A stretch of DNA of 32,000 nt, from assembly GCA_964577685.1 (NCBI GenBank), contig CAZNZT010000006.1:39320-71319 (forward strand), written 5' to 3'. Position numbers and translations under genes: made by a program. Position 1 is the stretch's first letter; each line of letters starts with the position of its first letter. The DNA comes from an uncultured Methanosarcinales archaeon. GTDB taxonomy: Archaea; Nanobdellota; Nanobdellia; Woesearchaeales; JACPBV01. Below, piece after piece: positions 1 through 32,000 of this stretch. The notes beneath the pieces were generated by a model. It was not told where the DNA came from and made no database searches. It worked only from the letters and a program-made list of their open reading frames with translations.

Positions 1-302
1 TTCCTGTTATCGAAATCTATTCTACTGCCACATTCTACTCAATGCTAAGCACAAAAAAGAAAGGAAAGAAAATAGTAAGGATATGTAATTCCCTCCCATG
101 TTATCTAAATGGTTCACTCAACATACTAGAAGAAGCAAAAAGACTGCTAGGCATAGACATTAATCAAACAACAAAAGATGGAAAATTTACCCTAGAAGTT
201 ACTTCATGTATAGGTTGTTGTGATAAAGGTCCTGCTATTATGATTAATGACAAACTAATCACAAACATAACAAAAGAGAAATTAAGAAAACTACTAAAAT
301 GA
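1..302 (+). CDS. NuoE/HoxE/HydC-like [2Fe-2S] thioredoxin-fold subunit, 5'-truncated by the window edge
   Basis: The frame is open from nt 3 (PVIEIYSTATFYSMLSTKKKGKKIVRICNSLPCYLNGS...TSCIGCCDKGPAIMIND). It carries the ATFYSM motif and the C-x4-C ... C-x3-C cysteine pattern of NuoE-type subunits. Its stop overlaps the next start (ATGA at 299-302). Confidence 0.8.
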   Translation, partial: PVIEIYSTATFYSMLSTKKKGKKIVRICNSLPCYLNGSLNILEEAKRLLGIDINQTTKDGKFTLEVTSCIGCCDKGPAIMINDKLITNITKEKLRKLLK

Positions 303-1405
303 AGACACTCCAAAAAACATACCTAAAAGCTTGGAAGAAAGCAAACAAACTAGGACCAGAAAAAACTATTAAGATTCTAAAGAAAAAAGGCCTCACAGGT
401 AGAGGGGGAGCAGATTTCCCAACATGGTTAAAATGGGAACTAACAAGAAAAACAAAGAGCAAAGAAAGGATAATAATCTGCAATGCAGATGAGGGTGAAC
501 CAGGAACATTCAAAGACAAGCTAATACTAGAAAAGAACCCTGAAAATGTGATTGAGGGGATACTAATAGCAGCCTACTGCATTGATTCAAAAGAAGCCTA
601 TATCTACTTAAGAGGGGAATATGCATATCTAAAGGACAAACTAAGAAAAACAATAAAAAAAATTCTCAAAGCTACAAAATCAGACCTTTACCTAGAAATA
701 ATAGAAGGGGCAGGAGCGTACATCTGTGGTGATGAAACAGCTATTATCTCGTCTATTGAAAATAAAAGAGGATATCCAAACTTTAAGCCACCTTACCCTT
801 CACAAAAAGGGCTTTATAACAAACCAACCCTAATAAACAATGTTGAAACATTAGCAAATGTTCCATTAGCACTCATCAACAAAGATTGGAATAACCACTC
901 AAGATTGTTCTCTATCTCTGGTGATGTGCTAAGACCAGGAGTCTATGAATTAAAGATTGGTACTAGGCTAGAGAAAATAGCTAAAAAGGTACAAGCAAAG
1001 AATCCTAAAGCGGTTTATTTTGGTGCCTCAGGGGGGTGTATTTATTATGAGCCAAACCTGATAATAGACCAGAAAAACCTATGTAAAAAAAATGTTATGT
1101 TAGGTACATGTTCTCTGATTTTTGTTAACAAAAAAAGAAACATCCTTGATATAGCAATAAACATAGCGCAATTCTTTACACACGAGTCCTGTGGCAAATG
1201 TACACCATGTAGAGAAGGGAACATCCATATCCTAAATTTATTAGAAAGAATAAAATCAAAAAAAGCAACTGAAAAAGATTTACAACTACTAGAAAAACTA
1301 TCTATTATTATTAAGGATACCTCGTTATGTGGCTTGGGACAAACCTGTACCAACCATATCCTAACAGCCATAAGGCACTTTAAAGAGGATTTCCAAGTAA
1401 AATAA
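299..1405 (+). CDS. NuoF/HydB-like FMN- and NAD(P)H-binding [4Fe-4S] flavoprotein subunit, minimal 368-aa form
   Basis: GRGGADFPT matches the GRGGAGFP FMN/NADH-site motif. ESCGKCTPCREG plus SLCGLGQ matches the N3-type 4Fe-4S motif. The start overlaps the upstream stop, and there are no N- or C-terminal ferredoxin extensions. Confidence 0.85.
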   Translation: MKTLQKTYLKAWKKANKLGPEKTIKILKKKGLTGRGGADFPTWLKWELTRKTKSKERIIICNADEGEPGTFKDKLILEKNPENVIEGILIAAYCIDSKEAYIYLRGEYAYLKDKLRKTIKKILKATKSDLYLEIIEGAGAYICGDETAIISSIENKRGYPNFKPPYPSQKGLYNKPTLINNVETLANVPLALINKDWNNHSRLFSISGDVLRPGVYELKIGTRLEKIAKKVQAKNPKAVYFGASGGCIYYEPNLIIDQKNLCKKNVMLGTCSLIFVNKKRNILDIAINIAQFFTHESCGKCTPCREGNIHILNLLERIKSKKATEKDLQLLEKLSIIIKDTSLCGLGQTCTNHILTAIRHFKEDFQVK

Positions 1406-1407
1406 AA

Positions 1408-3114
1408 ATGATAAAACTAAGGATAAACGGAAAAGAAGTTGAAGCGGAAGAAGGAGAGTACATTATTGATGTTGCTAAAAGGAATGGAATAGACATACCC
1501 CACTTCTGCTATAATGAAAGACTAGAAAGAATAGGTGCTTGTAGACTATGTGTTGTAGAGGTGAAGGGTATGCCTAGGCTACAAGCATCATGTTCTACCC
1601 AAGTTAAAGAGCATATGGAAATCTACACGCATACCCCAAGGGTCCTTGAAGCAAGAAGGGTAAATATGCAACTTTTGCTAGCTAACCATGATTTATATTG
1701 TACATTGTGTAAGGAAAACTTATTGTGTAAACTACAAAGGTATGCCTCTGAGTTAATGATTGAAGACACTCCATTTGAAATCCTACACAGGTATGATGAA
1801 ATAGATAATTCAAGTGTCTCGATACGAAGGGATAACAATAAATGTATATTATGTGAGCAGTGTGTTAGAATCTGTAATGATGTCCAGACCGTCTATGCTA
1901 TTGGGTTAGTAAATAGAGGAATCAATACAAGAGTAAAACCAAGTTTTGAACACACAATGAAAGAAAGTGCTTGTATTAACTGTGGACAATGTGTAGTTGC
2001 ATGCCCAACCGGTGCTCTAACTGAGAAAAGTGACATACAAGGGGTTATTGATGCTTTAAATTCTAATAAGTATCTCATTGCCCAAACCGCTCCCTCAATA
2101 AGAGCAACATTAGGGGAGTGTTTTGGCATACCAGCAGGTACACCTGTAACAGGAAAAATGGTTTCTGCATTAAAACAAATTGGCTTTGATAAGGTATTTG
2201 ACACGAATTTTGGAGCAGACATATGCATAATAGAAGAAGCAACTGAATTTATAAAAAGGATTAAGCAAAAAGGCACATTACCTATGATTACAACATGCTG
2301 CCCAGCATGGATAAAATTTGGTGAACAATTTTACTATGAAGAATTAAACAAAAATATGTCAACATGCAGAAGTCCCCAGGCTATATTGGCTTCTTTAGTA
2401 AAAACATACTATGCAAAAAAAATCAATAAGAATCCAGAAGACATTATTCTTGTAGATATCATGCCTTGCACAGCAAAAAAATATGAAATTTTAAGACCAG
2501 AATTCAAAGGTGAAGCAGATTTTGTATTAACGACTGTTGAACTTGCCAAGCTATTGAAACAGCTCAATGTTGATTTTGTGAATCTGCCCCACACTGAATT
2601 TGATGATCCCCTTGGGTTTAGTACAGGGGCAGGAGACATTTTTGGGCATACAGGAGGGGTTATGGAAGCTGCTCTGAGAACAGTAGCTGATTGGCTTAGT
2701 GGAGAAGACCTTAAAGAGATTGACTATAAAGAGATAAGGGGGATGGAGGAAGTTAAAGAAGCAGAAATTGATATCGCTGGAATGAGCATAAGAATATGTG
2801 TAGTGCATACAATGGGAGCAGCACGAAAATTGCTAGAACAAATAAAAGCTGGAAAAAGCCCATATCACTTTATAGAAATAATGGCATGCTATGGTGGCTG
2901 TATTGGAGGAGGTGGCCAACCACCACCACACAACAAAGAAAGGCTGGCAAAGAGAATAAAGGCCTTAATAAATGTTGATGAAAGAAAAAAAATAAGAAAA
3001 TCCCATAAGAATCCAGCTGCCCTAAAGATATATGCAGAATATCTCGGAGAACCGGGTTCAAAAAAGGCACACAGGTTATTACACACAACCTATTCTAAAA
3101 AGAGTTATGTCTAA
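1408..3114 (+). CDS. hydA: [FeFe]-hydrogenase catalytic subunit, M3-type (N-terminal 2Fe-2S, His-ligated 4Fe-4S, 2x 4Fe-4S, then the H-domain)
   Basis: All three H-cluster motifs are present: TTCCPAW (L1), MPCTAKKYE (L2) and EIMACYGGCIGGGGQP (L3). The N-terminus has CYNERLERIGACRLCVV, HDLYCTLCKENLLC, CILCEQCVRIC and CINCGQCVVACP. The start lies 3 nt after the upstream stop. Confidence 0.92.
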   Translation: MIKLRINGKEVEAEEGEYIIDVAKRNGIDIPHFCYNERLERIGACRLCVVEVKGMPRLQASCSTQVKEHMEIYTHTPRVLEARRVNMQLLLANHDLYCTLCKENLLCKLQRYASELMIEDTPFEILHRYDEIDNSSVSIRRDNNKCILCEQCVRICNDVQTVYAIGLVNRGINTRVKPSFEHTMKESACINCGQCVVACPTGALTEKSDIQGVIDALNSNKYLIAQTAPSIRATLGECFGIPAGTPVTGKMVSALKQIGFDKVFDTNFGADICIIEEATEFIKRIKQKGTLPMITTCCPAWIKFGEQFYYEELNKNMSTCRSPQAILASLVKTYYAKKINKNPEDIILVDIMPCTAKKYEILRPEFKGEADFVLTTVELAKLLKQLNVDFVNLPHTEFDDPLGFSTGAGDIFGHTGGVMEAALRTVADWLSGEDLKEIDYKEIRGMEEVKEAEIDIAGMSIRICVVHTMGAARKLLEQIKAGKSPYHFIEIMACYGGCIGGGGQPPPHNKERLAKRIKALINVDERKKIRKSHKNPAALKIYAEYLGEPGSKKAHRLLHTTYSKKSYV

Positions 3115-3191
3115 TAGAAAGATATTTAAATTGCTACTTCAAAAGAAAAGAAATAAAAAGGAGGAATAAAAATAAACTTAATGAAGCAAAA

Positions 3192-4199
3192 ATGATAAGA
3201 GTAGCAATTAATGGTTTTGGAAGAATAGGAAGGCTTGTGCTAAAGGCAGGAATAAACGATAAAAAGATAAAATTTGTAGCAATAAATGACTTAACAGACC
3301 CTGGCACATTAGCACACTTGCTCAGATGGGACTCAGTCCATGGAAAATTTCCGGGCACGATAAAAGCAAAAAAGGATTCAATCATAGTAAATGGACAGGA
3401 GATAAAAATAACAGCAGAAAAAAATCCTGAAAAATTGCCTTGGAAAAAATTAAAAGTAGATATTGTAATAGAATGCACAGGAAAATTCAGAAAATATGAT
3501 GATTGCGTACTACATCTAAAAGCAGGAGCTAGGAAAGTACTGCTTTCAGCTCCACCAAAAGGCGATAAGCCAATAAAACAGATTGTTATGGGTGTAAACC
3601 ATGAGACATATGAAGGAGAAGACATTGTATCAAATGCTTCCTGCACTACAAACTGCTTTGCACCGATGGCAAAAATAATAAATGATAATTACGGGATAAT
3701 TGATGGGGTGATGACAACAATCCATAGCTATACCAACGACCAAAGAATTCTTGATGGGCCACACAAAGACCTCAGAAGAGCAAGGGCAGCAGCCCTAAAC
3801 ATTGTCCCAACCTCTACAGGAGCAGCAAAAGCAATAGGAGAGGTAATACCTGAACTAAAGGGAAAAGTTATAGGGTCAGCAATAAGGGTACCAACACCAG
3901 ATGGTTCACTATGTCATTTTGTAGCAGAGCTAAAAGGAAAAATAGACAAGGACATAACAGAAGAAGCAAATGCTTTATTCAAAAAAATGGCTAGAACAAA
4001 ATACAAGGGAATTATTGAATATTCAAATGAAGCATTAGTATCAACAGATGTTATTGGTAATCCGCACTCATGCCTCTTTGACTCCCAACTAACAACCTCT
4101 GTAGGAGATAACCTTATTGTGGTTGGTTGGTATGACAATGAGTGGGGCTACTCCAACAGAATGATAGATGTAATAAGGCTAATGGCAAAGTATATTTAA
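3192..4199 (+). CDS. gap: Glyceraldehyde-3-phosphate dehydrogenase, class I (bacterial/eukaryotic type)
   Basis: The N-terminus is INGFGRIGR, the active site is SNASCTTNC, and WYDNEWGYS lies near the C-terminus. Confidence 0.93.
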   Translation: MIRVAINGFGRIGRLVLKAGINDKKIKFVAINDLTDPGTLAHLLRWDSVHGKFPGTIKAKKDSIIVNGQEIKITAEKNPEKLPWKKLKVDIVIECTGKFRKYDDCVLHLKAGARKVLLSAPPKGDKPIKQIVMGVNHETYEGEDIVSNASCTTNCFAPMAKIINDNYGIIDGVMTTIHSYTNDQRILDGPHKDLRRARAAALNIVPTSTGAAKAIGEVIPELKGKVIGSAIRVPTPDGSLCHFVAELKGKIDKDITEEANALFKKMARTKYKGIIEYSNEALVSTDVIGNPHSCLFDSQLTTSVGDNLIVVGWYDNEWGYSNRMIDVIRLMAKYI

Positions 4200-4226
4200 C
4201 TTTTATGAAAATATTCAGGTGAAAAA

Positions 4227-6215
4227 ATGATTGAGTACATAGTACTAATAATAAGCCTATTATCAATCCTGTTTGCTATCCAAAAGGCTAGAAGTATAAT
4301 CAAAAAAAGTCCTGGAACAAAAAAAATGGAGGAGTTTTCTGAAACCATACATAAAGGGGCAATGACTTTCCTAGAAAAAAAATACTTCATACTAAGTATA
4401 TTTGTAATTATTGTTTCTGTAATCTTATATTATTTTATAAACAAAATTATAATGATAGCATTCATAATAGGAGCATTCTTTTCAGCATTAGCAGGAAACA
4501 TAGGCATGAGGATAGCAACAAAAGCAAATACAAGAACAACAGAAGCCTCAAAGAAGTCAATAAACGATGGTTTAATGGTTGCATTTTCATCAGGAGCAGT
4601 AATGGGACTAAGTGTTGTCGGTCTAGGCCTTCTTGGAATAACCCTCCTTTACATGGTGTTCAAAGACCCAGAAGTGATTTATGGTTTTGGTTTTGGTGCT
4701 TCATCAATAGCACTATTTGCAAGAGTAGGTGGTGGAATCTACACAAAAGCAGCAGATGTTGGTGCAGACCTTGTAGGAAAAGTAGAAGAAGGGATACCGG
4801 AAGATGATCCAAGAAACCCCGCGGTAATAGCAGACAATGTAGGGGATAATGTTGGTGATGTTGCAGGAATGGGTGCTGATTTATTTGAAAGCTATGTTGA
4901 TTCAATAATATCAACAATGGTTATAGGAACAACAATGATAGCTGCTACAAGAATAGTAGATGGATATATATTATTGCCGTTGATGATAGCAGCCGTAGGG
5001 ATTATCTCATCAATCATAGGAACAAAATTTGTTAAAGCAAAGAAAGGAAACACCCAACATGCACTAGACAAAGGCATATGGTCTGCTTCAGTCATAGCAG
5101 CAATCTTATCATTTATAGTCATAAAGCTTGTAATTCCAGGTCAACTTGGATTTAATATCTTCTACTCAATGTTATCAGGCCTATTAATAGGAATAATAAT
5201 CGGCATCTCAACAGAATACTATACATCAAATACAAAAAATCCAACAAGAAAAGTTGCAGAAGCATCAAAAACTGGGGCAGGAACAAATCTGATAGAAGGG
5301 TTGTCAGTGGGAATGATATCAACAACAATACCAATAATAGCAATATGCAGTTCTGTATTAATATCATACTATCTATCAGGCCTTTATGGGATTGCAATAT
5401 CAGCTGTAGGCATGCTTTCAACATTGGGAATAACACTTGCTACTGACTGTTATGGTCCAGTAGCAGATAATGCAGCTGGAATCGCAGAGATGGCAAAACT
5501 CGGAAAGAAGACAAGAAAGAGGTGTGAAAGCCTAGATGCTGTAGGAAACACAACAGCAGCTATAGGTAAAGGCTTTGCAATAGGTTCAGCAGGACTAACA
5601 GCCCTAGCACTCTTTGTTAGCTTTACACAGGTCGCATCAGAGCTAACAGGAAAAACAATTATCATTGATATAACAACACCAAAGGTAATTGTTGGGCTAC
5701 TCATCGGAGGCCTTCTACCATTTATCTTTTCTGCATTCACCCTAAGAGCTGTTGCAAGAGCAGCAGAAAAGGTAGTAATAGAAGTAAGAAGGCAATTCAA
5801 AAGCAGAAAAGGCCTAATAGAAGGAAAAGAAAAACCAGATTACAAAAGATGCATCTCAATAGTAACAGGAGCAGCGATAAAAAAGATGCTCTTACCCAGT
5901 ATCATCACAATAGCTACCCCTATCCTAGTGGGCTTAATAATAGGAATAGAGGCTCTAGGAGGGCTAATAGCTGGAGTAACAATAACAGGGCTTATACTTG
6001 CAATATCCATGGCAAATTCTGGTGCAACATGGGATAATGCAAAGAAATATATTGAAGAAGGAAAATTCGGAGGAAAGGGAAGCCCAGCACACAAGGCATC
6101 TGTCATTGGTGACACCCTTGGGGACCCAATAAAAGATACCACAGGTCCCTCACTAAATATTCTAATAAAGCTGGTAAGCATAGTTGCGCTTGTTTTCTTA
6201 CCATTGTTCCTATAA
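4227..6215 (+). CDS. hppA: Membrane-integral ion-translocating pyrophosphatase, K+-dependent-type signature
   Basis: A 662-aa polytopic protein with the motifs GGGIYTKAADVGADLVGK, DNVGDNVGD and DAVGNTTAAIGKGFAIGSA. The Ala in GNTTAA is the position associated with K+-dependent enzymes. An AGGTGA Shine-Dalgarno-like site precedes the ATG. Confidence 0.92.
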   Translation: MIEYIVLIISLLSILFAIQKARSIIKKSPGTKKMEEFSETIHKGAMTFLEKKYFILSIFVIIVSVILYYFINKIIMIAFIIGAFFSALAGNIGMRIATKANTRTTEASKKSINDGLMVAFSSGAVMGLSVVGLGLLGITLLYMVFKDPEVIYGFGFGASSIALFARVGGGIYTKAADVGADLVGKVEEGIPEDDPRNPAVIADNVGDNVGDVAGMGADLFESYVDSIISTMVIGTTMIAATRIVDGYILLPLMIAAVGIISSIIGTKFVKAKKGNTQHALDKGIWSASVIAAILSFIVIKLVIPGQLGFNIFYSMLSGLLIGIIIGISTEYYTSNTKNPTRKVAEASKTGAGTNLIEGLSVGMISTTIPIIAICSSVLISYYLSGLYGIAISAVGMLSTLGITLATDCYGPVADNAAGIAEMAKLGKKTRKRCESLDAVGNTTAAIGKGFAIGSAGLTALALFVSFTQVASELTGKTIIIDITTPKVIVGLLIGGLLPFIFSAFTLRAVARAAEKVVIEVRRQFKSRKGLIEGKEKPDYKRCISIVTGAAIKKMLLPSIITIATPILVGLIIGIEALGGLIAGVTITGLILAISMANSGATWDNAKKYIEEGKFGGKGSPAHKASVIGDTLGDPIKDTTGPSLNILIKLVSIVALVFLPLFL

Positions 6216-6257
6216 GATATCAAAAAAAATATAAAAACCTAGAAGCTACACTCAAGT

Positions 6258-7415
6258 ATGGTCAAGGTATCTGTACTCAAATGCAGCTCATATGATACAA
6301 ATGAGCTCTATAAAACAATAAAGCAGTCACTAAAAAATATTAATTTTACCATTCCAAAAAACAAGAAGATTCTTATAAAACCAAATGTACTCGGACAGAA
6401 AAAACCAAACACATCAATAAATACACATCCCGCAGTAATAGATGCCCTATGTCAGATTCTAAAAGAGAAAAACAATGAAATCTGGATAGGAGACTCAAGC
6501 GGCATAGCATCATATGGGGGAACAAAAAAAGCATTTAGAATTTCAGGGATTGAAGAAGTAGCAAAAAAACACAATTGCAGGTTAATATCCTTTGAGGGTT
6601 CACAAAGAAAAAAAATCATAGACAATAATGCAAAGATAATAAAGAAGTTTGTTCTTGCAAAAGAGCCCTTTCTAGCAGACCTAATAATTAATGTTCCAAA
6701 ACTGAAAACCCATGTTCTAATGAGATTCACTGGAGCAGTGAAAAACATGTTTGGTTGTGTCCCAGGGGGTGGAAAATCAAGAAAGCATGCTATAGCTCCA
6801 AACGAAGACAAATTTGCAAATCTTCTACTGGATATATACCAGAACATAAAACCACAGCTAAATATAATGGATGCAATAATGGGTCTTGAAGGTAATGGGC
6901 CTGGCTCAGGAGGGAATCCCAAGAAGGTAGGACTGATAATAACATCAAAAGATGCGGTTGCCTTAGATATAGTTGCCTCAAAGATTATAGGTTATGACCC
7001 ATTAGAAATAAAAACAACAAAATATGCCATAGAAAGAGGAATCTTCTCCGAAAAAGTAGAAGTAATAGGTGAAAAAAATTACAGAGTAAGATTCAAAAAA
7101 CCAATAAGAAAAAGTAAATTTGCAAGAGCTATGCCAAAAACAATTATAAAACTCATGTTCACGATTACTTCAATAAAGCCATATATAAAAAAGCAAAGAT
7201 GTAAGAAATGTAAGATATGCTATAACGTCTGTCCAACTAAAGCGATAACCCTAGACCCCTATCCAAAATTCAATAGAAAAAAATGTATATTATGTTATTG
7301 CTGTCATGAAAATTGTCCTTACAAAGCAATAGAATTAAAAAAGAACCCAATAATAGAAATATATGAAAGAATTAAGAACGCCATGTGGAGAATAAACAAT
7401 AAAAAGGAAGATTAG
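6258..7415 (+). CDS. DUF362-domain protein with a C-terminal 2x[4Fe-4S] ferredoxin domain
   Basis: IKPN...HP..., LKTH and GLEGNGPG motifs are remembered from DUF362. The C-terminus has CKKCKICYNVCP and CILCYCCHENCP ferredoxin motifs. Confidence 0.7.
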   Translation: MVKVSVLKCSSYDTNELYKTIKQSLKNINFTIPKNKKILIKPNVLGQKKPNTSINTHPAVIDALCQILKEKNNEIWIGDSSGIASYGGTKKAFRISGIEEVAKKHNCRLISFEGSQRKKIIDNNAKIIKKFVLAKEPFLADLIINVPKLKTHVLMRFTGAVKNMFGCVPGGGKSRKHAIAPNEDKFANLLLDIYQNIKPQLNIMDAIMGLEGNGPGSGGNPKKVGLIITSKDAVALDIVASKIIGYDPLEIKTTKYAIERGIFSEKVEVIGEKNYRVRFKKPIRKSKFARAMPKTIIKLMFTITSIKPYIKKQRCKKCKICYNVCPTKAITLDPYPKFNRKKCILCYCCHENCPYKAIELKKNPIIEIYERIKNAMWRINNKKED

Positions 7416-7540
7416 TTCAAATATAAACAAAATAAAACAAAAAATATTAAAAATATTGAATAAATCCAAATACAACAAACAAATGAATAAATAATCACAA
7501 AAAACAGCCAGAATTACTAAAAACGCTAAGGGGTGGTTAA

Positions 7541-8746
7541 ATGAAAAAAATAGATGAAATAGAACTTAAAGGAAAAGAGGTTTTGATAAGACTGGACCTA
7601 AATGTTTCATCACGGAATCCAGAAGAAATAGCAGAAGAAGACAGACTAAAAGCAGCCCTGCCTACAATAACATATGTAAGAGAAAAAGGCGGAAAAGCCA
7701 TATTAATGTCACACTTAGGAAGACCAAAGGGGAAGGTAGTCCAAAATGATAGTTTAAGATGTGTGGCTAAAGCATTAGAAACAAAACTTGGCACTTCTGT
7801 CAGATTTATTGATGACTGTATAGGGGAAATGCCAAGAAGTGCTATATCAGAAATGCAACCAGGCGATATAGTTTTATTAGAAAATCTAAGATTCTATCCT
7901 GGAGAAGAAAATAATGATCCAGAATTTGTAAAGGAACTTGCTAAGCTAGGGGAGGTCTATATAAATGATGCGTTTGGAACAGCCCACAGAGCACATGCAT
8001 CAACATATGGTCTCCCATTACTATTCCACCAAGAAGGAAAACCAGTAGCTGCTGGCTTTCTTATGCAAAGGGAGATAGAACTATGGTCTAGAGTTCTACA
8101 AAGCAGAGGACCAAAATACCTATGCCTAGGTGGAAAAAAATTAAAAGAAAAAATAAAAGCTCTTGAAAAACTAAGCAGGGAGTTTGATAAAGTCTATATT
8201 GGAGGTCCTGTCTATAATGTAGTGAGAGCTGCACAAAACAGAAGTGTTGGAAAATCCCTAATAAAAGAGAAAAATGATGACACAGATTATGTAGCAAAAA
8301 CAAGAGAGTTTCTAGGGGCACTTAGTAACTTGGTTTTGCCGGATGAGCTTGTAACAGCAAGACCAGAAAGAGAAGTAAAAGATGGAAAAGAAACAACAAT
8401 CTACACAGAACCAAGAACAATAAAAGAAGATGATGAAATGCCAGAGGGCTATATGATTGTTGATTGCATCTATGGAGAAGAAAAACTTGAAGAACTTACC
8501 AAAGCAAATGTGGTTGTTGGCTTTGGTCCATTCGGGATATTTGAAGACGAAAGGTTCGCAAAAGGAACAAGAAAAATAGGGCAGGCTCTCAACAATGTAA
8601 ATACGGTAGTATTAGGTGGGGGAGATTCAGCAAAGGCATATGCAGGAACAAAGGCTGAACTCTCAACAGGCGGAGGAGCTTCAATAACATATCTAAGCAA
8701 GAAGAGACTAGACGCCATAGATGCCCTTGAAGGAATCAAGCGATAG
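7541..8746 (+). CDS. pgk: Phosphoglycerate kinase
   Basis: Motifs are RLDLNV, SHLGRPKG, NLRF.PGEE, NDAFGTAHRAHAS and GGGDS. An AAGGGGTGG SD-like site lies about 5-14 nt upstream. Confidence 0.9.
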   Translation: MKKIDEIELKGKEVLIRLDLNVSSRNPEEIAEEDRLKAALPTITYVREKGGKAILMSHLGRPKGKVVQNDSLRCVAKALETKLGTSVRFIDDCIGEMPRSAISEMQPGDIVLLENLRFYPGEENNDPEFVKELAKLGEVYINDAFGTAHRAHASTYGLPLLFHQEGKPVAAGFLMQREIELWSRVLQSRGPKYLCLGGKKLKEKIKALEKLSREFDKVYIGGPVYNVVRAAQNRSVGKSLIKEKNDDTDYVAKTREFLGALSNLVLPDELVTARPEREVKDGKETTIYTEPRTIKEDDEMPEGYMIVDCIYGEEKLEELTKANVVVGFGPFGIFEDERFAKGTRKIGQALNNVNTVVLGGGDSAKAYAGTKAELSTGGGASITYLSKKRLDAIDALEGIKR

Positions 8747-10004
8747 AAATAGAAATTTTAGTATCAAAGAAGGAACTAATCTTTTCCTCTAATTCATTTT
8801 TAATTTTATTAATATCTAACTTCTCAATAGCCTTCTTTTTGTCTTCAACAAGATTCATTGTCTTCTCTAAGTTATCTTTAACGCTCTCCAATTCATAGTT
8901 AAGCCTTTGCTCTTCCTTAAAAGTATTGTTATTCTCAATCTCTCTTTTTAACCTCTCCAATTCCTTCTTTAAGCCCAACATATTATTACGAAAGCTCTTA
9001 AAAAAATCCACCCCCATATTACTAAGAGCAATAAGAACCTTCTCTCTTTTTTTATCCTTTAGGTCAAGAGTGTAATTGTTTATATTATTCTCCAACTTTT
9101 TCAAAATTTCTATTATCTTAAGGCCATCATCCTTCTCCAAAGCCCTAACAGGATTTTCTATGTAACCAGCTAATATTTCTGCATTCTCCAGAACCACTCT
9201 TTCCATCTTTCTTAAAGGCTTATTAATAATAGAAAATGCATTTACCAATCTTATTTCGTTCTCTTTTATTTTTGATAAAACTCTCTCCTCTTCCAATCTA
9301 AGTTGATTTAGTTTCTTGTATTCTTCACTTTTTCTTAGATTACCAATCTCTGACTCAATCTTTGATTTAGTCTTTTCTAGCTTGCTTAGTAATATCATTT
9401 TCTCCCCTAAAGCAGCCTTGTCTTTTTCTTTCCTCTCTACCTTATAACAAAGATCTCTTATACTAGCCATTATCTCGTCAATTTCAGACAACCTTGCTTC
9501 CTCTAGTGTTGTCTGTAATTTCTTTATGAGGGATTCAATACCTTTAATATTAAGAGCAATATTCCTGCTTTCATTCGCAAAAAAGTCTTGTAATATGGCA
9601 TAAGGCCTTACTGTGCCCTTACCAAATCTTTCAATTCTTAAAGAAAAATTATTACAAAACTCCATCATCTTATTATAATCTACATCTAACACTATCTCTC
9701 GTAAAAATCTATTTACGCCGAGAATATACGCCTTCCTATTACCCTCCATAAGTTGTCTTTCTTTTACGCTAATATTAGGGTTCCGCAATTTAGCTGTTGC
9801 CAATACAGCCAGATTATCTTTTGTCCTGGTTATTTCCTGCCTAATAGAAGCCTTTATCTCATCAATCTTTACATTCAAATCCGAGATAATAGAATCAGAC
9901 TTTTTTTTAAACCAATCCTCAAGCTCGTTAAGATGTATAGTCTCAACTTGTTCATTCTCTTCTTTAGAATTACCAAAAAATATTTTCTTTAAAATGCTCA
10001 ACAT
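8736..10004 (-). CDS. Hypothetical long coiled-coil protein (422 aa), no family recognised
   Basis: A long ORF with heptad-like K/E/L-rich sequence throughout and an amphipathic N-terminus (LSILKKIFFG). It is convergent with pgk, overlapping it by 11 nt. Confidence 0.6.
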   Translation of the reverse strand: MLSILKKIFFGNSKEENEQVETIHLNELEDWFKKKSDSIISDLNVKIDEIKASIRQEITRTKDNLAVLATAKLRNPNISVKERQLMEGNRKAYILGVNRFLREIVLDVDYNKMMEFCNNFSLRIERFGKGTVRPYAILQDFFANESRNIALNIKGIESLIKKLQTTLEEARLSEIDEIMASIRDLCYKVERKEKDKAALGEKMILLSKLEKTKSKIESEIGNLRKSEEYKKLNQLRLEEERVLSKIKENEIRLVNAFSIINKPLRKMERVVLENAEILAGYIENPVRALEKDDGLKIIEILKKLENNINNYTLDLKDKKREKVLIALSNMGVDFFKSFRNNMLGLKKELERLKREIENNNTFKEEQRLNYELESVKDNLEKTMNLVEDKKKAIEKLDINKIKNELEEKISSFFDTKISISIA

Positions 10005-10059
10005 AACAAAAAAAGAATAAAATAGGATTTAAAAAGTTATTCATTATTCACTATTGAAG

Positions 10060-10752
10060 TTATGCTGCTTTTCTCAGCTCTTCTGGTTTTCTTGGGATAA
10101 TAATCTTTTCTAATGAATATTGTTTTTCTGGTTCCTTATACTCACCAAACTTCTTAATAAATTCATTCTTTGCCCTATACAATATCTTTCTCGCAACTGC
10201 CCTATCAAATTTCGTAGAGCCTGCAACTAACTCAGGTAAAGTCGTGATGTATCCAGGAATAACTGCAAGCCCTTTCTCCAATAAGCTTTCTAAAACAAGT
10301 TTAGGAACCTGTAACAAATCATAACCCTCATGGTTATGATATAAGTAACTAAGCCCTTCAATAACATCAGCAACGCCCATTAACCCAAGCGCCGGGAGAA
10401 TTGTTACAGCATATGCCTCAGGAGAATAATAAACATTAAGCAAATAATGGCTTGCAGCTGCCAGAGCAGAGCCAACAGCTCTTAACGGCCTCCCAAAAAA
10501 TCTTCTAAAGAATCCCTTATTTTCAAAGCTTTCCTTTCCATATTCCTCATATGCATCATCAAGCATTCTTGCTAATTCGCTATAAAGATATTTTGTCCGA
10601 TCATCATCCTTTCTTTTGTCCCCATCAAAGAAATAGCCTCTTAACTCAGGAGACCTTATCAGGCTGTCAAGATAAAGTCTCCTAAACTGCTCCTTACTTC
10701 TGATTGGTTGTATAAATTTTTTTGCATCCCCTATCTTATCATCTATTGCCAT
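10060..10752 (-). CDS. Hypothetical protein (230 aa) with two hydrophobic or Gly/Ala-rich segments
   Basis: A clean ORF whose start overlaps the stop of the upstream CBS gene by 14 nt, which suggests translational coupling. No motif was recognised. Confidence 0.55.
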   Translation of the reverse strand: MAIDDKIGDAKKFIQPIRSKEQFRRLYLDSLIRSPELRGYFFDGDKRKDDDRTKYLYSELARMLDDAYEEYGKESFENKGFFRRFFGRPLRAVGSALAAASHYLLNVYYSPEAYAVTILPALGLMGVADVIEGLSYLYHNHEGYDLLQVPKLVLESLLEKGLAVIPGYITTLPELVAGSTKFDRAVARKILYRAKNEFIKKFGEYKEPEKQYSLEKIIIPRKPEELRKAA

Positions 10753-11134
10753 TTTTTATGCCAGTAATATATCCTATCAATCTATTAAGGGTCAATATAC
10801 CAACAAATCTTTTATTCTCCACCACAGCACATGTTAGCCTCTTTTTTGAAATCATTTCCTTATAAACCCTAACCTCATCTTCGCTAACATCATAGACATC
10901 TATTGGCTCTGACATTATTTCTCTTGCTTTAACCTCATTCGGGTCTTTTCCTTCTGCTACTATCTTATTGTTTATATCTGTTGTAGAGATAATACCAATA
11001 GGCCAATCTTCCTCATTAACCACATATATATGCCTCTGCATAGAATCCCTTAGTTTCCTAGCAACCTCAACACAACTATCATCAGGATTGCACTTAAATG
11101 GTTCCAACAATCTAATTTCCTTTAACATCCTCAC
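10739..11134 (-). CDS. Stand-alone CBS-pair domain protein
   Basis: At 131 aa it has the typical CBS-pair length and pattern (...VVNEEDWPIGIISTTDI... and ...AVVENKRFVGILTLNRL). A GGGGTGAGG SD-like site sits upstream. Confidence 0.8.
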   Translation of the reverse strand: MRMLKEIRLLEPFKCNPDDSCVEVARKLRDSMQRHIYVVNEEDWPIGIISTTDINNKIVAEGKDPNEVKAREIMSEPIDVYDVSEDEVRVYKEMISKKRLTCAVVENKRFVGILTLNRLIGYITGIKNGNR

Positions 11135-11237
11135 CCCTCTCCAAGTCTTCTTAGTAGTGTATCATATTCCCTTCTAAGTTTATAATGTTTTCGTTTTTGA
11201 AAAGCACCTCTAAGGAAAAAGGATTCTATTAAAGCTT

Positions 11238-12563
11238 CTATGCCATACGCTCCCAATGCTTCTGTAATTTTCGTTTTTGACTTGCACCACTATAAAAAAA
11301 ATACCCTATTGAAAACTCTAAACCGCACAATATCAATAGCCCTATAATATACAAGCTCTTAAAATTTCTTACAGCAGCCAAATATTCTGGATCCCTCGGG
11401 TCTACGCCAATCTGCCTCAGCATATTGTCTGACTCAAGAAGCCCATCAGCAATGGCATCAAGCCTCTTTGATATTTCCTCAAGCCTCTCGTATCTTCCTT
11501 TCTCAAGTTCTATTCCAAGCTCTTCTGCTTCAGTAGCTAACCTGAATCTCTTAGCATACAAATCATAAGACCTATTTATTATATCAAAAAGCTCACGCTG
11601 GGACTCAAGATGCCTCTTTGCTTCTTTATTCAAGCTATTTGGTAATTTTCCATATTGTATATAATCAAGTACCTCTTCAGCAAGTCTAACATTTCCCGTG
11701 TTAGATATTATATCCCTAATAAGTATATATGTTTGTTTTTCACCTTCCCCAAGGTCTTTATCTTTAATCCGACTATTAAGATGCTGCACAAGATTAGCTA
11801 ATCCTTGCTCAGCATTTTCCGCTTGGGAATAAGCCCTTATCCTTTCCCTAAGTTCCAGATACTTCTTCTCTGAATCACTAGCATTCTTACCCAAAACACC
11901 CTCAAGCCATGATTCTCCAAATTTTTCAAAGCCCCCATACAATTTACCCCTTATGCCACCTTTACTTTTTTCCTCCTCTATTTTTCTCCTTGCATAACTC
12001 AAATACTCATAAACAATAAAAGTTTTTACCTTAACTGCCCTTCTCCAAAAACTAGAATATTTACCCAATCTCTCTGAAGCACTTACCATCTCCTCAAGCT
12101 TCTTACGCTCTTTGTCATACATATTCCTTAGCTCACTATCAACCTGCACCAGCTCGCTCCTTATACCTCTTAACCTTTTTGCTAATTCACTATCACCCAA
12201 GCTATCAATAGATTCATCTAATTTACCTAAATCCCTTCTTCTCAGCTCCTCCAACTCTTCTTTTGCTCCGTTTACCTCAGAGATATAATCCTTTAGCTTG
12301 CTCGTTTCTTCTAGGAGTTTGTTTATTGACCTACCACTACCAATAAAATAGACGGTTGCTGCTCTCTCAAAGAGACCCTCTCTCCTTAATCTATTATAAT
12401 AAGAAACTCCCTTCCATGATGTTAAGCCAATAGCACCAGCAGTAGCTGCAGCTATTAAAAAAAGTTTTCCTTTGTTGGAATAATATCTGATTTTGTTACA
12501 ACCACTCCTAATCTTGTTATAGCTATTTCCAATCATGCGGAGTAGGCCATGTTTTCTTTCCAT
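11238..12563 (-). CDS. Hypothetical coiled-coil membrane protein with an N-proximal TM and a C-terminal TM (441 aa)
   Basis: The hydrophobic segments LFLIAAATAGAIGLTSW and LYIIGLLILCGLEFSIGYFFY flank about 340 aa of E/K/R/L-rich, coiled-coil-like sequence. Confidence 0.6.
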   Translation of the reverse strand: MERKHGLLRMIGNSYNKIRSGCNKIRYYSNKGKLFLIAAATAGAIGLTSWKGVSYYNRLRREGLFERAATVYFIGSGRSINKLLEETSKLKDYISEVNGAKEELEELRRRDLGKLDESIDSLGDSELAKRLRGIRSELVQVDSELRNMYDKERKKLEEMVSASERLGKYSSFWRRAVKVKTFIVYEYLSYARRKIEEEKSKGGIRGKLYGGFEKFGESWLEGVLGKNASDSEKKYLELRERIRAYSQAENAEQGLANLVQHLNSRIKDKDLGEGEKQTYILIRDIISNTGNVRLAEEVLDYIQYGKLPNSLNKEAKRHLESQRELFDIINRSYDLYAKRFRLATEAEELGIELEKGRYERLEEISKRLDAIADGLLESDNMLRQIGVDPRDPEYLAAVRNFKSLYIIGLLILCGLEFSIGYFFYSGASQKRKLQKHWERMA

Positions 12564-12688
12564 TATTCAAGACAATAGCACAACTACTATTTAAACTTTT
12601 CTATTTTGTTACCACTAAAGAGACATAAAAGATATAAAGAACAACAAATAAGAAAATATTTAAAAAATAAAAGTGGCTACAAAGACAT

Positions 12689-13042
12689 ATGAAAAGAAAA
12701 CTGATAAAAAAGATAAAAGCAAAAAGAGAAGCGAAAAAACTTATCCCAAAGCTATTTGAAAAAGCCAGATTAGCATATAAAAAGGGTAACAAAAAACTTT
12801 ACAAAACATATTCCAAAAAAATAAAATATCTATACATGAAGTACAAAATAAAATTACCAAAAATCCTCAAAAGACAAATCTGCAAACACTGTGATTCTGT
12901 ATTTCTTTATGGCAAGAACTGTAGAGTAAGAACAAGAGAGCATAAACTAATAATCTACTGCCTTGAATGTAAAAGGTTTACCAGAATTCCACTAAAAGCA
13001 AAAAAAAACAATAAAAACCAGAGTAATATTACTACTATCTAA
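12689..13042 (+). CDS. rnp4: RNase P protein component 4 (Rpr2/RPP21 family, archaeal/eukaryal)
   Basis: An N-terminal basic helical region (AKKLIPKLFEKARLAYKKGNKKLYKTYSKKIKYLYMKYKIKLPK) is followed by a zinc ribbon (CKHCDSVFLYGKNCRVRTREHKLIIYCLECKRFTRIP). Confidence 0.85.
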   Translation: MKRKLIKKIKAKREAKKLIPKLFEKARLAYKKGNKKLYKTYSKKIKYLYMKYKIKLPKILKRQICKHCDSVFLYGKNCRVRTREHKLIIYCLECKRFTRIPLKAKKNNKNQSNITTI

Positions 13043-13109
13043 TAGTATCAGAACGAAACATTTATATATAAGATATTTCTAACTCTTTAGTAGAAAAAGG
13101 TGACAAAAA

Positions 13110-13235
13110 ATGAGCTTGCTAGAAAAGCTCTCAGAAAAAGAGGTAAGCTTAATACAAAAAGAAAAGATGAAAAAAATAGAGGAAGAGCTAGAAAAAGCTC
13201 GCTATTATGATAAACTTAGTCCTATGGGTGAATAA
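13110..13235 (+). CDS. Unannotated micro-ORF, 41 aa (MSLLEKLSEKEVSLIQKEKMKKIEEELEKARYYDKLSPMGE)
   Basis: It falls below the ORF-track cutoff. AAGGTGA lies 6-12 nt upstream of the ATG and the TATA-like CATTTATATATAAG lies about 40-50 nt upstream. Its stop is 2 nt before the next ATG. Confidence 0.45.
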   Translation: MSLLEKLSEKEVSLIQKEKMKKIEEELEKARYYDKLSPMGE

Positions 13236-13237
13236 AA

Positions 13238-13375
13238 ATGCACTCATACAACGAAGAAGAAGAATTTGAATTCGACGAAGTTAGAGGAGCATATGGCAAA
13301 AAACCAAAGATGTCTATACTAAACAAAAAGAAGCTAAGCTCATACGAAATGGATGAGCTGTTCTTAGACTTCTGA
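13238..13375 (+). CDS. Unannotated micro-ORF, 45 aa, highly acidic (MHSYNEEEEFEFDEVRGAYGKKPKMSILNKKKLSSYEMDELFLDF)
   Basis: It falls below the ORF-track cutoff. It is packed between the previous micro-ORF and the NlpC/P60 gene with 2-nt gaps on both sides. Confidence 0.45.
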   Translation: MHSYNEEEEFEFDEVRGAYGKKPKMSILNKKKLSSYEMDELFLDF

Positions 13376-13377
13376 AA

Positions 13378-14376
13378 ATGAAAAACCAAAGAATAAGCAG
13401 GAGAAACTTCATAGGTAAAGTGCTAGGAACTATAACAGCTATGGCCCTTGGCCAAACTGTGTTAGCAGATAACACAACTTATGTAGTAAGAACCGGAGAC
13501 ACCTTATATGGCATTGCAAGAAGGCTAAAAAAAGAAAACCCAGAAAGATATGGGCAAATAACATGGGAGGACATTGCAGAAGAAAATAACTTAAAACCAC
13601 CTTACATAATAAAACCTGGACAAAGAATAAGGATTCCTCTCAGAGAAGAAGAGCAGCTAAGCCAACTTGAATCAATAATAGAGATAGAAGGCTTCACAAT
13701 AGAAAACAACAGGGATACAGGGCTGTATGTTAATGGCAGAAGATATAATTACAAGAACAGAAAAGCAAGGGACCTAGCAAAACATATAATCCTAGAAGGA
13801 TTAAGATTATACCATAAATACAAGGACTATCCATATGTATGGGGTGGAGATTCATTCTTACCGATAGAACAACAAAAAAAACACCCTATCTTAAGAAGAT
13901 ATTTTACAACATACCAAGCAGGAAGCAGGCTTAGAGGAAAACTAAAAACAATCCCTGGTGTTGATTGCTCTGGATTAATAAATCTCATATATGATACATG
14001 TGGGATTAACAGACTAGAAGATGGAAGGAGGACTGCATCAATCTACAAAAACAGTCCACACTACACAACAGTCATAAAAGGAAAACCATCAAAAGCGGAA
14101 GTTCTTGAAAAAGCGAAACCTGGAGACCTATTGATACTCGCAAATGGAAGACATGTAGCCTTATACTTAGGGGATGGAAAGATACTAGAATCAAGTGGAT
14201 ACAAGAAACTAGAGAGAAACGAAAAAACTAGGAGATTACTAGAAGAATGGAGAAGATTCGTAAGAAAAGCAGGAGCAAACATTCCAGATGATTACAGGGG
14301 AGGGATGCAAATCAGCGATGTTAACAAATACCTAGGAAGAGGGGTTTATATAAGAAGGCACAAATCACTCCAATAA
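13378..14376 (+). CDS. Tat-signal LysM-domain plus NlpC/P60 cysteine peptidase (cell-wall hydrolase type)
   Basis: Twin-arginine signal SRRNFIGKVLGTITAMALG. LysM domain YVVRTGDTLYGIARRL...IKPGQRIRIP. NlpC/P60 core YVWGGDS...GVDCSGLINLIY with the downstream His in GRHVALYLGDG. Confidence 0.85.
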   Translation: MKNQRISRRNFIGKVLGTITAMALGQTVLADNTTYVVRTGDTLYGIARRLKKENPERYGQITWEDIAEENNLKPPYIIKPGQRIRIPLREEEQLSQLESIIEIEGFTIENNRDTGLYVNGRRYNYKNRKARDLAKHIILEGLRLYHKYKDYPYVWGGDSFLPIEQQKKHPILRRYFTTYQAGSRLRGKLKTIPGVDCSGLINLIYDTCGINRLEDGRRTASIYKNSPHYTTVIKGKPSKAEVLEKAKPGDLLILANGRHVALYLGDGKILESSGYKKLERNEKTRRLLEEWRRFVRKAGANIPDDYRGGMQISDVNKYLGRGVYIRRHKSLQ

Positions 14377-14408
14377 GATTTATAAAGAAAAACTATTTCT
14401 AAAAAATC

Positions 14409-14663
14409 ATGCACAATATATATAACCTAGAGCTAGCCAAAGCGATAAGGGAGATAAAAAAACAAAAGGCAAAACTAGTCTGCATACAATTACCAGATGG
14501 ATTAAAGCCAAAAGCAAAAGAGATTGTTGATAGGATAGAAAATGAAACAAACGCAAAATGTATAATCTGGGCTGGTTCTTGTTTTGGTCCTTGTGATATT
14601 CCTAATTTAAATAAAAAAAACATTGATTTGCTAATCCAGTGGGGACACTCAAAAAATCCATAA
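14409..14663 (+). pseudogene. dph2: Truncated diphthamide synthase Dph2 (N-terminal about 84 aa only)
   Basis: YNLELAKAIREIKKQKAKLVCIQLPDGLKPKAKEIVDRIENETNAKCIIWAGSCFGPCDI...LLIQWGHS resembles the N-terminus of archaeal Dph2 (about 330-340 aa) as I remember it. The ORF stops after GHSKNP, and the next gene starts 12 nt later. Confidence 0.6.
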
Positions 14664-14674
14664 ATCTATAAAAG

Positions 14675-15070
14675 ATGAAAACATATTTTGTTGTAACAGG
14701 AATAGTAAAGCATAAAAATAAATTCTTGATACTAAAAAAATCACCGAAAGATTATAATTATCCGAACAAGTGGAGCTTCTGTTCTGGTTTTGTCAAAGAG
14801 TTTGAAAGTGCAGAAGATTCTGTACTAAGAGAGATAAAAGAAGAAACTGGACTTGAAGCCAAAATAAAAAAAACCGGAAAAATAACAAAAGTCATTGACA
14901 AAAGAAAGAAAATAAGATGGGTTATAGCAGTATATCTTTGCTCAGTAAAAAGAACAGATGTAAAGCTGTGCCATGAGAATACAGACTTTAGATGGATAAA
15001 GAAAAATGAATTCAAAAGGTATGATTTTGTACCAGGTATAACAGGAGATTTCAAAAGATTAGGATTGTAA
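14675..15070 (+). CDS. NUDIX hydrolase
   Basis: Complete Nudix box GFVKEFESAEDSVLREIKEETGL (G-x5-E-x7-REUxEExGU). Confidence 0.88.
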   Translation: MKTYFVVTGIVKHKNKFLILKKSPKDYNYPNKWSFCSGFVKEFESAEDSVLREIKEETGLEAKIKKTGKITKVIDKRKKIRWVIAVYLCSVKRTDVKLCHENTDFRWIKKNEFKRYDFVPGITGDFKRLGL

Positions 15071-15117
15071 AAAAACATAAAAAAATATATAAACAACAAA
15101 ACAAGTTTGTTTGAAAA

Positions 15118-15549
15118 ATGGAAATAATAATCGGCTCTGACCATGCTGGATTTAATCTGAAAGAGAAAATAAAGGCTTTTCTGAACGAAGAAGGCATTAA
15201 AACAAATGACCTAGGAACATTCTCAGAAGAACCAATAGACTATCCATTAATAGCGAAAAAAGTCGCAACAGCAGTAGTAAAGAACAACTCATTAGGAATT
15301 CTGATATGTGGTTCTGGTATAGGAATGTCTATAGCAGCTAACAAAATAAAAGGTGTTAGAGCTGCATTATGTTACGACAAATACACAGCAAAGGTTGCAA
15401 AAGCTCACAATAACGCAAATATTATCTGTCTAGGAGCTAGAACAGAATCAACAAAAAGATTCAAAGAGATAATAAAAACATGGTTAGAAACGAAACCACC
15501 AGAAGAAGAACGCCATAAAAGAAGAATCCAAGAATTGAACGAGCTATGA
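15118..15549 (+). CDS. rpiB: Ribose-5-phosphate isomerase B (RpiB/LacAB family)
   Basis: Motifs are IGSDHAGFNLKE and ICGSGIGMSIAANK..VRAA, at the typical 143-aa length. Confidence 0.9.
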   Translation: MEIIIGSDHAGFNLKEKIKAFLNEEGIKTNDLGTFSEEPIDYPLIAKKVATAVVKNNSLGILICGSGIGMSIAANKIKGVRAALCYDKYTAKVAKAHNNANIICLGARTESTKRFKEIIKTWLETKPPEEERHKRRIQELNEL

Positions 15550-16019
15550 TGAACTTCTTAAATTACAGCATAATATCCATAATCTCCTACTCTGGACTAT
15601 TTCTCGGTTTCCTTTTAGCGATAATAGCCAAAGAAGAGATAAAGCAAGGAGAAAGATATTTCATATTATTAAAAAAAACAATCCTAGCCCTTATATTTAT
15701 CTTCTTATTGATATTAAAAACTAAAGACCATCTAACAACCACCTTAATCCTTGCTTTTGTTATTTTATATATGATAAAAACAAAAAAAGAATTTAATGAA
15801 CTCCCATATATCTATATAATCCTAGGTCTTGTTTTATACACATCATCAAAAAACCTAGAACTTTTAATGATTGAATCATCACTAATATTTATATTAGGGT
15901 TCCCAGTAGGAACACTACTGACAAAAAAAGACAAAAAAAGAACACTAAAGGAGATTATAAAAAACATTGGACTTGTGATTAGTGCGATAATTCCATTTTT
16001 TTTCAAAACAATTTCTTAA
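15546..16019 (+). CDS. Hypothetical polytopic membrane protein (157 aa)
   Basis: It has four to five hydrophobic segments, and its start overlaps the rpiB stop (ATGA). Confidence 0.55.
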   Translation: MMNFLNYSIISIISYSGLFLGFLLAIIAKEEIKQGERYFILLKKTILALIFIFLLILKTKDHLTTTLILAFVILYMIKTKKEFNELPYIYIILGLVLYTSSKNLELLMIESSLIFILGFPVGTLLTKKDKKRTLKEIIKNIGLVISAIIPFFFKTIS

Positions 16020-17058
16020 CCTTGATTGGGCTAACCATAAGCATAGCCAAAAAAAGATAGATATAAGGGTAAGCAGAAAAAGGAACCTTAATAAGATATA
16101 TGAAAGGAACCACAAGACCATTGATAGTTATGGGCATACCAGCATAATCGCCAGTAAACTCCATCACATTATATCTTGCTAATCTCAAAACCCCAGCAAA
16201 TATAAACAAAGCAAACATAATAACAGCAAGCCTTGTTTGTATCAAGCTAAAACCAAATATTGCTGGAGCAACTCCAAAGCTGATGGTATCAGCTAAACTA
16301 TCAAGTTGTTTTCCAAAGTCTCCCTTTCGCCTTATTAATCTCGCTACCTTCCCATCTAAATAATCAAACAACACGGCAATCAATAACATAAAAATTGAGA
16401 GATAATATCTACTATTTATCGAAAAAATAATAGAAAACATTCCAGCCAAGATGTTAAAAAAAGTAAAAAAATCTGGCAATTTTATCAGTTTCAAGAATCT
16501 AATCTCCTCAAACTCACTCCTATACCTAGTAATTCTTACCCCTGACCTAAAAAGCGAAATAACAAAACTCAACCCCACAAGAAGCAAAGATATTGTAATC
16601 AAAACATAATCAAGCCTCTCGAGTAAGACAAAAAACAATGTTAAGAGCTGTACAAAAACAGAAATCCTATCAACAAAATTGGACCTGAAAACTATTTTTG
16701 GCTTTCTTATAAGTATTAACAAAGCACCAATTACTATCAACAAATCTTTAACCAAAAAAACACCTGTAACCCAGAAAGGAAAAAGCCCTTTAAGAGACAA
16801 AGAGATAGCAGTTAAATTAACAAGCAATTTATCAGCAAAGGGATCAAAGATAGAGCGAAACTGACTAACTATTTTGTATTTTTTCGCAATAAATCCATCC
16901 AAGAAGGAAACAATCGCAGTTAACACAAAAAGGTAAAGAGCCAAATTATTTCTTGAACTTAATATTAACAAAAAGACAATAAAGCTAAGGAAGATTCTAA
17001 AAAATATCAAACCAATACCATTACTAACCCTCCTAACAAAATGTCTCGGCTTAATCAT
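16003..17058 (-). CDS. Tandem two-domain CDP-alcohol phosphatidyltransferase: N-terminal PgsA-like domain fused to a C-terminal PssA-like (archaetidylserine synthase-type) domain
   Basis: Two copies of the D-G-x2-A-R-x8-G-x3-D-x3-D motif. The first is DGFIAKKYKIVSQFRSIFDPFAD (variant with R->K and G->R). The second is DGKVARLIRRKGDFGKQLDSLAD (canonical, followed by SFGVAPA). The gene lies directly downstream of psd. Confidence 0.8.
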   Translation of the reverse strand: MIKPRHFVRRVSNGIGLIFFRIFLSFIVFLLILSSRNNLALYLFVLTAIVSFLDGFIAKKYKIVSQFRSIFDPFADKLLVNLTAISLSLKGLFPFWVTGVFLVKDLLIVIGALLILIRKPKIVFRSNFVDRISVFVQLLTLFFVLLERLDYVLITISLLLVGLSFVISLFRSGVRITRYRSEFEEIRFLKLIKLPDFFTFFNILAGMFSIIFSINSRYYLSIFMLLIAVLFDYLDGKVARLIRRKGDFGKQLDSLADTISFGVAPAIFGFSLIQTRLAVIMFALFIFAGVLRLARYNVMEFTGDYAGMPITINGLVVPFIYLIKVPFSAYPYIYLFLAMLMVSPIKVKKLF

Positions 17059-17069
17059 GGTAACTAATA

Positions 17070-17690
17070 TTAATATTCTGCCAATATAGTCTCACCTGCT
17101 CTAACAACATCTCCCTTCTTAACTAATATTTTCACCCTAGAGGGGAGTATCAAACTTACTTGGCTTCCTAATATAATCTTTCCTATCCTCTCACCTTTAT
17201 TAAGCTTCTGTTTCTCTTTAACAAAACACACTATTTTTCTTGCAAAAAAACCTGCTATCTGTATTACCTTTATTTTACCAACCTCTGTTTTCATTAATAT
17301 CTCGTTACACTCATTAAGAAGACTTTTTTTTCTGCTTGCAATAAAGAATTTTCCTTCATTATACTTAACATTTAACACTACACCACTCATTGGAGCCCTG
17401 TTGACATGAACATCAAATGGCCCCATAAAAATAGAAATGATATATCCGTCCTTTGCAACATCTCTAAAAAATACATTAATCCTGCCAAAAAGCCCTTTTC
17501 TTATAGTTCCCTCCTTTCTCTTAATTCGCTTTAACATAATAACCTTCCCATCAGCAGGGGAAACAATATTTCTTCCTTTAGAGATAATCCTCTCTGGATC
17601 CCTTAGAAAAATAAATCTATAAAAAAATAGGAATAAAAAAACAAAAACCAAAAATACGGAAAATAAAACCTCTATAAAAGACATTTTCAT
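17070..17690 (-). CDS. psd: Phosphatidyl/archaetidylserine decarboxylase proenzyme (short archaeal/bacterial Asd type)
   Basis: N-terminal TM, SPADGKV, DVHVNRAP, QIAGFFARKI, and a GS self-cleavage-type site in ILGSQVSL. Confidence 0.82.
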   Translation of the reverse strand: MKMSFIEVLFSVFLVFVFLFLFFYRFIFLRDPERIISKGRNIVSPADGKVIMLKRIKRKEGTIRKGLFGRINVFFRDVAKDGYIISIFMGPFDVHVNRAPMSGVVLNVKYNEGKFFIASRKKSLLNECNEILMKTEVGKIKVIQIAGFFARKIVCFVKEKQKLNKGERIGKIILGSQVSLILPSRVKILVKKGDVVRAGETILAEY

Positions 17691-17729
17691 CTAAGCCTGC
17701 TTCCTAGTTTTTGATTTTAACATTTATTA

Positions 17730-18266
17730 TTACCATTTAGTATCCCTTATCCCAAGATAGTAAGCCAAATGATTAATAAAAATATGTCCAAAAAAACTCA
17801 AAATAACAATCACCAAGACCATTTCAAATGTCAATCTAAAAACAAAAGAAACAAACAGAAGAGCCCCAAAAACAAAATCAAGCTGGTCAAAAGGCCTGAA
17901 GGGTTCTCCTGGTTTTATCCTGATTCTTCTTTTAAAAAAGCTTTCTATAAGGTCTCCTATTACAGCCCCAAATCCCATCAAAAAACCAAAAACAAACCAA
18001 TTTGAATAATCAAAAAAGCTTAGTTTCAAAAAAAATTTAAAGTTAAGTAATACCCTCTGCAGATATGCAATAACAACAGAGAAGATAATGCCAAAAATAA
18101 AACCCCTCCATGTCTTATTTCTACCAAATATCCCCTTGCCAAAAAGCCTCCTGTTCCTGTCAATCGGCACAGCCAGAAAATTAAACCATTTTTTTACTAT
18201 AACTGGAGCCATATTAGCAAAATATGCAGGCATCATAAAATAAAAACACTTGGCTATGAAAAGCAT
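17730..18266 (-). CDS. carS: CDP-archaeol synthase (CarS, DUF46 family)
   Basis: MPAYFANMAPV, GRNKTWRGF, GDLIESFFKRR and FDQLDF closely match the remembered A. fulgidus CarS pattern (GKTWRGF, GDL..SF.KRR, DQL). Confidence 0.85.
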   Translation of the reverse strand: MLFIAKCFYFMMPAYFANMAPVIVKKWFNFLAVPIDRNRRLFGKGIFGRNKTWRGFIFGIIFSVVIAYLQRVLLNFKFFLKLSFFDYSNWFVFGFLMGFGAVIGDLIESFFKRRIRIKPGEPFRPFDQLDFVFGALLFVSFVFRLTFEMVLVIVILSFFGHIFINHLAYYLGIRDTKW

Positions 18267-18271
18267 CTAAA

Positions 18272-18919
18272 TCACCAAAAAGGTATCCTCGTTGCTTTTA
18301 TGAAGCTAAGAAGCTTCCCAACAGACCCAAAAAAATGATTGCTCTTTATAGTAGTTTTTCTTCTTTTTATAGCGTCCCTCAATTCACCATCAAAGACAGT
18401 ATAGGCCCTACCAAGTTCAAAAGAAAAATGTGCATCCGAACCAGCTACCTTAGCCATTTTATTCTCTTCAGCAAATCTTAGTGCCTTTTTATTAGTAAAA
18501 TAAAAAAGCCTTCCATTATTACATTCAACAGCATCTAACAAACCTAGGTCCACACCATTCTTCTTAAACCTAAGCCTTGGAAAGATATCAAAAGGATGGG
18601 CTATAATCGCTATTCCGCCTTGTCTGTGTATCTTCTCAACAGCAGAAAAGAAATCCCATTCCTTTACATCTTCAGTTAAATAAAGCCCAAGAAGATGTCC
18701 TCTATTGGTATACACCTCGCTACCAACAATTACCTCAAAGTCCTTATCTTTATTGAGCTTAGAAACTTTTATAGCTCCTTTTATAGTGTTATGATCAGTT
18801 ATAGCAATCCCATCAAGTCCAACTTTCTTCTTTGCTATCTTTAACAAAACCTCTGGCTTAAGACTAGCACAAGGAGAATAGTTGGTATGAACATGCAGGT
18901 CATATTTCATAATAACCAC
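18272..18919 (-). CDS. PHP-domain metal-dependent phosphoesterase
   Basis: YDLHVHTNYSPCAS, the conserved DG.A.TDHN, IAHP and GSDAH His/Asp motifs of the PHP fold. Confidence 0.8.
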   Translation of the reverse strand: MVIMKYDLHVHTNYSPCASLKPEVLLKIAKKKVGLDGIAITDHNTIKGAIKVSKLNKDKDFEVIVGSEVYTNRGHLLGLYLTEDVKEWDFFSAVEKIHRQGGIAIIAHPFDIFPRLRFKKNGVDLGLLDAVECNNGRLFYFTNKKALRFAEENKMAKVAGSDAHFSFELGRAYTVFDGELRDAIKRRKTTIKSNHFFGSVGKLLSFIKATRIPFW

Positions 18920-18922
18920 TAC

Positions 18923-19243
18923 TTACCCAAAGAGCTTCTTCATCATTTCGTCCAGTAACCGCTTACCTTCTGACAACAGCCTTTCCCCTTTCTTTGTTAT
19001 ATAGTAATACTTCCTTCTAGGCCCACCCTTATTAGAAGAATCCATTTTAGACCTAACATATCTTTCTAACTCAAGTTTGTATAGAACAATATAAGATGTT
19101 ATTGTCGCAGAATTAAAGCCAAAATTCTTTTGTATCTCCCTCTTAAGTTCATACGCATATCTAGGTTTCATTTTTAATAACTTCAAGATGTACAACCATA
19201 ACACTTCCTTTGTTATTTTATTCCTTAATCTTTCAATAGGCAT
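18923..19243 (-). CDS. PadR-family winged-helix transcriptional regulator
   Basis: YAYELKREIQ...SYIVLYKLELERYVRS...RRKYYYITKKGERLL is the typical PadR pattern. It is the first gene of the minus-strand lipid operon. Confidence 0.8.
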   Translation of the reverse strand: MPIERLRNKITKEVLWLYILKLLKMKPRYAYELKREIQKNFGFNSATITSYIVLYKLELERYVRSKMDSSNKGGPRRKYYYITKKGERLLSEGKRLLDEMMKKLFG

Positions 19244-19262
19244 AACTACACTAAAAAAACAG

Positions 19263-19276
19263 AATATTTAAATATT
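19263..19276. promoter_or_regulatory. Perfect 14-bp AT palindrome AATATTTAAATATT in the padR/SDR divergent intergenic region (bidirectional TATA-like element and/or operator)
   Basis: Read directly. It is self-complementary and lies about 20 nt upstream of padR and about 35-45 nt upstream of the SDR start. Confidence 0.35.
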
Positions 19277-19310
19277 TATCTATTACTACTATTTTATCAT
19301 CATAAAATAG

Positions 19311-20066
19311 TTGGTACCTATGAACAAAGAACTAAAAGGAAAGGTAGCAATCATAACAGGAGCAAGTAGAGGCATAGGAAAAGCAATAGCAATAGAGCTA
19401 GCAAAAAAAGGAGCAGACCTTGCAATCTTAGCAAGGACGAAAGAAAAACTTGAAAAACTAAAGAACCTTATTAAAAGAAGATACAATGTAAATGTTATTG
19501 CGTTGGTTGCAGATGTATCAAATAGTAAAGCTATAGAAAAACAATTTAGACTAGTTAAGGAAAAGCTTGGAAGAATAGATATTCTTGTAAACAATGCAGG
19601 GGTTAATGTAAGAAAAAATATCCATAAAATAAAAGAAGAAGAATGGGACTATGAGATAAACACAAACTTAAAAGGCACATTCATATGCTCAAAGGTAGCA
19701 TCAAAATATATGAAAAAACAAAGAAGAGGATGGATTATTAACATAGCTTCATTCAAAGTAAAAGAACCAGCTACATCCGCAGGTTATACTGCCTCAAAAA
19801 CAGGGATAATAGGACTAACAAGATGCCTAGCAAGAGACCTTATTCCGTATGGCATATATGTAAATGCCATTTCCCCCGGACCAATAGAAACTGACATGGC
19901 AAAACAATGGTCAGAAGAAGACAGAGAAAGATACATAGACAAAACAGCAATAAAAAGACTTGGAAAACCAGAAGAAATAGCTTCAGTAGTTTCGTTTCTA
20001 GTAAGCAAAGGAGCAAGCTATATAGTTGGAGCAAACATAGATGTTAATGGAGGAATCCTGTGGTAA
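19311..20066 (+). CDS. Short-chain dehydrogenase/reductase (FabG-like 3-oxoacyl reductase family)
   Basis: TGASRGIGKAIA (TGxxxGxG), NNAG and YTASK (YxxxK). The true start may be the ATG at 19320 (MNKEL). Confidence 0.85.
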   Translation: MVPMNKELKGKVAIITGASRGIGKAIAIELAKKGADLAILARTKEKLEKLKNLIKRRYNVNVIALVADVSNSKAIEKQFRLVKEKLGRIDILVNNAGVNVRKNIHKIKEEEWDYEINTNLKGTFICSKVASKYMKKQRRGWIINIASFKVKEPATSAGYTASKTGIIGLTRCLARDLIPYGIYVNAISPGPIETDMAKQWSEEDRERYIDKTAIKRLGKPEEIASVVSFLVSKGASYIVGANIDVNGGILW

Positions 20067-20082
20067 AAACTCAGAATAAAAA

Positions 20083-20640
20083 ATGAACACTCCAAATAAA
20101 CTAACACTTCTAAGACTTCTATCAGTTCCATTTATAATACTTTTAATGTATATAAATAATATAACAGCAGCCTATTCTGCCTTTGCCCTCTTCATACTCT
20201 CAATGATAACAGACATCATTGATGGAAGAATAGCAAAAAGAAAGAAGAAGGAAACACTATTTGGAAAATTTCTAGATCCAGTAACAGACAAGATTTTAAT
20301 CCTCTCAATATTCTTTGTTTTTGTTGATAAAGGATTCATACCAATGTGGCTAGTCCTGATATTGTTAGCAAGAGAACTCACCATCTCTGGACTAAGAAGC
20401 ACAGCATCTGCTAGAGGTAAAATAATAGGAGCAAACTGGATGGGAAAAACAAAGGCATTTAGTCAAACACTTATTATTTCAATAACCCTATTACTAAATG
20501 CTCTAAACTATTCAATAAACATAGAAAAAGTAATACCGAAGATAACCACGCCATTAACATTAATCATGGTGACAATATCAGTAATCTTTCTATTCAATTT
20601 TATGTATCAGAATAGAAAACTCATTCTTAAAGATACATAG
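20083..20640 (+). CDS. CDP-alcohol phosphatidyltransferase, PgsA-like (archaetidylglycerophosphate or -inositol-phosphate synthase type)
   Basis: N-terminal NKLTLLRL and DGRIAKRKKKETLFGKFLDPVTDK motif, in a 185-aa polytopic protein. Confidence 0.82.
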   Translation: MNTPNKLTLLRLLSVPFIILLMYINNITAAYSAFALFILSMITDIIDGRIAKRKKKETLFGKFLDPVTDKILILSIFFVFVDKGFIPMWLVLILLARELTISGLRSTASARGKIIGANWMGKTKAFSQTLIISITLLLNALNYSINIEKVIPKITTPLTLIMVTISVIFLFNFMYQNRKLILKDT

Positions 20641-21483
20641 CTATGTCTCTTTTATAAACTTATAAATTTCCCTAAAGGACCTCTCTTTACCTTTGTCTAT
20701 AATAAAAACATGATAAGCGTTTGGTATCCAAACAATTTTCTTCTTTCTTGACCTTGTATGTGTGGCTATATAATCAACACTCCTATTGCTCAAACCAAAG
20801 TCAGCAGTAGATTGCATAATTAGTATAGGAACAGTGATGTCCTTCATATTGATTATCCCTTCTCTAATAACCTTTAAGACATGCTTAACGCATCTCAGTG
20901 GAATCCTATCATAAGTCACCCTCTCGCTTATCAGCTTAGTACCTAATGCACTGTGGTACCATTTCTTTTGGTAATCCTTAAAAAAAGAAAGAAAAGGAAA
21001 GACAATCTTAAAAAGCCTCTCCTTCTTAAAGAATACAGGGGTAGCCATAGATATAACACCATCTACCTCAAACCGACTAGCAATTATAATAGCAAGACTT
21101 CCACCAAAAGAATCTCCTCCTACATATATCTTATTCACATCTTTTCTAAGCCTCTTATAAGCCCTTTCTGCACATCTTATCCAATCTCTATATCCCTTAC
21201 TAGCTAGGTGCTCAGGTGTCCTACCATGCCCATCTATAAGAGGAACATAAACAGTAATGCCTCGGTCAGCAAGATATTTACTTAGATATTTATAATCACA
21301 GGGAGAACTTGTAAAGCCATGAAAAAACAAAACTCCTGTTTTTCCCCTCTTATAATAGATTGGTTCAGCACCACGCATAATCTTCACGGGTTTTAACTTC
21401 TTTCTCCAGCCGAAAAAGATTTTTATTCCCTTGTATAAGGTCACAAATGCAAGAAACGAAAAAATATACGTCAGCATAAACAA
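20641..21483 (-). CDS. Alpha/beta-fold hydrolase (esterase/lipase type) with an N-terminal TM anchor
   Basis: HGFTSSP oxyanion motif and GDSFGG nucleophile elbow (GxSxG). It is convergent with the PgsA-like gene with no gap. Confidence 0.75.
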   Translation of the reverse strand: MFMLTYIFSFLAFVTLYKGIKIFFGWRKKLKPVKIMRGAEPIYYKRGKTGVLFFHGFTSSPCDYKYLSKYLADRGITVYVPLIDGHGRTPEHLASKGYRDWIRCAERAYKRLRKDVNKIYVGGDSFGGSLAIIIASRFEVDGVISMATPVFFKKERLFKIVFPFLSFFKDYQKKWYHSALGTKLISERVTYDRIPLRCVKHVLKVIREGIINMKDITVPILIMQSTADFGLSNRSVDYIATHTRSRKKKIVWIPNAYHVFIIDKGKERSFREIYKFIKET

Positions 21484-21577
21484 GGATTGTTATTAAAACT
21501 ATATAAAAGTTTTTTTAAAAGCCCTAAACAAAACACGAAAGCTATTTAAACAAACAGGTATCCAAGTTAAAAGACAA

Positions 21578-22525
21578 ATGGGAAAAACAAAAAACAGAAA
21601 TATCTGGATCATATTAAAAATATCAATAAGCCTGATATTCTTATTATTTGTACTTGTAAAGATAGGTTACAAACAAATAATAAATACCTTCCTAAAGATA
21701 AACCCGCTTATCTTAATTCCAACAATTATTATTCTTCTGCTTAACCTCATACTTGCGAATATAAGACTTCTTATCCTCCTAAGAGTGATAAAACCCAAAT
21801 TCCCTTTTCTAAGATTATTCAAACATTATCTGATAAGCTGGGCTATAAGTATGTTTACACCAGCAAAACTTGGCCTCTTTTCAATAGTCTATTTCTTAAA
21901 AAAAGAAAAGATTAAACTCGGAGAAAGCGCCCTTGTCTTTATTATTGACAGAATAATTGCTCTAGTCACATTGCTTATTTTTTCCTCATTTAGCTTATTC
22001 ATACTATTTAAGATAAAAGAAGACATAGTAGCATATATAATAATGCTTGCTATATTCGCACTATCACTAGCGGTTGGTTCTTACATTATACTAAGTGATT
22101 TCGGAAAAAAACTGATTAAGAGGTATATACTCAAAAAATACTCAAAAAGCTTTGAAGGCTTTTCAAGAGCCCAATTGATTATTTCAAAAAACAAAAAATC
22201 AATACTAAACAATTTTGTGGCAAATGTAATTCAATGGAGCACAAATGCATTACAGGTCCATATCGTCTTCTTGGGCTTCCACCAAAAAATAGGCTTCTTT
22301 CATGTTCTAACAATAAAATCTTTACTGAACATAATATCATTTATTCCTATAAGCCTAAGTGGGCTTGGTATAAGAGAGGCATCTGCAATATTCTTTTTTT
22401 CAAAACTCGGAATTGAAGAAAAAATAACAGCAACAACATTTTTCTTTTTGTTGATTATACTATATCTACTTGCATTTGCCATATTGATAGCCTACCCCTA
22501 TAAAAACAGAAAGACAAAAGATTAG
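21578..22525 (+). CDS. UPF0104 / lysylphosphatidylglycerol-synthase-TM-region-like (flippase-like) membrane protein
   Basis: A 315-aa polytopic protein with a basic N-terminus and the C-terminal GLGIREA motif remembered from this family. Confidence 0.6.
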   Translation: MGKTKNRNIWIILKISISLIFLLFVLVKIGYKQIINTFLKINPLILIPTIIILLLNLILANIRLLILLRVIKPKFPFLRLFKHYLISWAISMFTPAKLGLFSIVYFLKKEKIKLGESALVFIIDRIIALVTLLIFSSFSLFILFKIKEDIVAYIIMLAIFALSLAVGSYIILSDFGKKLIKRYILKKYSKSFEGFSRAQLIISKNKKSILNNFVANVIQWSTNALQVHIVFLGFHQKIGFFHVLTIKSLLNIISFIPISLSGLGIREASAIFFFSKLGIEEKITATTFFFLLIILYLLAFAILIAYPYKNRKTKD

Positions 22526-22537
22526 ACTCAAAATAAA

Positions 22538-23053
22538 ATGAAAGAAAAAATAATAACAATACCAAATATAATAACACTATGTAGATTAATACTTATTCCT
22601 TTCTTTGTAATATCAATTATCTACAATAGAGTAGAATTCTCAATCCTATTGTTTACTGGAATAGCGCTCAGCGACACTCTTGACGGCTTATCTGCAAGGA
22701 TAATAAAACAAAAAACAAAAAAAGGAGCTATATTTGATAGCCTAGTAGATTGGCTGGTTTTATTTTCGGTTTTGACATTAGCTGTATTCAAAAAAGAGTA
22801 TATTAGCACAAAGATAGCAATAGCTTTAATGGTCCCAGCAGTAATAATATTTATAACAAAAGTTATTTATATAAAAAAGCAAAAAACAAAAACTCCATCC
22901 ATTATAGGAAAAGTAATGGTAGCTTTTGCATATGTGACTGTTATTGCAATCTTGATAGAATTTAAATACAAAAATATCTTCTTAATAACGACGACAATCC
23001 TAGTATATGCAACAACAATAAACTATGTAAGAAAAGATATAGGCATATTCTAA
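22538..23053 (+). CDS. CDP-alcohol phosphatidyltransferase family protein (substrate unknown)
   Basis: PNIITLCRL plus the canonical DGLSARIIKQKTKKGAIFDSLVD motif, 12 nt downstream of the UPF0104 gene. Confidence 0.8.
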   Translation: MKEKIITIPNIITLCRLILIPFFVISIIYNRVEFSILLFTGIALSDTLDGLSARIIKQKTKKGAIFDSLVDWLVLFSVLTLAVFKKEYISTKIAIALMVPAVIIFITKVIYIKKQKTKTPSIIGKVMVAFAYVTVIAILIEFKYKNIFLITTTILVYATTINYVRKDIGIF

Positions 23054-23089
23054 GAAATCTGAGAAATGTGACTTAAAACCACAAATTAC

Positions 23090-23155
23090 TCACAACTCCG
23101 TAAACTATTTAAATAAGTTGTGATTAAGATAATCACTAATGACTAAATTAATCAC
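23090..23155. promoter_or_regulatory. Cluster of TCAC(AA)/(TT)GTGA repeats around a TATA-like box upstream of thioredoxin (candidate operator)
   Basis: TCACAACT (23090-23097) and AGTTGTGA (23116-23123) form an 8-bp inverted repeat around CTATTTAAATA. GTGATTA (23120-23126) and TAATCAC (23130-23136) form a second inverted repeat. A further TAATCAC lies at 23149-23155. Confidence 0.4.
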
Positions 23156-23170
23156 AAACGATTTAAAAAA

Positions 23171-23566
23171 ATGGATGAACTTGAAAGAATAAAACAAAGA
23201 AAAATAAAAAAGCTTATAGAAAAAATGAGGGATGCAAAAATGAAAACCACAATTGAAGTAGACGATAGCACTTTCGAGAAAGAGGTTATAGAAAAAAGCA
23301 AAGAAATTCCTGTAGTAGTAGACTTTTGGGCAACATGGTGCATGCCATGTCTAATATTAGGTCCGATACTAGAAAAACTTGCTGAAGAATACAAAGGTAA
23401 GTTTATTTTAGCAAAACTGAATGTTGATAAAAACCCAATAACAAGCCGTAAATATGGAATAATGAGCATACCTGCTGTTAAGCTATTTAAGAATGGAAAG
23501 GTGGTTGACGAATTCATAGGGGCTTTACCAGAAATAGCGGTTAGGCAGTGGCTTAACAAGATTTAG
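23171..23566 (+). CDS. trx: Thioredoxin (WCMPC active site)
   Basis: VVVDFWATWCMPC...KLNVDKNP...YGIMSIPAVKLFKNG. The real start may be an internal ATG (23225 or 23240), which would give a typical protein of about 108 aa. Confidence 0.88.
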   Translation: MDELERIKQRKIKKLIEKMRDAKMKTTIEVDDSTFEKEVIEKSKEIPVVVDFWATWCMPCLILGPILEKLAEEYKGKFILAKLNVDKNPITSRKYGIMSIPAVKLFKNGKVVDEFIGALPEIAVRQWLNKI

Positions 23567-23617
23567 GCATACAAAGTAATCAAAAAGAAATCTTCTATCT
23601 TGAAGAGGTAAAACAAA

Positions 23618-24958
23618 ATGTGGAAAAAACTATCTACTCTACAAAAGAACCTAGTATGGTCAATCCCATCATTTATGTTACTAGGCATACTATTTGGATA
23701 TTTCATTAATCCCTCTTTCCTCAGAATATTAATCCTTCCTCTAACATTCCTGATGGTCTACCCAATGATGGTAAATCTACAGATAAAGAAGGTTTTCTCT
23801 AGCGGAGATTATAAAGTACAGCTAATTGCTCAACTAATAAACTTCGCAATCATACCATTTGTTGCATTTGGTATAGGAAAATTGTTCTTTAGCAATAACC
23901 CGTTAACAGCATTAGGCTTGTTATTAGCAGCATTACTCCCAACAAGTGGAATGACTATATCATGGACAGGATTTGCAAAAGGAAACCTTAATGCTGCAAT
24001 AAAAATGACAATTATTGGCCTGATATTTGGTTCACTAGCAACTCCTCTTTATGCTAAATGGCTCATGGGCACTGTGATAGAAATACCAATATCCAAGATA
24101 TTCATACAAATAGCATTTATTGTTTTTATTCCAATGATACTAGGCTACCTCACTCAAATATTCATAATTTCAAAATATGGAGAAGCCAAATATCAAAAAG
24201 ATTTTAAGAAAAAATTTCCTATGCTCTCCACCCTAGGTGTACTAGGGATAGTATTCGTTGCAATGGCACTAAAATCAAAAACAATTATTTCAGAGCCTTC
24301 AAAGTTGTTGTTCCTATTCATTCCCTTATCTATCCTGTATGGCTTTAATTTTTTATTTAGTACCTTAATTGGCAAATTCTTTTTCAATAGAGAAGATGGC
24401 ATTGCCCTAGTTTATGGGACTGTTATGAGGAATCTATCCATAGCCCTAGCGATTGCAATGACTGTTTTTGGAAAACAAGGTTCTGAAATTGCATTAATTA
24501 TTGCGATGGCTTATATTATTCAGGTCCAATCGGCAGCATGGTATGTTAAATTTACAAGCAAGATATTCGGCAGAGCACCAGAAGATACCGCTGAAGATAT
24601 TATGGAAGAAGGGTTATTTGCCCTCTCCAGTCAGTCAACAATACAAGATGCAATAAATCTCCTTGATGAGGAACATATACATAGTATCGCTGTTCTCTCA
24701 AAAGATGAAAAACCTATCGGAATAATAACCGCAGACATCATTATCAATTCACTTGCAGAAGGCAAAGACCTCAAAACAAAACTGAAAGATATCAAACTAT
24801 TACCAGTAGTAATAGTCAAACAAAAAAGCCCCATCTCAGAAGTAATCAAAAAGATGAAAAGAAAACATGAATACAAAGTTCTTGTAGCAAATGAAAAAGG
24901 AGAAATTAAAGGTGTATTAACAGAAATGGACATACTTGATAAGTACAAAGAAAAATGA
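23618..24958 (+). CDS. BASS/ACR3-like (bile acid:Na+ symporter / arsenite-efflux superfamily) transporter fused to a C-terminal CBS pair
   Basis: About 320 aa of polytopic domain (FLMVYPMMVNL, LLPTSGMTISWTGFAKGNLNAAIKMT) is followed by about 120 aa with a CBS-pair pattern (HSIAVLSKDEKPIGIITADII ... KVLVANEKGEIKGVLTEMDIL). Confidence 0.7.
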   Translation: MWKKLSTLQKNLVWSIPSFMLLGILFGYFINPSFLRILILPLTFLMVYPMMVNLQIKKVFSSGDYKVQLIAQLINFAIIPFVAFGIGKLFFSNNPLTALGLLLAALLPTSGMTISWTGFAKGNLNAAIKMTIIGLIFGSLATPLYAKWLMGTVIEIPISKIFIQIAFIVFIPMILGYLTQIFIISKYGEAKYQKDFKKKFPMLSTLGVLGIVFVAMALKSKTIISEPSKLLFLFIPLSILYGFNFLFSTLIGKFFFNREDGIALVYGTVMRNLSIALAIAMTVFGKQGSEIALIIAMAYIIQVQSAAWYVKFTSKIFGRAPEDTAEDIMEEGLFALSSQSTIQDAINLLDEEHIHSIAVLSKDEKPIGIITADIIINSLAEGKDLKTKLKDIKLLPVVIVKQKSPISEVIKKMKRKHEYKVLVANEKGEIKGVLTEMDILDKYKEK

Positions 24959-25239
24959 AAAACAGAATCATGAAACTCATTGAGGAATATAAAGAATACT
25001 CAAGAAAGAATGGATTTAGCTTAAATCCAAACAAAAAGATTGTTGAAGGAGTAATCAAAGGACTATTGGAAAATGAGAAGAGGTATGGAAAAAGGTACTG
25101 TCCATGCAGAAGAATAAAAGGAATCCCAAAAGAAGATGAGAAGATAATATGTCCATGTGTCTATCACAAAAAAGAAATTAAAAAGCAAGGACATTGCCAT
25201 TGTCTATTATTTGTAGATAAAAAATACAAAAAAACATAA
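24955..25239 (+). CDS. Ferredoxin:thioredoxin reductase catalytic-subunit-like protein
   Basis: The CPC...CPC...CHC cysteine signature (YCPCRRIKG...IICPCVYHKKEIKKQGHCHCLLF). The start overlaps the transporter stop (ATGA at 24955-24958). Confidence 0.78.
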   Translation: MKNRIMKLIEEYKEYSRKNGFSLNPNKKIVEGVIKGLLENEKRYGKRYCPCRRIKGIPKEDEKIICPCVYHKKEIKKQGHCHCLLFVDKKYKKT

Positions 25240-25280
25240 AAATAAATAATGATATTTATTTATTAAGAGCAATAACTAAA

Positions 25281-25625
25281 ATGATAACATTTGCATGTAA
25301 AAAAATAAAGCAAGAGGAACTAATCAGATGTTCTTTTAATCTTAATAAAACAGAATATAATGTATTGATGTTCATGTTAAAAAGAAAAAACCAAAACACA
25401 GTATCTCAAATTGCAAGAGCAATGAAACTAGAAAGAACAACAATTCAAAAAGCAATAAAGAATCTAGTAAATAAAGGTCTTGCTAAGAGAACACAAAGAA
25501 ACCTGCCTAAAGGAGGGTACATCTTTCTTTACGAAATATATAACAAAGACAAAATCAAGAGTGAGATTAAAAAAATAGTCCGTAAGTGGTACAAGACTGT
25601 AGAAGAAGCCATAAATAGAATATAA
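25281..25625 (+). CDS. Small winged-helix (MarR/TrmB-like) transcriptional regulator
   Basis: LNKTEYNVLMFMLKRKNQNTVSQIARAMKLERTTIQKAIKNLVNKGLAKR is a helix-turn-helix plus wing pattern. Confidence 0.65.
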   Translation: MITFACKKIKQEELIRCSFNLNKTEYNVLMFMLKRKNQNTVSQIARAMKLERTTIQKAIKNLVNKGLAKRTQRNLPKGGYIFLYEIYNKDKIKSEIKKIVRKWYKTVEEAINRI

Positions 25626-25680
25626 CTATCCATCACAAAGATAGATAAATATTTTAAGCAATAGTATATTCCTCTTAGTT

Positions 25681-27150
25681 ATGGTCACAACAATACTGGA
25701 CTGTTATACAGACGAGCCTGCAGGACTAGGGGTACCACCCTACCTAGGAACATATCCAAGATACTTAGCTGGTTATCTGAAAAAACCAGAATACATAACA
25801 ATAGATGACCTAAGATTCCTAAAATATTACAAATTAAATGAAAAAAAGAAAGAAATAAATCACAAAACAAACATCAAAATTTACAATTTAACAAAAAACA
25901 TAAAAAGAATAAACCAGATTATAGAGAAAACAAATACCCTATTCGTTATTCTAGGAATCCATACACCTGGAAAATACCTCTCTGCTATACCAGGAACACT
26001 AAAAGAAGTCTCTAATCTGATTAAAGATATGAGATGTGAAAAGATATTGGTCGGTCCTGCTTTTTTTGGAACTCAGCTGGAGGGTGGAAAACTATTTGAA
26101 AAAAATAACCTAAAGATATTCAACAAAATAAAACATTTTGAGTTTACATATCAAGAAATAGCAGAGTATGCAATAGAAGGAGCAAAAATAGTAAAGCAAA
26201 TACCAGACTTAAGGATAATAGAAATAGAAACAGGTAAAGGTTGTCCAAGAAGAGAAGGATGCTCATTTTGTACAGAGCCAATAAAAAATAAGCTTGAGTT
26301 CAGAAAAAAAGAAGACATAATAAATGAAATAAAAAGACTATACAATCTAGGATGCAGAAACTTCAGACTTGGCAAACAATCAGACCTTTATGCACATCCA
26401 GAAGTTATAGAGCTTCTCTCTGAAATAAGAAAATCATGCCCAGAAATAGAAGTTTTACATATAGATAATGTAAATCCAAAGAGTGTTCTTTCAAAAAGAG
26501 GACACGAAATAACAAAAGCGATTGTAAAATACTGCACACCAGGGAATGTTGCAGCATTCGGCATAGAAAGTTTTGATCCAGTAGTATATAAAGAAAATAA
26601 CCTTAACTGCACAGCAGAAGAAGCATATAAAGCAATAAAGATAATAAACAAATACGGAGCAAAAAGGGGGGAAAACGGAATGCCAAGCTTTCTCCCTGGC
26701 ATAAATATTTTATTTGGATTAAAAGGGGAATCAAAAGAAACGCATAAAAAAAATATGTACTGGTTAAAGAAAATACTAAAAAGCAACCTATTATTGCGTA
26801 GGATAAATATAAGACAGGTTACAATATTCAAAGGAACACCCCTATACAGAAAATGTAAAAATAAGTTTATCAAAAAAAATAAAAAACATTATTGGAAATG
26901 GAGAGATGAGATAAGAAAAGAAATTGACTTAAAGATGTTAAAAAGATTGGTGCCAAAAGGAACAATCCTAAACAGTGTAAAAGCAGAGATATATGATGGA
27001 AATACAACATTTGCTAGACAGATAGGTACATACCCATTAATAATAGGTATAAAAAAGAGAATCCCCCTAAAAAAATACTATAGCATAACAATAAAAGAAC
27101 ACATGCTAAGAAGTGTAATCGGTGAAATAAAAAGAGAGAATAAAATATAA
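25681..27150 (+). CDS. Radical SAM protein with a non-canonical CX5CX2C cluster motif (possibly the archaeal MJ_1487-like family)
   Basis: GKGCPRREGCSFCTEP. The N-terminal LDCYTDEPAGLGVPPYLGTYPRY resembles an archaeal radical-SAM family, recalled from memory only. Confidence 0.65.
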   Translation: MVTTILDCYTDEPAGLGVPPYLGTYPRYLAGYLKKPEYITIDDLRFLKYYKLNEKKKEINHKTNIKIYNLTKNIKRINQIIEKTNTLFVILGIHTPGKYLSAIPGTLKEVSNLIKDMRCEKILVGPAFFGTQLEGGKLFEKNNLKIFNKIKHFEFTYQEIAEYAIEGAKIVKQIPDLRIIEIETGKGCPRREGCSFCTEPIKNKLEFRKKEDIINEIKRLYNLGCRNFRLGKQSDLYAHPEVIELLSEIRKSCPEIEVLHIDNVNPKSVLSKRGHEITKAIVKYCTPGNVAAFGIESFDPVVYKENNLNCTAEEAYKAIKIINKYGAKRGENGMPSFLPGINILFGLKGESKETHKKNMYWLKKILKSNLLLRRINIRQVTIFKGTPLYRKCKNKFIKKNKKHYWKWRDEIRKEIDLKMLKRLVPKGTILNSVKAEIYDGNTTFARQIGTYPLIIGIKKRIPLKKYYSITIKEHMLRSVIGEIKRENKI

Positions 27151-27155
27151 AATGA

Positions 27156-27443
27156 TTATCTCAAAAAACTGAAGAATCCCTTTTTCTTTCCTTTCTTAAC
27201 AGATTTTTTAGATTTCTTGCCACCCCTCTTCATCTTAGCCCTACAAACATTACCTCTCTTATCTACATAATAAAGATAACCCGGCTCTTTCTTAATACCA
27301 CATTTATGCAAAACCTCTACCTTCTTCCTGTACGGCTTCCCAGCCCTCTTCATATTTACCCTGGCACAATTTCCCTTTTTATCTACAAAATATAGCCAAC
27401 CATCTTCTCTTTTTACTCCACATTTACATACAATCTCACCCAT
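27156..27443 (-). CDS. Small basic protein made of two tandem ~38-aa repeats plus a Lys-rich tail
   Basis: Repeat 1 is CKCGVKREDGWLYFVDKKGNCARVNMKRAGK and repeat 2 is HKCGIKKEPGYLYYVDKRGNVCRAKMKRGGK. The C-terminus is KKSKKSVKKGKKKG. Confidence 0.6.
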   Translation of the reverse strand: MGEIVCKCGVKREDGWLYFVDKKGNCARVNMKRAGKPYRKKVEVLHKCGIKKEPGYLYYVDKRGNVCRAKMKRGGKKSKKSVKKGKKKGFFSFLR

Positions 27444-27466
27444 TTTCTAAACACCTCTCCAATTTT

Positions 27467-27625
27467 TTAATCATATTGGCCCTTTACCTTATATCTATCA
27501 TCATTTAATATCTCTTCAATCTCACTCTGGAGGTTACGCTTCTCCTTATTCACAACACCAACTAACCTATACAACAAAAAAAGGCCAATGAAAATCCCCA
27601 CATAAAACTTAAAGCTAAATCCCAT
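27467..27625 (-). CDS. Unannotated small membrane protein, 52 aa (MGFSFKFYVGIFIGLFLLYRLVGVVNKEKRNLQSEIEEILNDDRYKVKGQYD)
   Basis: It falls below the ORF-track cutoff. It has one N-terminal TM and a charged tail, and it fills an otherwise empty 237-nt gap on the same strand as its neighbours. Confidence 0.4.
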   Translation of the reverse strand: MGFSFKFYVGIFIGLFLLYRLVGVVNKEKRNLQSEIEEILNDDRYKVKGQYD

Positions 27626-27680
27626 ATTTAAAAAGATAATATAACTTATTTATAAAGATTACTAAGCAAAAGAACAAAAC

Positions 27681-29282
27681 TCAATGGAACACGCTGCCGT
27701 CAAATGTCCATACAGCATTACTTTTAGCCTTAATCCAATAGCCATACCCCGGCTTCATTGTCTTAAGACTATTATCTGCTCTACCTGGAACAAAGCTTTT
27801 CCACTCATTGTTCTCAAATGAATAAACAGCGTTAATATCATCAAATACATTAGCAAAAACAACAGTAATATCTCTTTCATGGATAGAAGGGTAAGAAATC
27901 AGATTCCAACCTGGGCTTATATCAAAATTCAAAGAAGTAAACATAGTTCCATATACAGCCAAATAGCTACTATTTGAATAAAACCAAAAACCATAAGCAG
28001 GATTAATAGTATCAAAATTATTATTACCATCATCGAAATAATAAAGCCACTTTCCATTAGACATAGAAAAAACAGAAGAGCCAAATATACTCTTTACGGA
28101 TTTATCTTCTAAATCCAAAGGAAAAGATATAAGATTCCATCCTTGACTCAAAGGGATTGTAAAAGCAATAGACTGGCCATAAAGCCCCTTTAAAACATCA
28201 TACCTTTCATGCTTTATTTTTCTTTTTGCATCAACAATTCCAAAAAAGTTGGGATAATACTTCCACCACACATCATTATACTCCAAAAAACAACCACCTG
28301 CATGCTGTTTTGAAAGATTCCAATGTCCTTCTGCATCTTCTATATCATGACCAAACTCCCCAAGCATGTATGCCTTCCCTTGAGGAGCAGGAATTCTAAA
28401 CTCATTGCCAAGTTCATCTGCAGAATGCGTAAATGTATTTATTGCTATTACATCCACATTAGGCAAGTTTATAAAATCAAACTCTTCCCCAACATACTTA
28501 CTATAAATAATTGGCCTTTTTCTATGATCAATACTCTTAACATAAGAATAAAGCCTATTTAAATAATCATGCCTGCTTACAGTCCATGTGAACCATGCAG
28601 AATTCCATGAGCCAAGAACTTCATTACCTATTGCCCATGCAATAATAGCAGATGAATCTCCATATTCTTCAACAACCCTCCTCATCGTATCTTTTGCAAC
28701 CTCTAAATCATCCCAATCACACTCAAATTGATATCCTTCTTCATTGGGATTCTCGTCAACAAAATCCTCCTCCTGAATCCAATATCCCAAAATAACCTTC
28801 ATACCATTATCCTCTGCAAAATTTATTATTCTTCTCACAACCCAATCAGGCAAATCTCCCTGCAGAATCTCATCTTCTTCTGGAATTGAACTTCTGTCTA
28901 TGCGACCATTCAAATTTTTATCATGCCATACTCCTGTTGCATATGTCCTTATTGTATTTGCCCCAACTCTTTTCATTATTTCTAAATCATATTGAACTAC
29001 TTCCCAGGCTTCTATCCTTCCATTATGGTTATAATCAGTAACAGAAATACCTCCATTACTAACCAAACCCGTAACATCTTCATTCTCATCTGGAAATGGT
29101 TCATGAATATGTGGATTAGGACCAGTAGTCAGAAGCCAAGGTGCATAATCCACGCCTTTAATCAAAAACTCTTGTCCATCAATATAGAACTTCTCATTGT
29201 GTATATCCGCATTTGCAGAAACAAGACTAACCGAAAAAACAAATAAGCTAAAAAGTAAAATACAAATTATTTTGTTTCCCAT
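27681..29282 (-). CDS. Secreted clan GH-A (beta/alpha)8 glycoside hydrolase with two C-terminal ~75-aa GWNLISxP repeat modules
   Basis: Signal peptide MGNKIICILLFSLFVFSVSLVSANA. Also FYIDGQEFLIKGVDY, GANTIRTY, the acid/base-type AIGNEV and the candidate nucleophile LGEFG. The C-terminal repeats are QGWNLISFPL...YGFWF and PGWNLISYPS...YGYWI. Confidence 0.7.
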   Translation of the reverse strand: MGNKIICILLFSLFVFSVSLVSANADIHNEKFYIDGQEFLIKGVDYAPWLLTTGPNPHIHEPFPDENEDVTGLVSNGGISVTDYNHNGRIEAWEVVQYDLEIMKRVGANTIRTYATGVWHDKNLNGRIDRSSIPEEDEILQGDLPDWVVRRIINFAEDNGMKVILGYWIQEEDFVDENPNEEGYQFECDWDDLEVAKDTMRRVVEEYGDSSAIIAWAIGNEVLGSWNSAWFTWTVSRHDYLNRLYSYVKSIDHRKRPIIYSKYVGEEFDFINLPNVDVIAINTFTHSADELGNEFRIPAPQGKAYMLGEFGHDIEDAEGHWNLSKQHAGGCFLEYNDVWWKYYPNFFGIVDAKRKIKHERYDVLKGLYGQSIAFTIPLSQGWNLISFPLDLEDKSVKSIFGSSVFSMSNGKWLYYFDDGNNNFDTINPAYGFWFYSNSSYLAVYGTMFTSLNFDISPGWNLISYPSIHERDITVVFANVFDDINAVYSFENNEWKSFVPGRADNSLKTMKPGYGYWIKAKSNAVWTFDGSVFH

Positions 29283-29495
29283 TTTCTACCTAATTGTAAA
29301 GAGGGATAAACTCCAGGTAGTAACCAACAAAATAAAACAAGCAGGTATATAAAATAAAAAACATCCAACTAAGGAGTAAGATATGCTTCTTTATTTTAAC
29401 CCCCAAAAAAAGTGAATAAAAATAAATATTTAAATCTTTTTAAAGATTTTTTAAAAACACTAAATTTAAATATATCCATCCTATAAGATATACTA

Positions 29496-30653
29496 ATGAA
29501 AAAATCTCAAATTACCGGAAGGCCATTATTCTATTCCCTAATCATAATATCTGCTATCCTAATCCTAACAGTAGGTGTAAAACAAATAAAAGAATCATCG
29601 CTAAAAGCAAAAGAAATTGAAAAAATTACATATTACACTACACTAAAAAATTTAATTCAAAAACAAGCATTGAAATCATTTGGTAAGTTAAACGAAAAAA
29701 CAATAATGTTACCAAAAGGAATAGAAAAAATATGCTTTATTGACAGAACAAAAAATATTTCTCCATTTACAAACTGCAACCTAAATGAAGAAATTAAAAA
29801 ATATGGGGATAAAAATATATTCTTTGAACCATTCAACAAGTTTGAACCAATCTACATAGAGAACTTCAAGCTAGATGAAAGTGAAAACCCCTTATGCCTA
29901 AAGACATTCAGAAGCACTGTAAAACTAAGTCTAAAAAGCATGGGAAATTATACCTTAATAAGTACACTAAAACCATCAGACAAAACAAGTGACTGTATAC
30001 CCTTGTTATATAACTCACCCTACAATAATTCTGTTGATATTGTATTCTTAGGTTATGGCTACAAGAACAAAGACACCTACAGAAAAGATGTAAAAGAATA
30101 CATTGAACTATTCCTAGAAACAGAACCTTTCAAATCAAATAAAGAAAAGATTAACTTTTACATGATAGAGGACTTTAGCAGTATAGAGTGTGAAATAAAA
30201 TCTTGGATAAAATGCAACGAATTTAAAGCGAAAACACTAGCATCAAACTGTCCAAACGACTATATAATAATCCTAGTTGATAGAAGCAAGATTAAAGATA
30301 TGATAAATCCTATAAGGTCAAGTGCAAAATCAAACATAGCAAAGATAAATACAGCAGACAAGAACACAGTAGTACTGCATGAATTTGGCCATATATTTGG
30401 TAATCTCGCAGATGAATATGTTGATGAAAAGTATTATTCAAGAATAAACTTTGACCCAAGGGATTATCCAAATTGTGACACAACACCTTGCTCAAAATGG
30501 AGTCTTGTCCCAAATACAAGCTGTTTTAAGGGCTGTTCCTTAAGTAAGTATAGAAGAGCAACAAAAAATAGCATAATGAGGTCATTAACGGTCAATAGTT
30601 TTGGTCCATTAAATGAAGGAGTCCTAAAGGAAAGATTAGACCTATATGGATGA
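29496..30653 (+). CDS. M64-like (IgA-peptidase family) zinc metallopeptidase, membrane-anchored or secreted
   Basis: VVLHEFGHIFGNLADEY matches the HEFGHxFxxLADEY signature of peptidase M64. An N-terminal hydrophobic anchor is present. Confidence 0.75.
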   Translation: MKKSQITGRPLFYSLIIISAILILTVGVKQIKESSLKAKEIEKITYYTTLKNLIQKQALKSFGKLNEKTIMLPKGIEKICFIDRTKNISPFTNCNLNEEIKKYGDKNIFFEPFNKFEPIYIENFKLDESENPLCLKTFRSTVKLSLKSMGNYTLISTLKPSDKTSDCIPLLYNSPYNNSVDIVFLGYGYKNKDTYRKDVKEYIELFLETEPFKSNKEKINFYMIEDFSSIECEIKSWIKCNEFKAKTLASNCPNDYIIILVDRSKIKDMINPIRSSAKSNIAKINTADKNTVVLHEFGHIFGNLADEYVDEKYYSRINFDPRDYPNCDTTPCSKWSLVPNTSCFKGCSLSKYRRATKNSIMRSLTVNSFGPLNEGVLKERLDLYG

Positions 30654-30656
30654 AAG

Positions 30657-31259
30657 ATGGTAGCTCTAAAAACAATAATAAAAAAGAATATCCTGCTTAT
30701 AATTGGGTTAATACTAATCCCAGCCATCCATACAGAAGCAGTGTGCAATAAGGTTTTTGTTATAAATCTTAACTACAACCAAGGCAGCATTACATACAAA
30801 AACAAAATAATAAAATGTGGATTTCCTCCTGATTATAAGATACAGCCAGAAGAAGGTTATAGATTAGAGCTTATGTCACCAGAGGACAAAGTTGTCTATT
30901 CAATAAAATTTGAGGTTCCCTTAAAGGCCTACACAGATGAAGTGAACTCATATATGTTATCTGGTGGTCTCTTAATTTTAAATCAAACAGATTTTGCATT
31001 GGTACTACCATACTATGAAAATGCAAAGAACATTGTGATATACAACCAGAATAACGAAAAGATACTATCAATCAATTTAACAGAAGAAAAGCCATCTATG
31101 AGAAAGCAGTCTTTTATCTGGGTATTACTGATTCTCATAATAACGATATTCATTATGCTTTTATTATATAGGCACAAAAAAAAGAAATACACAAAAACAA
31201 CAGCAGAAACACCCCTACAAAGATATCCTCCATTTTACCCACCAAATTATCCAGGATAA
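30657..31259 (+). CDS. Hypothetical type-I anchored protein (signal peptide, ~125-aa ectodomain, C-terminal TM, Pro/Tyr-rich tail)
   Basis: N-terminal hydrophobic segment ILLIIGLILIPAI, C-terminal TM FIWVLLILIITIFIMLLLY and tail ...LQRYPPFYPPNYPG. It starts 4 nt after the peptidase stop. Confidence 0.55.
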   Translation: MVALKTIIKKNILLIIGLILIPAIHTEAVCNKVFVINLNYNQGSITYKNKIIKCGFPPDYKIQPEEGYRLELMSPEDKVVYSIKFEVPLKAYTDEVNSYMLSGGLLILNQTDFALVLPYYENAKNIVIYNQNNEKILSINLTEEKPSMRKQSFIWVLLILIITIFIMLLLYRHKKKKYTKTTAETPLQRYPPFYPPNYPG

Positions 31260-31298
31260 CAACTAATAATAATGGATAGCACCCAAGCTCTCAGAAAA

Positions 31299-31310
31299 TT
31301 TTATAAATAA
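31299..31310 (+). promoter_or_regulatory. TATA-like box TTTTATAAATAA upstream of the tRNA gene
   Basis: It is preceded by the purine-rich CAGAAAA (BRE-like). It lies about 40-50 nt upstream of tRNA position 1, which implies a leader of about 15-20 nt. Confidence 0.35.
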
Positions 31311-31348
31311 AACAAAGTTCCATCAATCAAACATTAAAAAATTTAGAT

Positions 31349-31484
31349 GCCCCTGTAGCTTAGTAGGTAGAGCGTACGAGCCCATGGGGCTACGAAGCTG
31401 TTAGCCTACTAGCAGGCACCGTAAATAATTTCTAAACGGAAGGTCGGCAGTTCGAGAGGAATACCGAATATCTGCCCAGGGGCG
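31349..31484 (+). tRNA. tRNA-Asn (anticodon GTT) interrupted by four putative BHB/BHL introns; no encoded CCA
   Basis: Acceptor stem GCCCCTG/CAGGGGC, D arm GCTT-AGTAGGTA-GAGC and T stem GGCAG/CTGCC. The exons are 31349-31378, 31397-31403, 31418-31424, 31442-31456 and 31471-31484. Joined, they give a 73-nt cloverleaf with anticodon arm TACGG-CTGTTAA-CCGTA, variable loop AGGTC and discriminator G. Confidence 0.8.
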
Positions 31485-31503
31485 TTTATTCTTTTATTTT
31501 TTT
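31485..31503 (+). terminator. Oligo-T tracts (TTTATTCTTTTATTTTTTT) immediately after the tRNA
   Basis: Archaeal RNA polymerase typically terminates at T-runs, and this tract starts right after the discriminator base. Confidence 0.45.
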
Positions 31504-32000
31504 GGATGGCTGCGTACCGTTCACCCTGTGGATGTTAAGAGGGGGCCGTTCACTTAAGGATGTTTATAAAATGATTTCTTTATGGGGAAGCGTTTTGAAA
31601 AACGAACAGTCAAACGAGCAGTCAAGGTTGCAGAATCCGTACCCTTAAGCAAAATATTCACTTTAAAGAACAAGTTTTACTGTTGTAACGCCTTTAGTAA
31701 GAGATTCTTCCATTCTGGTTTTTGGTTTATGCCTGCTTTTTGTGCTGGGGTTGCTTTTAGTGTCATGTGGTTTTTGATGAAGTTGTAGTATGTTTGGAAG
31801 TTTTGCGCAAACTGTTTCTGATTACCTTCAAATCCTTTCATTACCTTGTCTCGTTGCCTGAACGTTCCATGAAATCGTTCTAGTTTGTTGTTGCTACAGT
31901 CTTTATTTCGTAGGCTAACGTATCTTTTATGCGGCTTAGGATTCTTATAAGTAGCAAACTCTTTTCTTACAGCTTTTTCATAGCTAAAAGCTCCATCTGT
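31504..32000 (-). mobile_element. Partial insertion sequence (IS6-like); the left boundary is approximate
   Basis: GC content jumps sharply right after the tRNA terminator (about 50% in 31501-31560 against about 20-40% elsewhere, hand count). The segment contains the transposase 3' end. The terminal inverted repeat cannot be defined without the other end. Confidence 0.5.
31677..32000 (-). CDS. DDE transposase, C-terminal 107 aa (IS6/IS240-like); the N-terminus lies beyond the window end
   Basis: Minus-strand translation gives TDGAFSYEKAVRKEF...HKRYVSLRNKDCSNNKLERFHGTFRQRDKVMKGFEGNQKQFAQNFQTYYNFIKNHMTLKATPAQKAGI...*. This matches the TD..(S/A)Y.KA(I/V)...H...NN..E..HG..K.R...GF....A......YNF pattern of IS6-type transposases. 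It is not in the ORF track because there is no start codon in the window. Confidence 0.7.
   Translation of the reverse strand, partial: TDGAFSYEKAVRKEFATYKNPKPHKRYVSLRNKDCSNNKLERFHGTFRQRDKVMKGFEGNQKQFAQNFQTYYNFIKNHMTLKATPAQKAGINQKPEWKNLLLKALQQ

Follow-up and report, generated by a model that had tools for sequence, protein, structure and literature searches.

The trimeric [FeFe] hydrogenases of Woesearchaeota have already been published as bifurcating group A3 enzymes (Huang 2021, PMC8421398; Greening 2024, PMC11216029). In the HydABC of T. maritima (PDB 7P5H; Furlan 2022, PMC9499530), HydA carries an F-cluster chain and the H-cluster, and the core of HydB (residues 175-552) is preceded by a [2Fe-2S] domain (residues 1-174) and followed by a bridge domain bearing the B3/B4 clusters (residues 553-626). 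The C-terminal clusters of HydB have been reported for every characterised bifurcating enzyme and for none of the non-bifurcating ones (Furlan 2022, PMC9499530). Non-bifurcating enzymes are marked by T or S at T. maritima position 232, K, S or A at position 234, Tyr instead of Phe at the FMN site, and the lack of GGPSG in the SLBB region (Losey 2020). S. wolfei Hyd1ABC, which has a predicted role in NADH reoxidation at low H2 pressure, combines an M3-type HydA of ca. 570 aa and a NuoE-like HydC with a short NuoF-like HydB that holds FMN and a single [4Fe-4S] cluster and has T/S-x-K, Tyr at the FMN site and no GGPSG. The hydrogenosomal Hyd of Caecomyces churrovis, together with NuoE and NuoF, forms H2 from NADH in vitro without ferredoxin (mBio 2026, PMC13556243).

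In this study, a stretch of 32,000 nucleotides (the window) was analysed, which begins within a hydC-hydB-hydA operon. The operon shares with the Woesearchaeota/DPANN group A3 enzymes the taxon, the gene order, the archaeal HydA clade and the frequent absence of maturases; however, the published enzymes are all treated as bifurcating or confurcating, whereas the HydB encoded here is of the non-bifurcating kind and the operon combines two types. All the features listed above for S. wolfei Hyd1ABC, including the predicted role, apply to the window operon as well, but its host is archaeal, its HydB is shorter still (368 aa, its start falling near position 21 of a NuoF profile with 410 positions), and its catalytic subunit comes from a lineage otherwise paired with bifurcating-type HydB. 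The T. maritima HydB core, the arrangement of HydA and a homologous HydC are also found here, while both additional HydB domains are lacking and A232, M234, F312 and GGPSG are all replaced. The C. churrovis system is a functional precedent for module mixing, in that its [FeFe] hydrogenase is likewise paired with a minimal NuoEF that evolved separately; unlike the system described here, it is eukaryotic, its NuoEF descends from mitochondrial complex I, there is no operon, and its HydA has an unrelated origin. What is new here is the presence of two paralogous operon types in the order, the hybrid nature of the window operon, and its recurrence in at least seven assemblies.

Organisation of the hydCBA operon

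The three-gene operon occupies positions 3-3114, and its open reading frames are as originally described, with the cofactor motifs all kept:

3..302, + strand: 3' two-thirds of hydC, NuoE-like [2Fe-2S] subunit (PF01257 match over the full length)
299..1405, + strand: hydB, 368-aa minimal NuoF-like flavoprotein with an FMN/NADH site and one N3-type [4Fe-4S] cluster (Pfam)
1408..3114, + strand: hydA, M3-type [FeFe]-hydrogenase catalytic subunit with a C-terminal small-subunit-like domain (Pfam, NCBIfam)

The complete hydC encodes 138 aa and starts 114 nt 5' of the window edge, and the hydA product has 568 aa. An ATGA overlap joins the hydC stop to the hydB start and only 2 nt separate hydB from hydA, in agreement with the translational coupling proposed in the original prediction. 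Pfam assigned 2Fe-2S_thioredx to HydC; Complex1_51K, a weak SLBB match and NADH_4Fe-4S to HydB, and nothing else; and Fer2_4, NADH-G_4Fe-4S_3, two Fer4, Fe_hyd_lg_C and Fe_hyd_SSU to HydA.

HydA scored 308 bits against PF02906 and 496 against TIGR02512 (cut-off, 406), and PF13510, PF10588 and a Fer4 dicluster were also present. The Cys/His patterns of an N-terminal [2Fe-2S], a His-ligated [4Fe-4S] and two [4Fe-4S] clusters are readable in the translation. The H-cluster motifs TTCCPAW, MPCTAKKYE and EIMACYGGCIGGGGQP match all three patterns searched (L1, TSCCPxW-like; L2, MPCxxKxxE; L3, ExMxCxxGCxxGGGQP) and are identical in 7/7 members of the clade to which the window HydA belongs (the hybrid clade). 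Motifs, Pfam and TIGR02512 thus agree with the earlier claim of a complete H-cluster site and an M3-type N-terminal Fe-S relay, and the degenerate ligands that had been named as a possible refutation gave way to canonical ligands in the entire clade.

Archaeal context of the contig

The assembly is a 50-contig bin of 1.33 Mb that is 96.9% complete. Two archaeal markers were found in the window by Pfam:

12689..13042, + strand: RNase P subunit Rpr2/Rpp21 (PF04032)
17730..18266, - strand: CDP-archaeol synthase CarS (PF01864)

These are two of the three markers originally listed; the third, BHB introns, was left unsupported, as ARAGORN detected no tRNA in the window and no RNA family matched Rfam there even at E 0.1. 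A bacterial or chimeric contig had also been considered, against which speak the even GC content over the whole window, the archaeal markers, and the synteny of both operon flanks with another genome of the same order. The named relatives are Woesearchaeota or Nanoarchaeota. The contig is archaeal, and the hydrogenase is native to a Woesearchaeota (DPANN) archaeon.

HydB has the residue pattern of non-bifurcating enzymes

HydB aligned to T. maritima HydB over residues 175-552 only (E 4e-86) and ends 3 residues past the alignment to residue 552. It has no CxxCxxCxxxC motif, and just 33 residues precede the GRGG loop; both additional domains, [2Fe-2S] at the N-terminus and 2x[4Fe-4S] at the C-terminus, are thus absent, as originally noted from the 368-aa length. 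T70 and K72 stand at the positions of T. maritima A232 and M234, GAGAY replaces GAGAF, and GASGG replaces GGPSG, so that all four features of non-bifurcating NADH-dependent enzymes (Losey 2020) are present, although these were drawn from 17 bacterial proteins and the host here is archaeal. The 'position 367' of Losey is not Phe in chain 7p5h_B by our count, and the GAGA[F/Y] residue (T. maritima F312) was used instead; its equivalent separates the short from the long groups in a 76-row HydB alignment.

Among these 76 HydBs, the short ones had the non-bifurcating residue pattern in 33/33 cases and a ferredoxin motif in 0/33, whereas the archaeal long HydBs all (25/25) had [A/S]xM, GGPxG and two ferredoxin motifs. 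The archaeal short HydBs grouped in one clade with complex-I NuoF and with short, hydrogenase-linked HydBs of bacteria (support 96), with the long HydBs outside; S. wolfei Hyd1B and S. aciditrophicus HydB were not among the rows of the HydB trees. When a bacterial short HydB headed the alignment, most rows were complex-I NuoF, with 13 bacterial hydrogenase-linked short HydBs in addition and S. wolfei again not among these, and a search for related loci with HydB alone returned zero loci.

A second, long HydB hidden elsewhere in the genome, which had been named as a finding that would speak against a simpler enzyme, was ruled out because the only other Complex1_51K protein is RnfC. Since HydB has neither a [2Fe-2S] domain at its N-terminus nor a 'bridge' domain with two [4Fe-4S] clusters at its C-terminus, no ferredoxin branch, and hence no bifurcation or confurcation, is expected. 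The residue pattern and the structural argument on the C-terminal clusters (Furlan 2022) both favour the simpler NAD(P)H-linked enzyme suggested in the original prediction.

HydA and HydB derive from different operon types

The taxonomic order holds two paralogous operon types, one with a short HydB and the other with a long, bifurcating-type HydB, and both occur in tandem in some genomes (G119 and G162). G119 carries C1-B1-A1-C2-B2-A2 at the site of the window operon, with synteny on both flanks. Compared with G119, the window HydA showed 75% identity to A2 (after the long HydB) and 51% to A1 (after the short HydB), while HydB was closer to the short B1 (54%) than to the long B2 (35%), and HydC was closer to that of the short-type operon (55%) than to that of the long-type operon (42%).

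The window HydA falls in a monophyletic archaeal HydA clade (support 98), and its own clade (support 100) lies within a larger one of 20 rows (support 100), in which the remaining 15 members are all long-partnered. In the HydB tree, the 33 short archaeal HydBs formed one clade (support 100), in which the window clade belongs to a subclade of 25 rows (support 97); the window HydB was not sister to the short HydB of G119. The HydC maximum-likelihood tree placed HydC in the short-type clade (support 96), but the AU test did not reject the alternative placement (p 0.24). Congruence of HydA and HydB was rejected by AU tests (p 1e-130 and p 2e-47). Key nodes had SH-aLRT support of 97-100 and no long branches were flagged, in trees that were built with a quick search from MAG data and are unrooted within the archaeal clade. 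Identity profiles were uniform along hydA and hydB, with no signal of internal mosaicism or partial gene conversion in either gene, and there was no sign that the hybrid HydA had converged on A1 residues.

The order hydC-hydB(short)-hydA(A2-type) was found in the window genome (G000), in G038, G132, G009 and G135, and on two further metagenome contigs, that is, in at least seven assemblies made independently from different samples. Judged from the gene phylogenies, the operon is an evolutionary hybrid, with a HydA from the long-partnered lineage and a HydB from the short-type lineage. In the proposed history, hydA would descend from a lineage whose other members always pair with a long, bifurcating-type HydB, and hydB, probably with the core of hydC, from the paralogous short-type operon. 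Recombination or deletion between co-resident operons could have produced the swap in a single event with one breakpoint at the hydB|hydA junction, and the hybrid would since have been retained across several families. One deletion between tandem operons fits the window and its flanks but does not account for every member, because two hybrid relatives keep the N-terminal extension of ca. 55 aa typical of long-type HydC and because the window HydB is not sister to B1 of G119. The hybrid nature of the operon had been missed in the original prediction.

The conflict between the HydA and HydB trees might also be an artefact, either of misassembly or binning that joined two operons or of long-branch or compositional error, as the MAG source data and the quick-search trees would allow. 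An identical gene order in seven independent assemblies from different samples, the node support together with two AU tests below p 1e-40, the uniform identity profiles and the lack of flagged long branches make this extremely unlikely. A swap in the reverse direction, in which this HydA lineage was originally paired with short HydBs and long HydBs repeatedly replaced these in relatives, draws on the unrooted archaeal clade and on the mobility of the operons, which follows from the different operon order in G119 and G162. However, the hybrid clade lies several nodes deep among 15 long-partnered HydAs, the window HydB is nested in a short clade whose partners are A1-type HydAs, many independent replacements would be needed, and the long-type HydC extension persists in two hybrid members; the reverse direction is accordingly rated as very improbable.

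Neighbouring genes

Four co-directional genes follow hydA:

3192..4199, + strand: type I glyceraldehyde-3-phosphate dehydrogenase (GAPDH; Pfam Gp_dh_N, Gp_dh_C)
4227-6215, + strand: H+-pyrophosphatase (Pfam)
6258-7415, + strand: DUF362 plus 2x[4Fe-4S] protein (Pfam)
7541-8746, + strand: phosphoglycerate kinase (Pfam)

The GAPDH gene lies 77 nt 3' of hydA and has a counterpart with 66% identity in the same position in G119, and the order of the genes at 4227..8746 also matches that after hydA in G119. HydA is the only hydrogenase of the genome, which additionally carries rnfCDGEA, two POR genes and ATP synthase A and B subunits. RnfD was present in 5/5 hybrid genomes, 2/2 tandem genomes and 8/51 other HydA-bearing genomes, these being related genomes and not independent observations. 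Rnf can route ferredoxin electrons to NADH in the hybrid genomes, and GAPDH is a likely source of NADH for the hydrogenase.

Maturases HydE, HydF and HydG

Neither the window nor the assembly as a whole contained a match to HydE, HydF or HydG above the cut-off, and tblastn of the assembly with the proteins of relatives yielded nothing, not even a remnant. A radical-SAM gene 2.4 kb upstream gave a weak HydE match and was rejected as an ELP3-type protein. The lack of visible maturases in the window, as originally reported, thus extends to the assembly, but not to the clade: three relatives from the hybrid clade (G135, G009 and G038) and the L156 contig carry maturases, and in one close hybrid relative they directly follow hydA. 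In G135, which belongs to the same family, HydF, HydE and HydG (locus L151, 7064-10813) lie immediately 5' of a NUDIX-RpiB-...-CarS-PHP block, which shows synteny with positions 14675-18910 of the window. The corresponding site here is:

14377..14674, no strand: spacer 5' of the NUDIX gene, at the hydF-hydE-hydG position of G135; the contig runs on without a break and lacks maturase genes

The other flank of the G135-type hydFEG cluster sits inside a 74.5-kb contig. The missing maturases are specific to this genome and may reflect either real loss or a binning gap, and its HydA may not be matured. HydEFG are needed by the canonical route to an active H-cluster, not for family membership. Archaeal genomes with [FeFe] hydrogenases mostly lack HydEFG, one such enzyme has been shown to be active, and an alternative maturation pathway has been postulated (Greening 2024, PMC11216029). 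That this genome truly lost hydGEF and yet matures its H-cluster by an unknown archaeal route or with the cofactor of a partner cell is a tentative proposal, which we regard as doubtful; if true, sister genomes with and without maturases and with near-identical operons would be a ready comparative pair for such a pathway.

Proposed function

The operon probably encodes a trimeric [FeFe] hydrogenase of hybrid make-up whose non-bifurcating NADH-type HydB directs electrons from NADH to H2, as predicted from gene and residue comparisons. The enzyme would be a cytoplasmic trimer of the S. wolfei Hyd1ABC kind, in which NADH reduces the FMN of HydB and electrons pass to its single N3-type [4Fe-4S] cluster, then through the N-terminal Fe-S chain of HydA to the H-cluster, where protons are reduced to H2. 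The [2Fe-2S] cluster of HydC would sit to the side of this path, as N1a does in complex I. NADH would come from the GAPDH encoded beside hydA, and two 2-oxoacid:ferredoxin oxidoreductases would supply reduced ferredoxin, which Rnf would oxidise to make NADH while pumping ions for an A-type ATP synthase. The hydrogenase would then dispose of NADH as H2 and run only at low H2 pressure, and the cell would therefore need an H2-consuming partner. Counter to an enzyme using NADH only, HydA's own F-clusters could accept ferredoxin directly, and the nearby DUF362/ferredoxin-like protein could be a partner that has gone unrecognised.

An ordinary electron-confurcating group A3 HydABC, oxidising NADH and reduced ferredoxin together, would accord with how Huang 2021, Greening 2024 and a 2024 Microbiome paper class the trimeric Woesearchaeota enzymes, and with the grouping of the window HydA with HydAs that have bifurcating-type partners. 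The label in those papers, however, is based on gene order and not on the anatomy of HydB, and the HydB found here lacks the N-terminal [2Fe-2S] and C-terminal B3/B4 cluster domains, has non-bifurcating residues at every diagnostic site, and has no long counterpart in the genome; a confurcating enzyme is accordingly judged improbable. The hydrogenase might alternatively be an unmatured, decaying relic whose HydA is no longer given its [2Fe] subcluster after the loss of hydGEF, as the lack of even a maturase remnant in a 96.9%-complete assembly and the continuous, empty G135-type site would suggest. Against this, all three hyd genes are intact with every ligand kept, the terminal branches (HydA, 0.09; HydB, 0.26) are not longer than those of maturase-bearing sisters, the active archaeal enzyme mentioned above comes from a genome that also lacks HydEFG, and a cluster of ca. 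3.7 kb could simply be missing from a 50-contig bin. A relic thus seems unlikely, and an NADH-dependent H2-forming enzyme remains the preferred reading.

The name of the NCBIfam model NF040763, 'NADH-dependent [FeFe] hydrogenase, group A6', which HydA passed with 794.9 bits (curated cut-off, 765), was set aside as functional evidence. The model does not discriminate the partner type because the L011 HydA, which follows a long bifurcating-type HydB, also passes (789 bits). Classification by HydA alone is likewise misleading because the window HydA nests among 15 long-partnered archaeal HydAs. The partner type is thus predicted neither by HydA phylogeny nor by the 'A6' model, and inspection of HydB is required. 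DPANN surveys count every trimeric [FeFe] hydrogenase as confurcating, and many of these enzymes, this one included, may use NADH only. If so, their owners would be limited to forming H2 at very low H2 pressure and would depend on H2 consumers, and models of energy yield would have to route ferredoxin via Rnf.

The hybrid would mean that a HydA that evolved with a bifurcating partner can persist long with a non-bifurcating diaphorase module, and it fits the view that bifurcation is seated in HydB and HydC and not at the H-cluster. A2 with B2C2 and A2 with B1C1 provide concrete matched sets for that view. Between the hybrid HydA and the consensus of its long-partnered relatives, only six fixed substitutions were found.

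Operon structure and archaeal setting

The window (G000:C6:39320-71319 in its own genome, G000) opens with three co-directional genes:

3-302, hydC, NuoE-like, 3' 99 codons
299-1405, hydB, NuoF-like, 368 aa
1408-3114, hydA, [FeFe]-hydrogenase, 568 aa

The full hydC, read from the contig upstream of the window, encodes 138 aa and matched PF01257 along its entire length. As originally predicted, the three genes are translationally coupled, with an ATGA overlap between hydC and hydB and two bases between hydB and hydA. All three H-cluster motifs were found in the translation of hydA, and Pfam returned the full M3 architecture with an additional C-terminal small-subunit-like domain. HydB was as minimal as had been claimed, showing only an FMN/NADH domain, a weak SLBB match and an N3-type cluster domain.

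The archaeal context of the operon is real. Among the archaeal markers that had been named for the window, Rpr2 and CarS were found; the BHB introns were not confirmed, and neither a tRNA nor an Rfam family was detected window-wide even at E 0.1. GC content was even throughout the window, the named nearest homologues of HydA and HydB were all from Woesearchaeota, Nanoarchaeota or Altiarchaeota, and synteny with a second genome of the order extended over both flanks of the operon.

Woesearchaeota [FeFe] hydrogenases with nuoE- and nuoF-like partners, together with Rnf, were reported in 2021 (PMC8421398), and hydrogenases with such partners were reported across six DPANN phyla in 2024 (PMC11216029). 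In the latter study (Greening et al.), a full HydEFG set was encoded by just 5 of the 130 archaeal genomes that had an [FeFe] hydrogenase. Since these papers already report both, neither the existence of the operon nor the missing maturases is new, and the enzyme kind and its occurrence in these archaea are already known. New here are the findings that the operon arose as a hybrid and that the trimeric hydrogenases of the order comprise two paralogous types. The original prediction was confirmed in what it observed and supported in how it was interpreted.

Predicted type of HydB

In a comparison with solved structures, the window HydB aligned only to residues 175-552 of the 626-aa Thermotoga maritima (Tm) HydB; unlike the latter, it is therefore without the N-terminal [2Fe-2S] domain and the C-terminal B3/B4 domain. 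All bifurcating enzymes characterised so far have the C-terminal domain, and none of the non-bifurcating ones does (Furlan et al., PMC9499530). Losey et al. (2020) gave three further residue criteria for non-bifurcating HydB, and the window HydB has the non-bifurcating state in all three: T70 and K72 at the NADH site (A232 and M234 in Tm), Tyr for Phe at the FMN site (GAGAY), and GASGG for the SLBB motif GGPSG. "Position 367" of Losey et al. was not Phe in the PDB chain by our own count; the GAGA[F/Y] residue (Tm F312), which does separate the groups in an alignment of 76 HydBs, was used in its place. The residue pattern was clean across these 76 sequences. The 33 short archaeal HydBs, which are without the extra Fe-S domains, had [T/S]xK at the NADH site, Tyr at the FMN site, no GGPxG and no ferredoxin motifs; the 25 long ones had [A/S]xM, Phe (21/25), GGPxG and two ferredoxin motifs.

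In a wider HydB tree, the short archaeal HydBs grouped (support 96) with complex-I NuoF and with hydrogenase-linked short HydBs from bacteria, and all long HydBs fell outside this clade. A second, long HydB was not found elsewhere in G000; the sole other Complex1_51K protein was RnfC, and so no long HydB is hidden in the genome. Judged from its sequence, the window HydB is of the non-bifurcating kind, and its anatomy and the Losey residues support the earlier proposal of a simpler NAD(P)H-linked enzyme. This predicted character goes against the published labels: PMC8421398, PMC11216029 and a 2024 Microbiome paper class such enzymes as electron-bifurcating/confurcating group A3, and among the papers searched, none of those ranked highest on DPANN or Woesearchaeota hydrogenases used the word "non-bifurcating".

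The NCBIfam model "NADH-dependent, group A6" accepts the window HydA. Its name was not counted as evidence of function, because the model equally accepts a HydA encoded downstream of a long HydB.

M3 HydAs also stand beside NuoF-like HydBs with the non-bifurcating signature in many uncultured bacteria (Bacillota, Caldisericota, Cloacimonadota, Elusimicrobiota and unclassified; loci L027, L158, L175, L176, L188, L199, L200, L211, L214, L217 and L225). The length of 520-560 aa of several of these HydB ORFs may be due to fusion with NuoE or to an ORF called too long.

Two operon types and their hybrid

Genome G119 carries both operon types in tandem on one contig (L011):

Operon 1: C1, 146 aa; B1, 366 aa, short; A1, 563 aa
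Operon 2: C2, 197 aa; B2, 577 aa, long, two ferredoxin motifs; A2, 567 aa

The window HydA was 51% identical to A1 and 75% to A2, HydB 54% to B1 and 35% to B2, and HydC 55% to C1 and 42% to C2. HydA and HydB occurred together in 58 of the 201 sampled genomes of the order, with partners assigned from coordinates.

HydA-HydB partnerships in the order
A1-type HydA, short HydB: about 28 genomes
A2-type HydA, long HydB: 10 genomes and three additional loci
More distant HydAs, long HydB: about 11 genomes
Tandem of both types: G119 and G162, operons in opposite order
A2-type HydA (78-84% identity), short HydB (65-71% identity): G000, G038, G132, G009, G135

The hybrid gene order was also seen directly on two more metagenome contigs, giving a total of seven independent assemblies.

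The HydA and HydB trees are incongruent, and the operon is a hybrid. For HydA, the tree placed the five hybrids in a clade of their own (support 100), nested in a larger one of 20 rows (support 100); the remaining 15 members of the latter all had long HydB partners (15/15). For HydB, it united the 33 short sequences in a single clade (support 100), with the five hybrids in a 25-row subclade (support 97). Constraining all short-partnered HydAs to unite cost 305 log-likelihood units (AU p 1e-130), and joining the five hybrid HydBs to the long HydBs of the A2 clade cost 359 units (AU p 2e-47). Along the whole length, the window HydA was A2-like and the window HydB B1-like, and none of 12 diagnostic HydA columns had an A1-like residue (0/12), which places one breakpoint at the hydB-hydA junction.

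The L3 motif (window 2929-2976) reads EIMACYGGC in A2-type and hybrid HydAs; nearly all other HydAs of the set have Pro after the Cys (ACPGGC), and the Tyr beside the H-cluster ligand is clade-specific. In the hybrid-clade relative L154, a D-2-hydroxyacid dehydrogenase gene (L154:3780-4781) lies between hydC and hydB with a 4-nt overlap with each, placing an NAD-linked dehydrogenase within the hydrogenase operon. The MAG records L011, L013, L016 and L017, all with these operons, are labelled 'uncultured Methanosarcinales archaeon'; the labels look wrong, and L011, L013 and L017 correspond to G119, G080 and G090, classed in the window's own order.

Origin of the hybrid operon

The window locus equals the G119 locus minus A1-C2-B2, with identical flank order: a 185-aa gene upstream and four genes downstream (GAPDH, H+-PPase, DUF362 and PGK, ordered as in the window). 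This layout, with both flanks shared, suggests that a single deletion between tandem operons produced the hybrid. However, the hybrid relatives L154 and L156 have HydCs of 197-200 aa, whose first ca. 55 residues share 64-72% identity with the N-terminal extension otherwise limited to C2-type HydCs of G119, G162 and their kin; a long-type feature is thus still present on hybrid operons. The hybrid HydC core branched basally in the short-type clade (support 96), yet a long-type origin is also compatible (AU p 0.24). Besides, the window HydB was not sister to G119 B1, and the donor operon was therefore from another sublineage. The safest statement is that a short-type hydB replaced its long-type counterpart in an operon-2 background, probably along with the hydC core. 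Such a replacement would have taken a single event, either recombination or conversion, between operons present in one genome, with the HydC extension lost afterwards in some lines. The window HydC has lost it, and no remnant was found in the G000 genome.

The extension (ca. 55 aa; consensus MPYLK.V.IKG..Y.YLFHTVR.G.K..KLS.YIGK...) is confined to one subclade of long-type operons and the two hybrid relatives:

L156:4309-4470
L154:3190-3390
L095:6893-7054(-)
L096:8080-8247(-)

The tandem loci are L011/L095 (G119:C7:18033-25734) and L096 (G162:C116:992-8247). Between G119 and G162, the short-type operons belong to different subclades and the long-type operons are closely related; the tandems suggest that a short operon was inserted independently beside a long one.

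Maturases

The reported absence of HydE, HydF and HydG from the window held, and a search of the whole G000 genome likewise returned no genes or remnants. HydG was above the cut-off in 6 of the 57 other HydA-bearing genomes of the order, including 3 of the 4 hybrid relatives. In G135, of the same family, hydF-hydE-hydG lies directly upstream of a NUDIX-RpiB-...-CarS-PHP block syntenic with window 14675-18910; at the matching window site, the contig is continuous without maturase genes, and the genes that border the G135 cluster on its opposite side are found well inside a 74.5-kb G000 contig. On contig L156, hydG-hydE-hydF follows immediately after the hybrid hydA. The maturases of these hybrid relatives indicate that the clade's enzyme is normally matured by HydEFG. 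In G000, hydGEF is either truly lost or located on an unbinned contig. The window HydA and HydB branches were no longer than those of maturase-bearing sisters and thus gave no sign of decay.

Predicted cellular role

HydA is the only hydrogenase in G000 (one Fe_hyd_lg_C match), with no [NiFe] large subunit found in the genome. G000 encodes rnfCDGEA (L010:5175-9279(-), on G000:C3), two POR alpha subunits, and the A and B subunits of an A-type ATP synthase; a type I GAPDH gene starts 77 nt downstream of hydA. From this gene content, we infer a scheme in which GAPDH would yield NADH and POR reduced ferredoxin, Rnf would turn the reduced ferredoxin into NADH while building an ion gradient, and HydABC would dispose of NADH as H2, which would need a low H2 pressure. 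An H2 pressure of 2-40 Pa was measured for the S. aciditrophicus enzyme (Losey et al.).

RnfD was found in 5/5 hybrid genomes searched, 2/2 tandem genomes and 8/51 other HydA-bearing genomes, a count that is no statistical test because the genomes are related to one another. This distribution is in keeping with the view that a cell with Rnf can do without the bifurcating module. Since HydA and NuoEF of separate origin yield H2 from NADH in vitro (mBio 2026, PMC13556243), it is plausible that the swapped module is a working enzyme; its function is throughout inferred from sequence. A sigma-70-family ORF of 617 aa (L010:2962-4815(-)) adjoins the Rnf cluster in this archaeal genome.

Other genes of the window

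13378-14376, LysM plus NlpC/P60 protein, a bacterial cell-wall peptidase architecture in an archaeon
16003-23053, lipid head-group cluster: three CDP-alcohol phosphatidyltransferases, phosphatidylserine decarboxylase, CarS and an LPG_synthase_TM protein
25681-27150, radical-SAM protein, 489 aa, given no closer family assignment by Pfam

Profile and sequence searches ruled out the radical-SAM protein as HydE or HydG. The LysM plus NlpC/P60 protein may target bacterial murein. A short-chain dehydrogenase and an alpha/beta hydrolase are encoded among the lipid head-group genes.

Follow-up and report, generated by a model that had tools for sequence, protein, structure and literature searches.

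Anatomy of the locus and its spliced product

The window (the whole stretch of DNA analysed here, 32,000 nt in length) carries a tRNA-Asn(GTT) gene of 136 nt on the plus strand at 31349-31484, in which five exons are separated by four short introns (I1–I4; Table 1). Introns make up 46% of the gene, and two of the exons are micro-exons of 7 nt each. In its coordinates, in the sequences of exons and introns and in the product of 73 nt, an earlier sequence-only reading of this DNA proved exact to the base. The five exons are colinear on one strand within the 136 nt, i.e., they are neither spread over separate loci nor permuted in order as in split or permuted tRNA genes, and exon 1 matches positions 1–30 of an intron-less tRNA-Asn profile in an nhmmer alignment.

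Table 1. Features of the tRNA-Asn(GTT) locus in window coordinates; the flanking elements were read from the sequence, and their functions are putative.
Feature	Position	Strand	Description
BRE/TATA-like promoter element	31293-31309	+	AGAAAAT TTTATAAATA, 40–56 nt upstream of tRNA position 1; putative
Exon 1	31349-31378	+	tRNA positions 1–30: acceptor 5' strand, D arm, G26, anticodon stem 27–30
Intron 1	31379-31396	+	18 nt, position 30/31, strict hBHBh' motif
Intron 1 pairing	H helix 31373-76/31391-94; inner hairpin 31380-83/31387-90; outer helix 31371-72/31398-99		H helix CGTA/TACG; inner hairpin of 4 bp, outer helix of 2 bp; bulges CGA, AAG
Exon 2	31397-31403	+	7-nt micro-exon: G31 and C32-A37, with the anticodon GTT
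Intron 2	31404-31417	+	14 nt, canonical position 37/38, BHL type (hBHL)
Intron 2 pairing	H helix 31398-401/31412-15		CTGT/GCAG, one G-U; bulges TAG, GCA
Exon 3	31418-31424	+	7-nt micro-exon: A38, anticodon stem 3' strand C39-A43, A44
Intron 3	31425-31441	+	17 nt, position 44/45, BHL type, no outer helix
Intron 3 pairing	H helix 31419-22/31436-39		CCGT/ACGG; bulges AAA, AAG
Exon 4	31442-31456	+	positions 45–59: variable loop, T stem 5' strand, T loop T54-G59
Intron 4	31457-31470	+	14 nt, T-loop position 59/60, hBHL type
Intron 4 pairing	H helix 31451-54/31465-68, stacked on T stem 31446-50/31472-76		TTCG/CGAA; bulges AGA, TAT
Exon 5	31471-31484	+	T60, T stem 3' strand, acceptor 3' strand, discriminator G73; CCA not encoded
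T-rich tract	31485-31503	+	TTTATTCTTTTATTTTTTT; resembles archaeal oligo-T terminators; putative

A purine-rich stretch similar to that of the promoter-like element, followed by TTTATAAA or TTTAAA, is found 25–55 nt upstream of the tRNA-Asn genes of six relatives (L005, L046, L055, L051, L030 and L027). About 190 nt downstream, where relatives have a tRNA-Ile gene, lies an IS6/IS240-type transposase, which reveals a local rearrangement. The host, an uncultured and very small archaeon, is AT-rich (33% GC), and its earlier description as DPANN-like is supported by relatives that are DPANN MAGs and by archaeal genes in the window, e.g., those for CDP-archaeol synthase and the Rpr2/Rpp21 subunit of RNase P. 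Neither an EndA nor an RtcB gene was found in the 32-kb window.

Spliced in silico, the gene yields a 73-mer that ARAGORN calls tRNA-Asn(gtt), with stems of 7 bp (acceptor), 4 bp (D, one G-U), 5 bp (anticodon) and 5 bp (T). All of its 21 cloverleaf pairs are standard and every universal nucleotide is present (U8, A14, G18, G19, A21, U33, G53, U54, U55, C56, A58, C61). The product is identical at 70 of 73 positions to the intron-less tRNA-Asn genes L045/L048 of Woesearchaeota MAGs, which score 70 bits on the Rfam tRNA model RF00005, and on an HMM built from 18 intron-less tRNA-Asn genes it reaches 72 bits over its full length, whereas the unspliced gene is matched there in two fragments only (26 and 11 bits). 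The quality of the spliced product, a check proposed at the outset, agrees with a tRNA-Asn(GTT) gene. Across an alignment of 19 sequences, 99.5% of the stem cells pair and double changes occur at 13 pairs.

The unspliced DNA at this locus is not recognized as a tRNA by ARAGORN, nor by Rfam at either the gathering score or E<=10. Within the tRNA-Asn family, Rfam scores are 70–75 bits for intron-less genes, 50 bits with two introns and 43 bits with three, and there is no match with four. A search for further hidden tRNA genes across the window returned none beyond the tRNA-Asn gene.

Junction motifs and their counterparts in relatives

At all four introns, a central helix of 4/4 bp with 3-nt bulges is present in the canonical register, with the cut after bulge nucleotide 2, just as the sequence-only reading had placed it. 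The chance of a 4/4 helix at fixed register was assessed by intron shuffling (0.002–0.037 per intron) and at random window positions (0.017), and the product over the four introns is ~3e-8. As a positive control, 15 of 25 introns of related tRNA-Asn genes show the 4/4 helix, compared to 1.7% in the null. An unconstrained scan for BHB-like motifs gives many matches in any sequence, with dozens per gene here, and was not counted as evidence; the motif is informative only because the tRNA cloverleaf sets the junctions independently. Intron 3 could be placed at 43/44 or 44/45 with an identical product, and intron 4 at 58/59, 59/60 or 60/61, each with a plausible T loop, while 44/45 together with 59/60 are the sole placements that combine the BHB register with a match to the orthologues. 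Introns 2, 3 and 4 are devoid of an inner helix, and intron 3, which had been ranked weakest from the start, indeed has no outer helix and a single inner base pair only.

Relatives carry none, one, two or three of the same introns, with exon junctions exactly as predicted. Introns 1–3 are present in L046, L055 and L051 contain introns 1 and 2 only, and the tRNA-Asn genes of L030 and L045 are intron-less; the T loop is an uninterrupted TTCGAGT in L046, L045 and L030. A spliced-alignment dynamic programme gave the overview of intron numbers, with misplaced junctions and a merged micro-exon, and because of these errors the multi-intron genes were curated by hand and then re-scored. Between the window and L046, 69 of 73 exon positions are identical; the remaining four belong to two compensatory pairs, 5–68 and 29–41, so that exon 3 covaries with exon 1 (C29-G41 to T29-A41).

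The motifs change in concert with the exons. Counterparts of intron 1 occur in L005, L046, L055 and L051/L057, where its helix covaries between CGTA/TACG and CGTG/CACG, a change at position 28 being offset by TACG to CACG in L055 and L051. Homologues of intron 2 are found in L055 (ACCTACATTGCAGAA, 4/4 helix) and, with 3/4 pairs, in L046 and L051. The site of intron 3 is also interrupted in L046, where the change at position 41 relative to the window is offset (ACGG to ATGG) in a compensated CCAT/ATGG helix. Introns at 59/60 interrupt the tRNA-Asn genes of L040 and L044 (both TTCG/CGAA) and L064 (TTCG/CGGA). Judged from the compensated helices of introns 1, 3 and 4 in a small sample of 5–6 genes per intron, it is the motif rather than the intron sequence that is conserved among homologues. 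Four insertions at the same positions are also present in L005, the third and fourth of them with 2/4 pairs only, and no canonical BHB was found at these two, whether in one or the other mirror geometry or after shifting the junctions; multi-intron genes of this type might thus be capable of decay.

The gene order rSAM, M64 peptidase, 200-aa ORF, tRNA-Asn is common to L030 (with its intron-less tRNA-Asn), L027, L059 and L064. A search for homologues of the 200-aa ORF brought up L059 and L064 as syntenic loci; none of the homologues exceeds 51% identity, which indicates that none of the relatives found is close to the host organism. The neighbouring tRNA-Ile genes contain 1–3 non-canonical introns: that of L059 has three, at 30/31 (helix CGCA/TGCG), 37/38 and 43/44 (ATCG/CGAT), and that of L027 has a 59/60 intron with a TTCA/TGAA helix. 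A metagenome scan with the pattern of exon 1 plus intron 1 returned three loci, namely L055 as a new one, a duplicate of L051 and one chance match.

Competing explanations and a proposed splicing pathway

An artefact of assembly or a chimera could have made the insertions, as the source is a metagenome. This explanation is effectively refuted by two further metagenome assemblies from different ENA analyses (L001, L002), in which the 136-nt gene and its surroundings over at least 5 kb are 100% identical, and by homologous introns in independent MAGs and one JGI metagenome contig. Alternatively, fewer than four introns could be spliced, with intron 3 kept as an enlarged variable region, intron 4 as an enlarged T loop, or a single 31-nt intron comprising intron 2, exon 3 and part of intron 3, for which ACGGA would serve as 3' strand of the anticodon stem. 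Although the spliced-alignment algorithm with its fixed intron penalty prefers a three-intron path for the window, and intron 3 has the weakest motif, this decomposition was rejected, as its anticodon stem would hold 3/5 pairs only (TACGG/ACGGA), against 5/5 Watson-Crick pairs in the four-intron model. Exon 3 is moreover conserved, and in L046 it changes in step with exon 1. To our knowledge, tRNA-Asn is never a tRNA with a long variable arm, and a reading of intron 3 as such an arm was likewise rejected in view of this class, the orthologues and the intron 3 helix, which is compensated in L046 and has a pair probability of at least 0.92. Contacts between T loop and D loop are conserved in tRNA and would be destroyed by a T loop of 21 nt, and orthologues have the corresponding sequences uninterrupted. 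Incomplete splicing of this kind is consequently scarcely probable.

The locus could also be a decaying pseudogene, i.e., a former tRNA-Asn gene with accumulated insertions that is unexpressed or unspliced, with a functional copy elsewhere in the genome. The rearrangement marked by the nearby transposase, the two insertions in L005 that have no proper BHB and the failure of Rfam and ARAGORN to recognize the gene all fit such decay. However, a search for pseudogene defects in the exons, the BHB motifs and the flanking signals found none: the 73 exon positions together fold into a flawless cloverleaf in which no universal tRNA nucleotide is lacking, the differences to L046 are exclusively compensatory pairs, the promoter-like and terminator-like signals are intact, and the locus is syntenic with the tRNA-Asn gene of relatives. 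The 4/4 helices in register at all four insertions, with their chance probability of ~3e-8, would likewise not be preserved under neutral decay, and we consider a pseudogene highly unlikely. With product, register, orthologues, compensation, synteny and flanking signals in agreement, the core of the sequence-only reading, four BHB/BHL introns and two 7-nt micro-exons, holds. The gene is real and probably functional, and very probably it serves as the functional tRNA-Asn(GUU) gene, presumably without a second copy, of a DPANN archaeon that is AT-rich and akin to Woesearchaeota/Nanoarchaeota, spliced at four introns.

From the anatomy of the gene, its BHB register and its conservation and covariation in relatives, we infer the following course of transcription and splicing. 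Transcription from the putative BRE/TATA promoter would give a precursor of roughly 150–170 nt, the ends of which would be trimmed by RNase P and a 3' nuclease; since the gene encodes no CCA, this would then be added. EndA would cut both 3-nt bulges of the BHB/BHL motifs at 30/31, 37/38, 44/45 and 59/60, i.e., eight times, and an RtcB-type ligase would join the five exons in four ligations. A broad-specificity endonuclease would be needed, because the motifs of introns 2, 3 and 4 are relaxed (none has an inner helix, and that of intron 3 has no outer one either), and such an enzyme must here be deduced from the literature.

As for the order of these events, the motifs of introns 3 and 4 would form spontaneously in the precursor, that of intron 1 would borrow C25-A28 from the D and anticodon stems, and the outer helix of intron 2, the anticodon stem, would become available only after removal of intron 1 and release of the intron 3 helix. 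Given this availability of the motifs, introns 1, 3 and 4 are probably removed first and intron 2 last. Ligation would have to follow each excision, as the 7-nt exon 2 would otherwise be lost as a free fragment. An obligatory order, as proposed earlier, is plausible in that cutting the introns on both sides of a 7-nt exon ahead of ligation would set this exon free, but it is not imposed by the core helices, since a single secondary structure can accommodate the four H helices together. In the ensemble of the precursor, the H helix of intron 3 has a base-pair probability of 0.92–0.98, and those of introns 1 and 2 are predicted thermodynamically to have a probability of ~0 in the full precursor. 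The minimum-energy fold (–54.8 kcal/mol), in which intron 2 is paired with the D arm, is 17 kcal/mol more stable than the fold with all four BHB cores (–37.4 kcal/mol); as it disfavours the helices of introns 1 and 2, protein binding or refolding must be invoked.

In intron 2, the loop CCTACTAGC and positions 10–19 of the D arm (5' strand, G10-G19) are complementary, and the resulting duplex of –17 kcal/mol was matched by 0 of 2000 shuffles. This complementarity recurs in the homologous intron of L046 and L055, is weaker in L051 and L005, and was found independently in the 37/38 intron of the three-intron tRNA-Ile of L059 (p=0.04); it was absent from 12 tRNA-Asn genes with a 37/38 intron only. 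It co-occurs with a 30/31 intron, and for the BHB helix of that intron to form, C25-N28 have to be taken from the D and anticodon stems. Intron 2 could accordingly act as a built-in folding guide, which by pairing with the D arm would free the strand for, and thereby license, removal of intron 1 and delay its own removal to the end. We regard this idea as tentative and rather unlikely; if true, the order of splicing would be encoded in the RNA itself and would allow exons of 7 nt to survive. In a wider version, tRNA introns may have expanded in Woesearchaeota-like DPANN as a recurrent 30/31, 37/38 and 43–45 triad across isoacceptors, and such a shared triad would, if true, point to intron transposition or to hot spots defined by the endonuclease.

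Known multi-intron tRNA genes and implications for DPANN archaea

The view that at most three introns occur per tRNA gene, on which the sequence-only reading relied, agrees with reviews up to 2021 (PMC4033280; PMC8450103) but is superseded by Asgard tRNAs with four introns in Supplementary Data 4 of PMC11291895 (Valentin-Alvarado et al., 2024). In Freyarchaeia these are the genes for Arg-TCT and Ile2-CAT (four predicted, four observed) and Leu-GAG (three predicted, four observed), and in Atabeyarchaeia-2 that for Trp-CCA (three predicted, four observed), so that four introns per tRNA gene are already on record. Atabeyarchaeia and Freyarchaeia are likewise mesophilic uncultured archaeal lineages with massive gain of tRNA introns. 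They belong, however, to another superphylum than the DPANN host described here, their four-intron genes appear in the supplementary table only, where motifs, order and comparative history were not analysed, and these genes score 59–102 bits in tRNAscan-SE, whereas the present one falls below the Rfam tRNA threshold.

The multi-intron tRNA genes of Thermoproteales, including Pyrobaculum, Thermofilum and Caldivirga (Sugahara et al., 2007–2009; summarised in PMC4033280; PMC8450103), resemble the present gene in that short introns interrupt them several times, at canonical as well as non-canonical positions, with a strict or relaxed BHB at each. Their introns can also be so closely spaced that one has to be removed before the next motif is complete, and simple tRNA finders miss such genes. 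Their hosts, however, are hyperthermophilic Crenarchaeota that are rich in GC and whose EndA is of the (alpha-beta)2 type, in contrast to the AT-rich, DPANN-like host studied here, and the two 7-nt micro-exons and the high intron share set the present gene apart. A further parallel is the nuclear tRNA-Ile(UAU) of Cyanidioschyzon merolae with three BHB introns (D arm region, 37/38 and T loop), for which RT-PCR showed excision of the flanking introns to precede that of the 37/38 intron (PMC3728597). This processing order is the one we propose, although the C. merolae gene is eukaryotic, has three introns and was verified experimentally for splicing, whereas the splicing of ours is predicted. On the side of the enzymes, broad-specificity EndAs are described in DPANN, e.g., the epsilon2 type of ARMAN-2 and an alpha4 type with L3 loop (PMC3239211; PMC5829648). 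These could provide the expected enzymatic basis for relaxed BHL cleavage at non-canonical positions also at this locus, and DPANN EndA variants with an extra loop have been linked to increased disruption of tRNA genes (PMC5829648).

The four-intron tRNA-Asn gene is consequently an extreme, though not unprecedented, case of the known interruption of archaeal tRNA genes, and its four introns and two 7-nt exons represent the known limit for protein-spliced tRNA genes. Its maturation would call for accurate cutting at eight sites and for four ligations, with the sequence of steps probably fixed, and the gene would make a demanding natural substrate for work on relaxed BHB recognition and micro-exon retention. 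The series with zero, one, two, three and four introns at a syntenic locus offers a compact set of data from which the gain of introns in DPANN could be dated. Genomes of these archaea are often described as devoid of some tRNAs; unpredicted tRNAs in DPANN were linked to hidden disrupted genes, and as yet unidentified ones were explicitly predicted (PMC5829648). In line with this prediction, the locus illustrates that at least some of the "missing" tRNAs are heavily interrupted genes, which affects completeness estimates and claims of host dependence.

Gene anatomy and motif register

The tRNA-Asn(GTT) gene is interrupted by four short introns (I1-I4; see the table), and cutting out the four segments named in the sequence-only reading gave the identical 73-mer proposed there, which ARAGORN calls as tRNA-Asn(gtt). 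Unspliced, the gene was without match in ARAGORN and, both at the gathering score and at E<=10, in Rfam, and a custom scan for acceptor and T-arm signatures gave no further credible tRNA gene in the 32-kb window.

Intron junctions were taken from the cloverleaf and the canonical archaeal bulge-helix-bulge (BHB) motif was then looked for in register, i.e., as 4 bp between the exon nucleotides preceding one 3-nt bulge and the intron nucleotides preceding the second, with the cut after bulge nucleotide 2. This register is present at each junction with 4/4 pairs in the central (H) helix, in agreement with the four BHB or bulge-helix-loop introns proposed earlier. I1 is a strict hBHBh' motif (inner hairpin of 4 bp, outer helix of 2 bp) and the H helix of I4 is stacked on the 5-bp T stem, while the outer helix of I2 is the anticodon stem, formed only once I1 is removed, and I3 has no outer helix. 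At random window positions a 4/4 helix has a probability of 0.017, and the chance probabilities of the four introns multiply to ~3e-8, an argument that depends on the junctions having been set independently by the cloverleaf, as an unconstrained search for BHB-like motifs has very low specificity. The cloverleaf alone is slightly ambiguous (I3 at 43/44 or 44/45, I4 anywhere from 58/59 to 60/61); the placement is settled by the BHB register together with the orthologues.

Features of the tRNA-Asn locus, its surroundings and related loci (p, probability of a 4/4 helix in shuffled introns)
Feature	Position (strand)	Sequence	H helix	p
tRNA-Asn(GTT), 136 nt	window 31349-31484 (+)
Exon 1		GCCCCTGTAGCTTAGTAGGTAGAGCGTACG
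I1 (30/31)	31379-31396 (+)	AGCCCATGGGGCTACGAA	CGTA/TACG	0.010
Exon 2		GCTGTTA
I2 (37/38)	31404-31417 (+)	GCCTACTAGCAGGC	CTGT/GCAG	0.035
Exon 3		ACCGTAA
I3 (44/45)	31425-31441 (+)	ATAATTTCTAAACGGAA	CCGT/ACGG	0.002
Exon 4		GGTCGGCAGTTCGAG
I4 (59/60)	31457-31470 (+)	AGGAATACCGAATA	TTCG/CGAA	0.037
Exon 5		TCTGCCCAGGGGCG
D-arm positions 10-19	31358-31367	GCTTAGTAGG
Purine-rich stretch and upstream box	31293-31309	TTTATAAA-like
GC-rich stretch	31505-31565 (+)	GTACCGTTCACCCTGTGGATG / GGGCCGTTCACTTAAGGATG
IS240/IS6-type DDE transposase	31677-32000 (-)
Metabolic, RNase P and lipid genes	299-3114, 4227-6215, 12689-13042, 16003-23053
Four-insertion tRNA-Asn, L005 (JADFLA010000017.1)	3762-3920
tRNA-Asn, L064 (ENA ERZ28564302)	~3490-3615
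tRNA-Asn, L059	3603-3747
tRNA-Ile(GAT), L059 (GCA_053531955.1, JAIYPX010000075.1)	3840-3969

Relatives, covariation and intron distribution

The tRNA-Asn locus is 100% identical in two further metagenome assemblies (L001, L002), and the four-intron arrangement is therefore not an assembly artefact. Moreover, the order radical-SAM, M64 peptidase, 200-aa ORF, tRNA-Asn is common to the window and the loci L030, L027, L059 and L064, which makes the window gene the orthologue of a normal tRNA-Asn gene; the one in L030 is intron-less. The spliced 73-mer is identical at 70/73 positions to the intron-less genes of L045 and L048, two of the three differences forming a compensatory 28-42 pair. Scored against an HMM of intron-less genes, it reached 72 bits over its full length, compared with fragments of 26 and 11 bits for the unspliced gene.

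Covariation links exons and introns alike. Compared with the three-intron gene of L046, 69/73 exon positions are identical and all four differences fall into two compensatory pairs, 5-68 and 29-41; the substitution at position 41 is compensated also in the I3 helix (CCGT/ACGG to CCAT/ATGG). Likewise, A28-to-G in L055 and L051 is accompanied by compensatory changes both at position 42 and within the I1 helix (CGTA/TACG to CGTG/CACG). In an alignment of 19 intron-less and in-silico spliced sequences, 99.5% of cells conform to cloverleaf pairing and 13 pairs show double changes, and no shuffle or slid register of this alignment came close.

Among 48 archaeal tRNA-Asn genes sharing the window D arm, a sample that is small for each intron and in part from one clade, 27 are intron-less, ~14 carry a single intron at 37/38, a small number carry two introns, and L046 carries three; only the window gene and L005 have four insertions. 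Rfam tRNA scores drop with intron number, from 74.5 (L030) and 70.1 bits (L045) without introns to 50.2 with two (L055) and 43.2 with three (L046), and both four-insertion genes are without match. Homologues of I1 and I2 occur in L055, L051/L057, L046 and L005, that of I3 in L046, and 59/60 introns of the I4 type in tRNA-Asn of L040, L044 and L064 as well as tRNA-Ile of L027; genes lacking a given intron have exactly the predicted junction, e.g., TTCGAG followed by TCTGCC in L046 or ACCGCAA by GGTC in L055.

The four insertions of L005 (Nanoarchaeota MAG B4T1B8; 159 nt) occupy the same positions. The third (GCTGTT...CCGTTAAA) resembles a partly duplicated anticodon arm, and the third and fourth show 2/4 pairs in BHB register and no canonical BHB, pointing to either a very relaxed splicing rule or decay. 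The syntenic tRNA-Asn genes of L064 (31-nt D-loop insertion at 21/22 without clear BHB, plus a 59/60 intron) and L059 (45-nt intron at 37/38, 27-nt intron at 53/54) went undetected by Rfam at the gathering score. Next to the latter, a tRNA-Ile(GAT) gene, whose spliced product ARAGORN calls as tRNA-Ile, has introns at 30/31, 37/38 and 43/44 (H helices 4/4, 3/4 and 4/4) coinciding with I1-I3 of the window, so that the triad 30/31, 37/38 and 43-45 recurs in tRNA-Asn (window, L046, L005) and tRNA-Ile. So far, the tRNA-Asn genes of this group show six different intron positions, a sign of rapid intron turnover.

Host and surroundings

The window (GC 31-37%) encodes a lipid cluster (CDP-archaeol synthase, phosphatidylserine decarboxylase and three CDP-alcohol phosphatidyltransferases), an RNase P Rpr2/Rpp21 subunit, a membrane H+-pyrophosphatase and an [FeFe]-hydrogenase together with a NuoF-like subunit, genes that are typical of fermentative DPANN. 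With bacterial-type GAPDH and PGK and a LysM/NlpC-P60 protein, also encoded in the window, they make up an archaeal gene set typical of DPANN. The tRNA-Asn D-arm sequence is nearly confined to DPANN MAGs (Woesearchaeota, Nanoarchaeota, Nanohaloarchaea, Aenigmarchaeota, Undinarchaeota) and is also found in MAGs labelled Methanosarcinales.

A purine-rich stretch and box lie 25-55 nt upstream of tRNA-Asn in the window and six relatives, and a T-rich tract follows the gene directly. Between this putative terminator and the transposase, the sequence is comparatively GC-rich, contains a repeated motif and had no Rfam match. The transposase, ~190 nt downstream of the tRNA, runs on in L002 to 5513, and no terminal inverted repeats of its element were identified. 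It occupies the place where six relatives (L030, L045, L046, L051, L059, L064) carry tRNA-Ile(GAT), 5-110 nt after tRNA-Asn; no tRNA-Ile was seen in the window.

Precursor folding, probable splicing order and precedents

The minimum-energy precursor fold (-54.8 kcal/mol, as all folding energies here without account of proteins or RNA modifications) is dominated by pairing of intron 2 (CCTACTAGC) with the complementary D-arm positions 10-19. The I3 helix (probability 0.92-0.98), the I4 helix (0.62-0.67) and the hairpin and outer helix of I1 form, and the H helices of I1 and I2 are out-competed. RNAduplex gives -17.0 kcal/mol for intron 2 and the D arm (0/2000 shuffles as favourable). L046, L055 and tRNA-Ile of L059 show comparable complementarity, and 12 tRNA-Asn genes that have a 37/38 intron alone, without one at 30/31, lack it, which hints at a possible RNA-encoded role in folding or ordering.

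In archaeal tRNA splicing, the endonuclease EndA cleaves within the bulges, which produces ends with 2',3'-cyclic phosphate and 5'-OH for ligation by RtcB. While gene anatomy, motif register and conservation are observed, we infer the enzymatic steps from such knowledge: EndA would cleave in the bulges at each intron, RtcB would join the exons, and CCA would be added post-transcriptionally, as none is encoded. The obligatory splicing order expected in the sequence-only reading is not forced by secondary structure, since all four BHB cores can be accommodated in one legal fold that uses no base twice and also contains the acceptor stem, the T stem and 3 bp of the D stem, though at only -37.4 kcal/mol. 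Some order is nevertheless likely, because I2 has no outer helix until I1 is gone and cutting both before ligation would free the 7-nt exon 2. Most economically, I1, I3 and I4 would be removed first in any sequence, with ligation after each, and I2 last; RT-PCR established this same order for tRNA-Ile of C. merolae, a gene with three introns (PMC3728597).

According to reviews and the tRNAscan-SE 2.0 paper (PMC4033280, PMC8450103), archaeal tRNA genes have no more than three introns, as the sequence-only reading had assumed, and full-text searches for four-intron tRNA genes gave no hit in main texts. However, Valentin-Alvarado et al. 2024 (PMC11291895, Supplementary Data 4) tabulate several Asgard genes with four introns, namely Freyarchaeia tRNA-Arg(TCT) and tRNA-Ile2(CAT) and, with four introns observed, Freyarchaeia tRNA-Leu(GAG) and Atabeyarchaeia-2 tRNA-Trp, so that four are not unprecedented. 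The window gene thereby equals the known maximum, here with motif-level and comparative support, and, judged by the searchable literature, is without precedent in DPANN. Its three relaxed motifs would call for a host EndA of broad specificity; loop-bearing EndAs are reported across DPANN and are associated with more tRNA disruption (PMC5829648).
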